Positions 1 through 64,000 of a DNA stretch of 64,000 nucleotides are shown here, in pieces; the stretch's first letter is position 1, and the number at the start of each line of letters is the position of its first letter. The translations under genes and the position numbers were made by a program. The DNA is from Candidatus Bathyarchaeota archaeon (GTDB lineage Archaea; Thermoproteota; Bathyarchaeia; Bathyarchaeales; Bathycorpusculaceae). A model generated the notes under the pieces. It made no database searches, was not told the origin of the DNA, and saw only the letters and a list, made by a program, of their open reading frames with translations. The stretch spans positions 928,001 to 992,000 of the forward strand of contig OY970340.1 of the NCBI GenBank assembly GCA_963717465.1, read 5' to 3'.

Positions 1-392
1 GCTTCTTCAAAAGGAACCCTTTTGCATTCAGGCGTATCACAATAGTAGAAGTCATGGTTTCTCTCATACTCCAACCGAACGTTCAATTTTTCAAGAACAC
101 GACGTTTCTGACTTAAAATAAACCCTTCAAGCTGATCAGGCTGAAGTCTCCAGTGAAAAATAAACCAGCCTGTTTTAGGGTCTCTTGTACGCCTTAAACT
201 TACAAGCGAATGATCATAAAGCTTGTAGAGGATTTTGCGGACTGAATTTAGGCGAATACCCGTTTTATTTGCAATTTCATCATCTGTAATCTCCTCTAAG
301 CTTTTCAGGTTCTCAATAAGTGTGATGGCTTCTTCCTCGCCAATAGCCGAAGCCACTTTCATTAAAGTTGCATCATCAATAGTGGACAGCAT
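1..392 (-). CDS. tfe: Transcription factor E (TFIIE-alpha homologue), runs off window start
   Basis: Manual translation from ATG 392: MLSTIDD...EEITDDEIANKTGIRLNSVRKILYKLYDHSLVSLRRTRDPKTGWFIFHWR, a winged-helix TFE signature, with Cys-containing sequence following; adjacent to aTrm56. Confidence 0.9.
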   Translation of the reverse strand, partial: MLSTIDDATLMKVASAIGEEEAITLIENLKSLEEITDDEIANKTGIRLNSVRKILYKLYDHSLVSLRRTRDPKTGWFIFHWRLQPDQLEGFILSQKRRVLEKLNVRLEYERNHDFYYCDTPECKRVPFEE

Positions 393-442
393 AACTAATT
401 TCCTAGCCTATAATTATTGTACATTGTTCAATAAAACTCTTC

Positions 443-1059
443 TTACTTTTCGCTCTTACTTTCCTTGTTATAATCATCTTGAACTGCTAATTTTTTGCCT
501 CTTTCTTGAGGAATTACACCTATCTTTGCTTTTTCAAAAGTCTTAGTTAATTCCTTGCCCTCAAAAAACCTGTCAAGAAATATTGCAAGAGCTGCACACT
601 CAGAATGCGGTTGATTCCCAATTGACACGTTGAAATCGGAAACCTCACTTGAATAGAACTCTCCTGGAACCTTTTGACTTCCAACAAGAATTAACAGATT
701 CCGATTCTGCTTTCTTATCCTATCTAAAACATCACTTGACTTGAATGTTTTCACCATAAACAGTCAAGTGAACCACGATTCCCCCGTTCGCCTTCCAATT
801 CTGGACTGCAGTCTTCCAAGGTGTCTCCCATTTCAAAATAGAATTCTCCACCCCAATTTCGGGTAATCTTCATCACTGTTTCTTCTATTTTTTGGTCAAT
901 TACGTCTGACAGGATAAATCCTGAAGCGCAAAGTGCACGCGCCGTTAAAGCAACATGAGTAGTTAACCTAACGTCTCTTTGTGGTCGATGACCCCACCTT
1001 AGAACTACGCATTTAACTTCTTCTTTACTTTGAGGTGTGACTGGATTGGAATTTTCCAT
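443..1059 (-). CDS. trm56: tRNA (cytidine56-2'-O)-methyltransferase, split by one frameshift; start uncertain
   Basis: VLRWGHRPQRDVRLTTHVALTARA and VGSQKVP...NVSIGNQPHSECAALAIFLDR motifs across ORFs 751..1059 and 443..757. Confidence 0.9.
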
Positions 1060-2297
1060 TTAACTGTTCAACTTTCTTTTTAATTTGTTCTGTAAACTGC
1101 GGGGTTGCCTCGAAAACTACTTGCACGGAATCGTTATTGAAACTTTCACTTTTCACTTCAGCTACCTTGTGAACCCAGGAGATGAAAGGCATGGTTTGCG
1201 AAGTTAACGGGGCAGAAAATGAGGAGTGAATATAGTTTTCAAGTATCCTTAATATTTCTTGTCTAAGAGAGTTAAGGTTCGTTTGGCACTTTGCTGATAA
1301 CAGTATAGGATTCTTGATTTTGCTTTCGAGAGTTTTCAGTTTTTCTTCTTTTTCGGATTCGCTGATCAAGTCAATTTTGTTGAGTGCAGTTATCACTGGT
1401 ATGCCTGATGCTCCGAGTCGATTAATCGTTTCATTGCAAATGTTGTTTTTACTTTCAATTGTTTCAATGGGCTCACTTAAATCTAAAACCAGTATAATCA
1501 GGTCTGAATAAATTGTTTCTTCAAGAGTTGAATGGAAAGCTTCAATCAGCGATAAAGGTAAACGATCAATGAATCCAACAGTGTCAGTTAAAAGAAATTT
1601 CCGATTTGAAAATTCAACGACCCGCGTCGTCGTAGAAAGCGTGGTAAACAGGGACTTGTCAACCCGAACTGACTCTTCAGTTAAAGCATTAAACAAAGAG
1701 CTTTTTCCAGCATTCGTGTAACCAGCCAAAGAAATAGCTAAGAAACCAAGTTCAGTTCTTCTTTCACGATGAAGAACTCTTTTTTCACGGATTTTTACTA
1801 ATTTTTTTATGAATTGTTTGAACTTGACGTTTTATTGCTTCCCTGTAAACGTCAGCCTCATAAGCTCCAAGACCCATAAATCCCGGTTGTTCACGCATTT
1901 TGGCTAATCGCACTTTTTCTTTTGCGTGCTTAAGCTCGTTCTTCAATGTTGCGAGTTGAATCTGAAGTTGTGCTTCGGTGGTTGTGGCTCTTTTAGTGAA
2001 GATTTCAAGGATAAGTTGAAAGCGGTCGATAACTTCAACTTTGGTTGCTTTCGCTAAATTGTATGTTTGAACGGTTCTTAATTGATTGTCAAAAATTATT
2101 TTGTTTGCATCGTTTTCTTTAACTAAAGCCGCTAGCTCCTCAACTTTTCCAGCGCCTATTTGATAACGAGCATCAGGCGGTCTTGTCTGCTCCATGGTTG
2201 CGACAACTGTGTAACCAGCGGATTCAGCTAGCTGTCTTAACTCATCTAAACTTGATTTTTCACGATTTAAACGTCGCTGAACTATGATTGCTTTCGT
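1025..2297 (-). CDS. hflX: GTPase HflX, frameshifted; start approximate
   Basis: IGAGKVEEL, IDRFQLILEIF, AGYTNAGKSSLFNALT, DTVGFI, NKID. Confidence 0.92.
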
Positions 2298-2829
2298 TCT
2301 TTAGGCTCCCCGCCTTCCTTGTTTAAATCAATAATGTCTCCCAGCGTCAATTCTCGGTTTGAAGATTTAGGAGTTTCCTGCTTGATTTTTTCTTCACTTA
2401 TCGGCACAAGTAACTTGATTTTCAACACATGCTCAAGTTTCGAGGTAAGCAAGTTGTTTGGAGCCATTTTTCCTGTTTCAATATGCCTTAGAACGGAGGC
2501 TTTTTCATTTATTTTTGAGCCCAGTTCTTCATGGGATAAACCGAGTTTTTCCCTTGCCGACTCTTATGGCTGAATCGTAATCTTCAACTAATTCCTGAGT
2601 AAATTCAACTTTAGCAACTGGAGGCTTTTTTTTCTGCACCATCGCAACAGGCGCTCTTTGCCTTATTGAGTATTTGTGCCATTTGTGCTTTCTTTTCACG
2701 GTTTTCTTCTTCACGCAGAATTATTCTTCCATGCTTTGAACACTCAACGCAAACTGTTAATTTTGCGCCTTCAATTAATGCCCGAATTGGGTCACCGTGA
2801 ATTTTGCGTCCACAGACTTCGCATCTCAA
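2282..2829 (-). CDS. mbf1: Archaeal multiprotein bridging factor aMBF1 (Zn-ribbon + HTH), frameshifted
   Basis: MRCEVCG...IEGAKLTVCVECSK, ELVEDY, C-terminal LTLGDI; next to hflX. Confidence 0.85.
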
Positions 2830-2911
2830 GATAAATTGTCCCCTTTCATTGTCTTTATTATATTGTAATGTTTATACTTGTCGAATAAAAAAACAAATAA
2901 TGGTGAAATGC

Positions 2912-3376
2912 ATGGAGGATTCACTGGGCAGAGTAAGAAGCGTTGCGGATTATCAATTCGGCAAAGGTGTAGGCGATAAACTCTTTCCTGAAAACGTTGA
3001 AATCCTGTATTCTCCAAGAACCGGAAGAATACGATACGTTAATTTGAACGGTGAAAGGCTAGCAACGATGCGCCCAACAGACGGTTTGCTTTCATTAAGT
3101 ATTAAGGCTGCTTGCTTCATGGCTGAAAACCTAAGTTTTGCCCAATGTTTTGTTACTGTTCAAAATGATGTTTCAAAGTATATTGCTGCAGGCGGAGATG
3201 TTTTTGCCGTGCACGTCGTAAACACGTCTGAAGTTCGTGCTAAAGATGAAGTTATTGTTGTTGATGAAGAAAAACATGTTTTAGCTGTTGGACGGGCAAT
3301 GCTTTCAAGTTCTGAGATGAAAGCTTTCAAAACTGGAGTTGCAGTTAAGGTAAGACATGGTTCAAAGGAAAGTTAA
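2912..3376 (+). CDS. PUA-domain protein (archaeosine TGT C-terminal-like)
   Basis: SVADYQFG, SPRTGRIR, GGDVFAVHV, GVAVKVRHG; GGTGA SD before ATG 2912. Confidence 0.8.
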   Translation: MEDSLGRVRSVADYQFGKGVGDKLFPENVEILYSPRTGRIRYVNLNGERLATMRPTDGLLSLSIKAACFMAENLSFAQCFVTVQNDVSKYIAAGGDVFAVHVVNTSEVRAKDEVIVVDEEKHVLAVGRAMLSSSEMKAFKTGVAVKVRHGSKES

Positions 3377-3421
3377 GTATATAGAGACCTAATGTAGAAT
3401 ACTAGGATAGAGTGGATCTTA

Positions 3422-3799
3422 ATGCACAGACGCATGAATCCCCGTGAACAAAAACGATATGATGCAACGAATGGGCATGAACATGGATTCTGTGCCGACG
3501 TTAAACAAGTCATAATCAAAACCAGCAGCAAAGACATAATCATTAATGAGCCTGAAGTTGCAATTTTACAGGTTCAAGGTCAAAAAATGTACCAGATTAT
3601 CGGCGGTCAAGTTTCAGAACAAACTGCTTCTCAACGCCAAGCTGCTGCACAGCTGCTCAATCTGCTCAGCCTGTAATTTCTGAGGAAGATGTGAGGCTTA
3701 GTTGCAGATCAAACGGGTAAAAGTTTGGCTGATGCTAAAAAAGCCCTAGAAGAATGTCAAGGAGATTTGGCTAAAGCTATACTGTTGCTTCAGTCTTAG
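3422..3799 (+). CDS. nac: Nascent polypeptide-associated complex protein, frameshifted
   Basis: MNPREQKR, IIINEPEV, C-terminal UBA-like AKKALEECQGDLAKAILLLQS in a shifted frame. Confidence 0.85.
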
Positions 3800-3857
3800 C
3801 GTTTATTGAATGGTTATTTATATGTTGTTTGCACATTAATCATTCGAGGCTTGAGTA

Positions 3858-4782
3858 GTGATTCAAAACGCCGACGTAACAGTAGTCGGTCACTTCTCAA
3901 TGGATACCATTTTACTGCCAAGCCGAATCTTCGCCATTCCATGTCTTAGGCGGTAGTGCAGCCTACACTTCCTTTATTGCCAGAAAATTATGCGCTTCCA
4001 CCAGCGTTATCTCAAAAGTCGGCGGGGATTTCCCGAAAGCGTACTTGTGGTGGCTAAGTCAAGAAGGCATCGACGTATCGAATGTTACTAGAATTGCTGA
4101 TGAGCATTCCACGAGTTTTGTGCTTGAATACAGCAAAGACTTGTCTGAAAGAACTTTAAGGTTAACAAGTAAAGGTTCCTCCGATTGACCTGTCAGATAT
4201 ACCTTCAAGATGCGTTCCAGTGGGATTCATGTTGCGCCAATCGCAAATGAAGTATCGCTTGAAGTTGTTGAAAAACTGAAGAGTTGCTGTGAACGTATTA
4301 TCTATTGATCCTCAGGGTTTACTTAGAAGTTTCGATGAAAATGGAATCGTAAACAACAGCACTCAGATAGATAAACGCCTGCTTAGTTTTGTTACATTTA
4401 CAAGTCTTCTTTAGATGAAATTTCTTCGTTAACAGGAATTTCAGAGATTGAAACCTGCAGTTAAGGCTATTCATGATTTTGGCGTAGAAACAGTGATAGC
4501 AACCATGGGTGCTAAAGGTGCTTTGCTTTCAGTTGAGGGCACTCAATACAAATTCCTGTTTGCCCCTCCAAAGTTTTGGTTGATCCGACGGGTGCAGGCG
4601 ACGTTTTCATAGGCGCCTTCTTAAACGAGTACCTTAAAGATAAAGAATCTTTTTGGTGTGCTTGCGTTGGTTCAGCTGCGGCATCTTTGGTTATTGAGGG
4701 GATTGGACCAACTTATTTTGGGGAAAAAGAAGAGATTTATCAAAGAGCAACTTCTTTGTATGAAAAAGAAATTAAGCAATAG
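3858..4782 (+). CDS. PfkB-family carbohydrate kinase, several frameshifts
   Basis: N-terminal VVGHFSMDTI, SKVGGDF, C-terminal anion-hole motif VDPTGAGDVFIGAF. Confidence 0.8.
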
Positions 4783-4826
4783 TGCACATGTACTTATTAA
4801 AATCGTGTCAATTAAGGCTGTAATGC

Positions 4827-5037
4827 ATGGGACGCGTAGATAAAGGAGTTAAATGTGACGTGTTCAGGTTGCAGCACTGAAGCTGCTCGATCATTATCCG
4901 TTGACAAAGTTAAAGCTGCAGGGTTAAAGGTTAGCACTAGTGAGAAGCGAGCTTACCTTTGCAAAGAACATTATAAAGAATTCAAGAAGAAGAATAAGAA
5001 AGATAAAACGCTTGAAAAATGGCGTTATGGCGCTTAA
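4827..5037 (+). CDS. Small conserved Zn-binding protein upstream of thrS, one frameshift
   Basis: MGRVDKGVKC..GC...ARSLS...LCKEHYKEFKK (C-C-C-H ligands). Confidence 0.6.
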
Positions 5038-5055
5038 TTGACGAGAGAATGAATC

Positions 5056-6943
5056 ATGAGGATCCTGCAGTTACACTCTGACTATATCGTTTTCAAGCCT
5101 ATTGAGAAAGAAATCGCTATAGCTGAGGAAGCTGAGAAAAAAGAAAATCGTTTAGAAGAAATTGTAGTTTTATTCACCGCTGTTGAAGAAGGCGATAACG
5201 CTGCATTGGCACAAAAAGCCGTTGATGACGTTAGAGCTTTTCTTGGAAAACTCAAGGTTAACCGCATTCTAATTTATCCTTTCGCGCATCTAAGCAGTAA
5301 CCTGTCAAAGCCATCTGAAGCATTAAAAATCATTAAAGACATGGAAGCATACGCAAAAGAAAAAGGAATAGAAACATATCGAGCACCCTTTGGCTGGAAC
5401 AAGCAATTCACGATCTCGATTAAGGGGCATCCATTGGCTGAGCAAGCACGCTCTTACGCTCCAGCGGCAACGACCAAAACGGTCGAAGTGAAAACCTGAA
5501 GAGGAAAAAGTTTCAGCAGCCTTGAAAGCTGAGGATAAAATGGAGTCATTCTGGCATATACTAACTCCAGAAGGTCAACTCGTGCCCATTGAACAATTCA
5601 AGTTTAAAGGTCATGTTAACCTCGAAAAATTCTCAAGATACGAAATCAAAAAGGCCCGGGCGGTAACACAGATGCCTCCCCATGTAACCTTGATGAAGCG
5701 GCTGGAAATTGCAGATTATGAGATGGGCAGTGACCCTGGAAACATACGTTGGTATCCTAAAGGGCGCATGATTAAATCACTGCTTGAACAGTACGTTAAT
5801 AATCGAGTGGCAGCATACGGCGGCATGGAAGTTGAAACTCCGCTCATGTACGACTTCAATCACCCAAGCTTATCAAGCTACCTCAACCGGTTCCCAGCAC
5901 GTCAATACGTCCTTAAATCTGAAGATAAAGAACTTTTCCTGCGTTTTGCTGCATGCTTTGGTCAATTCCTAATGGCCCACGACGCCCAGTTTAGCTATAA
6001 GCAGATGCCATTGAAACTTTACGAACTTACCCGATACAGCTTCAGACGAGAAAAAAGCGGCGAAGTCGTCGGCTTAAAACGCTTGCGTGCATTTACTATG
6101 CCTGATTGCCATGCCTTCTGCACTGACATTGAACAAGCCAAAAAAGAATTCATGATACGCTTCAACCTATGCATCGATGTTCTAGCTCATATCGGCTTAG
6201 TGCCTGATGATTACGAAATTGCCATGCGCTTTACCAAAAACTTTTACGCTGAACACAAAGACTTCATAAATGAACTGGTAAAAGCGTTCGGTAAACCCAT
6301 CCTCGCTGAAGTCTGGAATGAACGATTCTTCTATTTCGCGCTTAAATGGGACCTTAACTTTATTGACAACCAAGATAAAGCCGCAGCTCTTAGCACCGAC
6401 CAAATTGATGTCGAAAACGCTAAACGGTACGAAATAACCTACGTTGATGAGAAAGGCGAGAAACAGTATCCGCTTATCCTGCATTGTTCACCAAGTGGAG
6501 CAATTGAAAGAGACATCTACGCTTTATTAGAGAAGGCCTACAAGGAGCAGATGGCTGGGCAAGCGCCTATGCTTCCATTGTGGCTTTCTCCGACTCAAGT
6601 GCGTTTGATTCCGATTTCTGACAAATTCCAGGGCAAAGTTGAAGAAATCGCCCAACAAGTTTCTTCACGTTGCATACGTGTGGACATTGATGATACGGCA
6701 TCCACTTTGCAAAAGAAGATAAGGGAAGCTGAGCAAGAATGGGTCCCGTACATTATTGTGATCGGCGAAAAAGAGGTTGAGTCTGGAATGCTTTCAGTTA
6801 GAGAACGGGGAAGTAAAGGTGCGCAGAAGAATATAACTGTTGACGAGTTAATTGCTAAGATTACTGACAGAATTGCTGGTATGCCTTTTAAACCGGTTCC
6901 TTTGTCTATTTATCTTTCAAAAAGACCGCAATTTCACGGTTGA
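5056..6943 (+). CDS. thrS: Threonyl-tRNA synthetase (archaeal type with N-terminal editing domain), one frameshift near 5495
   Basis: MRILQLHSD, YPFAHLS, APFGWNK, GHPLAE; LRFAACFGQF, FRREKSGE, LHCSPSGAIER. Confidence 0.95.
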
Positions 6944-7024
6944 TAAACGAATCGTATAGATTATTGTCATAAACTATATCAAAACGCGAAGACATGTAAA
7001 AAAAGGATTCGTGAGGGAAAAAAA

Positions 7025-7909
7025 GTGGATAAAGAATTAGTGGTTTACATCGATGGGGAATATTACCCCAAATCACAAGCCAAAATATCAGTTTTTGACC
7101 ATGGCTTACTTTATGGCGATGGCGTATTCGAAGGAATTCGCGAATACAACGGCATCGTATTCAAACTCAAAGAGCATATTGATCGATTATACCGTTCAGC
7201 ACATGCAATAACATTAAAGATTCCATTAACTAAGCAAGAAATGACAAATACCGTCCTGCAGACTTTGCGAAAAAACAATTTGAAAGATTCATACATACGG
7301 TTGGTTGTTACCAGAGGAGCTGGCGACCTCGGCTTAGATCCCAGAAAATGCCCCAAAGCCTCCGTTATAGTTATCACTGACGCTATTGTCCTGCATTCGG
7401 CGGGAGCAAAAGAAAACGGTATAACTACTATGTTCTCATGGGTCAGAAGAAACCCAGTTGATGCTGCGTCGCACGAGATAAAATCGCTCAATTACCTCAA
7501 CAGTATACTTGCAAAGATCGAGGCAAACGCGAATGGAGTTGACGAAGCAATCTGTCTAGAAAGTAACGGGTACATAGCTGAAGGTGTGGGTGAAAACATT
7601 TTCATCGTTAAAGACGGCAGGATTCTAACTCCGCCGACGTCCACTGGAGCCTTAGCGGGTATTACTGCGGAAATCACTGTTAAACTTGCCAAAGACTTAG
7701 GCTACGATGTTACTGTAACTAATCTTACTCCATTCATGATGTTTACTGCTGACGAAGCATTCTTAACGGGAACAGCCATGGAGATGGTTCCAATAAGAGA
7801 AGTAAACAAAAGACAAATTGGTACAGGGAAGCCTGGACCAGTTACCAAGAAGTTGATGGGTGCATTTCAAAAGGTAATTGCTGACTCCTCGTCAGGTATA
7901 CCTATCTAA
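7025..7909 (+). CDS. ilvE: Branched-chain amino acid aminotransferase (class IV)
   Basis: DHGLLYGDGVFEGIR, KSLNY, EGVGENIF, LAGIT, ADEAFLTGT. Confidence 0.93.
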   Translation: MDKELVVYIDGEYYPKSQAKISVFDHGLLYGDGVFEGIREYNGIVFKLKEHIDRLYRSAHAITLKIPLTKQEMTNTVLQTLRKNNLKDSYIRLVVTRGAGDLGLDPRKCPKASVIVITDAIVLHSAGAKENGITTMFSWVRRNPVDAASHEIKSLNYLNSILAKIEANANGVDEAICLESNGYIAEGVGENIFIVKDGRILTPPTSTGALAGITAEITVKLAKDLGYDVTVTNLTPFMMFTADEAFLTGTAMEMVPIREVNKRQIGTGKPGPVTKKLMGAFQKVIADSSSGIPI

Positions 7910-9113
7910 CTTTCTTATTTTTCATGAAATCTTCAATCTTGTTAAAGGCTTCCTCGAGTGTCTTTATCGGCGGCAAGAAGACTACTCTTGCATGTCCTGC
8001 ACCGTAAACGGCATCAAAACCTGAACCGTTCACTGTTAAAACACCTGTTTCTCTTAGTAGGTCAACGACAAATTCCATGTCGTTTTTCCATCTTGAGCCC
8101 ACGCCATGAATTTTTGGGAAAATGTAGAAGGCGCCATCAGGCTTAGTGGTGCTTATTCCTTCAATCTCATTTAGCCTTTTCCAAGAGAAGTCTCTTCGTT
8201 GTTTAAGTCGGTCAACGATGTCCTTTACCATATCTTGCGGCCCATTTAGTGCTGCTGTAGCTGCTATCTGCACTGGCGTGTTTGCGCATATTCGTATTCT
8301 GCATTCCTTCTCAACTGAATTCTTAAGTTCTTCAAGCTTTTTTCCTTCACCCTTGAAGTACATGTAGCCAAGCCGTAAACCCGTCATCTGGTAAACTTTT
8401 GAGAATCCATTTAATCCAACGACTTGCACATCCTTAGCGAGGTGAGCAGCACTCACAAATTCAGTATCATACACTATCTGATCATAGATTTCATCAGACA
8501 CGACTAAAAGGTTGTATTCTGCAGCAATATCCAGCATCTCTTTAACGGTCTTTCTTCCGTAAACTGCTCCTGTAGGGTTGTTTGGGTTGATAATTACTAT
8601 TGCGCGGGTTTTATCTGAAATTTTGCTTCTTAAATCATCCATGTTAGGCTGCCAATTTTGTTCTTCGATTGTTTCGTAGGCAACAGGTGTGCCGTCAAAG
8701 AATCTGGTATAAGAAATGTAAGGTGGATAAGTAGGTCCTGGAAAGAGGATTTCATCCCCTTTTTCTACGAGGGCAGCAAGTATCATCTGTATTCCTTCTG
8801 AAATGCCCTCGGTTACTAACACGTTTTCAGCTGTAATGTCAACATTGTTTATTCTTTTTTCTTTTTTAACGATTGCCTCACGAAGGTCAGCTCTTCCTTC
8901 TGAGGGCGAGTAATAATTATCATCCTGTTCAACTGCCTTGCATAAGGCATCTTTGACGTTTTGAGGAGTCTTGAAGTCAAATGCGGCAGGGTCGCCGATG
9001 TTAAGATAATAGATTTTTTTACCCTTTTTTATAAGCTCATCAGTGTAAGATATGACATCGCGTATTGCATATTCGATGTTTTTTGCTCTATTAGTTACTT
9101 TTATGTCCGCCAA
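7902..9113 (-). CDS. Class I/II PLP aminotransferase (alanine aminotransferase-like)
   Basis: YAIRD, LNIGDP, INPNNPTGAVY, SDEIY, NGFSKVY..TGLRLG. Confidence 0.88.
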   Translation of the reverse strand: MADIKVTNRAKNIEYAIRDVISYTDELIKKGKKIYYLNIGDPAAFDFKTPQNVKDALCKAVEQDDNYYSPSEGRADLREAIVKKEKRINNVDITAENVLVTEGISEGIQMILAALVEKGDEILFPGPTYPPYISYTRFFDGTPVAYETIEEQNWQPNMDDLRSKISDKTRAIVIINPNNPTGAVYGRKTVKEMLDIAAEYNLLVVSDEIYDQIVYDTEFVSAAHLAKDVQVVGLNGFSKVYQMTGLRLGYMYFKGEGKKLEELKNSVEKECRIRICANTPVQIAATAALNGPQDMVKDIVDRLKQRRDFSWKRLNEIEGISTTKPDGAFYIFPKIHGVGSRWKNDMEFVVDLLRETGVLTVNGSGFDAVYGAGHARVVFLPPIKTLEEAFNKIEDFMKNKKVR

Positions 9114-9287
9114 AGTTAGTTACCTGTACCCCAACCGTGTGTTAACAAAAAAATAAAGCTTCCTAACAACTATTTTCCGTAACTTTCTTCAAATGTGGTT
9201 TTGTTCAACATTTCATAAAGCGGAATCATTTCTAAACATATTTTTATTCACGTTTCCACCTGTTCTTTAATGCTTTGGTGACATCCA

Positions 9288-11122
9288 TTGAATGGTTGGA
9301 ACGGCGTTTTTCTTAACGTAAACCTGAGTAAACAGAAGGCAGAAGCAGAGAGGTATACAGTTGACTTAGCGCAAAACTTCATGGGTGGAAGAGGCTTTGC
9401 CGTCAAAATTCTATGGGATAGACTTTCACCTGGAATCGACCCCTTGTCACCTGAAAATAAACTAATCTTTGCTACTGGTCCATTGACAGGAATCGGCCTG
9501 CCCAACAGTGGCAAGCTTGTTGTCGCATCCAAAAGTCCATTAACAGGAGGTTATGGTGATGGGAACATTGGAACAATGGCGGCTGTTCAAATGCGAAAGG
9601 CAGGCTACGACGCAATTATCATTGAAGGAAAAGCAAAAACGCCTGTTGTTCTGCACATTAAAGATAAAACCATCGAGTTTGTAGATGCCAAGGAATATTG
9701 GGGATTAACCGCGCCTAAAGCCGAAACTAAACTTCGAAAAATGTACACACGATCAACTGGAATCCTATCCATTGGTCCAGCCGGAGAAAACTTGGTCAAG
9801 TTTGCAGCTGTGGTTTCCCAAGAAGGTCGTGCAGGCGGAAGGCCTGGAATGGGTGCAGTTATGGGGTCTAAGAATTTGAAGGCTGTCGCGGTTGAAGGTA
9901 GCTACGAAATACCTCTTGGCCGACCAGAAAGAAATGAAACGATTAGCTGGCGATGGCTACCGTGAAGTCTTGACTAAACCAGTTTATCCGCTTTGGAAAA
10001 GGCAGGGGACAATGGGCACGGTGGAGTGGAGTCAAGCAAATTGCGTTCTGCCTACGTACAACTATAAGCAGGGAACATTTGACAAGGCCGACGAAGTGGG
10101 CGGTTACGCCATGGAAAAAATCAAGGTTAACAATCGCGGATGTCCACAATGTAACATGACCTGCGGAAACGTGGTTATCGACTCTGAGAAAAAAGAATCA
10201 GAGCTTGACTATGAAAATGTCGTAATGTTGGGTCCAAATATTGGTTTGGGAAATCTTGAAGAAATTGCTACTTTAAATCGAATGGCGGATGAGCTTGGGT
10301 TTGACTCGATTTCTCTTGGTAACGTGCTTGGTTTCGCAATGGAGGCTTCTGAAAAAGGATTAATCACTGAGGATGTTCCATGGGGAAGATTCCAAGAAAC
10401 GAAGAGTTTGATCGAGGATATAGCTTACAGGCGAGGTTTAGGCGCGACCTTAGCTGACGGGGTCAGGGCTGCATCAGCTGTTTTTGGAGAGGAATCTCGT
10501 GATTGGGCAATGCACATAAAGGGATTGGAAATAACAGCTTATGATTGCCACGCAGCGCCCGGGATGGCTTTGGCTTACGGCACAAGCTCCATAGGTGCAC
10601 ATCATAAAGACGCGTGGATAATTACTTGGGAAATCAAAATTGGCAGAGATAACTACGATGAATCCAAGATTGACAAGATTATTGATGCTCAGCGGATTCG
10701 CGGCGGAGTTTTCGAGGCGCTTACGGTTTGTAAATTTCCCAGTAACTCGCTTGGTCTTGAACTTGAATGGTACCATAAATACTTACGTGCTGCTACTGGA
10801 CAGGATTATTCTTTCAAGATGTTAAATCAAATTGCGGACCGAATACTGAACTTGATGAGGGCTTTCTGGGTACGAGAATCCGACGGAAAATGGAATCGGG
10901 AAATGGATTATCCTCCAGCAGAGATGGTTCAAGGAACCCTTGCCTGAGGGTCAATTGAAAGGCTCAAAGCTTGACAAGGGCAAGTACGATGAAATGCTTA
11001 GCATTTACTACCGAAAGAAAGGTTGGGATTCACGTGGAATACCAACAAAATCTACCTTGAAAAACCTTGGCTTGAATGATGAAGCAAAGCAGCTTGGTCA
11101 GTTTGTGAAATTGCAAGATTGA
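9288..11122 (+). CDS. aor: Tungsten-type aldehyde:ferredoxin oxidoreductase family protein, two frameshifts
   Basis: MGGRG, SKSPLTG, SIGPAGENLVKFA, GRPGMGAVMGSKNLKA, CPQCNMTC, YYRKKGWDSRGIPT. Confidence 0.92.
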
Positions 11123-11132
11123 ACGTTTGCGG

Positions 11133-12576
11133 TTAATATGACCGCGCAAAATACACTATTTCTTTAGCCTTTTGTCCGCAGTAAATGCAATTTGCTGTTA
11201 TTTCTTCTTTTTGGAATGGTCGAACTCGAATTGTTGAGCCTGTTTCATCCTTTATTTTTGCTTCACAGTCAGCGCTTCCACACCATGCTGCCTTGATGAA
11301 TCCGCCTTTATCTTCCAAGATTTTCTTAAATTCTTCGTATGTCTGTGCAGATGAGATTTTTTCTTTCAGTAGCGCTTGTGCTTTTGAAAACATGGATTTC
11401 TGTATTTCATCTAAAAGTTTAGGCACAGTTTCCAGAACTTCTTGTTCTTTAACTGGATTCTTTTGACCTGTATCTCTTCTTACCATTACCACTTGCTGTT
11501 GTTTTAGGTCTCTAGGTCCAATTTCTATTCTGATGGGTACTCCTTTTAGTTCCCAATGGTTAAATTTCCAGCCTGGAGTATACTCTTGCCTATCATCTAA
11601 GACAGCGGTTATTCCTTTCGCAGTTAGCATTTCATAGATTTCTTTTGCTTTGGCGGCTATTGCAGCGGGTTCAGCGCCCTTGTAGGGTATTGGCACAACG
11701 ACTACTTGCGTGGGAGCAACTTTGGGAGGCATAACTAAGCCTTTGTCGTCTCCATGAACCATAATCATCGCGCCGATTAGGCGAGTCGATATGCCCCAGC
11801 TAGTTTGCCAAACGTAATGCTCTACTTTATCTTCACCGATGAATTTAATATCAAAAACTTTAGCAAAGTGCTGACCAAGATTGTGGCTTGTTCCCATTTG
11901 AAGAGCTTTTCCATCAGGCATAATTGCCTCCAGCGAGGTCGTATATTGGGCTCCAGCAAACTTTTCGCTGTCACTTTTCACACCGACTAAGACAGGAATA
12001 GCCAAGTAATTCTCAACTAAATCCTTGTACTCATTTAAAGCATAGGTCACTTCAGCTTCAGCTTCCTCGCTTGACGCATGTGCAGTGTGACCTTCTTGCC
12101 ATAGGAACTCACGGGTTCGCAGGAAAAGTTTGGTAGCTTTTGTTTCCCACCTTACTATGTTACACCACTGGTTAATTTTTAAGGGTAAATCACGCCAACT
12201 GCGAATCCACTTGTTGAATGTGTCATACATTATGGTTTCGCTTGTCGGTCTAAGGGCTAATTTTTCATCTAAAGGTGTATCTCCGCCCTGAGTGATCCAT
12301 GCTACTTCAGGTGTAAATCCCTCAAAATGCTCTGCTTCCTTTTTCAGAAAAGCTTCAGGAATAAACATTGGGAAATACACGTTCCGGTGTCCCGTAGCCT
12401 TGATTTTCTTGTTAAAGATTTCTTGAATTTTTTCCCAAACAGCGTAGGCATCTTCGCGGATAATCATGCAGCCTTTCACAGGGGCATAATCTGCAAGTTC
12501 AGCTTTCAAGACTACTTCAACGTACCATTCTGAAAAATCTTGGCTTTTCTTTAACGGTTACTCCAGTATCTGACAT
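11133..12576 (-). CDS. proS: Prolyl-tRNA synthetase, frameshift near N-terminus
   Basis: DFSEWY, LRPTSET, FLRTREFLWQEGHT, C-terminal FARSY. Confidence 0.95.
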
Positions 12577-12780
12577 GAGTATACTCTTCGGTGTCAGTTC
12601 TATGCGTAAAAAGCATATAACCATAACGGGACACTAACAATAAACGCAAGGTTCAAAAGATTTTTCTTCTCCAAAAATTCATCGCGATTTCTCTCATTGA
12701 AACCGTTTTAATTCCAGGCAATCTAAAGCATAAAGGTTAATACTTGAAGACCACCAAATCCATCCCAGAGATGAAATTAA

Positions 12781-13543
12781 GTGCCTGTTGCATTTATTAT
12801 TGGAACAGCTGGATCAGGAAAATCCCTTTTTACCGCTGCATTTAGTGAATGGTTAAAAATGTCAAAACAAGATGTTGCAGTCGTTAACTTGGACCCTGGA
12901 GTACTAAAACTTCCATATTCACCCGATGTCGACGTCCGCAATTACGTTGATGTTGGCAATTTAATGGAGCAATACGGTTTAGGGCCAAATGGTGCTTTAA
13001 TTATGGCTGCTGATTTAATAGCGGATGAAATTGAAAATTTAACAAGAGACATCGACGACAGCGAACGCCGACATAGTACTGGTCGATACTCCTGGGCAAA
13101 TGGAACTTTTCGCTTTCCGCGCAAGTGGCCCATACATCGTTAATGAGTTAACCAAAGAAAACAAGGCTCTGATTTACCTGTTTGACGCGGTTTTTTCCAT
13201 CAACCCGTTAAACTATGTTTCAAACATGTTTCTTTCCGCTGCAGTTTACAACAGGTTCCTAACCCCTCAAATTCACCTGCTTTCAAAATGCGATTTAATC
13301 CCTGAAAAAGACGTGAAAGCAATCACAACTTGGTCTGCAAACCCCAAAGCGCTTGAGGATGCAATAGAACAGAAACTTGAAGGCACAAAACGTTTATTCA
13401 GCCGCAACATGATGCAAGCAATCGACAAGCTTGGTTTAAAATTCCTTCTAAGTCCAGTCTCAGCGAAAACAAATCAGGGAATGGTGAACGTTAACACTAT
13501 ACTTGAACGACTCTTAACTGGTGGAGAAAAATATACCTTTTAG
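12781..13543 (+). CDS. GPN-loop GTPase, one frameshift
   Basis: GTAGSGKS, VNLDPG, YGLGPNGAL, DTPGQMELFAFR. Confidence 0.9.
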
Positions 13544-14178
13544 CCCTCAGAATTAATCAATGACCAACTTGCCGCGAAAGCTCCACTCTTAGCCTTTAGC
13601 AAGGAATCACCTTCAGCAATAACTATCGCATCGTTATCTTTGGGCGAAAAATTCTTCAAAATAAAACTAACCGCCTTCGGGTAATCCTTTTTTAGGTTTC
13701 CACTAACAGACTCAATAGTTAAACAACCATTCTTAACAACAATCGCCGAAGCTTTACGTGCACCAGCAATTACAGCGGCATCACGCTGCTCAATTCCCGA
13801 TTGAACCCTATTCCCCACATTCTGAACTAAAAAAGCAAAATTATGCTCCCCAAGAGTTAACTCAGTTTTGGGAAATTCGCTTCTCTTAGGAAATATCTTT
13901 TCAAACCTACACCAGAGCTCATAACCTTTTATCGTTAAGCTGCAGCCTGCTTTGGATGTAACGATTAAACCTGCACTTTTAAGCCGATTAATAATTGTCC
14001 GTATCGCGCCGTCACCAACTTCAAGTATCTCAGCAAGCTTGTTTCTTCCTACTGGTTTTTGAGACATTAGTTCGAGTGCATAAAAGAAATGAAAAACCGT
14101 AAAGGTCGTCGAAGGTCCCGGAGCTTTAACCCCAGCGATCTCTTGCATAACCTGTTTGAGTGAAGGAGATGAAGACAT
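13540..14178 (-). CDS. Winged-helix protein (DUF4443-like)
   Basis: PVGRNKLAEILEVGDGAIRTII HTH; GIEQRDAAVIAGA. Confidence 0.7.
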   Translation of the reverse strand: MSSSPSLKQVMQEIAGVKAPGPSTTFTVFHFFYALELMSQKPVGRNKLAEILEVGDGAIRTIINRLKSAGLIVTSKAGCSLTIKGYELWCRFEKIFPKRSEFPKTELTLGEHNFAFLVQNVGNRVQSGIEQRDAAVIAGARKASAIVVKNGCLTIESVSGNLKKDYPKAVSFILKNFSPKDNDAIVIAEGDSLLKAKSGAFAASWSLINSEG

Positions 14179-14401
14179 TTTTCTGCACTGTCTCTATTTA
14201 ACCACTGTTTGTTTTTATAGTTTAGTGCTGCTTACCGTTTAATCTTTATGCAACGAGGTTTCAGCATGAGCTATCGGGATTAAGGTTTAGCCGCAATTAT
14301 TACCCGTCTGAAACATGATTCAAAATTAAATGTTGATTATTTTAAGGAAAATAAATAAATTGTCGCCGATAATCGTAGAGGCAGGGATTTACTTGGATTA
14401 C

Positions 14402-14650
14402 ATGGTGACAATAGTTGGTTTAATCGCTGCTGCGGGAACCACTGGATCGCTTCTCCCACAGCTTGTAAAACTATTGAAGACAAAATCAACCAAAGACATT
14501 TCTTTAGTTATGTATTCTGTTTTTTCTGTGGGTGTTTTTCTATGGGTGATTTATGGCGTTTTGTTGAATGATTTTCCTATAATTATTGCAAATGCGCTAG
14601 CGTTTCTTCAAGGGTTAATCATTGTAGCTGTTAAATTGAAGTACAAGTAG
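14402..14650 (+). CDS. SemiSWEET / PQ-loop sugar transporter
   Basis: TT..LLPQLVK..KTKSTKDISL..Y, W.IYG, PII.AN; three TM helices. Confidence 0.85.
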   Translation: MVTIVGLIAAAGTTGSLLPQLVKLLKTKSTKDISLVMYSVFSVGVFLWVIYGVLLNDFPIIIANALAFLQGLIIVAVKLKYK

Positions 14651-14662
14651 TTCTCCTTTTTT

Positions 14663-14920
14663 TCAAACTTGCTCTATTGAATGGACAACATTAATGGTTG
14701 AATCAATCCAGCGTAGATATGAATTTAAGGCTGCGCGTAAAGCAATCACATCTTCTGCTTCAAAATTCAAAATAACAGACAAGTTTTGCCTGGTTAAGCT
14801 AACTTTGGAACGTTTTGTTAATGGATCATTCGCTTCAGGTTTCAAAGCATTGAAAATCGCGTTTAATTGTTTTTCTGATGAAAATTCTAAGCGCACGTTT
14901 GCGTTGGCTCTCGTTTTCAT
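14663..14920 (-). CDS. pcc1: KEOPS complex subunit Pcc1
   Basis: ALKPE, RS.V, AEDVIALRAALNSYLRWI; position after rpl37ae. Confidence 0.88.
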   Translation of the reverse strand: MKTRANANVRLEFSSEKQLNAIFNALKPEANDPLTKRSKVSLTRQNLSVILNFEAEDVIALRAALNSYLRWIDSTINVVHSIEQV

Positions 14921-14999
14921 TTTCCTCTTTATAGGGACACTAAAAAGGGATAATTATGCTTATTTGAAATAAAAAGGTAAAAACGAAAAGAAAAGTAGG

Positions 15000-15323
15000 C
15001 TAATCAGTTTCTTCTTCAGTTACTGGGGTAGCAGACTTTTTTGCTTCTTCCACTGAGGTTCCTTTTGCTGCCCGCTTAGCTATAACGCCTAGCTTGGTTG
15101 TTGGAGTGTATGCTCCTCCAGCGAAGGTGAAATTGCATTTGCCGCATTTCCAGACGCCTACACTTTCTCGATGGACTTTCATGAAGCCGCATTGTGGGCA
15201 TCTGTGAGGCTTTTTGAGTTCAGTAACTACTTTGACGTATCTTTTTCTAACGGTGGAACCATAACGTACTCCTAAGCCTCGTGTTGGACCTACTTTCTTT
15301 GTTTTTGGCAACTTTTTCACCAA
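15000..15323 (-). CDS. rpl37ae: 50S ribosomal protein L37Ae (eL43)
   Basis: GVRYGSTVRK, CPQC...WKCGKC..FAGGAY. Confidence 0.95.
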   Translation of the reverse strand: MVKKLPKTKKVGPTRGLGVRYGSTVRKRYVKVVTELKKPHRCPQCGFMKVHRESVGVWKCGKCNFTFAGGAYTPTTKLGVIAKRAAKGTSVEEAKKSATPVTEEETD

Positions 15324-16108
15324 CCAAGTTTCTTTCGCATTTCAACTACTTTTTCCTGAGCAATCTTGGAAGCATCTAAAATCTGTTGCGGTGTGAAATA
15401 GCCTGATCCGCCTTTCTGTATGGCACAAATGTTGCCTTCGTCGTTCACAGCCATTGAAAGCCTGCATTCAATTACTTGTTCCTCTTCAAGAATAGGATCA
15501 ACAAGCAAGGTGTTGTTTATCTTTACAATTGTAACTGTTATCGGATGACTTCTCATAGGTAATGGAGTGTAGCCCTGCTTAATCTTCAACTCCCCGTCCT
15601 TAATTTCGTAATTCGGCATCTTTGTATTGAGCAATGCAGCCATGGCAGCCATCGCAGAAGCATCAATCAAGTTACCATCATGATTCAAGACATAGACGTC
15701 TACGAAGACAACGAACACTTTCTTGCCTGCTTCGATGCAGAGCTTTTCAGTATCAATTGCCTTTGATTCTCTGATTCCTCTGTCCACAATTCTTGCCAGC
15801 TCGATTGAGTTTTCGTCGGGTGGTCCAGGCTCAAAACTAGCCGAAGCTATTGGTGTAAGCTCAGCATTAACCGTTTGAACGCCCTCATTCGGCGTATCTG
15901 GGAATGGAGTGCCTGTTTCAACTTTGACTCCGACAAGCACATCAGTCTTCCCGAGCAAAACTCTAGCTGAACCTTCGGCTTTTTCGATTAAGCCTTGTTC
16001 AACTTTAATTTCACGGTAATCAAGTAAGCCTCTTTCATCTGAGCGTTTTCCTTTCTCAACAAGTTGACTTATTTGCTTTAGTCTAACACGCGTAATAATT
16101 GACGACAT
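15317..16108 (-). CDS. rrp42: Exosome complex component Rrp42
   Basis: KAEGSARV.LG.T, PFPDTPNEG, FEPGPPDENSIELARIVDRGIRES. Confidence 0.95.
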   Translation of the reverse strand: MSSIITRVRLKQISQLVEKGKRSDERGLLDYREIKVEQGLIEKAEGSARVLLGKTDVLVGVKVETGTPFPDTPNEGVQTVNAELTPIASASFEPGPPDENSIELARIVDRGIRESKAIDTEKLCIEAGKKVFVVFVDVYVLNHDGNLIDASAMAAMAALLNTKMPNYEIKDGELKIKQGYTPLPMRSHPITVTIVKINNTLLVDPILEEEQVIECRLSMAVNDEGNICAIQKGGSGYFTPQQILDASKIAQEKVVEMRKKLGW

Positions 16109-16842
16109 TACTCTTCAGCCTCTTTAACAACCATATATTTTGTTTTTAACGCTTCTTTTTGCATTTCATAAATTTTCTTGCAGCCATCTATCGCCATGTT
16201 CATAGCTTTCTCGAATTCTTCTGATGTTAGTTTCCCATCCATTTGCAGCAATGTTACACCATTTAAGTTTGGCATATACGCAACTGGAAGGTCTGCAGCA
16301 CCAAGTTTATCCTCTACGTCAAACAAGTCAAGAACCACCGTGTCTTCGACTTTGCCGGCTGCACATGCAACTACTAAATCACGCATTGGAACCCCCGCGT
16401 CAGCAATCGCTAAAGCAGCAGCTGTAATGCTTGCACATCTTGTTCCACCATCAGCCTGCAGTACTTCAACGAAAACGTCTACGCCTGTTCTCGGATAGAG
16501 ATCCAGGAACAATACTGGTTCAAGGGATTCCCTGATGACCTTTGAGAGTTCCACTTCTCTTCTCGAAGGCGCAGGCGACTTGCGTTCCTGCACAGAGAAA
16601 GGTGCCATATGATAACGGCAACGTAGAACCATGCGATCTTGAAGCGCTAAATGCTTTGGGTGCATTTCTCTTGGCCCAAAAGCAGCCGCTAAAATCTTGT
16701 TTTTTCCATGCTCAACATAAGCTGAACCGTCCGCATTCGGCAAAACACCCACTTCAAGTTTTACTGGCCTTAGTTCGTCAGGTTTTCGGCCATCTAATCT
16801 TATACCTTTTTTATCAATTAGTTTTTCAACTTTTTCATTCAA
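16108..16842 (-). CDS. rrp41: Exosome complex exonuclease Rrp41
   Basis: [37 protein letters not shown]. Confidence 0.95.
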
Positions 16843-17548
16843 TCTTCTTTTCCTCCTCTGGTTTACCTTTACTTTCTTTAAGCAATTGTGTGATGCGATC
16901 TGTTAGACCGCTCGTATGAGATTCTTGCTCAATTTTTCGAATCGCGTTTATGGCGAGTTCCTCATCCTCAGGAGTTTTACCAGTGACCAATATTACCCCG
17001 TTGAGTCCAAGGATTATTTGGCAGTTCGTTTCCTGTTTTATCATTGAAATCATGGATCCTTTTCTGCCTATCACTCGTGGAATCTTTGTTGGAGTAACTC
17101 GCAGTATTTGCCCACGTGTTATTTTCCCTAATCCTGGTTCTCCAACTGTAAGTTGAGGATCATGAGCTCTGTCGTATGACGCTATTTTAGCTACAATCAA
17201 GTCTCCAGCGTTAAGAACTGCAGATAACTCGTCGCTTTGTGGTTTGAATTGCCTGCTCAAAACATCTGATGCACGTAAAATCGCTTGGTAGGGCGACCTG
17301 ATATCTATGGTCCAGCCGTTGAATCCGACTTCTAAGACTGTGCCAATAACTATGTCGCCTGCTTTTGGCAGGTAAAAAGCTCTTAACGCTACGACATTTA
17401 CCTTTTTGTTGTCAATATCCACAAGCCCAATTCTTTGGGTATAAATTTTGTTTTCTTCCATGTATGTATTTTCGCCCGGTAAATAGTCGCCTTCGGCGAG
17501 TAATTCTCCAGGCGTTACAAGTTGTTTTTTTTCAAAGAAAGTTGGCAT
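16835..17548 (-). CDS. rrp4: Exosome RNA-binding protein Rrp4
   Basis: VTPGELL, S1 domain, KH motif [20 protein letters not shown]. Confidence 0.95.
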
Positions 17549-17570
17549 ATTTTTTCACCTTAACCATAAT

Positions 17571-18263
17571 TTATTTTGAGATAATTTTTGCTTCTCCATT
17601 ACCTTTAGTTACATTTCCAAGTTTATTTAACAGCGAAGAGTATGATCCCGCGGCTAGTTCCATTTCACCATACCATGAACCGTTAGAGCGCCATTCTTCC
17701 CTTTTTATCGTTCCCAAGGTCTTTATTGCGCCATAACCTCTGGCTGCAAACTCTGCTGGTATCGTAACAGCGACTATTATTTGTTCAATCTTTAAGGGTA
17801 AAATTGGTCTTAACAGTTTAACTATTTCCTTAGCTTGTTCTTCTACAGGTTTATACGGGTCGATTGGGTAGCGAATCTGCTCCATGGCGTTTTCAATGCG
17901 CATTGGAGGATGAGGCAAGTTAGTTTTCGGGTCAATCGCCTGCCTAGATATAAAATCAATTATTTGTTTTCTTTTTTCTTCAACCATTTTCCGTCTTTGG
18001 TCAGTTGTAAGCTGCAGTGTTCCTTTCTTAAGGATGATGTCAGCGATTTTAAGCGGGTCGATTGTTCCAAAAGCCTTTTGCATGTGTTCTTCAGATACTT
18101 TTGTACCCTTGTTTGCGTCAGAAAAAATTAATTCAGCCGCTAAAACATCCGTTATCCCAGAGATTTTCCCGTTTCGGTAATCTAGAGCCTTTTGCGGTTT
18201 AATGAGGATTTCAAAATGTTCGTTATCTTTTGTTAAACGCGCAACTGTGAACTTTTCACTCAT
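17571..18263 (-). CDS. Ribosome maturation protein SBDS/Sdo1
   Basis: [38 protein letters not shown]. Confidence 0.95.
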
Positions 18264-18270
18264 TAAGTTG

Positions 18271-18999
18271 TCACTTGCTTGAACCTATGTCTTTGATGTA
18301 TCCCTCTACTGCAGCGTCAGTCAGCATTTCCATCTTTTTCGTTTCAGTGGGGATTGTGGCAATTTTGATTCTTGGCGGTAATTGTCTTGCTTCTAAAGCT
18401 TTAACGAGACATTTAACAGCTAGTTTTATTGTTTTTTCAAGGCTCATGTCTTCTTTAAATTCATCTTTAAGGATTGCTAGTACAGTCTCTCTTCCAGCGC
18501 CTAAAGCTGTGGCTTTGTATCCTCTGTAGGTTCCGCTTGGGTGTGTTCCAAAAACTCTGGTTCCAGTTTTGTCGACTCCACCAAAGATTATTGAAACTCC
18601 AAATGGCCTGACTCCTGCGTGCTGAGTGTACATTTGCTGAATGTCGCAGATCCGTTTGGTTACGACTTCTACATCTATGGGTTCATCATAAGTTAATTTG
18701 TTACTTTGTGCGTAAATTCGTGCTTGATCAATAAGTATTCTGGCATCAGAGCTTAAACCAACAATTGCTGCGCCTATGTGGTCGTCAACTCTGAAGATTT
18801 TCCAGGAATAACCTGCTTCTTCAAGAACTTCAATGTTTTCTTCTGAGCCTAAGACTAATCCATCTTTAGATTGGATGCCTAAAATTGTGGCCCCACGATT
18901 AACTAACTCCATTGCGTATTCTACTTGGAAAAGTCGGCCATCTGGGGAGAAAACGGTTATTGCACGGTCATATGCTCCTGGTGCTGCAAATACGGACAT
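18271..18999 (-). CDS. psmA: Proteasome alpha subunit
   Basis: [33 protein letters not shown]. Confidence 0.96.
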
Positions 19000-19316
19000 A
19001 ATATTAACCTCACTTCACACTATACACTTTTGCAAAGTCTCATATAATAACTAAACTAAAAACCTTTCCTATTTAAATAAAGTATCTTCTGACTCATAAC
19101 ATTTTAGTTTTTAAGGTAATTTTGACGTGTGGCTCCTGTTTTCTGTGATTTTGATTTTATTTGCTCAAAAATATTGGTCTTCTTGTTTTAAGTGATTTTT
19201 GGCTCATTTCAAGTTAACTTAGTTCTAGCCATAATTTTTGAGGTTTTTAGGCAGATGTGGCGGGAAATACTTATTTAAGAGGGAGGTGGTTATTGCTGAA
19301 TACGGAAGGATTCAAG

Positions 19317-19691
19317 TTGAGTGATGAAGTTTCAAGGTTACCACCTGCAGTTCAAGAAAGGCTTCTAAGACTGCAACAACTGCAGCAAACTTTACAATCA
19401 GTTTTACAGCAGAAACAGCAAGTTGAAATGGAGAAAAGTGAAGTAGATCAGACAGTATATGAACTGGAAAAAATGGCAGCCGACGTTGTTATTTACAAGG
19501 CGATTGGGTCACTTTTAGTGAAAGGTGACAAAACGGCAATAGCTGCTGAACTGAATGAACGTAAGGAGCTCTTGACTGCACGAAGCACGGGTGTTGCAAA
19601 ACAAGAAGAGAGATTGCGCAGTCAGATAAAAGAAGCTCAAGCAAAGCTTCAGGAAGAGCTCAATCCGGTTTCGCAATCTCCACCGCCTTAA
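19317..19691 (+). CDS. pfdB: Prefoldin beta subunit
   Basis: LPPAVQ, coiled-coil QQLQQ, IYKAIGSLLVK; start taken at TTG 19317. Confidence 0.9.
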   Translation: MSDEVSRLPPAVQERLLRLQQLQQTLQSVLQQKQQVEMEKSEVDQTVYELEKMAADVVIYKAIGSLLVKGDKTAIAAELNERKELLTARSTGVAKQEERLRSQIKEAQAKLQEELNPVSQSPPP

Positions 19692-19708
19692 AGGTGAAGT
19701 GAGAAATC

Positions 19709-19996
19709 GTGGTAGATCTGGGATTACCAGAGCTATCCACAGAGAAAATAGAAACTTTGTGTGAAACTGCGGAAAATGCAGCACGCAAACATATTCTTTC
19801 TAAGGTTTCCTCAAAAATGGTCGAAAAACTGGACATTAGCGTTGAGGCTGAAGGAACAAAACCCTTAGTTTTAACGGTTGAGATAGACCTTGTTTTATCG
19901 CAAAAAGCTGCAGACTTTGACGTTGACTCGCTCGTTAAAGAAGCAGTAAATAAAGCTCATGAAGACAGCGAAAAGTACCTGAGAAAAACAAAATGA
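19709..19996 (+). CDS. DUF3194-like protein
   Basis: LPELS...LCETAE.AAR.HI.SKV; conserved neighbour of prefoldin beta. Confidence 0.7.
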   Translation: MVDLGLPELSTEKIETLCETAENAARKHILSKVSSKMVEKLDISVEAEGTKPLVLTVEIDLVLSQKAADFDVDSLVKEAVNKAHEDSEKYLRKTK

Positions 19997-20991
19997 TTTT
20001 CCAAGAAATAATCAAAGTTTTAAACGATCAGCAAGCAAAATACGTCTTGCTATTGTGCCATCGCAGTGCAGATGCAGATGCCATATGTTCCGCTTACGCA
20101 CTTCAAGGTCTATTGAAAAGGCTTGCCCCAGATGTTTTAGTGGAAATTGGGACTCCCTTAGGGGTTAGTAAGCCTGCCAAGCAGCTTCTTTCTAATTTGC
20201 CAATAACCGTGCATGCTAAGCCTAATGTTGAATCAGCCGACGTTGTAGTCTTAGTTGATTTGAATACGCTAGAGCAGCTTGACCAAGTGGGTGATACTTT
20301 AAGGAAATCGACAGCGTCAATAATTATCGTTGACCATCATGCAGCTAACGCAGAGACAATGAAGATATGTAAATTATGCATAATAGACGACCAAGCCGCA
20401 GCAACATGCGAGATAGTCTACAGGCTATTTGAGGAAGCAAATATTAAACCTTCTTTGGATGAGGCAAAAGCACTATTCTTAGGCATAGCGTTTGATACAA
20501 GGCATTTTGCATTGGCTAATTCACCCACCTTTAAGGCTTTATGCGGATTAGTTGATGCAGGTGTGGATGCCCAAGAAACATTGACGCTTTCTAATTTACC
20601 CTTAGACGTATCCGAAAGGTTAGCGAGATTAAAAGCCTGCAAAAGAGCAAAAATAATACGAGTAAACGATTGGGTACTGGTTTTTTCGCATGTTAGCGCT
20701 TTTCAAGCTTCAGCTGCAAAATCAATAGTCGATATGGGTGCACACGTTGCAGCCGTTGCAGGATTAAAAAATGGAATAATAGAAATTAGCCTGCGCAGCA
20801 ACCGCCAATTCAAGGAGCAAACAGGTGTACACTTAGGAAAAGATGTAGCCGCTCCTTTAGGCGAACTTCTCAAAGGAGTCGGTGGAGGACATGCTATGGC
20901 CGCCGGAGTCAGAGGAGCTGGTGATAATGTGGAAGTTGTCTTAAAGCAGTGTCTGCGATTTTTGAGACTGAAAATTATCAAAACTGAGTAG
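19993..20991 (+). CDS. DHH/DHHA1 phosphoesterase
   Basis: H..ADAD, VD, IVDHH, GIAFDT..F, GGGH..AAG. Confidence 0.88.
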   Translation: MIFQEIIKVLNDQQAKYVLLLCHRSADADAICSAYALQGLLKRLAPDVLVEIGTPLGVSKPAKQLLSNLPITVHAKPNVESADVVVLVDLNTLEQLDQVGDTLRKSTASIIIVDHHAANAETMKICKLCIIDDQAAATCEIVYRLFEEANIKPSLDEAKALFLGIAFDTRHFALANSPTFKALCGLVDAGVDAQETLTLSNLPLDVSERLARLKACKRAKIIRVNDWVLVFSHVSAFQASAAKSIVDMGAHVAAVAGLKNGIIEISLRSNRQFKEQTGVHLGKDVAAPLGELLKGVGGGHAMAAGVRGAGDNVEVVLKQCLRFLRLKIIKTE

Positions 20992-21041
20992 CTACGCTTA
21001 AAAGAAAGACAGGTCACGCTTAAGACTGCAGGCACAAATTA

Positions 21042-22717
21042 ATGTCCATCTTGGAAACTAAAGATCTTGTCTATACGTATCCTGGTGGTCAAAAGCCATC
21101 AATCGACGGAGTCTCCATAAAAGTGAAGAAAGGAGAATTCGTTTTGATTACTGGTCCAAGTGGCTGCGGGAAAACGACTTTGTGCCGATGTTTTAACGGT
21201 TTAATTCCTCATTTTTACCAAGGCGAATTACACGGCGAAATCCAAGTAACAGGATTAAACATTACTGAACACCCTACTCAAGAATTAGCACGGCATGTTG
21301 GCTTGGTTTTTCAAAATCCAGAAAATCAACTATTCGCTTTATCCGTCGAAAAAGACGTCGCGTTTGGCATGGAAAATCTCGGCGTACCCCGAAACGAAAT
21401 GCGCGAAAGAGTTGATTGGGCATTAAACATGACTGGAATCGCTAATTTACGCGAAAGATCGCCGCATGAGGTTTCTGGGGGTCAACAGCAACGTGTTGCA
21501 ATAGCATCGGTTCTTGCCATGAAACCGGAAATAATCGTTTTAGATGAACCCACATCTTTTCTTGACCCATTAAGCGCTGAAAAAATCTTTGAAGTTATCG
21601 CTGAACTTAACAAAAAGCAAGGCATAACAGTCATTCTAGTTGAGCATAGACTAGATTTAACGGCAAAGTACACTGACCATCTGATAGTGATGAATGAGGG
21701 AAAGGTTTGCTCTAGATGGAAATCCCCGAGAAATCCTTAATTCAGAGGAAACACGCCTAATCGGCGTCGGAATACCTAAAGCAACTCTCCTCTATCAAAT
21801 GCTAAAGAAAGACGGGTTAGAACTAGGAAAAACAATCCCGTTATCTTCTGAAGAATTGGCCGACCAACTGAGGGAGGCTTTGAGAGCATTGATTGAGGTT
21901 GAAGACATCCATTTTTCTTACCCTAGTCAAGTCGAGGCGCTAAAAGGCGTTTCATTGACTATAAATGATGGTGAATTTGTTGCCATCATGGGACAAAACG
22001 GTGCTGGAAAAACAACACTCGTTAAACACTTTAATGGTTTACTCAAGCCTTCACAAGGAAGCATCCGCGTTGACGGCGTTGAAACAAAAAAATCAAGCTG
22101 TTGCAGCGTTGTCTAGAAATATCGGTTTTGTTTTTCAGAATCCAGATCATCAGTTGTTCAGCGAAACCGTCGAAGAAGAAATAGGGTTCGCACTCAAGAA
22201 TTTTGGTTTTGAGCCAGAAACCATTGAAAAACAGATAACTTGGGCTCTAAACCTATTATCGTTAACGCAGTACAGGAAGACTTCACCGTTTATGCTCAGC
22301 GGGGGCGAACGCAAACGCGTTGCACTAGCCTCAGTGTTAGCTTGGGATCCTAAAACGTTGATTTTGGATGAGCCAACCATAGGCCAGGATCATGAACAAA
22401 AAGAAAAATTAAGGCAATTTATCATTCAAATGCAAACTCAGAAAAAAACAGTTGTTATAGTTACTCATGATGTGGAATTTGTTGCCGAATGCAACCCCCG
22501 TGTAATTTTCATGAAAGAAGGAAAAATCATCGGAGACGGCATTGGAAAAGAAATGCTTACAAATCAAGAACTACTTTCGCAATCATACATTGTTTTACCG
22601 CAAATAGCCCAAGTATTCAAAGATTTATCATCTTTAGGACTTCCAAGTGATATTATCGATATTTACGAAGCCAAAGATGTAATTTTGAAGGCTCAGGAGA
22701 GAAGAAGACAAAAATGA
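21042..22717 (+). CDS. ecfA: ECF transporter ATPases (two ABC domains; two genes or one fusion, obscured by frameshifts)
   Basis: GPSGCGKTT / GQNGAGKTT Walker A, FQNP, SGGQ/SGGE, LDEPT twice. Confidence 0.85.
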
Positions 22718-23511
22718 GCATTTTTGACGGTTTAAAATTCCGCAAAGTCTCCTCGCCTATTCATAATTTAGATCCTCGAATAAAATTCATTTATGTTATC
22801 GTAGTTTTTGTTGCTGCAATACTTTTTCCCGAGTTACTCCCGTTACTTGTTCTCTTTATAATTCAAATTCCGTTTGTTTTTATTGCTCATGTTCAAAAAC
22901 AGTGGGTTCGTTCGTTACGCGGGGCGGCGTTCTTAGCTGCTTTCATTTTCACAATCAATGTCGCTACAAGCTACTTCATAAATCCAAGTAATTTCATAGT
23001 GAATTACGCCTTATCCATCGAGAATGCAGCTGCAATGACTATGCGTTTTGTCGTGCTCGTTGAGTCTTTCTCAGTTTTCTTCTTGACAACATCCCCAGAT
23101 CATTTAGGCTTAGCATTGGAAAATTCACGCATGCCTTACGAATTCGCCTTTGCCTTTACAACAGCAGTTCGCTTCGTTCCAGTTCTCGCTGAGGAAGCCC
23201 AAACAATAATGGATGCCCAAAAAGCAAGAGGGTTAGAAATGGAGAAAGGCAATCTAATGAAAAGAATCAGAAATTACATTCCAGTGCTCATACCCTTAAT
23301 AGTCAGCGCCATTCGCAGAAGTTTAGAGCTGGCTGAAGCAATGGAGTCACGTGCCTGGGGCGCAACTAAAAAACGCACAAACTTATACATGCTTAAGCTT
23401 CACAAGGGAGATTACGCGTTAATCGCCATCACAATTGGAATTTTGGCCTCTGCTATTTACGTCTACTTATACGTGCATATCCCACTTATCAGCCACCTGC
23501 TTGGTTACTAA
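22714..23511 (+). CDS. ecfT: ECF transporter transmembrane component
   Basis: LDPRIK, RFVP, AQKARG, AEAMESRAW. Confidence 0.9.
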   Translation: MSIFDGLKFRKVSSPIHNLDPRIKFIYVIVVFVAAILFPELLPLLVLFIIQIPFVFIAHVQKQWVRSLRGAAFLAAFIFTINVATSYFINPSNFIVNYALSIENAAAMTMRFVVLVESFSVFFLTTSPDHLGLALENSRMPYEFAFAFTTAVRFVPVLAEEAQTIMDAQKARGLEMEKGNLMKRIRNYIPVLIPLIVSAIRRSLELAEAMESRAWGATKKRTNLYMLKLHKGDYALIAITIGILASAIYVYLYVHIPLISHLLGY

Positions 23512-23647
23512 CTCACAGTTTAAATGCTGCTCGATTCTCAACAAAATTGGACTAATATTAAATATCCCTGAAGAATTTATGATAATCAGAACTAATTGAA
23601 ATAATAGCCCAAAGACCTTTAAAAAGAACAAATGAAGGCTTTCAAGA

Positions 23648-23654
23648 GAGGTGA
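23648..23654 (+). promoter_or_regulatory. Shine-Dalgarno GAGGTGA for selD
   Basis: GAGGTGA 8 nt upstream of ATG 23663. Confidence 0.75.
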
Positions 23655-23662
23655 ATCCTAAA

Positions 23663-24682
23663 ATGAACTATAGACTTACAAAAGCTGTACCGGTACATGG
23701 ATGAAGCTGCAAGCTCCCACAGTACCAGCTGGATAAACTTCTCGTCAAAGCCGGCGTGTCAATAAAACTTGGCGGCGAGTTGTTAGCTGGACCTTGGGAG
23801 AACTCAAGCGTCATGAAAATTGCAGAAGACCTTGCTTTACTGAACACTCTGGATTTTTTCACTCCGATAGTCGACGAACCCGAGGTACAGGGCAGAATCG
23901 CAGCAAACAATGTTACCAGCGACATTTACGCGATGGGCGTATCGAAAATAGTAAACGTTTTGTCAATTATGGGCTTTCCAGAGGAAATGCCAAACAAGTT
24001 AGCTGTAGGAATGCTGAAAGGATTCGCCGATTTTTGCCGAGAAATTGGTGCGCCTCTTGTTGGTGGGCACACAATTCGAAATCCATGGCCTATTTTGGGC
24101 GGTGCGGCGACCGGTGTTGCCAGCCCAAATAAAATTGTTTATACACGAGGTGCAAAACCTGACGATTTGTTGGTTTTAACTAAACCTTTGGGAATTCAGC
24201 CTGCTATGGCGGCTTATCGAATGTGGAAAGAGAAAACAGGCAGGGAATTGCTAAGTGATATCCCGAAAAAAGTGGTTAAAGATGCAATCTCTGGGGCGAT
24301 TGAAGTAATGACATCTTCGAATAAACCTGTAGCGGAGGCAATGCAGCAGGTTCCAGTCCATGCTGCTACTGACATTACGGGTTTTGGTTTGAAGGGTCAC
24401 GCTGAAAACATGGCAAAACTTGGTCAAGTAAATATTGTATTCGATGAATTAGCAGTTATCCGTGGTACGCCTGCTTTGGCTGAGGTGCAGGGTTATCCTT
24501 TGCTTAAGGGTGATGCAAGCGAGACTGCAGGAGGCATGCTTATAGCTGTAGGCAAAGGGGATTTAGATGATTTGCTTAAAGAGTTAGAAAAACGTAAGGT
24601 TAGACACTTTGAAGTTGGCCGTGTAATGAAGGGTCAAGGTACAGTGAAAATAGGTAAGCAAGTGAAAATTTTAGAAGTTTAA
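23663..24682 (+). CDS. selD: Selenophosphate synthetase (selenide, water dikinase), a selenoprotein with UGA=Sec at codon 14 (23702-23704); 339 aa
   Basis: ATG 23663 is in frame with ORF 23756..24682 and reads MNYRLTKAVPVHG(TGA)SCKLP; also DFFTPIVDEP..QGRIAANN.TSDIYAMG, GGHT, LTKPLG, TDITGFGL.GH, ETAGGML. Confidence 0.95.
23714..23800 (+). promoter_or_regulatory. Candidate Sec-recoding stem-loop immediately downstream of the selD UGA
   Basis: Hand-folded nested pairs CUCCCA/UGGGAG, CCAGCU/AGCUGG, CUCGUC/GGCGAG, GCC/GGC; not computed. Confidence 0.4.
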
Positions 24683-24741
24683 TTTTTCGCGTTAGCATTT
24701 ATTAACATCTTAGCATAGTCAAAGAAGAGAGGAAGAAAAAA

Positions 24742-26940
24742 GTGCCAGTTTCTCGCTGCCCATATCTACTTATAATGTGCGGGTTGCCTGCTTCAGGCAA
24801 AACAACCATATGCAGAAAGGTGGCTGCGATTCTCGAGGACAAACATGGCTTACCAACTATGATAATCAGCTCTGACGATTTCAGGCGTATGGTTACGTAT
24901 TCTAGTTCGGGATTTCAGCCTGAAAAAGAGGCGGCTATTAAGCTTCTTTTTGAAAGAGCAATAAGTACTGCCTTGGAAAATTCTTTTTTAGTAATTTGCG
25001 ATGACATGAACTATTATAAGTCGATGAGGGCAGACTTAGGCAAAATCGCTAAAAACTCAAATTCAGATTACGACATTGTCTTTGTCAATACTCCTGTTGA
25101 CTTAGCGTTAAAATGGAATCAGGAGCGGGGCTTTACAGTCCCTAATTCGCTTATTGAGGAAATTAACCAAAAACTAGACGCGCCCAAAGGCGATTATAAA
25201 TGGGATACTGCAATGGCCACCGTTGATCCGAGCAAACAGAGTTTAGATGAAATGGCAAACGTAATCGTCGGCGGCATTATTAAAAGATTGGAGAATCCAG
25301 TCAGAAGTAAACCCAAAAAGATTGTCGAGGACGAAAAATCATTAAGAGCACGGGGTATCGAGAGAGAAACTCGGAAATCAATGATGGAAGTTATGACGCG
25401 GTTCAAAAATCCAGATTTGGCTATTTCCCTCTCAAAGATCCGCAAGGAAGTAGTTAAGAAAGCCTTGCTGGAAGGGGTTCAACCCACAGTTGCTGTGGAA
25501 ATGTTCCTAAGAGGTGCTGATGAAGTCACCAAAGGTTTCGCCATGCCCGAGACGAAAGGGTTGATTTCAGTCCATGTAGGCTTATTTGGTCACGTGGATC
25601 ACGGCAAAACCATGCTTGCTAGACGATTAACAGAGAAGCCTTCAACTGCAGCGTTGGATAAAGCTCCTGATTCAGCGCGGCGTGGTATGACCTTGGATAT
25701 GGGTTTCTCAGCTTTCTGGCTTGACAATTACATGGTGACACTTGTTGACCTGCCGGGGCATTTTAGCTTAATTAGGCATGCAGCTGCGGGAGCCAACATT
25801 ATCGATTCTGCAATACTTGTTGTCGCGGCGGATCTTGGCTTGCAGATTCAAAGTGTCGAGCATTTTTCAATAATTAAAAACTTGGGCATAAAGGATCTTG
25901 TCGTGGCTTTAAACAAGATTGATGCGGCTTCTCCTGACAGAATCGAGGAAGTAAAAAAGAAAATCGCGCTTATGCTGAAAGGAACACGATACGAGAACGC
26001 CAAGATAGTTGGAGTTTCAGGCTTAACAGGCGCTGGCATGGAGGAATTAAAGAATGAAATCAAGATGTCACTTAAGCCTCCCGTTAGGCAATGGGTTGGG
26101 CCTTTTAAGATGCCCATTGATCACGCATTCATAATCGCTGGAGTCGGCACCGTTTTAACTGGAACAATTCATCGTGGAAAAGTAAAACTGAAGGATACTG
26201 TTGAGATCAAGCCGATCGATAAGACTGGGCAAGTCAGGTCTTTGAGGTCTTTTGGTGAAGAAAAGGAAGAAGCAATCGCTGGTGACCGCGTTGGAATGGC
26301 TGTTAAGGATATTAAACCTGATGATGCTCACAGAGGTTTCATCGCTTGCACCCCAGGGTCAATTAAGTCTACCCAGCGTATGCTTGTAGAATTTGAAATG
26401 GACAAGTATTACAAGCGTTCGATGGAGCCCAAAAGTGGAGTAACAGCATTCGTTGGGTCCTATGAAGTGTTAGCAACTGCTACACCTGGAACACTTGAAA
26501 ACTCAAAATTCGTTGTTAAACCTTCAATCAGAGACGGAGAAAAATGCACAATTTATCTGGAACTTAAGGAGCCAGTGGTAGCGGAAAGCGGTGACCGTGT
26601 TCTACTGTTAAATACCGGGCTTCAAGCACGTGAATTCCGAATAATCGGCGGAGGAAGAATCATCGAAACAGAGAAAATACCTGAATTCTTCTCAAGAAAA
26701 GTCAAATCAGGAACCGTGAAGGAAAAGCAAACAGACAACAACTACATCATAAGCGGTTTAGCCAATGCTGAAGGCGCAGCTGTAAAGTATACGAAGAAGC
26801 AGATCACGACTGCAGCTGGCGTAAAAGGGGAAATTATCTCTCCTTCAAAATCAAGTGGAGATGTCGTTGCCACGTTTATCCAGCCGGTTCAGGTAGGCGA
26901 AAAAGTGTTTCTCGTTAAATATAAGAAACTGCAGGTTTGA
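24742..26940 (+). CDS. pstK-selB: Fusion of O-phosphoseryl-tRNA(Sec) kinase (aa ~1-265) and selenocysteine-specific elongation factor SelB (aa ~268-732)
   Basis: PSTK: CGLPASGKTT, SDDFR, ICDDMNYYKSMR.DL, YKWD, IERETRK. SelB: GLFGHVDHGKT, STAALDK.P.S.RRGMTLDMGFSAF, LVDLPGH, NKID, PIDHAF..AGVGTVLTGT, AGDRVG. Confidence 0.92.
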   Translation: MPVSRCPYLLIMCGLPASGKTTICRKVAAILEDKHGLPTMIISSDDFRRMVTYSSSGFQPEKEAAIKLLFERAISTALENSFLVICDDMNYYKSMRADLGKIAKNSNSDYDIVFVNTPVDLALKWNQERGFTVPNSLIEEINQKLDAPKGDYKWDTAMATVDPSKQSLDEMANVIVGGIIKRLENPVRSKPKKIVEDEKSLRARGIERETRKSMMEVMTRFKNPDLAISLSKIRKEVVKKALLEGVQPTVAVEMFLRGADEVTKGFAMPETKGLISVHVGLFGHVDHGKTMLARRLTEKPSTAALDKAPDSARRGMTLDMGFSAFWLDNYMVTLVDLPGHFSLIRHAAAGANIIDSAILVVAADLGLQIQSVEHFSIIKNLGIKDLVVALNKIDAASPDRIEEVKKKIALMLKGTRYENAKIVGVSGLTGAGMEELKNEIKMSLKPPVRQWVGPFKMPIDHAFIIAGVGTVLTGTIHRGKVKLKDTVEIKPIDKTGQVRSLRSFGEEKEEAIAGDRVGMAVKDIKPDDAHRGFIACTPGSIKSTQRMLVEFEMDKYYKRSMEPKSGVTAFVGSYEVLATATPGTLENSKFVVKPSIRDGEKCTIYLELKEPVVAESGDRVLLLNTGLQAREFRIIGGGRIIETEKIPEFFSRKVKSGTVKEKQTDNNYIISGLANAEGAAVKYTKKQITTAAGVKGEIISPSKSSGDVVATFIQPVQVGEKVFLVKYKKLQV

Positions 26941-27818
26941 GCGTTAAAGACTTGACTGAACGTACACGTTTTGGTCCAGCCGGTGTTCCTCCACCTTTTC
27001 GGATTCTTAGAGCCAAGTTATCGGATGTTCCTGGGCTTCTGCGGGAAGAGGGTCTTGATGCGTTTGAGTATCAAGCTTCACGTTGGGGTGCGACACCGCA
27101 AATCAAACAAGAGGATGCTGAGAAATTGGGCCTTGAAGCAAAGAAAAACGATGTCAAGCTCAGCGTTCATGGGTCCTACTTCATTAACCTATCTGGAAAA
27201 GATGATATCGTTGAAGCAAGCAAGCAACGTTTGATTGCTGGTGCAACCGCGGCGCAGTGGATGGGAGCATACGTCGTTGTTTTTCACTTGGGTTTTTATG
27301 GCCGATTTGAAAAGAGTTTTGCCTTCAAAAACTGCGTAACCGCTTTGAAAGACGTAAGTCAAACCTTAAAGAGTCTAGGAATCAAGGTGAAGCTCGGTCC
27401 AGAGACGATGGGCAGAAAATTTCAAGTCGGATCACTTGACGAAATATTAACGATTTGCCAAGAAGTTGAAGGCACACAGTTGGTTATTGATTGGGGCCAT
27501 CTCCATGCGAGAAATCAGGGCGCATTCAAAAAAATTGAGGATTTCCGATCAGCCGTTGAAAAAGTTGAGTACCAACTCGGAACAGAAGCGATAAAGAATA
27601 TGCACTGTCACTTCTCTAAAATCGAGTTCTCCAGCCAAGGAGAAAAGAGGCATCGAACATTGGAGGAAAAAAGGTATGGCCCAGACTTTGCGTTGCTTGC
27701 TCAAGTGATTGCGGATTTTAATTTGTATCCGACTTTGATTTGTGAAACGCCTCTTTTGGATATTGACGCAGTTAAAATGCGAGAAATTTATGATGGCGTA
27801 CTGAAAGGAAAAATGTAA
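26937..27818 (+). CDS. Endonuclease IV-like TIM-barrel protein
   Basis: RFGPAGVP, SVHGSYFINL, VFHLG, PETMG, IDWGHLHAR, HCHFSKIE, ICETP; 4-nt overlap with selB stop. Confidence 0.85.
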   Translation: MSVKDLTERTRFGPAGVPPPFRILRAKLSDVPGLLREEGLDAFEYQASRWGATPQIKQEDAEKLGLEAKKNDVKLSVHGSYFINLSGKDDIVEASKQRLIAGATAAQWMGAYVVVFHLGFYGRFEKSFAFKNCVTALKDVSQTLKSLGIKVKLGPETMGRKFQVGSLDEILTICQEVEGTQLVIDWGHLHARNQGAFKKIEDFRSAVEKVEYQLGTEAIKNMHCHFSKIEFSSQGEKRHRTLEEKRYGPDFALLAQVIADFNLYPTLICETPLLDIDAVKMREIYDGVLKGKM

Positions 27819-27938
27819 AAATAATCGTTGTCCTTTAGTTTAATGGTCTCAGCAGCAAGCTTGAAAATAAGCAATCCCTACAAAATCAATATCTTATTTT
27901 TGGCTCGACTGGAACTATCGCCTTACTGGCAAAAGCCT

Positions 27939-27985
27939 GACGACTTCATAGGCTTGTGCAGTTGAGGGATACTGAGAAGCGCTTT
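27939..27985. repeat. Diverged repeat copy A (hairpin + GAGGGATACTnnGAAGCGCTTT)
   Basis: 22-mer at 27964-27985 matches 29187-29208 at 20/22 positions; similarity extends upstream. Confidence 0.6.
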
Positions 27986-28082
27986 AATTTCGGCGCACCT
28001 TTAAAATATTAATTTAAAACAAGCAGCTAAGTAATTGCTCGTTCATAACTTTAATAGCTTTAGTTTCTTGGATTAAGTTAGG

Positions 28083-29012
28083 TTAATTCAAGAGTGTTTT
28101 CAATATTTTTGATTTTATTTCTCTGTTCGTGCGCAACTGCCAGATGGAAAGTATCTCAATTATCGATAGGGCAACAACCACATAAACGGAAATCCAATCA
28201 TATCCATACATCTGAGAAACAATATTGCCATTTGTTTCTTTTTGTAGAAAGGTGAATCCGATGTTATAATAGAAGAAAAATGGCAAATTTGTTATCGTAA
28301 TAAAAGCAATCGAACCGGCGATGAATTGCCATAAGCCCTTCCTATTATACCATAAAAGTAGGGGTAACGCAATAAGCGAACCACGAGGGTCAAATGCACT
28401 TAAGGCAAAGAAAATTGCTGAGGACCAAGGCTTTTTAGCAAAACCAAAGTAGAATGCGCCCACTATGAAAGCCGCTTGAATTACGTGTGCATTTCCCAAA
28501 GCATACCCGTCGTAGTAAAGTGGGCACAGTGAATGAAAAAATATGGAGAGAGAATTATATTCGTTAGGGGTTATAGGAAAGCCTGGCACTGGTGCAACTA
28601 TGACTAGAAAGGTTGCAACTGCACCTAGAATGAGGCTCTTATCTTTTACAAGCTTGTAAACAAAGAAAGCTAAAACAAAAATAGAGGCAGCCTGCAACAG
28701 ATCAAAAGCTGTAAAAGCATTCTGATAGCTAAATGCTAAAAAAGGTGAAAACCACAAGAAAAATGACGGTGCGTACTTGAAGACTTGAGGCGTTGGAGTT
28801 ATCGGATAGTCACCAGGATAAAACCCGGCATCATAGATAGCCGTTGGGTTATGAAACAGCCTCCATGCACCAATGTAATATGCTGAAAAATCTCGCGCTA
28901 GCTCCGTTGACATGGGACTAAAAGTTACAGGGTAAGCAATAATGAACGATAATATGTTTATCGTTAAAGCTATGATAATTACTGAAATTATCAGCAACTT
29001 TTTAGGAAGCAT
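28083..29012 (-). CDS. GT87-like (GT-C fold) membrane glycosyltransferase
   Basis: ARDFSAYY, IY, FKYAPSF, GN; many TM segments. Confidence 0.65.
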   Translation of the reverse strand: MLPKKLLIISVIIIALTINILSFIIAYPVTFSPMSTELARDFSAYYIGAWRLFHNPTAIYDAGFYPGDYPITPTPQVFKYAPSFFLWFSPFLAFSYQNAFTAFDLLQAASIFVLAFFVYKLVKDKSLILGAVATFLVIVAPVPGFPITPNEYNSLSIFFHSLCPLYYDGYALGNAHVIQAAFIVGAFYFGFAKKPWSSAIFFALSAFDPRGSLIALPLLLWYNRKGLWQFIAGSIAFITITNLPFFFYYNIGFTFLQKETNGNIVSQMYGYDWISVYVVVALSIIEILSIWQLRTNREIKSKILKTLLN

Positions 29013-29070
29013 TTGCCCTCTCCCTTTCTGATCAACATGATTTTTGGTAGCTATCAAGCTAAATTTTGGC

Positions 29071-29099
29071 TGTTGCCGGAAACGCTATTTCCGGTAACA
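29071..29099. promoter_or_regulatory. Inverted repeat TGTTGCCGGAAA-cgcta-TTTCCGGTAACA
   Basis: 12-bp arms with one mismatch, upstream of the GT87-like gene; operator or terminator-like hairpin. Confidence 0.5.
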
Positions 29100-29162
29100 T
29101 ATGCTTTAATGGAACATAACAAAAATATAATTTAAACCCTTTTCATGCCGACCCGTCTGCTC

Positions 29163-29208
29163 GGCGACCTCGCAGACTGCCGCAACGAGGGATACTTTGA
29201 AGCGCTTT
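29163..29208. repeat. Diverged repeat copy B
   Basis: See copy A; overlaps hairpin GTCTGC...GCAGAC. Confidence 0.6.
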
Positions 29209-29249
29209 TAAATCCTACACATTTCAAAATAATTGACGAGTAAGTAATA

Positions 29250-31157
29250 TCATTTTCCGATTGTTGGTTTGCCTATCGCAGTTACAATAATTTCGGTTCC
29301 TTCTCCCATGGTTTTCACCTGCGTTTTTATTTGCGGGTCCTGTATTCCAGCTATTACTGTCCTCTCCCTCAATAGTCTAGTCGCCTCTGTTAAGGCATAA
29401 TTTCTTGCTGTGTCAGCAACTGTATAGACAGGTTTTTCGAGACCAAATATGCGTACTTGGTCTTCTACTGCAGGGTTAGGTATTATTTGCACTGTTACTG
29501 TTTCCACGACAACGCCGCTGATAGCTCCCACGGCGTTTCCGACTGCGTAATACGGTGGTAGGACAAGTTTGGTGTTGAGTCGTTCGCAAACTGGGGGCAT
29601 CATTAATCCAACTGGACCTCCAATAGCCACTATAGGCAAATTCGCCGTTATTTTTATTCCACAACGAGTTCCTTCACCTGATGAAGCTTTGTCTAATATA
29701 TATTCGCAAGTGTCACACACAGATTTTTCTCCAATTTCATCGAACAATAATTTTTTGGTGACCTCTTTGCATAATCTGTTATAAATAAGGTTCAGAGCTC
29801 CAATGACTAGTTCGCTTGGGCTTGCTCCCAAGTTTGATGCAAAGACACTAACTCCCTTCTTAGAAATCTCAACATCCCATTCTGTATAGGTGCCTTGGAA
29901 ATGAAATAGATCAGTAGGTGTTAAGCCAACTCCCTCAATTATGTACTGCGCTTTAAGGTCTTTAATAATCGTTTGTATGAGTGCTGCAGGCTTAGCTATT
30001 TCTTGAAGCAACTCGTTAAGTGTGACTGGCTGCAATCTTTCGATGGCACTAAAAACTTGTTGTTCAATCTTTTCAAGATTGGCATTTCTTGCACTATGCG
30101 CTATCAAGAAGTCAGTGCGCTTACTGGATTCAATTTTTTCTCGCAATTTTGGATATTTCTTAGCAGCAAGGCACAATGGGATTACCCTTTCAGGGCCAGC
30201 CCGCACGTAACCGTTGTTTATCCAGATTCGGCTGTCCCCTGCTAATCCAACAGTTCTCATGGATAAAGCTCTCACTCGAGTCCTCCAATCGCCTACGGAG
30301 GCTCCTTCAGAGTCAATTTGGCAGTTACCATCAATAACTATGCCTATGTCAGTGGATGTTCCTCCAATGTCAACAACTATAAAATCCTTAAGTTTAGATA
30401 GAACCACCGCCCCGACAGCGCTTGCAGCTGTTCCGGATAACATTGTTTCTACTGGTCTTTCGCGTGCAACTGCTTCGCTTGTTAGTGAACCGTCGCTTTT
30501 AACAACCATGAGAGGCGCATTGATACTTCTTTCAACAAGGCTCATCTTTATTTTGTCTAAAAATTCTTTGATTATGGGGAGCAATCGTGCATTAAGGTAT
30601 GCCGTAGTGGTTCTTGCATCCATGCCCAGTCTAGGCGACATCTCATGACCACAGATGACGGGTAAACCTGTTAATTCTTTAATTATTTCTCTTGTCCTTA
30701 TTTCATGCTCTGGGTTTCTGCAGCCGAAATAGGCTGAAACTGCAAATGCCTTAACTTTATTTGCCATAGATTCTACGGCTGATCTGACCGCCAATTCGTC
30801 TAAGGGCTCTATTTCCTCACCCATAAGGTCATGACCGCCCTTAACAAAAGCTTGATTGTTTCTTAGTTCTTTTATGTCGCCTGGCTGAATTAGTAGTGTT
30901 CCTACATTCCAGCCTTTGTTTTGAAGTATGGAGTTTGTGGCAAGTGTTGTGGAGACTGAAACAAGCTTAATCTCCTCGCCTTTGACGCGTCCTTGCCCGA
31001 ACGCATTATTGATAGAATTGATTATGCCAACAGAAAAATCGTAGGGAGTTGTTTTAGCTATGCCTATTTCAATAATTTCTCTTTTTTCAAGGTCAATGAT
31101 TACGCTTTGAGTGTTTGAACCTCCAGTGTCTGTGCCCATTCCTAAAACTTGTGGCAT
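29250..31157 (-). CDS. Hydantoinase A/oxoprolinase-family protein, paralogue 1
   Basis: G.DTGGSNT, STTLATN, RTTTAYLNARL.P, ET.LSG.AAS, VDIGGTSTDI, VGNAVGA. Confidence 0.85.
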   Translation of the reverse strand: MPQVLGMGTDTGGSNTQSVIIDLEKREIIEIGIAKTTPYDFSVGIINSINNAFGQGRVKGEEIKLVSVSTTLATNSILQNKGWNVGTLLIQPGDIKELRNNQAFVKGGHDLMGEEIEPLDELAVRSAVESMANKVKAFAVSAYFGCRNPEHEIRTREIIKELTGLPVICGHEMSPRLGMDARTTTAYLNARLLPIIKEFLDKIKMSLVERSINAPLMVVKSDGSLTSEAVARERPVETMLSGTAASAVGAVVLSKLKDFIVVDIGGTSTDIGIVIDGNCQIDSEGASVGDWRTRVRALSMRTVGLAGDSRIWINNGYVRAGPERVIPLCLAAKKYPKLREKIESSKRTDFLIAHSARNANLEKIEQQVFSAIERLQPVTLNELLQEIAKPAALIQTIIKDLKAQYIIEGVGLTPTDLFHFQGTYTEWDVEISKKGVSVFASNLGASPSELVIGALNLIYNRLCKEVTKKLLFDEIGEKSVCDTCEYILDKASSGEGTRCGIKITANLPIVAIGGPVGLMMPPVCERLNTKLVLPPYYAVGNAVGAISGVVVETVTVQIIPNPAVEDQVRIFGLEKPVYTVADTARNYALTEATRLLRERTVIAGIQDPQIKTQVKTMGEGTEIIVTAIGKPTIGK

Positions 31158-31197
31158 TTCGGAATCCTCATTTTTAAGCCTTCAACTGGACGAGCGA

Positions 31198-33198
31198 CTA
31201 TTTTCGCAGGGTTGGTTTGCCAATAGCAGTCACGATAATTTCAGTTCCACATGAAATCGTAGTTTGTTTGGCATTTGCGATGTCTTCTTGGGAAATATGT
31301 TGCCCTAATTCGAAATACAGCATCGCCGCTTTCTCCCCTGTGGGTCTCACGGTCGTCTTTATACGCGGGTCCTCTATTCCAACCCTTAGAGCTCTCTCTC
31401 TTGCTAATCTGATTGCTTCTTCTAGTGCATAATTTCCTGCTCTGTCAGCAGGCATGTAAATTGGCTCTTCTAAACCAAATATGGCAGCTTCGCCTTCAAC
31501 TGAAGGATTGGGCATTATTTGTAATATTACTGTTTCCACGACGACGCCGCTGATGGCTCCCACGGCGTTTCCGACAGGGTAATATGACGGTAGAACAAGT
31601 TTAGTATTTAATCGTTCGCAAACTGGGGGCATGAGTAATCCAACAGGGCCTCCGATTGCCACAATAGGATAGTTCGCTGTCACTTTTATTCCGAAACGAC
31701 CTTGCCTGCCTGTTGCAGCTTTGTCTAATAGGTATTGGCAAGTGTCGCATGTGGATTCCTCTTCCATTTCATCAAACAATAATTTTTTGGCAATTTCTTT
31801 GTACACATTGTTATAAACAAAGTTTAAGGCTGCAGTTACTAGTTCTTCTGGGGTTATTTTCAAATTTTGGGCAAAGACGATAACTCCTTTTTTGGAAGTT
31901 TCAGCATCCCATTCCAAGAAAGTACCTTGATAATGAAACAGGTCTGTAGGTGTTAAGCCAACCCCTTCAATTATGTACTGCGCTTTAAAGGTTTTAATGG
32001 CATTCTGAATTAGTGGCGCAGGTTTATTGAGATCCTGAACTAATTCGTAAAAAGTGGCCGGTTGTAATTTTTCTATTACCTCAAAGATTTCCCTTTCGTA
32101 TTTTTCAAGTTTGGCATTTTTTGCACTGTGGGCTATTAAGAAATCAGTGCATTTACTTGACCCTATTTTTTCAGCTAATTTCGGATACTTTTTAGCGGCA
32201 AGGCACAGCGGGATTACCCTTTCGGGACCAGCCCATACGTAACCGTTGTTTATCCAGATTCGGCTGTCCCCTGCTAAACCAATAGTTCTCATGGATAAGG
32301 CTTTCACGCGTGTTTTCCAGCCTCCTACCGAGGCTCCTTCAGGGTCTATTTGGCAGTTACCATCCATAACCATTCCAATGTCAGTGGATGTACCTCCGAT
32401 ATCAACAACAATGTAATCTTTAAGTTTTGATAAAACTCCTGCTCCCACGGCGCTTGCAGCTGGTCCCGAGAGCAATGTTTCTACTGGTCTTTCGCGTGCA
32501 ACTGCTTCGCTTGTTAGTGAACCGTCGCTTCTTACAACCATGAGGGGTGCATTGATGTCTCTTTCAATGAGGCTCATTTTCATTTTATCTATGAATTCTT
32601 TAATTATTGGAAGTAATCTAGCGTTAAGGTATGCTGTTGTAGTCCTTTCGTGCATACCGAGTTGAGGCGACATTTCGTGACCACAGACAACGGGCAGTCC
32701 TGTCATTTCTTTAATTATTTTTCTAGTCCTTATTTCGTGCTCTGGGTTTCTGCAGCCGAAGTAGGCTGAAACTGCAAATGCTTTAACTTTGCTTGCCATA
32801 GCTTCTACGGCTGATCTGACCGCTTGTTCATCTAAGGGCTCTAATGCCTCACCCATGAGGTCATGACCGCCACCCTTCACGAAAGCTTTCTCGATTTGCA
32901 ACTCTTTTGTGGCTTCTGGTTGATAGCCGATTAGTATTGTGCCTACATTCCAGCCTTTGTTTTGGAGTATGGAGTTTGTGGCAAGTGTTGTGGAGACTGA
33001 AACAAGCTTAATCTCCTCGCCTTTAACGTGGCCTTGCCCGAACGCGTTATTGATAGAATTGATTATGCCTATTGAAAGGTCGTATGGAGTTGTGCTGGCT
33101 ATTCCTGTTTCAATAATTTCGCCTGTTTCAATATCTAAAATTACGGTTTGAGTGTTTGAACCGCCAGTATCTATCCCCATTCCAAAGTTTTTCGGCAT
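31198..33198 (-). CDS. Hydantoinase A/oxoprolinase-family protein, paralogue 2
   Basis: Same motifs (GIDTGGSNT, SGPAAS, DIGGTSTDIG); highly similar to paralogue 1. Confidence 0.85.
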   Translation of the reverse strand: MPKNFGMGIDTGGSNTQTVILDIETGEIIETGIASTTPYDLSIGIINSINNAFGQGHVKGEEIKLVSVSTTLATNSILQNKGWNVGTILIGYQPEATKELQIEKAFVKGGGHDLMGEALEPLDEQAVRSAVEAMASKVKAFAVSAYFGCRNPEHEIRTRKIIKEMTGLPVVCGHEMSPQLGMHERTTTAYLNARLLPIIKEFIDKMKMSLIERDINAPLMVVRSDGSLTSEAVARERPVETLLSGPAASAVGAGVLSKLKDYIVVDIGGTSTDIGMVMDGNCQIDPEGASVGGWKTRVKALSMRTIGLAGDSRIWINNGYVWAGPERVIPLCLAAKKYPKLAEKIGSSKCTDFLIAHSAKNAKLEKYEREIFEVIEKLQPATFYELVQDLNKPAPLIQNAIKTFKAQYIIEGVGLTPTDLFHYQGTFLEWDAETSKKGVIVFAQNLKITPEELVTAALNFVYNNVYKEIAKKLLFDEMEEESTCDTCQYLLDKAATGRQGRFGIKVTANYPIVAIGGPVGLLMPPVCERLNTKLVLPSYYPVGNAVGAISGVVVETVILQIMPNPSVEGEAAIFGLEEPIYMPADRAGNYALEEAIRLARERALRVGIEDPRIKTTVRPTGEKAAMLYFELGQHISQEDIANAKQTTISCGTEIIVTAIGKPTLRK

Positions 33199-33232
33199 CT
33201 TCAAACCCACTTTACATTGAGCTAAGATGTTG

Positions 33233-33874
33233 TTAAGCCTTTGTTAGCCTAACACCCATATCAAATGCTTTCTTGCAGTCTAATGGAAAGACTTCTCTGC
33301 GTGTTTTTGTTTTATCCTCCACATCGAAATCATGGACATATTTTGAGTAATCGTTAAATTGGTAAGTGTTCACGACCACGAGCGATTCAGAAGCTCCACC
33401 AAATTGTCTGCTAAGCATCGCTTCATTAATCATTATTTGTTTGTCAAGTCCGAATAATTCTATCCTCTCTTCCGTACTGCCCATAGTGTAAATAAAGCCG
33501 CAATTTAATTTTTTAGGAGCAAGCGACTGATCCGACCCGTAAACCAAGTATGGGAACAATAATCGCTCAATAAAAGACCTCATCTCGCCAGACACTACTC
33601 CAATGTACACGGGGGAACCTAAAATCAATGCGTCTGCTTGTGCAACTTTTTCCAAAACCGGCGTCAAATCATCTTTATAAGCGCAACGCCCATAACTTTT
33701 TCCACCTTTGAGTTTGCAGGCAAAACAACTTGTGCAACCTTTAAAGTTCAAGTCGTAAAGGTGAATCAGCTCGGTTTGTGCTCCCGTCGAAGCGGCGCCC
33801 TCAAGAGCCTTGTTCAGCAAAGTCGCAGTATTCCAGGTTTTCCTTGGACTGCCATTAATGGCTATTACTTTCAT
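33233..33874 (-). CDS. Flavodoxin-like iron-sulfur flavoprotein (NADPH-dependent FMN reductase family)
   Basis: INGSPRK.WNT, GCTSCFAC...GRC..KDD, LGSPVY. Confidence 0.85.
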   Translation of the reverse strand: MKVIAINGSPRKTWNTATLLNKALEGAASTGAQTELIHLYDLNFKGCTSCFACKLKGGKSYGRCAYKDDLTPVLEKVAQADALILGSPVYIGVVSGEMRSFIERLLFPYLVYGSDQSLAPKKLNCGFIYTMGSTEERIELFGLDKQIMINEAMLSRQFGGASESLVVVNTYQFNDYSKYVHDFDVEDKTKTRREVFPLDCKKAFDMGVRLTKA

Positions 33875-33964
33875 TTTTATCACTTTACTTTGCTAGCGCT
33901 AAAAACATTATTTAAACCTATGTTAGATAACGTTTTTAACAATAGACATTTATGCTCTACAGGG

Positions 33965-35226
33965 ATGCATAGATTGGTTAAGCTAAAAGGATTCCAGAAA
34001 CTAACTTCTGTTGACGAAGCATTAAGCGTTTGGCTCGGTAAGCTTCAGGTGGAAAAACCTGTTGCGATTACGGTTCCGCTGAAAGAAGCTTTAGGTGGAG
34101 TTTTAGCTAAGGATTTAATTGCGGAAGATAATTTGCCGCGTTTTGATAGGTCCGCTATGGATGGTTATGCTGTTAAGTCTGAATACGCAGTTGGTGCATC
34201 ACAGTTTAAACCTGCAATTTTTAAAATTACTGAAGCGCAAGAGGTTAAAGTAAAAGAGGCCAAGCAAGTTTGGACGGGTAATCCGATACCGAAAGGTGCT
34301 GATGCAGTTGTTATGGTTGAGAACACTCGTAAGCGTGATGGGGAATTGGAAGTTTGGACGCCGCTTGCAGTAGATGAGAACGTATCAAGAAAAGGAGAAG
34401 ATGTCAAAAAAGGCGAAGTTATTGCAAAGGCTGGAACCCGTTTGAATCCATACCATATTGGTTTGGCTGCTGCACTTGGTGACAGTCAAGTTAGTGTTGC
34501 AAAAAAACCCATAATCAGCCATTGTTGCAACTGGAAACGAACTTGCAGAAGTAGGCTCTGAACCGTTGGCTGGTCAAATTTATGATTCAAATAAAGTCAT
34601 GCTTTCCGCTATGTGCTTAGGAATTAGGTGCTGAACCGCTTGATTTAGGCATAGTAAAAGATGATTTGGAAGAAATTATATCGAAAATCAAGGAAGCCTT
34701 GAAGGTTTCTGATGCGGTCATTACCACAGGTGGAACCAGTGTTGGAGGTTTAGATTTAGTGCCTGATGCTGTAAACAAGATTGGTAAACCTGGTGTTGTT
34801 GCTCACGGGTTAGCCTTAAAACCTGCAATGCCCACAGGAGTCGGCATATTAGATGATAAACCAATCATGATTCTGTCAGGTAACCCAGTGGCATCAATTA
34901 TCGGTTTTGAAGTATTTGGCAGACCATTAATCTCCAGAATGCTGGGAATGGAAAAAGAAGAACCAAGACCAGTTCTAAAAGCCGTCATGACAAGAAAAAT
35001 AGCCACTACCTTGGGCAGAAAAACCTTTGTTCGCGTTAACGTGTCTGAGAAAAACGGTGAATTAGTCGCAGAACCTGTCAGTGCAAAGGGTTCAGGCGCC
35101 ATATCCACCATGACAAGGGGTAACGGGTTTATTATAGTTCCAGAAAGCAGGGAAGGCGTAGGAGAAGGCGAAACAGTAACCGTTCACATGTATGGTCTGG
35201 TGGAGGCTACAAAACAGAATGTTTAG
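33965..35226 (+). CDS. moeA: Molybdopterin molybdotransferase MoeA, copy 1, frameshifted
   Basis: LPRFDRSAMDGYAV, TGNPIPKGADAVVMVE, TTGGTSVG, SGNP. Confidence 0.9.
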
Positions 35227-36464
35227 GAAGCTAATGACGGTTGATGAAGCAAAAAAAACTATTGACAGTTATTTTAAACCCACAATTTTAGGCGATGAAT
35301 ATGCCCCTTTAATAGAGGCTTACAATCGAGTTTTAAACGAAGATGTAACTTCTTCTCTTGATATTCCCCCGTTTAACCGTTCAACCGTTGACGGTTACGC
35401 AGTTAAGGCTGAGGATACTTTTGGAGCAGAAGAAAATAAACCTGCAAAATTAAAGATTGTTGGTTCCGTGGTTATCGGAGAAACTCCAAAAGTAGTTGTA
35501 AAAAAAGGTGAAACTGCGGAAATCGTAACTGGCGCACCCATTCCTGAAGGCGCAGATGCAGTTGTTATGGTAGAGGACACAGAGAGAAAAGATGATTACC
35601 TGCAAGTTTTTTCCTCAGTAACCAAGAATGCGAACATCCAAAAGAAAGGCTCAGACATCAAGAATGGAGAAAAAGTGCTTAAGATCAGGGCAGGTTTTAG
35701 GGACATCAGAAATCGGAGTTATAGCTGCTTTAGGTCTAACTAAAGTTAAGGTTCTTAAAGCTCCAATAGTTGCAGTTATTTCAACTGGTGGAGAAGTAAC
35801 TGAACTTGGAAAAGAATTGCCTGCAGGAAAAATCTATGACATTAACGCCTACAGCGTAAGCGCTGCAGTAATTGAGAGTGGGGGAAAACCAGTTTATTTG
35901 GCGCAGTTCCATGATGATAAGGCTGCATTGACGAAGGCTTTGGAGTCTGCTTTGGCTTCCTGCTGATGTTGTAATTACTTCGGGCGGCGTTTCTGTTGGT
36001 CCCAAGGATTTTACTCCGCAAGTTTTAGATTCGCTTGGTAAACCTGGCGTTGTTGTTTGCGGTGTTGCTTTAAAGCCTGGGAAACCAACGACTGTTGCGT
36101 TTGTTAACGGTAAACCTGTTATTTCGTTGCCTGGTCACCCAACGTCTGCATTGCTTGTTTTCCATTTGTTCGCTAAACAAATTATTCAGCGGTTAGCAGG
36201 TAGATTTTCAGCGCAAGACAAGGTTGTGAAGGCAGTGGCTGGTTCAAGAATGTTTTCAGCCAAGGGTAGACGAACTTTTGTTATGGTAAAGTTAACTCGT
36301 GACAAGAACAATCGATTGGTAGCTGAACAAGTTGAATCGGGCCGTCAGGAGCTATAACGACACTTGCTAAAGCAGATGGATTTGTCGAGGTTGCAGAAAA
36401 CAACCAGTTTATCGACGCTGACGAAGAAGTTGATGTCGTATTGCTCAGAGATGTCCAGATTTAG
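35219..36464 (+). CDS. moeA: Molybdopterin molybdotransferase MoeA, copy 2, frameshifted
   Basis: PPFNRSTVDGYAV, TGAPIPEGADAVVMVE, ISTGGEV, IYDINAY, KPGKPT, LPGHPTSA. Confidence 0.9.
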
Positions 36465-36818
36465 TCAGGCTTGCCAGTTTTTAAATACTGCAAAATAAAC
36501 TGTGAAAACCCATACTAATACCACGTAAACGATTAAGCCTATACTTATTTCCCAATTAGTAAAGCCAGTTGCGAATACAGTGTACAATGAAAGCACAGTG
36601 GACAAGATGAATAAGATTGCAATCAACCATTTTGCCCAAACTGCTTTTGCTTGAATGCCGTACACAGTTATGATGCTTAAAACTCCTATTAACGCAACAT
36701 GCGGAGGATAATTGGAAAAGGGCAGCAAAGCGAAAAGCAGAATTCCAGTTACTATATAGAATACTTTAGCTGCTAAATCTGCTTTGTTAGCTGATTTAAG
36801 TTTGGACACTAAGGACAC
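36465..36818 (-). CDS. Small membrane protein (about 4 TM)
   Basis: Hydrophobic ORF filling the intergenic space. Confidence 0.6.
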   Translation of the reverse strand: MSLVSKLKSANKADLAAKVFYIVTGILLFALLPFSNYPPHVALIGVLSIITVYGIQAKAVWAKWLIAILFILSTVLSLYTVFATGFTNWEISIGLIVYVVLVWVFTVYFAVFKNWQA

Positions 36819-36937
36819 AAGTATTCGCCTTTACCATAAGCATAAGAGTTGAATTTTATAAATTTGATGCTTACAAATCTCCATTATTTTTTTTGAAAAC
36901 ACTTTTCCTTACTGTTTCAGAGATTAAAGAGCGAAAT

Positions 36938-37459
36938 CTAAATTTTTGTAGCCAAATCAGTCATTTGCTGGACAAACTTTTTTATGTTCTCAGGCTGACC
37001 GTAAATTACTAATCGCCCATCCTTCTGTTTGTCAAAGAACAGGTTTTGCTCCTTAGCCAGTTCTTCAAGTTTCCCAACAGGGATACTTTCAATCGGTTCC
37101 ACTCGAATCCATTTTTGATCCCTTGGAACACCGGAAACAAATTTGTCTGCCTTATTTTTTTCTTTAAGCTGGGGATTTTCAACAGTAGTGTTTGCTTCCT
37201 CAATTTTTTTTAATAATTCGTCTGCTTTTTCTTGACCGAGCTTCTTTTGGATTTCCGTGATCAAATATCCTTCAACGTTATTGAGGTATTCCTCAACTTT
37301 CAAAATAGTTTCACCTGAACTATCCTTGTTCTCCAACAAAACAATCATTTGCTTAGCAGACCTTAAATCTTCCATAATATTTGTAGGTATGGCTACACTC
37401 TCTTTTTTAAGTTCAATCATCATGCTTTCAAGAGTTTTCCATACTTCCGCGTAACCCAT
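36938..37459 (-). CDS. DUF2096-like protein
   Basis: W..L..M..EL......IP....DLRSAK, VE.YL, C-terminal WIRV. Confidence 0.7.
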   Translation of the reverse strand: MGYAEVWKTLESMMIELKKESVAIPTNIMEDLRSAKQMIVLLENKDSSGETILKVEEYLNNVEGYLITEIQKKLGQEKADELLKKIEEANTTVENPQLKEKNKADKFVSGVPRDQKWIRVEPIESIPVGKLEELAKEQNLFFDKQKDGRLVIYGQPENIKKFVQQMTDLATKI

Positions 37460-37562
37460 AACAATCCCTGAAAATTTAATCATCCTTGATGTATAAAGAA
37501 CTATTGTTGCCAACAACGCAATTTATTCAAAGGTTTTAGAAACTTCATGTTTGTTTGTTAGG

Positions 37563-37889
37563 TTACCCAGTAAGAGTAGACTTGCAAGTTTTTGCCCAAA
37601 TTCTTTCTTGAGAAATTCCTTGATATCTTGATCTTCTATTGCAGCGAGTTCCAGAAGTGTCCTCATGTATTGGGATTCCTGTTTCTCTAAGCCTTTCACC
37701 TTTTGGAAAATCAACGTAAACATAATAATTATCGGCTGGAATAATCAACCGCAAACATGTAAATTCCCGCGTTGTCGCTTTTGAAATTCCGGCATGTTCA
37801 ATATTGTAAACTATTGTTTTTGGTTTAATTTCTTTTACTAATCGTTTGAATTCTTCCCATTTGTCTAAGCGCACGTATCTATCGCTCAA
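37563..37889 (-). CDS. Hypothetical protein coupled to thyA; probable frameshift near 3' end
   Basis: 4-nt overlap with thyA stop; WEEFK, YVYVDF, LRETGIPI. Confidence 0.55.
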   Translation of the reverse strand: MSDRYVRLDKWEEFKRLVKEIKPKTIVYNIEHAGISKATTREFTCLRLIIPADNYYVYVDFPKGERLRETGIPIHEDTSGTRCNRRSRYQGISQERIWAKTCKSTLTG

Positions 37890-38654
37890 CTAGAAAACCT
37901 TGTTTTCTCTTCTTTCTCCTGCATCGTCTTTGCAATGCGAAGATTAGAATTAGCTTTCGGTTCCACCAATTGACTAACCAGTTTAAACTGCCTCTCGTAA
38001 ACATGGCAATTTTTAGAATGAAAGATAAGTTTTCCAGTCTTTATTTCGAGATTTCCGCGTTCATTAATCTCAGATACAAGAGACTTCGTTAAACAATTGT
38101 AAACCTGCAATGTTAGCAGGTAATCCAGCATAAGCATCCCATGACCTGAAATAACACGTTAAATTCATTTGCCCATCAAGAATCTCAGTGTCTACTAAAC
38201 TTAAACATGGCGGCTCATGTTTTTCTTTGGTTTCCATGTTAACTTTGCGGATATCTTCGGGAAATCTTACCACCATTGTTACTTGCCTATCACGTTGCTC
38301 TTTCACATAGCGCTTGATAGCTTCTTCAACTTGATCCACCGGTTCACGAAGTCGACTGCCGTACGTGTAAGTTTCATCTTGTTTGCCTTCACCCGTCCAC
38401 AAATATGTCAAAGCGTACCATTGAACATACTTCATGTCGCAAGGCGCCTTATCACTAACCAGCGGACGATTTTCGGGATGAGCAATCTCCAGAGTCAGAT
38501 TCAACTTTTTCGTCTTCGTTTCCTCTGAACCATATCCGACTTGAAAAAGATCGCCTTCACTCCATATACTGCTTAAAGTTTTAAACCATGCATCCGGACA
38601 ATCGAACGCTGACACTTTAATATGCTTCAATGCAACCCGTTTCCCTAGCACCAA
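37886..38654 (-). CDS. thyA: Archaeal-type thymidylate synthase family protein, one frameshift
   Basis: YTYGSRL, PPCL, FRSWDAYAGLPANIAGL, H..NCHVYE. Confidence 0.8.
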
Positions 38655-38783
38655 TTACTTCATGCTTCAGAACACATAAAGTTTACCAAAACACAAAAAA
38701 AATGCTAAAGAAAAAATTAGTTTTTACGTCAGCAAACCACGCGCAAATTGTTGGATTTACTAACCAAGATTCTGGAATATACT

Positions 38784-39665
38784 TTACTCTTGTTCAAGGT
38801 TCATTGGATTGACTGTGCAGCCGGTCAGGGCTCCTCCCATGAAAGCGTAATCTACACTCAAGTCTGCACCGCTAATGTATGATGCAGCGTCGCTGTTTAG
38901 AAAAATCATTGCTTTTGCCTGCTCCTCTGGATTTGAATATCGGCCAACTGGGGAAACTAGTATGTCGGTTATCTCTGTGCCTTCCTGATTGAATGCTTCA
39001 TTGAAATCTTTAATCATAGGCGTCATCGTTGCTCCCGATGCTACTGTGTTTATTCGAATTTTCTTATTTGCTATTTCCCATGCTCGCCGTTTCACATAGT
39101 AAATTAGAGCTTCCTTGGAGAATACGTAGGATTTCTGTGGATTAGATGGGTCTTCGATTGAGTCTTTATGATTATTAAGCCAATCTACAGCTTCATCAAA
39201 TCCAGCTGTTTCATACAATTCCTTAAGTAAACCCATATGCGCCTGCCAGTTTGACCCTCCGATTGATGAGAGAATTGCTATTGCCCCATTTTCACTTAAC
39301 CTTGGCATGAGTGATTCAATTAAGTGGCGTGCACCAACAAAGTTAATCGTAGCTACTTCAGTGGGAGTGTATTCTCTTCCAGCGTACTTAATACCAGCTA
39401 CACCGGCAAAACTAAAGATTTTATCTATTCTATTTGGCAATTTTTGCACTGCCGTATCTATTGACTCTTTCTTACCCATGTTGATTGGCACCGCCTTAAG
39501 GGTTGGATCGCTAGGCGGTTTCACGTTAAACAACAGGTAGACTTCTGCTTCCATCTCTTTAAGAATCTTTACTGCTGCAGCGCCCATGCCTGAAGTGCCG
39601 CCTGTGACAACGCAAATTTTTCCTTTGTAGTTAAGAAGGTCTTCAGCCAAATTGATTTCTCCCAA
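38784..39665 (-). CDS. Short-chain dehydrogenase/reductase
   Basis: VVTGGTSGMG, YVFSK catalytic motif, IRINTV, ASYISG. Confidence 0.9.
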   Translation of the reverse strand: MGEINLAEDLLNYKGKICVVTGGTSGMGAAAVKILKEMEAEVYLLFNVKPPSDPTLKAVPINMGKKESIDTAVQKLPNRIDKIFSFAGVAGIKYAGREYTPTEVATINFVGARHLIESLMPRLSENGAIAILSSIGGSNWQAHMGLLKELYETAGFDEAVDWLNNHKDSIEDPSNPQKSYVFSKEALIYYVKRRAWEIANKKIRINTVASGATMTPMIKDFNEAFNQEGTEITDILVSPVGRYSNPEEQAKAMIFLNSDAASYISGADLSVDYAFMGGALTGCTVNPMNLEQE

Positions 39666-39866
39666 ATTACTAATATGTTGAAATTATGCTCTCATCAACA
39701 TAAAATTTATGGTTGTTCATCCTTACTAAAAAACTATCTGAGTAGAAGTAAATTCGTTTCAAGAGTCTTTTTAGATACTTTCATGAAAACTTGCAAAATC
39801 AAATTTAGCTTAAAACAGAAACTGAAAATTAATTAAAAAATTGATAAAGAAAATGAGGGTTGGTTT

Positions 39867-41553
39867 TTAGTAGGGCATTCCACCCATTCCGCCGCCGGGC
39901 ATTCCAGGCATTCCTGGCGATATTCCTTGTGGCATGCCGCCTGGGGGTATCGGTGGCATTCTTCCGCCGCCTTTGACGCTGATTAGGTCGTCGATTTTCA
40001 GAATCATGTTTGTTGCTTCTACGGCTGATTTGATGACTTGTTGCTTAACGCGTAATGGTTCAAGAACTTTCATGTCAAACATGTTCTTGATTTTACCTGA
40101 TTCAACATCGATGCCGAAGTATTTGCTGTCTGCTTTCTCATGTTCTGCTCTTAATGCAACCATGATATCAATCGGGTCCAATCCAGCGTTTTCCGCCAAG
40201 GTCAAAGGAATTGATTCAACTGCTTCAGCAAAAGCTTCAACTGCTAATTGCTCTCGTCCACCAACTTTAACTGCGAAGCTTCGCAGGTTTTTGGCCAATT
40301 CTGCTTCTGGTGCACCACCGCCTGCAACTATCTTTCCGTCTTCTATTGCGTTTCTTACGACGCATAAGCCATCGTGTAGGGAGCGTTCTGCTTCGTCGAT
40401 TAAGTTGTTTGTTGCGCCTCTGATAACTATTGTTACTGCCTTTGGATTCTTGCAATCTCGTATGTAGACAAGTTTGTCGTCGCCGATTTTTACTTCTTCA
40501 ACTTTCTTTGCTTTTCCAAGCACATCAGGAGTTAAATCAGTTACTTGTGCAACTATTTTTCCGCCTGTTGCTCTGGCTAACTTTTCCATGTCTCCGCTGC
40601 TTATGGATTTAACTGCTAAAATACCTGCTTTGCCTAGAAAATGCTGTACCATGTCGTCAAGGCCTTTCTCGCAGAAAAGAACATTTGCACCTGACTTGAC
40701 AACTGACAGTCACCATGTCTTTGAGCATTCGCTCCTCTTCATCTAGGAACATTTTCATTTGCTCTGGGCTTTCGATGTTTATTTTTGCTTCAAACTCTGT
40801 TTTTTCAATCTCCATTTTGGCATTCAGCAAAGCGATTTTTGCGCCGTCAATGAATTTTGGCATTGTTGGAGCAGCAATTTCTTTGTCAAGCACCATGCCT
40901 TTAACAAGTTCCGTTTCATCCAAGCTTTGACCATGCTTCTTAACAACTTTTATCAAATCAATATCAGCAACATATCTGTCCTCAACTTTTTCCGAAACCT
41001 GTTTAACAGCGGTGACAATCATCTTGGCAAAATGATCTTGGGCAATGTTTATGCCCTTGCTCGATAAGGATGTAATTGCTACCGTACGCAAAGTTTCTTC
41101 GTCATCTATGTTTACTGGAATCGCTATTTTCAGTAGAATTTCTTGAGCTTTTTCACTCGCCTTTTTGTAGCCGTCTATAATGACTGTTGAATGTATATTC
41201 TTATCAAGTAAACCTTCAGCTTTTGCAAGCAGTTCTCCCGCTAAAACCACTGCTGTCGTTGTGCCGTCACCAACTTCATTGTCCTGTGCTTTTGCAACTT
41301 CAACCAGCATTTTTGCTGCCGGATGTTGAACATCCAGTTCCTTCATTATTGTTGCGCCGTCATTAGTTATTGCAACGTCGCCTGTGCTGCTGACTAACAT
41401 TTTGTCCATGCCGCATGGACCAAGTGTAGTCTTTACAGTTTCGGCAACTATTTTCGCTGCCATTATATTGTTCCTTTGGGCTTCGCGTCCTGTTGATCTG
41501 CCCGTACCTTCTTTTAAGACAAGAATTGGAACGGTTCCTCCACCTGTTGACAT
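39867..41553 (-). CDS. ths: Thermosome (group II chaperonin) subunit, frameshifted near 40660-40710
   Basis: TTLGP.GMDKML, TNDGATI, GDGTTT, AGGGAPE, GGM-rich tail. Confidence 0.95.
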
Positions 41554-41748
41554 ATTTATCACCAAATATTTTCCTTTACAAATTCCTGTATACTAATCGT
41601 AGGAACAATTAAACCTTGAAATATAAATTTTTCCCAACAGCAATGCTGTTAAGTAAGTTACATAGCATTTCTGGAGTTCATTAAGCTTTTTGAACAAACT
41701 TTTTTTAAACAACTTTTGAATTGATATAAATTCAAAGAGCAGTTAATT

Positions 41749-42243
41749 GCTTGAAATATAAAAGAACCCAAAAAATGGCCTAAAGATTGCTATTGCCCTG
41801 CCATGTTGATGATTTTCTTGGTGCTTGATCCATTCTTTCCTACAAGCTTCTGCAAAACCAACCATCGCATTGTCATGGACCAGGCTAGGTGGATTCGCGT
41901 TTGGTTCAGGCATAAGCGGGACTTTTCTAGTTAACGCCCAAGTTTCAAGCGATGTGGTGAGAGTTGAATTCTACTTAAATGGAGGTCTTCAAGCTAATGA
42001 TACACATGCACCTTTCAACTGGATATTAGAAACAATCAATTTTCCCTTGGGCAATACAATATAACAGCGGTAGCCTACGACTCATCTGGACAGCAAGCCG
42101 CTACAACTTTAAACATAAACTTTGCATCCATTTTTATTGGATCCATATTAGCGATAGCTGCAATTTAGCAATGTTTATCGTGGCGCCAATACTTATCGTC
42201 TGGTACATTGCCAAAAAAAGCAAAAAAGTAAAGAATACTGTGA
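41749..42243 (+). CDS. Probable secreted/membrane-anchored Ig-like domain protein, frameshifted
   Basis: VVRVEFYLNG....D..APF.W...T then ITAVAYDSSG in a shifted frame; hydrophobic ends. Confidence 0.5.
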
Positions 42244-42528
42244 GTTAGAAGATAGCTATTTTATTTTGACTCGTTGTTGATTCCGAATTAATTCGTTTTT
42301 ATTTTCTGTAGGTAAAGGTTGATTTCTATCTATAAATTTTACATCAGGGCAAAAGCTTTCTAAATGTAAATTTTTTAGTATTAAAAAGGCAAGATATTTG
42401 ACAATAAAGTCTCGTATTTATTTGACAATCTTTCAAAGATTATATAGAAATGTTTATCAATGAATTGCTGGGCTATATTGCGTTAGCATTGCGCTAAGAG
42501 AAGGGGAAAACAGGCAGAGTAACATAAA

Positions 42529-43797
42529 ATGAAGCTAGAAGACTTTTACTTTAAGTTGCCGTTGTTAAAAACGGATCCAATAATCGATGATAGTACACTC
42601 AGAGATGGTATTCAAATGCCTGGTTTAGCTGCAAGGCCAAAGGACTCAGCGAAAATAGCTAAGTACCTCAGCGAAATCGGCGTTGAACGCATCGAATTAT
42701 TCCATTATCAGGAACCAGATAAGAAAGCTGCTAAACTCATCCATGACTTGAACCTTGATTTAAGGGTTGCAGGATGGTGTCGAGCCGTTAAAGAGGATAT
42801 TGACAGTGCAGTAAAATGCGGCTTCAAAGAGGTCGGTATTTCTCATCCAGTTTCTGACTTGCACTTTAAGGCTAAATGGCCTGAAAAAACCCTTGATCAG
42901 ATAATGGATAATGTGATAGACGTAACTGAGTATGCAGCTAAAACTTGCGGATTAAGAACTTTTGTCCATGGAGAAGATAGTACTCGTGCTGACTGGAACT
43001 TTGAGAAGCGTTTCATTAATGAGGTTGCTAAGGCGGGTGCGGAATGCTACCGAATCTGCGATACTGTTGGAATCGGGTTATCCGATCCAAATGCAGAATT
43101 GCCCAATGGTATCCCCGCAAAAGTAAAGGCAATAAAGAAAGAAACTAAAATAAAAGCCATAGAAATTCATGCTCACGATGATTTTGGGAACGCTGTTGAA
43201 AACACGCTAGCAGCGATAAAGACCGCTTCAGGATTGTACGATAAAGTCTATGCAAGCACAACTTATCTGGGCATTGGTGAAAGAGCTGGAAACGCTGAAA
43301 CAGAAAAGGTTCTTCTAAACTTGTATTTGCACCATTCTATCAGAAAATTCGAGGGCAAAACTCACCGTCTTAAGCAAACAGCCGATTATATTGGCAAAGC
43401 CACGGGTTATGTTGTTCCTCCTAACAAGGCGATTGTTGGCGATTACGGTTTCGCGCATGAATCAGGCATTCACACTCACGGTGTATTGAATGATCCATGG
43501 ACTTACGAGCCTTATCCGCCTGAACTGGTGGGCAACAATAGACGCTTAACCATCGGCAAACAATCGGGAAAAGGCATAGTTAAACACAAAATAAAGGAGC
43601 TAACGCACGAGGTTCCAGACGATAAAATCGTGGCGTCAGTTCTGGAAAAAGTTAAGGAAATGTACGCAAACGGTAGAAGAGCTTCGCTTAAAGAAGAAGA
43701 ATTCAAAAAAATCCTAAAAGCAATGAAAGTACTAACTGAAAACAATGGCGCACCAATGAGACATAACAACTTTGTTTTCAAGTTTTTGCGGGTTTGA
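42529..43797 (+). CDS. LeuA/homocitrate-synthase (DRE-TIM) family acyltransferase
   Basis: DSTLRDGIQMPG, ICDTVG, HAHDDFG, GIGERAGNA, FAHESGIH. Confidence 0.85.
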   Translation: MKLEDFYFKLPLLKTDPIIDDSTLRDGIQMPGLAARPKDSAKIAKYLSEIGVERIELFHYQEPDKKAAKLIHDLNLDLRVAGWCRAVKEDIDSAVKCGFKEVGISHPVSDLHFKAKWPEKTLDQIMDNVIDVTEYAAKTCGLRTFVHGEDSTRADWNFEKRFINEVAKAGAECYRICDTVGIGLSDPNAELPNGIPAKVKAIKKETKIKAIEIHAHDDFGNAVENTLAAIKTASGLYDKVYASTTYLGIGERAGNAETEKVLLNLYLHHSIRKFEGKTHRLKQTADYIGKATGYVVPPNKAIVGDYGFAHESGIHTHGVLNDPWTYEPYPPELVGNNRRLTIGKQSGKGIVKHKIKELTHEVPDDKIVASVLEKVKEMYANGRRASLKEEEFKKILKAMKVLTENNGAPMRHNNFVFKFLRV

Positions 43798-44620
43798 ATG
43801 GTCTAGCAACCTGATTTATTGGTTGACCTACCACTTGCGCTTCGATGCTTCCTAAGCCTTTTTCGCTTGCTAGTCGGATATGTTTTACTTCGTTAGGGTT
43901 AAATCCCATTACTCTGCAGGCAGTTGCATCTGTTGCAACGACATCTGTTCCCGCAATAATCAAATCCATTTTTACCGGTGTGCCATCCGTTGGTCCTTTT
44001 CCTTCCATGGCTACAAAGCCGTCTATCACGGTTAATGTGGGTTTTAGAACCGTGTTGATGTCGACTACAACGTCGCTTATTCCTCTTGCATGGTATTTTC
44101 CCTTAAATTTATCGGGTAATAGTCCGAACATGTTCTTCATCCCTAAAGTCACTTTTGTAGCCATGTGAGTTTTAAGTTTAGCAGCACTTATAATCGCTGA
44201 TTCAGTGACTAATCGCGGCACAGTAATATCTTTGAGTGTTTCCCCGTTTGGAATTTGCAGTTTAACTTTATCTTTTACATGTCGCAGGTTCAAATATTCT
44301 ACTTTGTTGCGAGTACACATCTCTTTCATTCCGGTGGCTACGAAGGCTTTGTCAGCGTTAGTCATGGTTGCGTCAGATTCTACAACAAAAATATCCTTAA
44401 TCGCCAGGTCTTTCAGCTTCATGATGATGGCTTCAACCACGATAGGATCCGTGGTGGCTCCTGTATCCCAAGTTTTAGTGGTGATAAAATTTACTTTGAT
44501 TAATGCTTTATTGTAGCCGGTTAAGGCTTTCTTGTAATTGATTAGGTCGAGGGCTTCGAAAACTGGTTGATGCCCTCGTTCACCTTTAACGATTGCCACA
44601 CAAGGTAAGATATTTCCCAT
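43778..44620 (-). CDS. DUF362 family protein
   Basis: LIKVN, TTDP, KLKTH..VTLGMKNMFG, IDG..AMEG.GP..G, D.VATDA. Confidence 0.85.
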   Translation of the reverse strand: MGNILPCVAIVKGERGHQPVFEALDLINYKKALTGYNKALIKVNFITTKTWDTGATTDPIVVEAIIMKLKDLAIKDIFVVESDATMTNADKAFVATGMKEMCTRNKVEYLNLRHVKDKVKLQIPNGETLKDITVPRLVTESAIISAAKLKTHMATKVTLGMKNMFGLLPDKFKGKYHARGISDVVVDINTVLKPTLTVIDGFVAMEGKGPTDGTPVKMDLIIAGTDVVATDATACRVMGFNPNEVKHIRLASEKGLGSIEAQVVGQPINQVARPFKPAKT

Positions 44621-44656
44621 AAGAATGGAATAATCAACCAGTTATAAATAATTTCA

Positions 44657-45325
44657 CTATCTTATCATCGTGCAAATGGCGGTTTGCCCATTTAAAACAG
44701 CTTCAATTCTTTCAGGATGCAAACCATTAACAACACAACACTCAATTCCGCTTTTCAAAAGAATTTTAGGCAGATGCTTATCAACACTTGTCCGCTTACC
44801 CAAACTCAAAAGCTGTTCCGCAGTTAATTCGTGGATCAATTCTACTTGTTTGCTCTTCTTTGGATCTTTATCGTACACGCCATCGACATCCGTTATCAAT
44901 AGGACTCTTCTCGTATTCAATTTTTTTGCAATATGGACTGCAATAGAATCAGAAGTAACATCCCAAGAATTCTCTAAATCGTCATCATCAAAAACCATCA
45001 TAGAAGGAAGCAAAATGGATAATTTGCCCGATTCCAGAATAACTTTCACGGATTCTAAGCTGTCTGCAGGTCTTGAATTATGAATTAAGTCTGTGAGCAA
45101 TAAGCCATATTGATCCATGCCTAAAATCGCCATTCTATGCGACGTTTGGTTCGAAAGAGCGAAAGTTTTATCCATTTTTCTTACAACATCTGCGAATTCT
45201 CCACCGCCAGGAATTATTATCATTGCGTGTTTTTCTGCTAATTCGCTTAGCTTAAGGCTTAGCTGGCGTAATTTTTTTGGTTTAAGCGTTAGACTGCCGC
45301 CCACTTTAACAACTGTTATTTCCAT
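44657..45325 (-). CDS. mfnE: Amino-acid-kinase family, 5-(aminomethyl)-3-furanmethanol phosphate kinase
   Basis: VKVGGSL, PGGGEFADVVR, H.MAI.GMDQYG, SWDVTSDSIA, TDVDG; cluster context. Confidence 0.85.
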   Translation of the reverse strand: MEITVVKVGGSLTLKPKKLRQLSLKLSELAEKHAMIIIPGGGEFADVVRKMDKTFALSNQTSHRMAILGMDQYGLLLTDLIHNSRPADSLESVKVILESGKLSILLPSMMVFDDDDLENSWDVTSDSIAVHIAKKLNTRRVLLITDVDGVYDKDPKKSKQVELIHELTAEQLLSLGKRTSVDKHLPKILLKSGIECCVVNGLHPERIEAVLNGQTAICTMIR

Positions 45326-46383
45326 TTGATTTTTTCTCCCGCAAGTCTATTCGCAGTCAATAGGGCAACGCCTACTGCTGGAGACGCTAAAACAGCGGTT
45401 CTATGCATTAGATCGCTTAAATCAATAATTTTGTCAACGCCGATTGATTGGGCAGCTTTTTTAGCAATGAACTCTTTGCCTAAACCAGTGATTACCACTG
45501 GAACTTTCTCGGAGGTAAGCGATTTTAATCGTGAATAAACTTGATTTAAGCCTTCAGAAACTTGATGAATTTGCATGTCAGAAATGCACTGTGCTATTTC
45601 CGTAATTTCTTGCTTTGTTAACATTTCAGTGTCGGCGCATACTACTCTGGCAAGCCTTGCCGACGTTTCTTTTCTGGTTTTTCCTCTTCCATCAGCTGTT
45701 TCGCTGATATAGTCTTTAACGGTTATGTGATTTAATATTAAGTGGGCATCGCCGCTTAACGCAAAAAGCTCTGATGAAACTCTTGCTACACAATTTTTTA
45801 TGGGAATGAAGTTGACGATTGTTGCAACGTTAGTACGCAAGCTTCCAGTATACACTAATTCTCCACACATCAGCTTAGCCAAGTCAGTTTTGCCTTTCAC
45901 TGAAACTTGCCCGTTTACGATGGGAATTATGCTGGTGCTGGTGCTTCCAACATCAACCACAACGCAATTCGTGATATGCTGAGCTACTAGCCAGCCTGTT
46001 GCTGCCCAATTTGCCGAAGCAACTTTCAATGGCTCCTTTTTGGCTTTATTTATCGATAGCAGTTCTGCATCAACGTTTAAAACATAAATGGGGACATTAC
46101 CAAAAGCCTGCTTAGCGCTCGACAGGATATGGTTGACTCCTTCACGTTTAGTTTGGTACGCGTCGGATAACTCCGCCGTCATCGTTAAGCCCACGCCGTC
46201 AAGATTTTTTCCGCAAAAACTTTTCTTAATCCTCAAAAGTGTGTCTGCAAGTTCGTCGCGTTTCTTCCAAACTGGAAAATATTTCACGGCAATTTTTGCA
46301 TCTTTAACTTTGCCTTTTTTCGTGCTTATGCATGCAACCTTAATGTTGGCGCCTCCAATATCCCAGCCCGTAACATTTACCAA
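45316..46383 (-). CDS. mfnF: Methanofuran synthase MfnF (hydantoinase A-like)
   Basis: GWDIGGANIK, TMTAELSDAY.TKREGV, SANWAAT, VDVGSTST, ELVYTG.LRT, ETADGR, RLAR.VCAD. Confidence 0.9.
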   Translation of the reverse strand: MVNVTGWDIGGANIKVACISTKKGKVKDAKIAVKYFPVWKKRDELADTLLRIKKSFCGKNLDGVGLTMTAELSDAYQTKREGVNHILSSAKQAFGNVPIYVLNVDAELLSINKAKKEPLKVASANWAATGWLVAQHITNCVVVDVGSTSTSIIPIVNGQVSVKGKTDLAKLMCGELVYTGSLRTNVATIVNFIPIKNCVARVSSELFALSGDAHLILNHITVKDYISETADGRGKTRKETSARLARVVCADTEMLTKQEITEIAQCISDMQIHQVSEGLNQVYSRLKSLTSEKVPVVITGLGKEFIAKKAAQSIGVDKIIDLSDLMHRTAVLASPAVGVALLTANRLAGEKIKWK

Positions 46384-47618
46384 TCCTGTTTTCCCCCGTT
46401 GATAATGTTGAGATAGCGCTTTTTAACTTCTTTCAGACGCGACTCTGCTTCTTCAGCCGAATCAGTCTTGGAGGCGATGAGTGCAAAGGATTTTGAATCG
46501 CAAACTGGAAACGGCGGCGAAACAACTTCATTCATATGAAAAGTCTTCAAGAGAACATCAAGCGTCGGTTTTACAGTTTCTATTTTCGAAAAACAAGCAC
46601 ACCCTTGGCATCCAATCTCTTTGGGCAACTCGCTTTTCGGAACAGCATCCAATAACGCTTGAGCAACGTTAAACTTGGCAACCCTGCTCAGACCAACGTA
46701 GGAAGTCGTTAACCTGGGATTAACATCCACAACTACAGGCTCCTTCTCTGTCAAGATTAAGTCAACCCCAAAATACCCTCTTAAGCCTGGGAAAATCCCC
46801 GCGATTTTTTCTGCTATTGCGAATGCTTCTTGTTTTTGTGGATGAACAAGCGGAACTGTTCCGCCATTATAATTTGAAACTTCATCAGAATACCCCAAAG
46901 TTATATCTTGACTGTTTAAACTCAGTGGTAACGCTTTTTTCTCTGTTGCAATTAAGCTTACGCTCACTGCTTTACCCTTAATTAGCTCTTGTATTACGAA
47001 CTGTCTGCCAGAAGATTCAACTTTTATCTTCTTTATAGCTTTAGGTATTTGAGCGTCTTTTTCGACAACGCTTAATCCTCCGCAGCTCACCCCATCCAAC
47101 GGCTTAAAAATAACCGGGTAGTCAAACATGCTTTTCATGTGTGTTTTAATTTTTTCTAAATCATCAAGAACATTGCATGTTATTGTTTGGGGTGTTGGCA
47201 CACCTGCTTTTTCTAAGGTTTCATATAGAACGGCTTTGTTGGCAACTTTTTGAATAACGCTGCTTTGGCAGTTAAGCGATGCTACGCCGGAGTGCTCAAC
47301 GGTTTCGATAATTGATTTTAATGTTTGAGCCGTTTCAGGTGCAATCACGTAAGCAGCATCAGAGGCACTGAGGGCTTTTGCGAAGGCTTCTCGCGCAAAT
47401 TGAGAAGGAGGAAACTGGTATTATGCATTCAACGTCTAATAAAGGATTAAACTGTGAAATTCTTGAGTCAAGCAAAATCGTGACTTTGTGCCCTGCACCT
47501 TTAAGGTCGGAAACTAGGGTTCTTAGCATGCCGTATCCTTCACTTAGAACACTTGGTGGAATCGGCTTTGGCCTGCAAATCCACCTCCGCTGGCGTGCTC
47601 GTAAACCAGAAGCCTCAA
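46377..47618 (-). CDS. mfnD: ATP-grasp tyramine--L-glutamate ligase, frameshifted
   Basis: Start TTG 47618 MRLLVYEHASGGG, SEGYGML, IAPET, KPLDGVSC, GYFGVD, DVNPRLTTSYVGL. Confidence 0.88.
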
Positions 47619-47666
47619 ATGCGTATTCTCCACGAATCGAAAAGGCGTCAATTGTTAAAGCTTTTT

Positions 47667-48792
47667 CTAAACTTGCAGGTCTTTCAGGAAGGCAACTGCA
47701 TTTTGTTTTCGAACATGAGGCATCACAACTATTCTTATGCAGTCTAACCGGGAATGTAAGAGATAAACCAGCCTTTACTCCGCAGTTTATCCGCTAACAG
47801 TTTTGTGTTCTCGCTTCGGAATGCTACAATATTTAAAATTGGTTTCGTTACAAGTTTGAATCCGTGGTTCTCAAGTTCAGTTGCTAAAAAATTTGTGGTT
47901 TTCATGCAGTTATCCACGATTTTCTTGAATCCCTCTTTTCCCAAGAACGTTAAGAACGGTCCATGATGCTGCAGCAGAAGCTCCTGTTCTTGTTCCAATA
48001 AACGTGTATTGGCTGTCTTCAGTCAAATAGGGCGTTTGGGTCTTTATGAATTCCAGCGTTTTGTTTTCTCTGAACAGTATGCCTCCTGCGGGAATAGTTG
48101 CCAACCCCATTTTATGCGGGTCAACTGTTATCGATTGAACGCCATCTAAACTGAAGTCAAAGCGAAATCGGGCATTTGGCAGAAATGGGATTACCAAACC
48201 GCCGAAAGCAGCGTCAACATGCAAGTATAATTTATGGTTTAAAGCGATTTCTGAGAGTTTTTCAATCGGGTCAACTACGCCAAGTTCAGGAGTGCCAGCT
48301 GAGCCTACAATGGCAACCGTGGAGTCGCTAATGCATTTTTCAACTGAGGAAGGATCAACCCTAAAAGAATCATCCAAATCTGCATAAACCGGCTTTAACT
48401 GCAGCATTTGACATATTTTCTTGAATGAGAAATGAGTTGATTCCGGCAATACAACTTCAGGTTCCTTAACATTAGCCATGTTTCGGGCAGCAAGTAAGCG
48501 CAAGCAAATTTGCTTCTGTGCCGCCTGAAACAATAAACCCGCAACCATTTTCATTGTTAAGCAGTAACGAAAGCTCTTGGATGGCTTCTTTTTCAAGTTG
48601 AATGCTTCCTTTGAAAAGCCCAGGATCACCAAGGTTTGAATCTAAGAATAGTTTATGTGCTTTCACTGCTAGCGGATGGGGTTTCGTGCACATTGAGCAA
48701 AGAATTTTGCCGTCTTTGTATTTTGAGTCTAATTTACTTATTTTCTTTAGCTTCGACATTGCTTCTTTTTCGCTTAAGCCTTTATGCCGCAA
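47667..48792 (-). CDS. mfnA: L-tyrosine decarboxylase (group II PLP), frameshifted
   Basis: ILCSMCTKPHP, NLGDPGLF.G, SGGTEAN, HVDAAFGG, DPHKMG, GTRTGA, RIVVMPHV. Confidence 0.92.
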
Positions 48793-48796
48793 ATAA

Positions 48797-49540
48797 TTAA
48801 CCCTCTACTGCACTGTCGAAAGCTTTTTTACACTTTTTATTTCTTCGACAAGCTCGATTACTTTTTCTCGCGTGATTTCCCCTTTTACTGCGATCATTGT
48901 TTTTGCATGCTGCTCCTCTTAACCCGGCAACGTCAGCGCCTAAACCGTAAACTGTTTTTAAGTTTTCTTTTTTCAGTGATCCTGCCAAGTGCTGCTTCTA
49001 AACCGTGGTCATGTGCTGATTTTATGAATTTTTTTAGCTTGAGCAATTGTTAGGAAATCAAAGAGGCTTTTGCCGTCTTTAATCGAGGTGTCAATCATTG
49101 CGATGTCGACTTTAGCTTTGGAAGCTAATTCAGGAATAAGCAAGGGGTTAATTGAGTTGGCTTTTTCATGGTCGGCGTAGCCTACGGCGACAACTTTGAT
49201 TTTGGATTGAAGTCTTTAACGGCTTTGGTTCACGCTTTCCAATAATGCTGTGGCTTGGCTGGTTTTCACATCCTTTTAGCCCAACTTTAACGTAATTTAC
49301 GCCTAATGATGCGGCTCCAAGCGCTGCCAGTGACATTGAGCCTGGGATTTCAGGTGCTTCGCCGATGGTGCAGCTTAAAAGGATGTGTTTTGGCGTGATG
49401 TCTTTGATGCGTTTGATAGTCCATGGATAACTGGCGCCTAAAGAGCCTTCCAATGGGTTTTTGACATCAATTATGTCTGCTCCGTCAGTTATGGCTTGTG
49501 CCGCTTCTGTCTCATTCATGACGCTCAATAGCAACTTCAA
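48797..49540 (-). CDS. mfnB: (5-formylfuran-3-yl)methyl phosphate synthase, frameshifted
   Basis: LLLSV....EA, GADIIDVKNP.EGSLGA..PW, YVKVGL, MIDT..KDG, LAGSL. Confidence 0.9.
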
Positions 49541-49625
49541 TAGGAATCATATTCATCCAATTGCCGTAAGTTTAAAAGTTTTACTGTGCGATAAGGATTA
49601 GGTTTTTTTAATAGGCTGAGCATGG

Positions 49626-50373
49626 TTGAAAGCGGCGTTAATCTTGAAAGTAATACCTGTAATCGACATTTTAAACGGGATAGCGGTCCATGCAGTGAGA
49701 GGAAAAAGAAAAGACTATCAACCACTGAAAAGCATACTAACAAGTTCAGTTGACCCTGTTGAGATTGCCAAAACATTTAGTCATTTGGGTTTTAGCGCCC
49801 TTTACGTGGCGGATTTAGATGCAATCATGGGTGGAAAAGCGAATTTTGAAGTTATAAAACGCATTACCCATGAAACTAACCTTGAATTGATGGTTGATTC
49901 AGGAATAACAGACAATAAAGCTATTGAGAAACTGTTAAAAATCAATGTGTCAAAAATCATCATTGGAACAGAAACATTAACCACAAAAAAATTCGTCGGG
50001 GACGCAGTTAGGCTTTATGGGGCAAACAGAATTATTGTTAGCATGGATTTTTTGGGGATGAAGTTAAGGTTAAATCTGGTTTTGATGGTCCAAAAAACTT
50101 TGAGGAGTCTTTTGTCTGATTTTGTGTCCGTTGGGGTTTTCCAGTTTATTGTTTTAGATTTGTCAAGGGTGGGCAGTGAAGAAGGCGTTAACTTGACGCT
50201 TCTAAAAAAGGCTAAGAGTAAAGATGTTAAGTTGTTTGCTGGCGGCGGGGTTAGGAGTTTTGATGATTTAGATGAGTTGAAACGGCTTGGTGTTTCAGGC
50301 GTGTTAGTAGCTACTGCTCTTGCATTCAGGTAAAATCAGAGTGGAAGATTTGAAGTTGGCAGAGATGCTTTAA
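49626..50373 (+). CDS. HisA/HisF-related TIM-barrel protein (C1-cofactor-linked), frameshifted
   Basis: IPVIDILNG.AVHAVRG.R..YQPL.S, LYVADLDAI, LDLSRVGS, AGGGVR; divergent from mfnB. Confidence 0.8.
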
Positions 50374-50386
50374 GAATATATTTTTG

Positions 50387-51110
50387 TTATTCAGCTTTGA
50401 GTAAGCATATGATTCCGCCTAACTGATTGATGCGTGTTCCAGCATTAGATTCAGCTTTAACAATTCTTGTTTTAACTTGTTTGTTTTGCGGCTATTTGTA
50501 TTAGCCTTTGAAGGCGGTTTTTGTTGCGGCTGTTTGCAAGGTAATTATCGGTAATCAGGAGGTATTCGGGTTTGGGTTTTTGGAGTGGTTGACTGTTTAA
50601 AATAATTTCTTCAGATTCTTCAAGAGAGAAACATGTTAGATTGTTGCCTGCGTTGAGGCGTTTTTCAATTATATCGAGAAGGTTTTCTGTTTCTTCAGCA
50701 GTTGTTTTTTCCACTAATTCTTTGAAAAGCGGTGTTTTTGTTAGGGTTGCAATTTGTGTTGGGGTGATTGCGGATCCAACTATTGTTGAGAAAGCGGCTT
50801 TGTTTTGTCCTTGGATTAGCCATGTGTGGTGTGTTTTTATGTGGTTTTGGAATTCTTGGGTAAAAGTTGTTTTTGATGGAGAGGCTATTATTATGCTTTT
50901 TACGCCTTCCTTTATTGTTGGTCTAATTGAGTTGATGATTGATTCGTGGAAGTTGTAGAGTGCTTTTGGGTCGTTCCTATTGCCGCCGAATGGGATTGTT
51001 TCTTTGTGCTTGGCTACTTGGCTGTAGATTCTCCATAAGGCTGCTTGAGATTGCTCGATCCCGATGAGAACTGCAATCGGGTAACCACGTTTGTAAGATT
51101 TAGGTTTCAT
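50387..51110 (-). CDS. Pelota/aRF1-like protein with only domains 2-3, frameshift near 3' end
   Basis: IIIASP, YLLITD, shifted-frame C-terminus VKTRIV.AESNAG.RINQLGGII. Confidence 0.55.
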
Positions 51111-51179
51111 TTTCTGTTTTTTATGGGTTTAATGTGTGTATATGTATTATGCTCAGCTTTTTGTTTCTGCAATAGCAAA

Positions 51180-51719
51180 TTAGAGTTTTGCTTTAAGGGA
51201 TGTTTGTAGGTTTGATGGTGGTTGTGGTTGCGGGGAAGGTGGCGGGCTTGTGAATGGTTGCCTGACCTGAATTACAATTGTTCTAGCGAAGCGGTCACTG
51301 TATTTTTGGTGCCCATCGGGTCCTGGTATCAAAACTGCAAGTAGCCAATCAATCACTAATAGAAGCCAGTAGATTTTACTAATGTTACGTATAAATGAAC
51401 TGTAAGCAGTGACCTTCTGGTCGTTTTTCATTTGAACTTCGAAACCCAATATTTTTTTGCCTATGGTTGCTCCAATAAAAACTTCCAAAACGATGAAGTA
51501 AATAACCTCCACGATTCCTATTGTCAACGGGTAAGTGAGAACGTAGAATGGGGCTCCTAACCAGAAATATCCATGAGCACCAATAAAGTATGCTGCAGCA
51601 ATTATAAATGACATTATAATGCCCACTATAATTCCAATTATCAAGGTGTCTATGACGTATGCAATTAAACGTAAGAGCCAATGATTGAAATCAATGTGTC
51701 TACTAGAGCTATCTGTCAT
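51180..51719 (-). CDS. RDD family membrane protein
   Basis: RLIAYVID, GATIGKKILG..V, RN, D.FA.T.V. Confidence 0.85.
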   Translation of the reverse strand: MTDSSSRHIDFNHWLLRLIAYVIDTLIIGIIVGIIMSFIIAAAYFIGAHGYFWLGAPFYVLTYPLTIGIVEVIYFIVLEVFIGATIGKKILGFEVQMKNDQKVTAYSSFIRNISKIYWLLLVIDWLLAVLIPGPDGHQKYSDRFARTIVIQVRQPFTSPPPSPQPQPPSNLQTSLKAKL

Positions 51720-51911
51720 GCTTAAAACACCATAAATAAACTCAGTTTACTCCGCTTATTAATGGTTACCTACAAAGCATTTGAAAACTTACTGCTGAAG
51801 GCTAATGTTCTCGTTAAAATCATGATGGCAAAGTGTTGCTGCAATAAATAATCCTTATATTCTATGGTAAACCTTGATTAAGGAATATAGAGTTCAGGAG
51901 TTTTAGGATTT

Positions 51912-52265
51912 ATGGAATTTTGCCCCGAATGTGGTTCTCGTATTGTGGCGAAAAAATCCCAAAAAGGTGCTGAAGTTGTTTTGGACTTTGTTTGTTCAAA
52001 ATGTAGCTACAAAAAGCAGCCTTCAGACAAAAAGGAGGAGCCAAAAGTGGGGAAAGTTATTCAGCATACCACTAAGCCGTCCATGACTGTTATTACCGAG
52101 GAAGACCAGAAGATTAAGACGATGCAGACGATAAGAATGAAATGCGATAAGTGCGGAAACAATTTAGTGTATGTTTGGCAAGTACAAACTCGGGGTGGAG
52201 ACGAAGCTTCAACCCAATTCATGCGATGCACAAAATGCGGTCATACTTTTCGAGAATACACATAA
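51912..52265 (+). CDS. tfs: Transcription factor S / RNA polymerase subunit M
   Basis: MEFCPECGS, CSKCSY, CDKCG, QTRGGDE..T.F.RCTKCGHTFREY. Confidence 0.92.
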   Translation: MEFCPECGSRIVAKKSQKGAEVVLDFVCSKCSYKKQPSDKKEEPKVGKVIQHTTKPSMTVITEEDQKIKTMQTIRMKCDKCGNNLVYVWQVQTRGGDEASTQFMRCTKCGHTFREYT

Positions 52266-52384
52266 AAAAATTAATCTTTAAAATGGCCTTAGACAGTAAA
52301 AGCGTGCGAACAGCTTTTCTAAGCCAAGCTAATTTTATCTAATGAGAGCAAGCGGCAGCAAGAAAAAAAGTTTTTAATATCGAA

Positions 52385-52486
52385 TTATTTTTTATTCGCT
52401 TTTTTGGCGCAGGCATCGCTGCAAAACTTTTTCTTGCTGTCAAATGTGGTAAAGGTTTTTTTGCAAACTGGGCATTTCTTTTCCAT
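52385..52486 (-). CDS. 33-aa four-cysteine metal-binding microprotein
   Basis: Manual translation MEKKCPVCKKTFTTFDSKKKFCSDACAKKANKK; purine-rich GAGGATGG upstream and TATA-like TTATAAA further upstream. Confidence 0.7.
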   Translation of the reverse strand: MEKKCPVCKKTFTTFDSKKKFCSDACAKKANKK

Positions 52487-52620
52487 GTTAAACCATCCTC
52501 TTCTTAATAGGGAATATCATATTTATAAGCCTAAAACTTTCTACGGCATCAAGCGGCAACGAACTTGAAAATCAGTTCTTAATGGATAAGTTCAAGAGAT
52601 ACAAAATTAAAGTTTTAGTC

Positions 52621-53304
52621 ATGGCAACAGTTAATAAAATGGTCAAGAAGGTCAAAGTTACAGAAAATGGTCCATACCTAGTTTCTGGCGAAATACCTGT
52701 CGCAGAGCAAATTGTTATTGCGGATAAGGATGGGACAGCTGTTGAGTGGCAAGAAGGGAAGAAGTATCCTGTTCAGAAAATTGTTTCTTTGTGTCGTTGT
52801 GGTCAATCGAACAATAAACCTTTTTGCGATGCAACCCATAAAAAAATCAACTTTAACGGTGCTGAAACAGCAAGCTTCGCTCCATGTCTTGATGGAGCAA
52901 AAGAAATTGACGGCCCCGCCTTGAAACTTGCTGATGTTGAAGATTTGTGTGCTTCAGCTTGTTTTTGTCACCGTGCAGGTGGAATCTGGAGTTTAATTCC
53001 TAAATCAAATATTCCTAAGACTAAAAAAATTGCGATTGAGGAAACCTGTGATTGCCCTTCGGGCAGGTTAAACCTTATGGACAACGAAACAAAGAAAATG
53101 ATTGAGCCAAAATTTACGCCATCAATCGGAATTATTGAAGATCCGGAAGATGGCATTAGCGGTCCGATTTGGCTGCGAGGTAGTATCCCCATTGAATCCG
53201 CCAAAGGAAAAACCTATGAAGTCAGGAACAGAGTAACTCTTTGCCGATGCGGAAAATCTAACAACAAACCTTTCTGTGATAGCAGCCATTACCCAGAAGA
53301 ATAA
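52621..53304 (+). CDS. CDGSH iron-sulfur domain protein (two CDGSH-like motifs)
   Basis: NGPYLV.G, LCRCGQSNNKPFCDATH, CPSGRL, LCRCGKSNNKPFCDSSH. Confidence 0.88.
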   Translation: MATVNKMVKKVKVTENGPYLVSGEIPVAEQIVIADKDGTAVEWQEGKKYPVQKIVSLCRCGQSNNKPFCDATHKKINFNGAETASFAPCLDGAKEIDGPALKLADVEDLCASACFCHRAGGIWSLIPKSNIPKTKKIAIEETCDCPSGRLNLMDNETKKMIEPKFTPSIGIIEDPEDGISGPIWLRGSIPIESAKGKTYEVRNRVTLCRCGKSNNKPFCDSSHYPEE

Positions 53305-53413
53305 TTTTCAGAAGAAAACCTTCAACTCATCATCTTTGCATCAGTTCATTTTGAGGGTTTTTCTGGAAGACTTTAAAAATTTCCAGTTTATCCCTTATTG
53401 ACGGGGAAAATGC

Positions 53414-54025
53414 TTGTCAATCGTGGGTTTAGACTTAGCTGGCGTGGAAAATAGACCGACTGGTTTTTGTCTTCTTCGCGGATTATGTTCTGAAACCGCT
53501 TTACTTTACACGAACGATGAAATAATAGGGAAAGTGCAAGAGGCTAAGCCTGTTGTGGTTGCGATTGATGCTCCTTTGAGTTTGCCGCCGGGTAGAAAGA
53601 CGATTCATGATCGCAATGGAAAGCACTTGCGGGAAAGTGACAGTGTGCTTCTGCGAAATGGAATCAAGTTTTTTCCCATAACTCTTGGTCCAATGCGCAA
53701 GTTAACTGAAAGAGGAATTCTCTTAAGAAGCATTCTTGAGGGTAAGCGTTTTACTGTGATTGAGGTTTATCCTGGTGGCGCTCAAGATGTATTTGGAATA
53801 CCAAGAAAACAACGCGGCTTAGATAAACTAAGAGCTGGATTAGAAAAATTAGGCATTACAGGATTGACGAGCAATTTAAGCGACCACGAATTGGATGCTG
53901 CCACTTGTGCCTATGTTGGAAAGCTCTTTTTGGATGGAAAAACTGTACATTTTGGACCTGAAAATGATGCGATAATTATGCCAAAGAGCCCCACTGCAAA
54001 TCATGCCCCGCCTAAACGAAAATGA
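53414..54025 (+). CDS. DUF429 family protein (RNase H-like fold)
   Basis: IVGLDLAG, AIDAPLSLP, R..D, IEVYP, HELDA..CA. Confidence 0.85.
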   Translation: MSIVGLDLAGVENRPTGFCLLRGLCSETALLYTNDEIIGKVQEAKPVVVAIDAPLSLPPGRKTIHDRNGKHLRESDSVLLRNGIKFFPITLGPMRKLTERGILLRSILEGKRFTVIEVYPGGAQDVFGIPRKQRGLDKLRAGLEKLGITGLTSNLSDHELDAATCAYVGKLFLDGKTVHFGPENDAIIMPKSPTANHAPPKRK

Positions 54026-54075
54026 AAATGGAAGCCCGCACCTATTCTGCACGTGCGTAGTCTGAAAAGCGGGGT

Positions 54076-54384
54076 TTACCTTATATAGCTGCATCTTCCG
54101 CTGCTGTGTGATGCTTCTTCATCCAATGAGTTAGCATAGTCTTTGAAGCCTGTGTGAACCCTTGCTCTAATTTCAACGCGCAGCCTTGAAGCATTTTTTG
54201 CCCAGTTCTTCATCATCGTAAAAATCTTGTAAAAATTCATTTGCCTGGCAACGGCTAAGAAAGCAATCATGCCAATAGAAGCGTACAAAGCAGTAAGGGG
54301 ATTGATTGCGACTGCCAGCAAACACACGACGGCAACCAAGGCAACATAAATCATGTTTCTTATTTTTCGCATATCTGTTACCAA
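54076..54384 (-). CDS. Hypothetical membrane protein
   Basis: Two hydrophobic segments; no recognised family. Confidence 0.45.
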   Translation of the reverse strand: MVTDMRKIRNMIYVALVAVVCLLAVAINPLTALYASIGMIAFLAVARQMNFYKIFTMMKNWAKNASRLRVEIRARVHTGFKDYANSLDEEASHSSGRCSYIR

Positions 54385-54545
54385 GGTTTCATAGGAGTAG
54401 GTTGCTAAAGGCTTTTTTACAGTGCGATGGGCATGGGAATGTTTTACGCAAGAGACAAGTTTGTTTCTTCATCTAAAATTATTTGTTAGTTTTGGTCATT
54501 ATTGGGGTTTGACATAGACAAGCGAGAATATGTTTATTTTTGTTT

Positions 54546-54944
54546 TTACTGCCAGATTCTTTTCACCCAATCAATTCTATCGAAATCCTTATCATTAGAA
54601 TAGATTTCGGTGATTTCATATTTCTTCATGATTTGAAGTGAAAGTGAATCAACAAAATCTATCTGCTTATCGCTGACATCTTTCAGAGCTGGAATAAAAC
54701 TATCCCATAAACTCCCAAGTTTATCCAAGGATAAATAAGAATTTATTGCCAAAAGAAAAGTGTGAACTTCTTTTTTGCGGTTATTATACTCTAACCAATC
54801 CACAACTTCCTGGATTACGGCTGTGCTTGTGGCTGCCTGCTCACCTTTTTCGATTCGCTCAAGAATTTTCCGAGAAATTTCAAAGTCTTCTTTAGGAGAT
54901 TTGATTAGGGTATAGATGAAAACGTTCGCATCTACAAACCGCAT
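54546..54944 (-). CDS. vapC: VapC-type PIN-domain toxin
   Basis: FVDANVFIY, V..EV, DFVD, IYSNDKDFD. Confidence 0.88.
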   Translation of the reverse strand: MRFVDANVFIYTLIKSPKEDFEISRKILERIEKGEQAATSTAVIQEVVDWLEYNNRKKEVHTFLLAINSYLSLDKLGSLWDSFIPALKDVSDKQIDFVDSLSLQIMKKYEITEIYSNDKDFDRIDWVKRIWQ

Positions 54945-55224
54945 CTATTGCTTCGCCCTTCGAGTTTTCTTTTTCACTCTGGATGCAGCAGCTTTTCTTT
55001 AATTCATCCTTTATGGGTTCAACTGCTTGTACTTCTGATGCTAATCCAATGAGTGCTTCTGTTGGATTGGCTATTGTATTAGGCGGGAACAGTACTAGTT
55101 TGTTGTTTATTATTTGGAATTCAATTTTGTCGCCTTCTTTAATGTCCAATTTTTGTCTTATGCCAGCGGGTATGGTGATTTTTCCTTTTTGAAGGACTCT
55201 TGCTTGTTCACCCAAATAAATCAC
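54892..55224 (-). CDS. AbrB/MazE-type antitoxin; 3' end probably frameshifted
   Basis: KGKITIPAGIRQKLDIKEGD; directly upstream of PIN gene. Confidence 0.85.
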   Translation of the reverse strand: MIYLGEQARVLQKGKITIPAGIRQKLDIKEGDKIEFQIINNKLVLFPPNTIANPTEALIGLASEVQAVEPIKDELKKSCCIQSEKENSKGEAIDAVCRCERFHLYPNQIS

Positions 55225-55389
55225 CCAATAAATATAATCTAATTTGGTTACCTAAAAAGATTATCTATCATTAACTTATCACTTAAAACCTAATATAGGT
55301 TCCTCAAATGCACCCATAGCTTCCCTCATCCTGAAAGATTATCTGGCTGTATTACCCCTTAATAAAAAAGAAATTTGTTGGTGAATTGG

Positions 55390-55584
55390 ATGAGCGAATG
55401 CCCAAATCTGAAAACCAACTTAGCAGATTGCCCATGCACTTACTCATGCAGCTCGAAGGGTAAATGTTGCGAATGTATAAGAAGCCACAGAGAACATGAT
55501 GAACTTCCAGCCTGCTACTTTTCTCCTGAAGTAGAAAAAACCTATGACAGATCAATAAGAAGATTCATAACGCTCCACAAGTAA
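55390..55584 (+). CDS. Small Cys-rich protein (DUF6485-like)
   Basis: CP...N...[15 protein letters not shown]....ELPACYF....EKTYDRS. Confidence 0.75.
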
Positions 55585-55775
55585 CAATATTGCGCCGCTA
55601 AGACATCTGCTCATTTGGGATATGTGTGGGACTAAAACAATGCTGCTAGGCAATACTTGTCCTTTTTCTTCCGCACCAGTAAATAGCCAGCAAAATAAGA
55701 GACTTTTCACACAATCTCAACAGCATACGCCTAATCAATAAATCTGCCAATTGTTTGCTTATAGTAAATCGTAGT

Positions 55776-56090
55776 TTATTTTAATCCTTCAAGTAGTGCT
55801 TTTATTGTGCCTGAAGCCGCTAAAACATTGACTGATGCATCCTTACCAGTTATCTTGGTTATCGAGGCTAAACAGGCTCTAACCAAATTAACGGTTTCAA
55901 GGGATGTACGAATAACAACGATTTTTCGGTCTGCATCAAAATTAATCAGTGCTAAACTCGTTAAACTTGCCCCAACTTCACCGTAAAGCTTGGTAACTGA
56001 ACCCCACAATGCATCCATTAATTCTTTTTCGCTTGGTATCCCTTCAACCTCAAGCTGCAATGCAAGGTAACGACGTTTAGTACGTTTCAA
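55776..56090 (-). CDS. rnp2: RNase P protein Pop5/Rpp14
   Basis: KRRYLA, LYGEVGA, SGTIKAL. Confidence 0.88.
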   Translation of the reverse strand: MKRTKRRYLALQLEVEGIPSEKELMDALWGSVTKLYGEVGASLTSLALINFDADRKIVVIRTSLETVNLVRACLASITKITGKDASVNVLAASGTIKALLEGLK

Positions 56091-56821
56091 CAGTCTTTTC
56101 CTTCTTTAACTACTCGTATTCCAGGAGCAATAAAATCGCGCTTTAGCTTTTCACGGTTACGCTTAACAATTTTCAAGGGTAATGTTGAAACTGCATCCAA
56201 CGCGTTAACTTCATCTAAGCCGAAAAGAAAGCTTAAACTTGCCATATCCCTTGGCATTCTCATAAACCGCTCTTCTCCGACTCCGCTTGAAAGAATAATG
56301 GGTATATGAAATTCTTTGGCGATGCTGATTTCTCGGCGCAAACTCATCAGAAACCTGTTCGAGCTGGGCCTTCCAAAACCAATAATGGTTTAACATCGAC
56401 TTCTAACGCGGCTAAACTGTTGCTGGCTAACTCAGCTTCAGACCTGTCAAAAAAGCGTTTATGATAATCAAAGGATGGAAAATTCAACAAGTCAACACGC
56501 CTGTCTTTTGCAGCTTGGCGTGCAACCTCTTTGCTTTCACAAACAACCGCCGATCATCTCGTATTTGCGCCTGAGTCTTCGAAGATTTTGGGTTAAATCA
56601 TCAGGTGATCTTGGACGCAAATCCACGCGTGAAACAAAATCTATTCCTGCATGGCTGCATGTTTCTTTTATTTCTTCTACTTCTTTTTGAGGTATTTCAA
56701 AATTGAATGGGATTGAAATAACATTGTATCCTAAAGTCGCCGCTTTGTTGATTAAACGTTTAGTCGTTTGTGGGTCTTTTGGGTTAGCGTGTAAGTGTAA
56801 GTCTGCAAAGCACCTAGTCAT
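56087..56821 (-). CDS. rnp3: RNase P protein Rpp30, frameshifted
   Basis: FADLH, ARQAAKDRRVDLL, SSG......MR.PRDM. Confidence 0.85.
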
Positions 56822-57267
56822 GGTAGTAACCCAGTTTTCCTGCAAATTTCAACTATTTCATTAAAAGTTTTGTTTTTAAAATGAATTTTAATATGAATCG
56901 GGTCATTCTGAGCAAACTTGTATGTTCCCGTATATGCTGATTGCTTATCAAAACGCAAGTAAAGATTTCGTTTTTCTAAATGCAGGTTCAAATCATGATC
57001 AAGCGTTTCCTTATCCAACGCTGATAAGCCTGCAGCAATTTTTTCAAGCAGGTTTGGAAGCGCTTTTTTATCCGTTAATGAAGAATTAAAAAGAATGATG
57101 GGGTTTCCATGATGCCCTGTTAAATCGTTTTTTTCAAAAACGGCGGTTTGAGCTAAATCATCCGATAGCAAATTGCGCACTGCGTTTAGGACTTTCTCTA
57201 GGTCTTCGGTTGCGTGTGCAAATACTCTAATGTCAACGTAATCTATTGGTGGTTTAGAAGAAGACAT
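56818..57267 (-). CDS. Exosome-associated RNA-binding protein (DUF54-like)
   Basis: FAHATED.EKV, GHHGNPI, LYLRFDKQ.A. Confidence 0.85.
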   Translation of the reverse strand: MSSSKPPIDYVDIRVFAHATEDLEKVLNAVRNLLSDDLAQTAVFEKNDLTGHHGNPIILFNSSLTDKKALPNLLEKIAAGLSALDKETLDHDLNLHLEKRNLYLRFDKQSAYTGTYKFAQNDPIHIKIHFKNKTFNEIVEICRKTGLLP

Positions 57268-57293
57268 TGTATACCGATTTTGTTTGGCTACTT

Positions 57294-57558
57294 CTAGCTT
57301 TTAGCTTTTTTTCTCGTTTTAGTATCAGCGGCTGGTTTAGGTTCAAGTTTAGCTTGGGCTTCAGCTTTTGACGCATGTGATTTTATTGTTTCAACATTCT
57401 CGTCATGCAATGTTTTTCGTCTGTAATCGATTGGTAAGCCTAATCGTTTAGCTTGCAGTTTATTTACGCCTGCTTTTTCAAGCTCATTTGGGCTAAATCC
57501 TCTGCCTTTTCGCTGTTGTTTCATCCTGTTTAAGTATCATGGGTTTTATATGGTGCAT
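57294..57558 (-). CDS. rpl13e: 50S ribosomal protein L13e, frameshift near start
   Basis: RKGRGFS..EL.KAG, LGLPID.RRKT.H.ENV. Confidence 0.88.
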
Positions 57559-57559
57559 T

Positions 57560-58134
57560 CTACTTTGCTCCTTTTCGTTTGCTTGGTCTAAATTTTTCTG
57601 CTCCTATGCCTCTGTGTCTTAAGCTTCTGACTTTTTTGCCGGCGCTTGTCATGCTTCTGAAAACGCGGCTTGTGTGTTGCTTTTCAGTTATCCAGCTTAA
57701 CATCTTTGTCTGTTTTTATCACTGGACTGTTTGGATCAAGCAGTATGACTTCAAACCATTTGAGATCGTCCATCTTCGCCTACCCAATAACTGTTTAAGA
57801 CTTCCAAGTTCGGAAACTTTTTTCCTGTTCGTTCCTCAGCGATAAGCCTTAAACTCTTAGCGGGCTTAAATTTGGCGACACCCATGCGTTTGGGGCGTCT
57901 TCCTGACCTTGGACGCTGTTTACGTAATCCACCACGTCTAACTTTTGTTCGTGCCATCACGAAGCCTTGTTTTGCTTTGTAGCCTAATTTTCTTGCTTTG
58001 TCAAGTCTTGTGGGTCTTTCAATGCGTATAACTGTTGGTTGTTTTCTCCAAAGAACCAGTCTTTCTCGCATTAGTTCTTCGACAAAGGAGTTTTCTGGTT
58101 TTGACCATTCTTCTGCAATATACTTGTATGCCAT
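57560..58134 (-). CDS. rpl15e: 50S ribosomal protein L15e, frameshifted
   Basis: [39 protein letters not shown]. Confidence 0.95.
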
Positions 58135-58160
58135 TTTTTTACCTCTCAGTTTATGCTTAC

Positions 58161-58204
58161 GGTTCAGCCTTTCGGCCACATCCCAGCGGACATGATTATC
58201 CGCC
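58161..58204 (-). promoter_or_regulatory. Candidate structured 5' leader of rpl15e
   Basis: mRNA strand GGCGGAUA-AUCA-UGUCCGCU then GG-GAUGU-GGCC-GAAA-GGCU-GAA-CC, about 25 nt before the start. Confidence 0.5.
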
Positions 58205-58531
58205 TGCAGAATCCATCATAGCCTAAGGGAGTAAAATAAACCTTTCCAAGAAATGTCATGTTTGAAACTGTTGTACCTGCTTGTTTTAGGCTTGGATATG
58301 AGACTTTTTTTAGCTTTTTGGCTTTATCTTCAGTAATGTATGGGTATTTGAAAAGCCTCTTTTTGATTATTGCCAGTTGGACGAAAGGTTCTTAAGGTAT
58401 TAGGCATCTTCTAAACGGCAAGAAATAGGCAGATTGCGACTGCCCATTCACGGTAACGGCCAGTTTCCCATAGCGATGCTGGTCTGACCATCTGAAAAGG
58501 TTAAAATAGTCCGATGAAGAGGTGAAAAGAT

Positions 58532-58859
58532 ATGGAAAACATTTACGCTGCGATGCTCCTTCACAAGGCAGGAAAAGAAATAAACGAAGAAACAGTAACA
58601 AGCGTTTTAACAGCAGCCGGCATCAACTGTTGATGCAGTGCAGGTTAAAGCGTTAGTAGCTTCCCTTAGCGAAGTAAACATTGATGAAGCAATAAAAGCC
58701 GCTCCGACAATGATGGCAGCAGCTCCAGTAGCAGCTCCAGCAGCAGGCGGCGCGCCAGAACAGAAAGCAGCAGCTCCAGAAGACAAGAAGAAGAAAGCTG
58801 AAGAAGAAAAAGCCAAAGAAGAAGCAGCGCTGGAAGGATTAGGCGCCCTATTCGGGTAA
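58532..58859 (+). CDS. rpl12: Ribosomal stalk protein P1/L12, one frameshift
   Basis: [28 protein letters not shown] hinge, C-terminal EGLGALFG. Confidence 0.93.
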
Positions 58860-58864
58860 AAGCC

Positions 58865-60123
58865 TCAATTTACTTTAACTTTTATTTTTCCCAAATAAAC
58901 AAAAACTGATTCGTTGGGTTCTTCTAAGGATTCTGAAAAACTTTTAGGTTCAACCTTATTCTCGTTCGGCAACGAATCCTGTTTAGGTTGAGTGTTATTC
59001 TTTTGTTTGCGTTTCTGGTAGTATAAAGCAACAGCAACTACAGGTAACCAACCTGTCATTATACATACCGTGGCTGGAAATCCGTGCAATATTGAAAAAA
59101 TTATCTATGGTTGGTAAGAAGAGCTCCCAGATTCCAAAAGCTACTGCTATAACAAAGGCTGTAATATAAGCGGTTCTTTTGCCAAATTTCTTCAACGTTT
59201 GAATCGTAAGAATACCCGCAAAGAAAAAGTCCCCTAAACCAAGACCAATAGGTTCAAAACCACCTATCGTCGTGTACGGGTAATTGGCAGGGGCGTGGAT
59301 AAGTGGTATTATGGGTAACCAAAGCAATACTGGCAGTCCCGCTCCGCTGAATGTCTCTGCGGCTTTAACCATCGGACCAGAGAACACCAAGATAACGTCA
59401 AGAGCCGTTAGGAGACCTGCAAACAGACCAACAGTCTTCCAAGTGAATAATGATGACAAATAGAGAATAATAAGTAAGGCAAATGTAAAGGCAAATACAT
59501 CAAGCAGAAATGGGAACCATAAATCGACGCCGCCAGCATAAAATACGTTGAAGAGTGCAAAAAGCAAAATGAAAAACACTGTCGGTTGAATTGCAATATA
59601 CCATCTTTCTTTGGTCTGGGCATTGCGTTTTTGATCAACTACTAGAATGGCAAAGCAGAAACCAGCGAGAACCAAAAAATGCAGCAGACCGGTAAATCGC
59701 AATTTTGTCAGCAACTGAGCTCAACAAGCTTACGACTGCAAAAATCAGGCTTGCAGCGCCAAAAAATCCTGAAATTAATTGCACTTTCTTCTTTTTGCCG
59801 TCTGAAAAAACATACGCAATCGTAAAAAGCAGTATCGAGTAGGCGATTACAAAGAATGTTACGAAGATGTTCGTGAATAAATCCGCAGGGTTGTACATCG
59901 CTGATACTGCAATAATTACTATAATAACCGCCATTGCAGCAACCAGCATTAAAATGTCTCTTCGGCTAAACTCCTTCTCCTCAACAGTGCTCTTCAACTT
60001 ATTTTCCACACGATCGTTAAGAAACAGAGCCGCCAAGATCACGCCTAATAACACAATCGGCATGCCAATATCGACATATACCACGAGCATAAAAGCAAAG
60101 TAACCAAACCAACATTTATTCAT
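58865..60123 (-). CDS. Presenilin/SPP-like GxGD intramembrane aspartyl protease, frameshifted; start uncertain
   Basis: LDVILVF, GLGLGDFFFAG, FPA..; multiple TM helices. Confidence 0.75.
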
Positions 60124-60154
60124 TTAGCCAATCTTAACTAAAAGCCAAGGAAAA

Positions 60155-61009
60155 TCATCCTTGGAAGTCAATATTGAAGACTGCCAGGGTGGCTAAAATT
60201 GCCTCCTCTGTTCGAACCGTCGCTGTGCCTTGATTGGGAATCGTATTAACAATAAAATCGACTTTATCCTGCAGTTTCACCCCTTCATCTTTAACAATTT
60301 CGTGCAAACCTCGTGTGGGCGGTCCAAACGCTACAAGAACATGTTTAGCGGTTGACCATTTTTCACCTATTTTTTCCCACACCTGCAGGAAACTTTTGCC
60401 TTTCTTGGAGGTTGCAATTGTTAAATCAAAATTTCCCCTCTCCAGAAGCTTTACGAAAGACTGTTTCTCAACAAGGACTCTGAATCCCCAGTATTCAGCT
60501 ATGTCCTCGCGGTTTACGGCTTGAACTTCCACTGATTCCCCAACCTTCAACGCCTGCAAAGTTAAACGTTCACCAACGGAGAACTGCTGCTCTCTCAAAA
60601 GCGCTGGATGGTCGACTCCGATATCCACCAGCAGTCCTTCTTTTGACTGGGATAAAACTATGCCTTCACGGTACTCACCCACCTTCAAATCCACAATTTT
60701 GCCGCTTAACGGGTGATGCGGCGTACGCAACGGAGGCAAAATACCCGCAAACTGCAAGTCAGGCTCCAACTTGTAAAGTCGCTTGCGTAAATATTGAGGG
60801 GTCTCCAAGTAATTCAGCAAAAGAGCAATAAACTCTAAATCCTTTCTTTGATCAACCTTCAAATTATCAGAGTAAATGTAGATTTCATCCACTCCGAAAA
60901 TTGCGGCTGCCCGACCGATTAAGCCTATTTTCGACGTTTTTTCTCGCAAATGAGGTGTATCAGAAATAACGGAGGCTGGAATAGCAATAGCAAGTTTTTT
61001 TTGCATCAT
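60155..61009 (-). CDS. SPOUT-family RNA methyltransferase (DUF171-like)
   Basis: AIPAS, IGRAAAIFGVDEI, YLETPQYLRK, GILPPLRTPHH, NTIP.QGT.TVRTEEA. Confidence 0.9.
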   Translation of the reverse strand: MMQKKLAIAIPASVISDTPHLREKTSKIGLIGRAAAIFGVDEIYIYSDNLKVDQRKDLEFIALLLNYLETPQYLRKRLYKLEPDLQFAGILPPLRTPHHPLSGKIVDLKVGEYREGIVLSQSKEGLLVDIGVDHPALLREQQFSVGERLTLQALKVGESVEVQAVNREDIAEYWGFRVLVEKQSFVKLLERGNFDLTIATSKKGKSFLQVWEKIGEKWSTAKHVLVAFGPPTRGLHEIVKDEGVKLQDKVDFIVNTIPNQGTATVRTEEAILATLAVFNIDFQG

Positions 61010-61100
61010 TTTGTTCGCCTTTATGATCAGGTGTTATTATATGTACGTTCAGCTTAAAAGTCTGGGATGCGATATAAAACTGCGGGTTACCCCTCGAGGA

Positions 61101-62213
61101 ATGAAGTTGGCAACACCCATTTTAGATGACAATAAAAAAATAAATTCAGTTGATAAGAGTAGTATGCTTGCTTTCTGCACTGATATGGCAAAGCATTACC
61201 TTGACTCTTCAAAGACTGCAAACTCCATTAAAATTAGCTATCCAAAGCCTGATAATATAATAATTGCTGGCATGGGCGGCTCGGCAATCGGTGGCGATCT
61301 ACTGAAAGATTGGGCAAGAAACAAAACAAAAGTGCCCATCGAAGTAAGCCGAGAATACCATCTTCCAGCCTACGCAAACAAAAAAACCCTTGTGTTAATA
61401 ACCAGCTATTCGGGCGACACGGAAGAATCCTTAAGCGCTTTTCTTGACGCCATAAAAAAGAAATGCATGGTTTTCTGCGTCAGTTCAGGCGGTGACCTGC
61501 TTAAATATGCAGAGAAATTCAAGCTTCCGTGTGTGCAGGTCAAAGGCGGCATGCCTCCCCGGGCAGCGCTTCCTCACCTTTTTGCTCCATTGCTTTCTGT
61601 TTTTGAGAAAATGGGCTTGGTTGAAGATGCAAAACAAGAGTTTTCTGAAGCTGTCACAGTACTAAAACAAGTGTGCAGTGACAATTCACCAAATAAGCCT
61701 TCAAAAGAGAACCCAGCTAAAACCTTAGCCGCTAACATTAATGGGACTGCTCCATTGGTTTACGGTTTTGGGTTTTATCGCAGCGTAGCTCAACGTTTCA
61801 AGCAGCAATTCAATGAAAACTGCAAGATTCCTGCAAAATGGGAGTTTTTCCCTGAGCTTGACCATAACGAGATTGTTGGTTGGGAAAAATCAGGCGACCT
61901 TTCACCATATTTCTCCGCGATTTTCATCAGGGACAAGGCTGAACCCGTTGAAATTCGAAGCAGAATTGAAACTACCCAAAAAATTATGCAACCTACTGGG
62001 GTAAAAATGCTTGAAGTGCAAAGCCGTGGCGAAAGCATACTGGCAAAAATGCTTTCAACCATATGCATCGGTGACTTTACAAGCGTATATCTGTCAGTTT
62101 TACGCGGAGTTGACCCAACACCAGTTGAAACGATAACTCATCTGAAAACATCCCTTCAAGAGAATGGGGTGAAAAAGAAAATTCTAAGCGAACTCAGCAG
62201 CATAAAAGCTTAA
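61101..62213 (+). CDS. Bifunctional phosphoglucose/phosphomannose isomerase
   Basis: AGMGGSAIGG, SYSGDTEE, PRAALP, RFK.QFNEN.K, PELDHNEIVG, GVDPTPV. Confidence 0.9.
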   Translation: MKLATPILDDNKKINSVDKSSMLAFCTDMAKHYLDSSKTANSIKISYPKPDNIIIAGMGGSAIGGDLLKDWARNKTKVPIEVSREYHLPAYANKKTLVLITSYSGDTEESLSAFLDAIKKKCMVFCVSSGGDLLKYAEKFKLPCVQVKGGMPPRAALPHLFAPLLSVFEKMGLVEDAKQEFSEAVTVLKQVCSDNSPNKPSKENPAKTLAANINGTAPLVYGFGFYRSVAQRFKQQFNENCKIPAKWEFFPELDHNEIVGWEKSGDLSPYFSAIFIRDKAEPVEIRSRIETTQKIMQPTGVKMLEVQSRGESILAKMLSTICIGDFTSVYLSVLRGVDPTPVETITHLKTSLQENGVKKKILSELSSIKA

Positions 62214-63274
62214 GCGTTTTCAGCGATGAACTTTGCGAATTCGTCCTCAGCAGTTTCGATTGAAACTAGGTGTGGTGGATGTTTAAATCCGTAAGCGCAG
62301 ATTGGCGCTACTGGTCCGTTGAGTTTCTTGTTTAAGGCGATTTTAACTGCTCTGACAACATCGAATAGTACGCTGCCTGCGTTTGGTGCGTCAACTGTTG
62401 AAAACTTGAGGTCGATTTTTAATGGTGCATTGCAGAAGTATACGCCGCTTATCCAGAAGTAACTGTCTCGTTTGTTTTGAAGAAAATCAACATAATCCGT
62501 GGAGCCAGCAACTACTTCCGTCTTGTAAGGCAATGAAGCTGACACTGATTCAGTCTTAATCGCACGTTTAACGTCACGTGTGCGCTCATGCGTATCCGCA
62601 GATTCTGTTCCCCCACCTACATCCAACTGGTAAGTCTCATTAATTCGCACGCCATTCATAGACAAAAGCTTCAGCAATGTTTTATGCAACGCAGTTGATC
62701 CCGCTTGATCAACCAAGTCATCTCCGACAAGAGGAAGCTTTGCTGTTTCAAACCGTTTTGTCCACGAAGGATCGCTTGCAATAAAATTAGGCGTTGCATT
62801 AACGAACGCGCATCCAGCTGCTATTGCTTGTTCAGCATAATATTTTGTGGCATTCGTCGCCCCACTTGGAAGCAAATTAACCATGACTTCAGCGCCTGAA
62901 TCCTTTAGGATTTTAGCAATGTTAGAGTCTGGTTTACTGCTAACTTGAACCATGGCTTGCGTTGATTTCCCAACACCATCAAGCAGCGGCCCCTTGTTAA
63001 CAATCACACCCTTCACTGAAACTGGGTCACATACTCTTGGAGCGTTATTTGGCTTTGCAAAAATTGCTTCTGAGAGGTCTTTGCCCACTTTTCGTTCATC
63101 AACATCTAAAGCAGCAACAACCTGAATATCTTTCGGGGTCATACCAGCTAACGTTGGGTTGCGAAGTCCAATTGCATCTTTTTCACTTTTAATATTGCCA
63201 TAGTACTGTAAGCCTTGAATAAAGGCTGAAGCGCAGTTCCCAACGCCCACCAATGCAACTTTAACCTTAACCAA
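62210..63274 (-). CDS. ino1: myo-Inositol-1-phosphate synthase family protein
   Basis: VGVGNCASA..QG..Y, KVGKDL..AIF, FVNA.P.FIA, GDD, YQL.VGG, D.PN.G. Confidence 0.85.
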   Translation of the reverse strand: MVKVKVALVGVGNCASAFIQGLQYYGNIKSEKDAIGLRNPTLAGMTPKDIQVVAALDVDERKVGKDLSEAIFAKPNNAPRVCDPVSVKGVIVNKGPLLDGVGKSTQAMVQVSSKPDSNIAKILKDSGAEVMVNLLPSGATNATKYYAEQAIAAGCAFVNATPNFIASDPSWTKRFETAKLPLVGDDLVDQAGSTALHKTLLKLLSMNGVRINETYQLDVGGGTESADTHERTRDVKRAIKTESVSASLPYKTEVVAGSTDYVDFLQNKRDSYFWISGVYFCNAPLKIDLKFSTVDAPNAGSVLFDVVRAVKIALNKKLNGPVAPICAYGFKHPPHLVSIETAEDEFAKFIAENA

Positions 63275-63502
63275 TTAATGGCACCTGCTGGCTTTTCCTT
63301 AGATACATTGTATTATAAAAAGTTACGTAGTAGTGAGAGCAGTTTTTGGGCCAAAATATTTAGTTGCTTGGAATAAATTGCCTATTTTCCCAATTTGTAG
63401 TGTCAATTGAGGTATAAGCAGTTTAAGTTGTTAAAGTCTGCTTTTCATTATGGCAACGTTTTAATTGCTAGCAGCATCTAAGCTAAAAAAAGGGTAACAA
63501 AA

Positions 63503-64000
63503 TTGAGCGACGAATTCAAAAGCCAGAAGAATCTCGATAAATTCACTGCAATCAATGAGTTAGCTAAACGTAGAGGTTTTTTCTGGTCATCATTTGAAAT
63601 TTACGGTGGAAGCGGCGGATTCGTAAGTTACGGTCCGCTGGGCACACGATTGAAACAGAATATTGAGGCTAAGCTTCGAGAGCTTTTTGTTAAACAAATC
63701 GGAATTTTCGAAATGGAGTCCTCAGTGATTGCTCCAGGCAAAGTTTTTGAAGCTTCAGGGCACGTGGATCACTTTAAGGAGCCGATGGTTGAATGTCAAA
63801 ACTGCCATACTCGTTTCCGCGCGGATCATTTAATTGAAGAAGGTGCGAAAGTAAGCTCTGCAGACGCAGAAAAAATGAGCCTTGAAGAAATTAAGGAAGT
63901 CATCGAGAAAAACGCAATAGTCTGCCCAGACTGCAAAGGCCCGTTCGGTGAACCTCAAAGATACTTAACCATGTTTGAGACAACTATAGGGCCATACTCA
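63503..64000 (+). CDS. glyS: Glycyl-tRNA synthetase (alpha2 type), runs off window end
   Basis: ELAKRRGFFW.SFEIYGG..GF..YGPLG, VFEASGHVDHF.EPMVEC..C...FRADHL. Confidence 0.93.
   Translation, partial: MSDEFKSQKNLDKFTAINELAKRRGFFWSSFEIYGGSGGFVSYGPLGTRLKQNIEAKLRELFVKQIGIFEMESSVIAPGKVFEASGHVDHFKEPMVECQNCHTRFRADHLIEEGAKVSSADAEKMSLEEIKEVIEKNAIVCPDCKGPFGEPQRYLTMFETTIGPYS

Follow-up and report, generated by a model that had tools for sequence, protein, structure and literature searches.

Introduction

Do the genes at positions 23663–26940 of the archaeal DNA examined here, a 64-kb stretch referred to as the window, form a working selenocysteine (Sec) system, and how would such a system decode the in-frame UGA carried by one of its own genes? 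In the textbook view, the signal for Sec insertion is found in the coding sequence in bacteria and in an untranslated region (UTR) in archaea and eukaryotes, and the SECIS-binding factor of archaea is, to our knowledge, still unknown.

The genome under study (G000) is a single contig of 3.05 Mb with an estimated completeness of 88%, and its host belongs to Bathyarchaeia. Indeed, NCBI lists fusion proteins of the same GTDB family, 68–70% identical to the one described below, under the name ‘Candidatus Bathyarchaeota archaeon’, in agreement with the Bathyarchaeia-like host proposed in a first-pass annotation of the window. The sole locus matched when contigs were searched with the fusion is titled ‘Candidatus Nanoarchaeia archaeon’, a label that is not trusted because proteins 69–70% identical carry Bathyarchaeota or Bathyarchaeia names.

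That annotation had also regarded Sec use as not commonly described for the lineage, which the literature contradicts: a PSTK-aSelB fusion in ‘diverse Bathyarchaeota’ is reported in section 3.4.1 of Mukai et al. (Front Genet 2022, PMC8762117), and passages of the same paper and of a 2022 review (PMC9499178) describe the fusion system together with a U6:U67 tRNA-Sec in Bathyarchaeota. Because the trait is already covered there, the novelty claimed for the lineage is gone; Sec use with a fused PSTK-aSelB is published, and the present locus repeats that fact. What it adds is a sole SelD next to a fusion with intact GTPase motifs, the site of their insertion, a genome in which SepRS and SepCysS were not found, and an unstructured selD 3′ UTR.

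The selD gene and the PSTK-aSelB fusion

Two genes on the + strand, selD and a PSTK-aSelB fusion, fill the segment 23663–26940. Matches to the SelD, KTI12/PSTK and aSelB families uphold the earlier placement of Sec machinery genes at these positions; separate selD, PSTK and SelB genes had been annotated on one strand, and the strand was right while the gene count was wrong, PSTK and SelB being a single fused ORF. Both the fusion and the in-frame Sec codon of selD had gone unstated. The features of the locus are:

23617–23627, + strand: putative TATA-like A/T-rich box CTTTAAAAAGA, about 36 nt 5′ of the selD ATG, read from the sequence
23651–23655, + strand: candidate Shine-Dalgarno-like site GGTGA, 3′ of the TATA-like box, likewise
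23663–24685, + strand: selD, selenophosphate synthetase, 339 aa, Sec14, motif VHG-U-SCK
23702–23704, + strand: in-frame TGA read as Sec, aligned to Cys or TGA in orthologues
24686–24741, + strand: selD-to-fusion spacer, 56 nt, A/T-rich, no stable structure
24742–26940, + strand: PSTK-aSelB fusion ORF, 732 aa, without internal stop
24742–25470, + strand: PSTK part (aa 1–243), P-loop kinase and C-terminal tRNA-binding domain (Pfam KTI12, 3adb)
25567–26940, + strand: aSelB part (aa 276–732), GTPase domain and domains II–IV (TIGR00475, 4ac9)

Given readthrough of the TGA, the selD reading frame extends from the ATG at 23663 to the stop at 24683–24685, and its product, the only SelD copy that tblastn detects in the genome, clears the cut-offs of two curated models: 291 for NCBIfam NF010705 SelD, with 353.8 bits, and 125 for TIGR00476, with 246.9 bits. 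The sequence around the TGA, VPVHG[U/C]SCKLP, is conserved: 22 orthologues have Cys (TGC/TGT) at the aligned position and 6 more have a TGA, and the N-terminal glycine-rich loop has the Sec/Cys followed by Lys two residues on (VHG-U-SCK). Sec14, a Cys in the 22 orthologues, is presumably the catalytic residue; as judged from this alignment, selD is a selenoprotein gene, itself a predicted client of the Sec system. The window contains many split genes, which are probably indel errors, and single-base claims therefore need care. A scan of 23300–28300 for sigma-70 promoters and terminators gave no more sites than shuffled sequences, its consensus being bacterial and not applicable to archaea. Boxes resembling the TATA-like box of selD also precede the nfo-like gene in relatives.

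The PSTK part of the fusion scores 120.7 bits against Pfam KTI12 (aa 9–219) and matches M. jannaschii PSTK 3adb across both domains (phmmer E 1e-27, aa 8–241 vs 12–237 of 259); its 148.2 bits against TIGR03574, a model built on stand-alone PSTKs, lie below the equivalog cut-off of 290.5. The P-loop reads GLPASGKTT, and its G19 and K20, as well as the block D87 D88 N90 Y91 S94 R96, are invariant across 54 fusion proteins. The aSelB part scores 270.9 bits against TIGR00475 (cut-off 242.25), also matches GTP_EFTU, GTP_EFTU_D2 and aSelB_III (PF21440, 31.2 bits), and is aligned to M. maripaludis SelB 4ac9 over aa 276–727 (phmmer E 2.4e-79). The aSelB fold of this second half is confirmed by the predicted structure, an AF2 model of pLDDT 85.9 whose best Foldseek match is 4ac9/4acb (TMt 0.77–0.83), and the GTPase motifs G1–G4 (GHVDHGKT, RGMTLD, DLPGH and NKID) are intact. 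A second fusion copy in the genome is 54% identical, with G1, G2, G3 and G4 all altered; judging by these motifs, the fusion at 24742–26940 is the only PSTK-aSelB of the genome with an intact GTPase signature, and the canonical copy. Homologues of the fusion number 390 proteins at E <= 1e-20, and the best 120 of the 390 are nearly all about 730 aa long, with both domains.

The rest of the pathway and its clients

The remaining parts of the pathway, which the first-pass annotation had expected elsewhere in the genome, were indeed recovered by a genome search. SepSecS (400.2 bits) is located beside tRNA-Sec, approximately 106 kb upstream of the selD/fusion pair; the two tRNA-Sec genes reach 71.8 and 61.8 bits (gathering score 47), are called as tRNA-SeC(tca) by ARAGORN, and both feature a UCA anticodon, a 9/4 fold (acceptor 9 bp, T stem 4 bp), a U6:U67 mismatch and G73. 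As for clients, 11 paralogues of an enzyme of about 770 aa have a UGA at one aligned position, and an HdrA-like gene has a UGA where 8 paralogue matches have Cys. The selenoprotein scan returned 2451 read-through candidates, of which 322 passed the codon score, and was noisy (antisense ORFs, TGG-to-TGA pseudogenes); the client set used here consists of the 11-member family and the HdrA-like gene alone, and is not the full selenoproteome.

Because SepSecS, the two tRNA-Sec genes and the 11-member UGA-aligned enzyme family share one genome, the Sec system is taken to be in use, and the segment 23663–26940 is very probably the working core of an archaeal-type Sec system in a Bathyarchaeia genome. 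The identities of the parts, the status of selD as a client and the many other UGA genes are counted as observations, and the enzymatic steps are those that family membership predicts: SelD would use ATP and selenide to form selenophosphate, Ser-tRNA(Sec) would be phosphorylated by the PSTK half of the fusion, SepSecS would convert the resulting Sep-tRNA(Sec) to Sec-tRNA(Sec), and the aSelB half, with GTP, would bind Sec-tRNA(Sec) and bring it to UGA codons. A search of sequencing runs gave no RNA run and two DNA runs of low word share (0.08 and 0.05), a result that bears on neither expression nor habitat.

Why PSTK and aSelB should be fused is less evident. According to a rationale proposed in PMC8762117 (section 3.4.1 and Discussion) and repeated in a passage of PMC9499178, the fusion shields Sep-tRNA(Sec) from SepCysS where SepCysE is lacking. 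For the present genome this is improbable: at the estimated completeness of 88%, neither SepRS (best match 50.2 bits vs a cut-off of 380.65) nor SepCysS (44.1 bits vs 365.25) was found, and a normal CysRS is present (505.8 bits). With SepRS and SepCysS not found, there would be nothing to shield against, the 88% completeness leaving a small gap. The fusion persists where SepRS-SepCysS, from which it was proposed to protect, is not found.

The system outlined in the text of PMC8762117 (Bathyarchaeota and one Archaeoglobus species) is alike in its single PSTK-aSelB ORF, in having SepSecS by tRNA-Sec and in its Bathyarchaeia host, and the U6:U67 mismatch matches that given there for a wetland Bathyarchaeota lineage. 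The present system differs from that account in that the fusion is about 106 kb from SepSecS/tRNA-Sec and behind selD on the same strand, and in the lack of SepRS and SepCysS above cut-off. With the Methanococcales (3adb, 4ac9) it shares the enzyme families and the domain order within each half of the fusion, the aSelB half covering domains I–IV of 4ac9 at 34% identity in the structural alignment. However, in the Methanococcales PSTK and aSelB are separate and, in the account of PMC13188914, GAA_A-type SECIS elements are found in UTRs, whereas here the two proteins are fused and no selD UTR structure was seen.

A stem-loop after the selD UGA

The selD gene feeds the whole Sec system and yet depends on it, and, while a UTR signal was not seen, a stable fold is found right after its UGA:

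23714–23800, + strand: 87-nt stem-loop in the selD coding sequence, candidate recoding element, beginning about 9 nt 3′ of the UGA; pairing segments CUCCCA/UGGGAG and CCAGCUGG/AGCUGG

Its minimum free energy is −37.3 kcal/mol, and none of the 355 90-nt windows of selD and the fusion is as stable; over the 64 kb it was called the strongest RNA fold, an energy reached by 1 of 1421 windows. A like architecture, at about −22 kcal/mol, is present in the Sec-type selD orthologues of genomes G333 and G345, and the equivalent region of the 22 Cys-type orthologues spans −8.7 to +17.6 kcal/mol. The paired probability is 0.75 in Sec-type vs 0.55 in Cys-type genes (Mann–Whitney p 0.007, a statistic that ignores relatedness). 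Furthermore, the 11 paralogous enzyme genes likewise carry a hairpin, 6 nt 3′ of their UGA.

Other features of the fold temper this picture. With a 60-nt folding window the region at the selD UGA is unremarkable (percentile 0.66), the signal emerging only at windows of at least 90 nt; the outer stems sit on conserved codons (KLP, PWEN); and covariation is almost nil, RNAalifold giving a compensatory change in 1 of 27 predicted pairs across 4 close Sec-type selD sequences, three further ones being distant. On balance, it is about an even call that the 87-nt coding-region stem-loop, rather than a 3′-UTR SECIS, assists the recoding of the selD UGA.

A stem-loop of this kind has a precedent in the eukaryotic selenocysteine codon redefinition element (SRE), which begins 6 nt past the UGA and stimulates read-through. 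The SRE of SEPN1, as described in PMC2248747, is likewise a conserved coding-sequence stem-loop directly 3′ of a Sec UGA, but works with a SECIS in the 3′ UTR, and a distal element was not found at selD by folding of the spacer, the leader and the region after the operon or by Rfam. By analogy, the selD stem-loop might be an SRE-like auxiliary element, or incidental, and an unrecognised canonical distal archaeal SECIS might direct Sec insertion. The weak covariation, the SRE precedent itself, and the UTR location and variable working distance in M. maripaludis that are given for archaeal SECIS elements in PMC9622424 and PMC13188914 speak for such an explanation. It appears nonetheless rather unlikely, as the selD 3′ spacer (fold of 24683–24745, −4.5 kcal/mol, z +1.08), where no 3′-UTR SECIS was seen, the selD 5′ leader (z +0.33) and the region after the nfo-like gene (z −0.95) are not unusually structured, and the hairpin 6 nt past the UGA recurs in the 11 enzyme genes. 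In Rfam searches, the whole window at gathering thresholds gave no SECIS, an eL15 leader being the sole match, and 23550–24800 at E <= 10 gave two chance-level matches and no bacterial SECIS family; the absence of a distal SECIS is thus that seen by general folding and by Rfam models. In the main text of PMC8762117 the terms SECIS, SelD and hairpins have 0 occurrences each.

If the coding-region stem-loop is instead taken as the recoding signal, the comparison is with bacteria, and the division between a coding-sequence signal in bacteria and a UTR signal in archaea and eukaryotes would need revising. The bacterial SECIS is a coding-sequence hairpin just after the UGA, bound by the C-terminal winged-helix domains of SelB. 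The selD stem-loop has the same position, in the coding sequence and a few nt past the UGA, but the aSelB half of the fusion has no winged-helix extension, 4ac9 covering the sequence to its end, and the spacers of 6–9 nt, the 87-nt length of the selD element and the lack of an Rfam bacterial SECIS match are also different. Bathyarchaeia could, tentatively, represent a third arrangement, in which the archaeal enzymes PSTK, SepSecS and aSelB are combined with coding-sequence stem-loops 6–9 nt past the UGA and the fusion is adapted to the local signal, its extra RNA-binding half perhaps replacing the winged-helix domains; the 87-nt element of selD would then be one example. If true, the archaeal SECIS-binding factor could be sought in the PSTK-aSelB fusion.

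Insertion site and origin of the pair

The selD/fusion pair is flanked by two genes of the same orientation:

22714–23511, + strand: CbiQ-type ECF transporter T component, left flank (Pfam CbiQ, 120.3 bits)
26952–27818, + strand: nfo-like AP endonuclease 2/xylose-isomerase-fold gene, right flank (Pfam AP_endonuc_2, 90.6 bits)

Of the wider neighbourhood named in the first-pass annotation (eL13, TFE, an mfn cluster and AOR), AOR and a methanofuran-like cluster were recovered, and eL13 and TFE were not found by a Pfam scan of the window, which returned eL37ae, eL15 and a TFS-type zinc ribbon in their place. The nfo-like gene is probably co-transcribed with the fusion because its predicted TTG start is only 11 nt after the fusion stop, a start supported by the N-terminus MTERTRF, which fits the M[TAS]E[HR]TRF of relatives; the box found upstream of the nfo-like genes of relatives is missing here.

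In all five congeners (same genus) cbiQ adjoins the nfo-like gene with gaps of 58–225 bp, and the pair is, in this genome, a 3.4-kb insertion between the two. The absence of the segment from the junction in 5/5 congeners, its GC content of 0.437 (genome mean 0.401; top 7% of windows) and the many split genes, which speak of an imperfect assembly, could be read as an assembly chimera from another organism in the sample, a concern that the first-pass annotation had raised. This is very unlikely. No sign of a chimeric contig was seen; the right junction is tidy, with the nfo-like start directly behind the fusion stop; the tetranucleotide signature of the segment is typical of the genome; and loss of the segment would take away the only SelD and the only GTPase-intact SelB while leaving SepSecS, both tRNA-Sec genes and over 12 UGA genes in place.

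The pair may rather have come from another Bathyarchaeia lineage by lateral transfer, as opposed to having been inherited and then relocated in the genome, although this remains a doubtful proposition. In its favour, the junction is intact in the 5/5 congeners, including 2 Sec users with the fusion beside SepSecS; the fusion is carried by just 10/120 genomes of the genus; and in the SelD tree and a quick version of the fusion tree this genome falls outside a tight clade mixing genera g1 and g21 (the SelD tree was built without G094, G348, L070 and L071, and also without L068, L072 and L073, which have no N-terminus). Elsewhere in g1 and g21, fusions are 82–90% identical vs 57–65% for the nfo-like genes, the single housekeeping yardstick, which argues that the module moves between genera. 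Against a transfer into this genome, 51% of 204 genome windows are at least as distant in tetranucleotide signature as the insert, and the fusion shares 69–71% identity with those of congeners, much as the flanking nfo-like gene does (68–75%), as would fit vertical descent in a divergent species; moreover, the case draws on one housekeeping gene and the quick fusion tree.

Among the 16 loci of relatives examined, none has selD followed by the fusion on one strand. With carriers at 12/401 in the class sample, the Sec trait is rare and patchy, its genes diverge between genera far less than a neighbouring housekeeping gene does, and it resembles a transferable add-on to the genetic code. Fusions with 90% and 86% identity are represented by P0001 and P0002.

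The selD gene and the PSTK-aSelB fusion

Under translation table 11, the locus is listed as a 308-amino acid open reading frame at 23756-24682 (+), followed by one of 732 amino acids at 24742-26940 (+). With TGA read as selenocysteine (Sec, U), the former reaches back, through a single in-frame TGA at 23702-23704, to the ATG at 23663, and its 339-amino acid product is a full-length SelD (353.8 bits against NF010705, cut-off 291; 246.9 bits against TIGR00476, cut-off 125). At the position of this TGA, 22 orthologues have Cys and six have TGA, in the context VPVHG[U/C]SCKLP, and selD, of which the source genome (G000) holds one copy only, is itself a selenoprotein gene.

The downstream product matches PSTK over residues 9-241 and archaeal SelB, across all four domains, over residues 276-727. 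The PSTK half scores 120.7 bits against Pfam KTI12 and 148.2 bits against TIGR03574, the latter under the cut-off of 290.5; with phmmer it matches Methanocaldococcus jannaschii PSTK (3adb) at E 1e-27, both domains of 3adb being spanned. The aSelB half exceeds the TIGR00475 cut-off (270.9 versus 242.25 bits), contains aSelB_III and matches Methanococcus maripaludis SelB (4ac9) at E 2.4e-79. Both the P-loop of the kinase and the GTPase motifs (GHVDHGKT, RGMTLD, DLPGH, NKID) are intact, and an AlphaFold2 model based on 54 family members (mean pLDDT 85.9, pTM 0.66) has 4ac9/4acb as its top structural match (TMt 0.77-0.83). Thus, the identity and placement of the Sec genes proposed by the first-pass annotation at 23663-26940 stand, but PSTK and SelB, taken there as separate, form one gene, and selD itself has a Sec codon, on which the annotation is silent.

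The remaining Sec pathway and its clients

The genome is a single contig of 3,053,889 bp (coordinates prefixed C1), on which the expected partners of the pathway, SepSecS and tRNA-Sec, are indeed found outside the window:

C1:845799-846923, SepSecS, 400.2 bits
C1:845693-845779, first tRNA-Sec gene, 71.8 bits (gathering score 47), 20 bp from SepSecS
C1:2829638-2829725, second tRNA-Sec gene, 61.8 bits
C1:2827369-2829725, second fusion copy, beside the second tRNA-Sec

Both tRNA-Sec species share the UCA anticodon and G73; the acceptor is of 9 bp, its eighth pair being a U:U mismatch (U6:U67), and the T stem of 4 bp. In the DNA both genes (C1:845693-845783 and C1:2829634-2829725) continue with G and then CCA; archaeal tRNA-Sec genes are said not to encode the CCA tail in the review PMC9499178. 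The second fusion copy, 54% identical to the first, departs from the consensus at all four G motifs (GHCKHGKT, no G2 threonine, EMPGN, SKID) and, therefore, the fusion in the window is the only copy of the genome with intact GTPase motifs.

A read-through scan of the genome for UGA clients recovered 11 paralogues of an enzyme of about 770 amino acids, with TGA at one aligned position, and an HdrA-like gene, one of the candidates proposed initially, the TGA of which is aligned with Cys in eight paralogue matches.

How the selD UGA might be read

No SECIS element was found by Rfam at selD or in the window. The 56-nt spacer 3' of selD is A/T-rich and unstructured (fold of 24683-24745, -4.5 kcal/mol, z +1.08), and the selD 5' leader (z +0.33) and the region past the downstream nfo-like gene (z -0.95) are likewise unstructured. 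A structure is predicted, instead, within the coding region:

23714-23800 (+), stem-loop of 87 nt inside selD, its 5' arm beginning 9 nt past the UGA

The 90-nt window that begins at 23712 has a folding energy of -37.3 kcal/mol, the most stable among 355 windows of this size in selD and the fusion, and across the 64 kb only one of 1421 windows reaches this value (mean -15.1, s.d. 4.8). The architecture is kept in the Sec-type selD of G333 and G345, two genomes of the same GTDB family, at about -22 kcal/mol on the G000 structure, versus -8.7 to +17.6 for 22 Cys-type orthologues. In more distant Sec-type genes the stem, again on the K-L-P codons, begins 6-8 nt past the UGA, with a loop that is short in three (genomes G039 and G230, locus L067) and long in one (G170), and the 11 paralogous enzyme genes carry a hairpin 6 nt past their UGA. 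On these folding predictions the stem-loop is read as a real RNA structure. That it serves as the recoding signal for the UGA has about even chances. Against it, compensatory change is seen in only one of the 27 predicted pairs among four sequences, the outer stems fall on conserved codons, and the Sec-versus-Cys contrast (p 0.007) takes no account of relatedness. The main alternative is that the stem-loop might act as a helper akin to the eukaryotic SRE, for which PMC2248747 provides the precedent, together with an unrecognized distal SECIS. Coding-region structure past the selD UGA is a worthwhile lead.

Purpose of the fusion

Mukai et al. (PMC8762117) suggested that, when there is no SepCysE, the fusion protects Sep-tRNA(Sec) from SepCysS. 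Neither SepRS (top match 50.2 bits, cut-off 380.65) nor SepCysS (44.1 bits, cut-off 365.25) was found in G000, and its CysRS is normal (505.8 bits); with SepRS and SepCysS missing, this reason cannot hold there. The fusion may rather let the kinase pass the tRNA to the elongation factor, or take part in reading a local RNA signal, and its unexplained purpose deserves to be followed up.

Genomic context and mobility of the Sec module

In all five genomes compared from the same genus, three without and two with the fusion, only a gap of 58-225 bp separates cbiQ from the nfo-like gene, whereas in G000 a 3.4-kb segment with selD and the fusion sits between them. The nfo-like gene, which in these relatives starts with ATG and has an A/T-rich box to itself, begins in G000 with TTG at 26952, 11 nt past the fusion stop, its N-terminus (MTERTRF) unchanged, and is now probably co-transcribed with the Sec genes. 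The arrangement differs from the 16 relatives' loci, where SepSecS adjoins the fusion in 14 and SelD is near it in four, never upstream on the same strand. The tetranucleotide signature of the insert is ordinary for the genome and its GC content slightly high (0.437 versus 0.401). That the segment is an assembly chimera is very unlikely, because the genome would otherwise have no SelD and no SelB with intact GTPase motifs.

Among the SelD orthologues (loci L044-L053 and L057-L071), a tree of 25 rows places all Cys types in one clade (support 100/99, 18 rows) in which g1, the GTDB genus of G000, and g21, a second genus of the same family, are mixed, and the Sec types, including that of G000, branch below it. 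Therefore, the change from Sec to Cys seems to have occurred once and then spread. In a quick tree of 23 fusions, the G000 copy groups with two relatives that are 90% and 86% identical, the closest among the matches listed, outside a clade (support 100) of all other g1 and g21 fusions.

Identity of the fusion and of the nfo-like gene between genomes
Comparison; fusion; nfo-like gene
Other g1 genomes (G098, G094, G071, G122) versus g21 genomes (G333, G463, G345); 82-90%; 57-65%
G000 versus the others; 69-71%; 63-75%

Across the two genera, the fusions of these seven g1 and g21 genomes are 82-92% identical. Judged from these identities, the Sec module has clearly moved between g1 and g21, and the far greater likeness of the fusion than of the nfo-like gene between genera points to recent lateral spread, which makes its mobility a further lead. 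The version in G000 may have been either inherited or imported.

Host lineage and distribution

Proteins that share 68-70% identity with the fusion carry the name 'Candidatus Bathyarchaeota archaeon' or 'Candidatus Bathyarchaeia archaeon' in NCBI records; two of these are assigned to G333 and G345. This agrees with the Bathyarchaeia host proposed at first. The finding is real and its placement and host assignment are correct, but the claim of a new Sec-using lineage is already in print: Mukai et al. (PMC8762117) reported the PSTK-aSelB fusion from diverse Bathyarchaeota and presented a typical Bathyarchaeota Sec cluster and a U6:U67 tRNA-Sec from a wetland Bathyarchaeota lineage, and the trait is restated in the 2022 review PMC9499178. 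The terms SECIS, SelD and hairpin do not occur in the main text of that paper by Mukai et al.; neither a survey of selenoproteomes in archaea from 2024 (PMC11227280) nor a review from 2026 (PMC13188914) mentions Bathyarchaeota, and full-text search found nothing further on selenoproteins or SECIS in Bathyarchaeota/Bathyarchaeia.

Genomes with a strong match to the fusion
Sample; all genomes; high-quality genomes
GTDB genus of G000; 10/120; 6/73
Even sample of the class; 12/401; 9/219

A large protein collection yielded 390 proteins at E <= 1e-20, and nearly all of the best 120 are of about 730 amino acids with both halves. At one relative's locus (L040, G348:C14:49000-68000), the fusion is broken by a TAA and the SelD match is in two pieces, which could reflect a decaying Sec system or assembly errors. 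Another (L012, G036:C39, 1370-2140) carries a stand-alone PSTK-like frame of 256 amino acids, 38% identical to the PSTK half and followed by an unrelated gene; no full-length fusion match was found in that genome.

Other features of the window

Many genes are split into two or three adjacent frames matching consecutive parts of one Pfam family (9288-10944, 12781-13540, 21042-22714, 33638-35740, 39870-41565 and others), namely AOR, GPN-loop ATPase, ECF ATPases, MoeA and thermosome, the halves of the last in different frames. They look like indel errors of long-read assembly, or pseudogenes, and may underlie the 88% completeness estimate of this single-contig genome. Further features are:

44660-49540 (-), methanofuran-biosynthesis-like cluster (amino-acid kinase, hydantoinase-A-like, ATP-grasp, PLP decarboxylase and 4-HFC-P synthase genes, the last two apparently truncated)
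58156-58203 (-), 46-bit match (gathering score 33.7) to the Rfam 'eL15-Euryarchaeota ribosomal protein leader', located at the eL15 gene's 5' end, here in a non-euryarchaeal genome
54549-55224 (-), PIN-domain gene overlapping a MazE/AbrB-type antitoxin gene, likely a type II toxin-antitoxin pair

Follow-up and report, generated by a model that had tools for sequence, protein, structure and literature searches.

How a UGA codon at the catalytic position of an archaeal selenophosphate synthetase gene (selD) is decoded, and which RNA signal would mark it for selenocysteine (Sec) insertion, is the question raised by a locus of Candidatus Bathyarchaeota archaeon. The locus lies in a stretch of 64,000 nt (the window; contig OY970340.1, positions 928,001 to 992,000), which was analysed together with the remainder of the genome, its relatives and metagenomic sequences. 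The way in which archaea connect SECIS elements to the ribosome is described as an open question (PMC9622424, PMC9499178), and an organism combining archaeal factors with a signal adjacent to the UGA would offer a simple test of whether a position-fixed structure alone can recode.

The selD frame and the selenocysteine machinery

The selD frame extends from ATG 23663 to TAA 24680-24682, with the TGA at 23702-23704 as its sole internal stop. The features of the gene start are:

23558..23564, + strand: TATA-like box TTAAATA, a putative selD promoter
23648..23654, + strand: Shine-Dalgarno sequence GAGGTGA, followed by the ATG 8 nt further on; complements the 3' end of the genome's own 16S rRNA
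23663..24682, + strand: selD, selenophosphate synthetase, 339 aa with the UGA read through (from the frame and the PRK14105 profile)
23702..23704, + strand: in-frame TGA, codon 14, predicted selenocysteine (TGA in 12 other genomes, TGC/TGT in Cys orthologues)
23711-23713, + strand: Lys17 of U-x-x-K
23756..23758, + strand: GTG, the ORF caller's start, inside the apical part of the stem-loop described below

An earlier note, made from the letters alone, had read a Shine-Dalgarno sequence, an ATG and an open frame through the TGA as a hidden SelD N-terminus missed by the ORF caller. All three elements are present, and the read-through protein matches NCBIfam PRK14105 with 353.8 bits (cut-off 291) over positions 6-345 of the 345 of the profile and TIGR00476 with 246.9 bits (cut-off 125). 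The placing of the TGA at the catalytic position was likewise correct: the motif of the window gene is U14-S-C-K17, corresponding to the UxxK motif given for Sec-type SelD in Table 1 of PMC13188914, and in the ortholog alignment the non-TGA genes encode Cys (TGC/TGT) at codon 14. A start at GTG 23756 would lose U14 and K17, i.e. the catalytic loop, and this codon is probably not the real selD start. The 7-mer TTAAATA is found upstream of 10 of 14 genes examined. The nearest solved structures are human SPS1 (E 1.9e-51) and then bacterial SelD (E 2.6e-28), and every one of the nine selD loci nearest to it on titled GTDB contigs bears the label Ca. Bathyarchaeota, Bathyarchaeia or Bathycorpusculum, so that the class is assigned from the nearest relatives.

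The SelD N-terminus was matched in 95 of 332 genomes of the family, and ten of these, including the window genome, have one TGA there. With three more genomes of the order or class, TGA occupies the same selD codon in 13 genomes and, because 9 + 3 genomes share it with the window, it is neither a chance event nor a single assembly error. The earlier note had also named decay relative to orthologues as a check. Relative to five TGA orthologues, pN ranges from 0.15 to 0.19 and pS, at 0.74-0.79, is close to saturation, so that selD is under purifying selection and gives no sign of decay. Contigs of run X2, mostly from relatives, cover the codon, and no variant at 23702-23704 occurs among 40 of its 238 variant records. 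That the TGA is a sequencing error or a nonsense mutation, and selD broken or starting at GTG 23756, is hardly credible. Indels do occur in this assembly (three of 11 molybdopterin paralogues are frameshifted), one true-looking nonsense TGA exists elsewhere in the genome and all other informative congeners have Cys at codon 14. Against this stand the same TGA in 12 other genomes, all with a PSTK-aSelB gene, the strong purifying selection, the matching Shine-Dalgarno sequence at the ATG and the fact that the gene is the only selD of a genome in which 13 other selenoprotein genes need selenophosphate.

The machinery for Sec synthesis and delivery is complete. The gene downstream of selD is:

24742..26940, + strand: PSTK-aSelB fusion, kinase at about residues 9-241 and aSelB at about 278-732, 59 nt 3' of selD

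selD and the fusion gene are probably co-transcribed. Domain III of the fusion protein is archaeal, and its C-terminus is short and of archaeal type, as it is in 25 relatives; no Pfam winged-helix domain of bacterial SelB was found in the window aSelB. Elsewhere in the genome, SepSecS (488.9 bits, cut-off 224.85) is encoded tail-to-tail with one of two tRNA-Sec genes (71.8 and 61.8 bits, cut-off 47), and the tRNA-Sec fold presents a 9-bp acceptor stem with a U-U mismatch (U6-U67) and a 4-bp T stem. The joining of PSTK and aSelB in a single ORF and the U6-U67 mismatch are the marks of the Bathyarchaeota PSTK-aSelB system, and the fusion is present in 12/12 other TGA-selD genomes (27 hand-picked genomes compared). 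The full machinery, the TGA across 13 genomes, the Cys orthologues and 15 further Sec-type UGAs in the genome together bear out the earlier suggestion that UGA recoding operates in this organism. Given a full-length profile match above the cut-off, a UGA aligned to Cys and this machinery, the window gene is predicted to be a Sec-type SelD that synthesizes selenophosphate, and selenocysteine at codon 14 is very likely. A Sec-containing SelD is in itself ordinary, since it is already a known selenoprotein.

Several observations concern the wider distribution of these genes. A second tRNA-Sec is followed by a second PSTK-aSelB gene (G000:C1:2827363-2829725, - strand; L092), whose GTPase motifs G1 and G3 are altered and whose branch is long. 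The order selD -> pstk/selB is also found in two other genera (G570:C17 and G534:C16; L316, L318), and in G039, G230 and G170 the selD/pstk/selB cluster is accompanied by SepSecS. Within the genus, 73 of 120 genomes have a selD match without a SepSecS match. yqeB was found in 0/120 genus genomes, and selU was not found in the window genome. Cys-type selD often lies beside what we take, from their translations, to be DsrE-like, hydroxyacyl-CoA dehydratase-like and molybdate/tungstate ABC genes (L010-L025, L054-L079). In the genus, selD without SepSecS possibly reflects selenium or sulfur use of another kind.

Predicted helices downstream of the Sec codons

Immediately 3' of the selD UGA, the coding sequence contains the following predicted structure:

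23714..23800, + strand: predicted 87-nt stem-loop within the coding region, starting 9 nt after the UGA, a likely recoding element
23714-23719 with 23795-23800, + strand: basal helix
23725-23731 with 23784-23790, + strand: middle helix; the apical part is variable

The fold has -37.3 kcal/mol, with z of -2.8 and -3.1 and 4 and 0 of 200 shuffles as good, and is unusual against synonymous shuffles (p 0.005), in which codons were drawn uniformly. With a short folding window (42-75 nt after the UGA) the same element looks unstructured (-3.2). The silent sites of six TGA-selD genes of 68-80% identity delineate both arms: in codons 15-27 (5' arm) 10/13 degenerate codons are invariant, compared to 23/170 elsewhere (Fisher p 2e-6), and in codons 41-53 (3' arm) 5/7 are. 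These two silent-frozen stretches pair with each other. As a control, random sets of six Cys selD genes yielded an invariant fraction of 0.08 on average and 0.36 at most.

The basal helix is identical in 8/8 TGA-selD genes of the family, and all six of its pairs are Watson-Crick in 8/9 true Sec genes, a count that drops a tenth pattern match (L229) which is not SelD, and in 0/48 Cys genes. In two distant Sec selD genes (L261, L267), a long stem-loop is built in part from other letters (-48.6 and -41.5; z -4.3 and -3.9). Among more distant TGA-selD genes, eight sequences have a short hairpin from about +7 and L272 has another long stem. The TGA-selD fragments L218 and L220, which bear no taxon label, lack a post-UGA hairpin. 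The metagenomes yielded at least 119 pattern matches, most of them not SelD; at least 18 distinct TGA-selD genes were kept from all sources. Covariation is modest, as 2/20 pairs change on both sides and the score is reached by 13/500 shuffles, a value that related sequences can give without structure. The selD element pairs at 94%, compared to 24-48% for slid controls. Cys selD genes keep 14.3 of the 20 pairs on average because amino acids fix many of the letters; 14/37 of them form the basal pairing by free folding, and their folds reach p<=0.05 against shuffles in 6/37 cases, versus 9/16 for Sec selD genes. Taken together, these comparisons, in which kin do not count as independent, support the predicted stem-loop well as a conserved, Sec-linked feature of selD. 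A leader hairpin upstream of selD was considered as a signal and rejected; it is weak (-7.8) and absent where the selD of relatives directly follows another gene.

The genome's predicted selenoproteome comprises 14 genes with 16 UGAs, the read-throughs having been picked by a coding-score filter. The 15 Sec-type UGAs besides that of selD are distributed over a fused HdrA-MvhD (two), 11 molybdopterin enzymes (one each) and a methyltransferase-like gene (two). At all 15, a hairpin of 30-40 nt begins 6 nt after the UGA. Against synonymous shuffles, the short hairpins reached p<=0.05 at 9/9 HdrA, 8/8 MvhD and 11/11 molybdopterin-enzyme Sec sites; in the same test 2/15 and 0/15 Cys sites did (in total 28/28 for Sec versus 2/30 for Cys). 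A hairpin rule, set after the sites had been seen, matched 1/348 terminal TGA, 2/784 TAA, 0/247 TAG and 2/800 Cys codons. It misses 2/16 Sec codons, and both of these pass the shuffle test (p 0.010 and 0.015). No obvious sequence motif is shared among the hairpins, whose lengths and loops vary. General reassignment of UGA was rejected because 348 long ORFs end in TGA.

The genes concerned present features of their own. The fused HdrA-MvhD (G000:C1:1519920-1522484, - strand; L090) contains two UGAs, each with its own hairpin, kept in relatives. The 11 acetylene-hydratase-like molybdopterin paralogues, three of which are frameshifted in the assembly, have the UGA at a metal-ligand Cys and are accompanied by one Cys paralogue; their TGAs are located in G000:C1 at:

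124642, 132694, 480584, 1134713, 2378454, 2495990, 2799134, - strand: molybdopterin-enzyme TGAs
617083, 1211628, 1822504, 2055182, + strand: molybdopterin-enzyme TGAs

In the alignment this UGA corresponds to the metal-ligand Cys of 2E7Z, at position 138 of the chain as deposited, which we take to be Cys141 in the numbering of the structure paper. A 398-aa gene with two UGAs (G000:C1, TGA 2823619- and 2823439-; L289) has no Pfam match at 1e-3 and is presumably, from its sequence pattern, an MtaA/URO-D-like methyltransferase; its first UGA aligns with Cys in six paralogue matches, making it a candidate new selenoprotein. The acetylene-hydratase-like family is listed with Cys only in the part of PMC10100899 consulted. 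An MttB-family gene (G000:C1:1122407, + strand; L089), with nine close paralogues in the genome, contains one in-frame TGA that was rejected as a Sec codon, the site being variable (R, H, L, T and A in eight paralogues) and devoid of a hairpin; this TGA is probably nonsense or an error.

The same data bear on whether the selD stem-loop, with the UGA still read as Sec, instead serves selenium-dependent control of selD or mRNA stability, or arises from constraint on the encoded protein. Compared with the other hairpins, that of selD is longer and separated from the UGA by 3 additional nt, and part of its pairing is kept in Cys genes, as such a role or origin would allow. Its silent sites, and not amino acids alone, are frozen in Sec genes only, and a helix at the same distance from the UGA recurs in four unrelated gene families, which leaves this explanation very improbable.

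The candidate decoding signal

If the helices are not the essential signal, a SECIS should reside elsewhere on the messages. An eaSECIS pattern was found near 0/13 selenoprotein genes (background 1/200) and an eSECIS-like pattern near 3/13 (background 57/200), neither of them for selD; these patterns are a stricter re-implementation of the published ones, run without a positive control on 13 of the 14 genes. In the flanks of 13 genes (500 nt on the 3' side, 300 nt on the 5' side), neither a common motif nor a match to a published SECIS pattern rose above background, and a shared-word search of the 5' flanks returned promoter and Shine-Dalgarno words only. The Rfam SECIS models have no match in the window. 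A separate Rfam match in the window, at 58156-58203 (- strand), is the eL15-Euryarchaeota ribosomal protein leader (46 bits, cut-off 33.7), here in a non-euryarchaeal genome.

These searches are relevant to a reading in which the UGA is Sec and the stem-loop is only an SRE-like helper, with the essential SECIS elsewhere on the message. Known archaeal SECIS elements are placed mostly in the 3' UTR, from which they act at a distance, an SRE and a SECIS coexist in eukaryotic SPS genes, the window aSelB is devoid of SECIS-binding winged helices and the hairpins differ in length and loop, all of which would fit a helper. The flanks of the 13 genes, in which nothing rose above background, speak against it, as do the mere 59 nt between selD and the next gene, the TGA-selD flanks that differ between genomes and the separate hairpin that hdrA-mvhD provides for each of its two UGAs. 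We regard a helper role as rather unlikely, although it is the most serious of the rivals.

The explanation we favour, and consider likely, is that the selD TGA is decoded as Sec by archaeal-type machinery with the in-frame stem-loop as its signal. Sec-tRNA would be made by PSTK and SepSecS and brought by aSelB to the helix-marked UGA, perhaps aided by the fused PSTK or an adaptor. A stable helix just 3' of the UGA in the A site would hold the ribosome and disfavour the release factor, a slowing of termination that we infer from the SRE precedent (PMC4561486). SelD would then make the selenophosphate used by SepSecS, and therefore its own synthesis would depend on selenium. Whether the stem-loop would act as the sole recoding signal is, in our estimate, an even call. 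No reader domain is evident, because the hairpins have no shared motif and aSelB has no winged helix. The broader proposal, in which archaeal/eukaryote-type factors operate without a UTR SECIS and the only mark of each UGA would be a local helix 6-9 nt further 3', largely independent of sequence, we hold to have about equal chances of being right and wrong. If true, it would represent a decoding mode not described for archaea, with signals ranging from 30-nt hairpins to the 87-nt SelD stem-loop, and a present-day example of the SRE/bSECIS-only state from which the eukaryotic SECIS has been proposed to derive (PMC4561486). It would also inform the proposal of a bacterial-type ancestry for eukaryotic SREs; that proposal took shape on SelD, whose Sec and Cys versions can be compared here within one family. 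In practice, Sec genes are mis-called as truncated, and annotation misses a predicted selenoproteome of 14 genes and 16 UGAs.

Possible origin of a putative selD cassette and comparison with known systems

By RpoB, the genome falls inside its genus (SH-aLRT 99). Among 120 genomes of this genus SelD is found in 83 and SepSecS in 10, and the window genome is the only one with a TGA-selD among 79 congeners whose match covers codon 14. Of the nine other congeners with SepSecS, eight encode Cys there and one is uninformative. In quick trees, one of which left out the partial sequence L277, 47 close Cys selD genes group in a single clade (support 100) nested among Sec genes, and the window selD falls outside it. 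Forcing the window selD with its congeners was rejected (p-AU 1.6e-5), the group having been named after the first tree was seen. The window fusion protein also branches outside the congeners' set. The borders of the selD-pstk/selB pair are:

22714..23511, + strand: ECF transporter T gene (ecfT), left border of the putative cassette
26937..27818, + strand: endonuclease IV-like gene (nfo), right border of the putative cassette

In 4/4 congeners examined, ecfT directly adjoins nfo, with no selD or fusion gene between them. Upstream of ecfT, at 21042-22717, two ECF ATPase genes are spread over three ORFs that overlap and differ in frame; these frame breaks are probably assembly indels. The simplest reading of the trees and borders is that selD-pstk/selB represents a cassette gained or relocated in the window genome, the pair having presumably reached the site as a mobile cassette, and that one Sec-to-Cys change with decay of the stem-loop took place in the ancestor of the Cys clade. 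Alternatively, the window selD may be a retained old paralogue. A metagenomic TGA-selD fragment (L236:3-356, - strand) nests in the Cys clade (118 columns) and its short hairpin differs (-16.8, p 0.005), which points to a possible reversion to Sec accompanied by reconstruction of the signal. If the helix-only proposal is true, the signal could be built anew from other letters upon reversion of a gene from Cys to Sec, as L236 suggests.

With respect to known systems, the protein resembles Sec-type SelD (TIGR00476, PRK14105) in its full-length match, its U-x-x-K at 14-17 and its role in the Sec pathway. Unlike the Sec-type SelD of PMC13188914, it has a Bathyarchaeon as host, a group not among the Sec users given in the consulted parts of that survey, and its candidate signal lies in the coding region. 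A Bathyarchaeota Sec system with the PSTK-aSelB fusion and the U6-U67 tRNA-Sec was reported by Mukai et al. (PMC8762117) and repeated in PMC9499178. The present genome shares with it the same fusion beside selD, SepSecS and the 9/4 tRNA-Sec with the U-U mismatch, and differs in its scattered genes and second tRNA/fusion copy (PMC8762117). The word SECIS is absent from the main text of PMC8762117, and Bathyarchaeia are unmentioned in the consulted text of two later surveys (PMC13188914, PMC11227280). Further background is given in PMC5424206, PMC9723677 and PMC11602143.

The elements resemble the bSECIS as coding-region stem-loops just 3' of the UGA, one per UGA, with an MFE below -7.5 (PMC13188914). 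In contrast to the bSECIS model, about 53 nt separate the SelD loop from the UGA (16-37 in the model), whereas the genome's short hairpins are in range, and no conserved G loop extends across the genome's elements (PMC13188914). A G occupies the first two loop positions in MvhD and not in the commonest molybdopterin-gene loop, and the apical part of SelD varies. A further difference from bSECIS systems is the archaeal-type elongation factor without SECIS-binding winged helices. For SREs, a spacing of 6 nt from the UGA was reportedly found by Howard in 2005. Like the SREs of SEPN1 and SPS2, the selD element is a conserved, putatively readthrough-promoting stem-loop a few nucleotides 3' of the UGA, in a gene family they have in common and at the equivalent place within it, and in a setting of PSTK/SepSecS/EFSec-type machinery (PMC4561486). 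SREs occur alongside a 3' UTR SECIS and in some genes only (PMC4561486), whereas here every Sec codon has a helix and no UTR SECIS was found in the flanks searched. The eaSECIS of Euryarchaeota and the eSECIS-like elements of Asgard archaea lie mostly in the 3' UTR and have GAA_A or AUGA_GA cores (PMC11227280, PMC4989117, PMC9622424); the class of trans factors is the same, but with the strict patterns used these cores were not found here above background.

The element is bSECIS- or SRE-like by position, and is neither a bSECIS by the published model nor an eaSECIS or eSECIS. No description of an in-coding SECIS in Bathyarchaeia was found in the literature consulted, of which figures and supplements could already show hairpins. 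We file the gene as a Sec-type SelD that belongs to the known Bathyarchaeial system and carries a variant, putative recoding signal; new are the long SelD form of this signal, its tie to the Sec/Cys state and the signs of a cassette.

Follow-up and report, generated by a model that had tools for sequence, protein, structure and literature searches.

A PSTK-SelB fusion protein in selenocysteine-using Bathyarchaeia

In the pathway of Sec-tRNA(Sec) synthesis, SerRS forms Ser-tRNA(Sec), which PSTK phosphorylates; SepSecS then uses selenophosphate to convert the product to Sec-tRNA(Sec), and aSelB-GTP delivers the latter. Because the kinase, SepSecS and SelB each work on the acceptor end of the tRNA, they must act one after another.

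PSTK and SelB are separate proteins in Methanococcales and Asgard archaea (PMC8762117), and PSTK-aSelB fusions have been described in Bathyarchaeota and in one Archaeoglobus species (Mukai et al. 2022, Front Genet; PMC8762117, abstract and section 3.4.1), a finding repeated in the review of Meng et al. 2022 (PMC9499178, available in part). The preliminary description of the DNA analyzed here knew of no described example; given that the architecture is already in print, the fusion as such is not new. The available parts of a 2024 Asgard survey (PMC11227280) and of a 2026 review (PMC13188914) do not mention Bathyarchaeia, and no experimental study of any fusion was found in the literature searched, which lies largely outside subscription journals.

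The window (the whole stretch of DNA that was analyzed, 64,000 nucleotides) contains the following features at and around the fusion gene:

23663 to 24682, + strand: selD, the selenophosphate synthetase gene and a selenoprotein gene in its own right, with an in-frame TGA at 23702-23704 in an H-G-U-S-C-K motif.
23705 to 23743, + strand: conserved stretch after the selD UGA, with synonymous-site conservation in Sec-type but not Cys-type selD, and a weak fold in this genome.
24742 to 26940, + strand: pstk-selB fusion gene for P0001, delineated by the ORF, Pfam and TIGR profiles and fused homologues; its TGA stop overlaps the nfo start.
24760 to 25296, + strand: PSTK kinase domain, approximately residues 7-185, with P-loop K20/T21, Walker B D45, R129 and W154-D155, from the alignment to M. 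jannaschii PSTK (PMC2275090, available in part).
25297 to 25332, + strand: flexible linker between the kinase domain and the C-terminal bundle, approximately residues 186-197; pLDDT below 50 at 190-195, and conserved positions 0/12 across both clades.
25333 to 25530, + strand: PSTK C-terminal three-helix bundle (residues 198-263), predicted to bind the tRNA(Sec) D-loop; helices 198-221, 224-244 and 248-263 in the AlphaFold model, role by analogy with M. jannaschii (PMC3035459, available in part).
25531 to 25563, + strand: fusion junction, approximately residues 264-274, with an in-frame ATG at 25543 (Met268); conserved positions 0/11.
25564 to 26076, + strand: SelB G domain, approximately residues 275-445, with intact G1, switch I Thr317, switch II D336-x-P-G-H340 and NKxD.
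26089 to 26361, + strand: SelB domain II, with the aminoacyl pocket D460/H461/R516, from the alignment to 4ac9 (PMC3037878, available in part).
26362 to 26676, + strand: SelB domain III, matched by PF21440 (aSelB_III) at 546-642, above the cut-off.
26677 to 26937, + strand: domain IV, a beta-barrel of the archaeal/eukaryotic type lacking the bacterial winged-helix extension; all-strand model, 4ac9 alignment to residue 727 and a weak RIBIOP_C match.
26937 to 27818, + strand: endonuclease IV-like gene (nfo), which overlaps the fusion stop; in the relatives examined, the fusion has no such neighbor.

The translation of 24742-26940(+) is a single stop-free ORF of 732 aa, with a GTG start and a TGA stop. 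Judging from its sequence, P0001 consists of a PSTK (residues 7-263), a joint of approximately 11 residues and a four-domain archaeal SelB. The uninterrupted PSTK-SelB ORF reported in the preliminary description was recovered with all the motifs named there, and both halves match profiles and structures. Conservation was assessed in an alignment of P0001 with 112 of the best 120 homologues, the 8 omitted ones being shorter or incomplete; P0001 deviates at only 2 of the 147 highly conserved positions of the family.

The N-terminal part is matched by Pfam KTI12 over residues 9-219 (E 1e-34) and by TIGR03574, the archaeal PSTK equivalog, over residues 9-241 at 148.2 bits, which does not reach the cut-off of 290.5; accordingly, this part is classed as a homologue with PSTK-like function that lies outside the equivalog. 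The best match among solved structures is M. jannaschii PSTK (3adb/3a4l; E 1e-27), and the residues that are essential in that enzyme (PMC2275090, available in part), namely the Lys and Ser/Thr of the P-loop, D41 and R120, are kept as K20, T21, D45 and R129; position 14 is Ala, within the G/A consensus. Substitutions are found at M. jannaschii R116, the equivalent of which is W125 (Trp in all 113 alignment rows), and in the acceptor-stem pair K142/Y143, which corresponds to D151/Y152; single changes at R116 or K142/Y143 had a mild effect in the M. jannaschii enzyme (PMC3035459 and PMC2275090, both available in part). The C-terminal domain of M. jannaschii PSTK is mobile, binds the D-loop and is the source of most of the affinity for tRNA (PMC3035459, available in part). 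In the corresponding bundle of the fusion, E207 and R211 are equivalent to D195 and R199, with R211 present in 113/113 rows, and seven basic positions are preserved in both clades of the family.

The C-terminal part scores 270.9 bits against TIGR00475 (selB; cut-off 242.25), the aSelB_III Pfam match is likewise above its cut-off, and M. maripaludis SelB (4ac9) aligns over residues 276-727 (E 2e-79) and is the top structural match of the P0001 model (Foldseek E 1e-46; identity 33-36%). The translational GTPase motifs are intact (G1, T317, D336-H340, N391-K392-D394). The pocket residues D460, H461 and R516 correspond to M. maripaludis D191, H192 and R247, with H461 and R516 present in 113/113 rows and D460 in 103/113; because Asp191, His192 and Arg247 are also present in SelB-like proteins (PMC3037878, available in part), the pocket alone is not decisive for aSelB identity. 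The absence of the bacterial winged-helix SECIS-binding extension, already noted from the letters, is borne out by the profiles, the 4ac9 alignment and the all-strand domain IV: no SelB-wing family is among the 15 Pfam matches of P0001, and a search of the genome for SelB-wing_2 and SelB-wing_3 found none. Within the fusion, conservation is lowest in domain IV (7 of 87 positions).

The AlphaFold model of P0001 (113-row alignment) has a mean pLDDT of 86 and a pTM of 0.66, with a low-confidence linker at 190-195; the modest pTM can be read as well-folded modules lacking a fixed mutual position of PSTK and SelB. Complex prediction for the two halves gave a median of 0.04, with disagreeing runs of 0.02, 0.48 and 0.04, and counts neither for nor against an interaction. 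P0001 is almost certainly a genuine bifunctional protein, and the reading that we favor is that it combines a working Sec-tRNA kinase and a Sec-specific elongation factor on one chain.

The fused gene is present in 12 of the 401 genomes of the class, the carriers belonging to 4 families, and in 4 of the 40 genomes of its own genus. The carriers are related and 84-98% complete; the genome studied here is a single 3.05-Mb contig rated 88%. When the PSTK part was used as the query, the strong matches in the 401 genomes were confined to the 12 carriers, with two additional partial matches at 36 bits, and 200 genomes sampled from the phylum yielded no additional carrier. Among the best 120 homologues, 116 cover at least 93% of P0001 (identity 40-90%), and in a quick version of the tree the fusion spans two deep clades at approximately 40% identity. 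The PSTK part occurs in shorter form in 9 matches, and the 7 inspected are contig-end pieces or frameshifted tails. In a locus search with the alignment, EF-Tu and bacterial SelB dominate the 80 loci listed per run, and one PSTK-part fragment appears.

These data bear on the possibility that two genes were merged in the assembly through the loss of a stop or through indels that compensate one another. The preliminary description had cautioned that the assembly is indel-rich, and it is indeed error-prone nearby, the genes for an ECF ATPase, a thermosome and MoeA being split by frameshifts. However, the same register of fusion is seen in 11 other genomes and in 116 of the best 120 homologues, and since independent assemblies carry it, an artifact is refuted, its residual probability being negligible. 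The junction itself (25450-25600) contains one homopolymer of 4 only, and both other frames are closed. In the 12 carriers, no stop is found at the junction, although one of them (G232) has a TAA further on, in SelB domain III; the two-domain architecture recurs in all 12, and the PSTK-part query found no stand-alone PSTK in the 401 genomes, so close relatives with two separate ORFs did not emerge.

The ATG at 25543 had been proposed as an independent start of SelB. The codon exists and is in frame; however, Met268 is conserved in only 30/113 rows (any junction Met in 53/113), which makes an obligatory second start unlikely, and we reject such a start as a family trait, if less firmly for this gene itself. 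In the family to which this genome belongs, ATG is present at or near this column in 6/8 genes and GTG in 1/8, so a relic of a SelB start may persist there.

Why the two proteins are joined is a separate question. We consider it an even call that both catalytic modules work, that the PSTK bundle anchors tRNA(Sec) for both of them and that SepSecS acts in trans. Under this scheme, the three-helix bundle, which is flanked by the kinase and SelB modules and tied to each by a short linker, would grip the D-loop/elbow of the tRNA, away from the acceptor end, which would thus be left to the kinase, SepSecS and SelB in turn. As a shared anchor, the bundle could hold the scarce tRNA(Sec) near the elongation factor, and a kinase placed beside that factor could phosphorylate Ser-tRNA(Sec) before it is delivered as serine; the eukaryotic EFSec, which is of the same four-domain type, has been reported to accept Ser-tRNA(Sec) (PMC11431864, available in part). 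Such an arrangement would amount to loose tethering combined with a fidelity gate rather than a sealed channel, and the bundle would probably release the tRNA on the ribosome. Because SepSecS is a separate protein that needs the acceptor end, a strict hand-over is impossible unless that end is released, so the channeling suggested in the preliminary description is plausible in loose form only.

Several observations count in favor of a shared anchor: the fusion and a full-length SepSecS (357-400 bits) occur in exactly the same 12 of the 401 genomes (two weaker SepSecS matches coincide with SepCysS genes), with no unfused PSTK there; the fusion spans two deep clades; the length of the junction is nearly fixed and its sequence is free; the catalytic residues, R211 and the seven basic positions of the bundle are kept; and the host genome holds tRNA(Sec), SepSecS, SelD and UGA-containing genes alongside the fusion. 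Counted against it are the pTM of 0.66, with a model that lends no support to a fixed PSTK-SelB arrangement, the sufficiency of separate proteins in Methanococcales and Asgard archaea (PMC8762117), the Asp and Trp in place of M. jannaschii K142 and R116, and the constant length of the linker, which may merely reflect a low number of indels.

The main rival explanation is that the stop between neighboring pstk and selB genes disappeared once, the halves remaining independent and the fusion being kept for 1:1 expression and a compact Sec cassette. This scenario, which we consider rather unlikely, fits the lack of sequence conservation at the junction, the patchy distribution (12/401 genomes, 4 families, 4/40 in the own genus), the possible survival of the old SelB start in the own family and the genomic neighborhoods: in relatives, the fusion gene adjoins SepSecS and, in several of them, also tRNA(Sec), selD or hdrA-mvhD. 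It is harder to reconcile with the fact that the junction has reverted in none of the 12 genomes, with the fragmentary nature of the 7 inspected shorter PSTK-part matches (of 9) and with the span of the junction (F255-H278), which stays at 22-25 residues in all 112 rows and equals 24 in 104 of them.

A further explanation, put forward by Mukai et al. 2022, is that joining the two proteins keeps Sep-tRNA(Sec) out of reach of SepCysS in organisms that lack the adapter SepCysE. It was proposed from the one Archaeoglobus species that has both systems (PMC8762117), and SepCysS is present in the class, in 43/401 genomes, so that an ancestor may have had both systems. However, SepCysS was found in 0/12 carriers, which is not a significant exclusion (approximately 1.3 expected; the carriers are kin and 84-98% complete), and SepRS scored above the cut-off in 0/12, with CysRS present in 12/12; the controls matched in M. 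jannaschii and M. acetivorans. The fusion is plainly kept where the SepCysS threat is lacking, which contradicts shielding as the present-day reason for its retention in these genomes, although the fusion could have originated in a SepCysS-bearing ancestor; overall, we rate shielding as very improbable. The only rationale in print does not stand up to direct testing in the lineage with the most frequent fusions, so that the purpose of the fusion needs to be reconsidered.

In the window, selD ends 59 bases upstream of the fusion gene and is probably in the same operon; a scan for promoters and terminators gave results at the chance level. In 11 relatives, 10 orthologues of selD were found, with TGA in 5 and Cys in 5. 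SepSecS (400 bits), a separate protein, and one tRNA(Sec) gene are located approximately 106 kb from the fusion gene. In this tRNA(Sec), one of two in the genome, the acceptor-T arrangement is 9/4, G73 is present, U6 and U67 form a mismatch, and the D-stem appears to be of 6 bp. The second tRNA(Sec) gene is adjoined by a second, full-length copy of the fusion (P0079; C1:2827363-2829555), which is 54% identical to P0001 and deviates at 26 of the 147 conserved positions, where the median is 1 and the next value 10. The deviations affect G1, switch I, the catalytic His and the kinase D45, among others. Given that the catalytic motifs of P0079 are degenerate, P0001 is the canonical copy. For P0079, dN is 0.35 against a near-saturated dS of approximately 3, which suggests continued selection, and no protein closer than 61% was found for its residues 200-460.

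The genome encodes several clients of this system. The hdrA-mvhD gene has two TGA codons at Cys positions, which relatives share; 10 of the 14 matches to the molybdopterin family contain one TGA each; and a methyltransferase-like gene contains two TGA codons aligned to Cys conserved in homologues. In a genome-wide UGA/Cys screen, antisense shadows made up most of the output; filtering left hdrA, mvhD and the methyltransferase. Since selD and the molybdopterin genes were missed, the screen is incomplete.

Hairpins that start approximately 7 nt after the UGA were evaluated by comparing the fold with those of synonymous recodings. The hairpin is significant at 8/8 Sec sites of hdrA vs 0/12 Cys paralogues and at 8/8 Sec sites of mvhD (excluding one spurious-motif TGA row, p 0.93) vs 1/13 Cys sequences; it is also significant at both UGA sites of the methyltransferase-like gene. 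In the molybdopterin genes, p<0.05 was obtained in 8/10 cases and 0.06 in two, against 0/40 control windows. For selD, the hairpin is significant at 3/6 Sec sites vs 0/5 Cys sites, with p 0.4 at the site in this genome. Synonymous conservation within the gene peaks in the windows that follow the two UGAs of hdrA-mvhD (8/11 and 11/13 codons vs 165/548), and in the post-UGA window of selD, 11/13 codons are invariant in three Sec-type genes vs 37/157 elsewhere, the Cys-type figures being 5/12 and 1/7. The orthologue sets consist of close kin, so that hdrA and mvhD represent approximately one event each and the independent hairpin events amount to approximately five gene families.

Archaeal SECIS elements have been placed in 3'-UTRs, and the archaeal SECIS-binding factor is not known (PMC8211752 and PMC13188914, both available in part). 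No SECIS was found by eye in the untranslated regions, there was no Rfam SECIS match in the 12 loci (E<=10), and no paper on a Bathyarchaeial SECIS was found. A conserved stretch behind hdrA-mvhD in relatives was considered as a SECIS and rejected, because it is a decayed mvhD copy.

The hairpins after UGA, together with the failure to find a bacterial SECIS-binding domain, make the fusion a candidate reader: the PSTK bundle, domain IV or, in a PSTK-mediated dimer, the partner subunit might bind the post-UGA hairpin, replacing the bacterial winged-helix domain. Such a role in reading the message, which appears improbable to us, is compatible with the hdrA, mvhD and molybdopterin hairpins at Sec sites as opposed to Cys paralogues or control windows, with the lack of Rfam SECIS matches and of SelB-wing_2/_3, and with the occurrence of the fusion and the hairpins in the same lineages. 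Conversely, aSelB failed to bind its SECIS in vitro (PMC8211752, available in part), conservation of the protein is lowest in domain IV, selD is equivocal, the hairpins may merely slow termination, and the kinship within the hdrA and mvhD sets reduces the number of events. It is likewise improbable that UGA decoding in the Bathyarchaeia that use Sec is a hybrid of archaeal enzymes and an in-gene hairpin signal, with PSTK-SelB as the reader; if true, this would be the first identified archaeal SECIS reader and would explain the presence of the fusion in every Sec-using genome sampled. One gene with a kinase and an elongation factor, and a client signal that seemingly adjoins the UGA, is a compact system in which to study the recruitment of SelB in archaea, and the fusion could possibly serve as a small module for selenoprotein engineering.

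Compared with the fusion of Mukai et al. 2022, the one described here is similarly a single ORF in a host with SepSecS, SelD and a tRNA(Sec) with the U6-U67 mismatch, and homologues 69-70% identical to P0001 are labeled Ca. Bathyarchaeota or Bathyarchaeia, names that point to a bathyarchaeial host. In contrast, the cluster is dispersed here, the SepRS-SepCysS system to guard against was not found, and the genome has the degenerate copy P0079 and its neighboring tRNA(Sec) in addition. With M. jannaschii PSTK (3adb, 3a4l, 3am1), P0001 shares the P-loop kinase domain, the mobile three-helix C-terminal bundle and the equivalents of K17, S18, D41, R120, Y143, W145, D195 (Glu here) and R199; unlike that stand-alone enzyme, it is fused and has Trp and Asp in place of R116 and K142, respectively. 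M. maripaludis aSelB (4ac9) and human eEFSec (5izk, 7zjw) have the same four-domain organization and aminoacyl pocket; P0001 differs by its N-terminal kinase, and its clients have hairpins in the coding sequence, with no 3'-UTR SECIS recognized. Finally, as in the bacterial model (PMC13188914, available in part), the hairpin lies just 3' of the UGA within the gene, whereas, unlike in bacteria with their SelB, neither P0001 nor the genome has a winged-helix SECIS-binding domain, and Sec is made by PSTK and SepSecS.

Apart from the canonical fusion gene, the source genome (contig C1) carries a second PSTK-SelB copy and two tRNA(Sec) genes:

C1:2827363-2829555 (locus L056:12364-14556), minus strand: second PSTK-SelB copy, full-length, outside the window
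C1:845695-845779: first tRNA(Sec) gene
C1:2829638-2829723: second tRNA(Sec) gene

The second PSTK-SelB copy, in which the GTPase and kinase motifs are degenerate, sits on a long branch in the tree and is apparently still under selection; the second tRNA(Sec) lies about 80 bases upstream of it. CCA is encoded in both tRNA(Sec) genes, each of which contains a U6-U67 mismatch; the acceptor-stem changes in the second are compensated. This second tRNA(Sec), like that of genome G371, has one extra D-stem base, which could be a long-read error.

Genes with in-frame TGA codons in the source genome include the following:

C1:1519923-1522484, minus strand: hdrA-mvhD with two Sec codons (orthologues at loci L245-L252)
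C1:1211394, 2054951 and 2377327, among ten loci: molybdopterin-family genes, each with one in-frame TGA and a downstream hairpin
C1:2822987-2824225 (L056:7988-9226), minus strand: methyltransferase-like gene in a corrinoid operon

A conserved hairpin starts 6 bases after each of the two hdrA-mvhD Sec codons, and the Cys paralogues lack such a hairpin; in the molybdopterin-family genes, GGA is frequent in the loops. The two in-frame TGA codons of the methyltransferase-like gene occupy positions where homologues conserve Cys. This gene has no Pfam match, no full-length homologues above 33% identity were found, and a term search of the 2026 selenoprotein catalogue did not find its family. The source genome also has a second CysRS-like gene, which is shorter (C1:3049309-3050547; 311 bits, below the cut-off); 4 of the 11 relatives have such a gene too.

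The fusion gene of genome G232 (locus L057, contig C14) contains an in-frame TAA within SelB domain III, and selD of this genome is frameshifted, whereas both TGA codons of its hdrA-mvhD are retained, a state that reflects either a Sec system in decay or errors in the assembly. At the edge of a contig of genome G383 (L055:3-482, contig C92) lies a C-terminal fragment from a second canonical-type fusion gene, with a SelB-like gene nearby; this fragment is possibly contamination.

The indel load of the source assembly is visible in split genes, probably frameshift errors, that lie in the window together with other features:

21042-22717, 33638-35966, 39867-41565: split genes (ECF ATPases, MoeA, thermosome)
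23663-24682: selD (also at loci L234-L243)
29250-33210, minus strand: two tandem hydantoinase/oxoprolinase A-like genes
58156-58203, minus strand: eL15-Euryarchaeota ribosomal protein leader (Rfam; 46 bits, above the gathering score)

Between close relatives, selD alternates between Sec (TGA) and Cys, with the Sec machinery kept by all of them.
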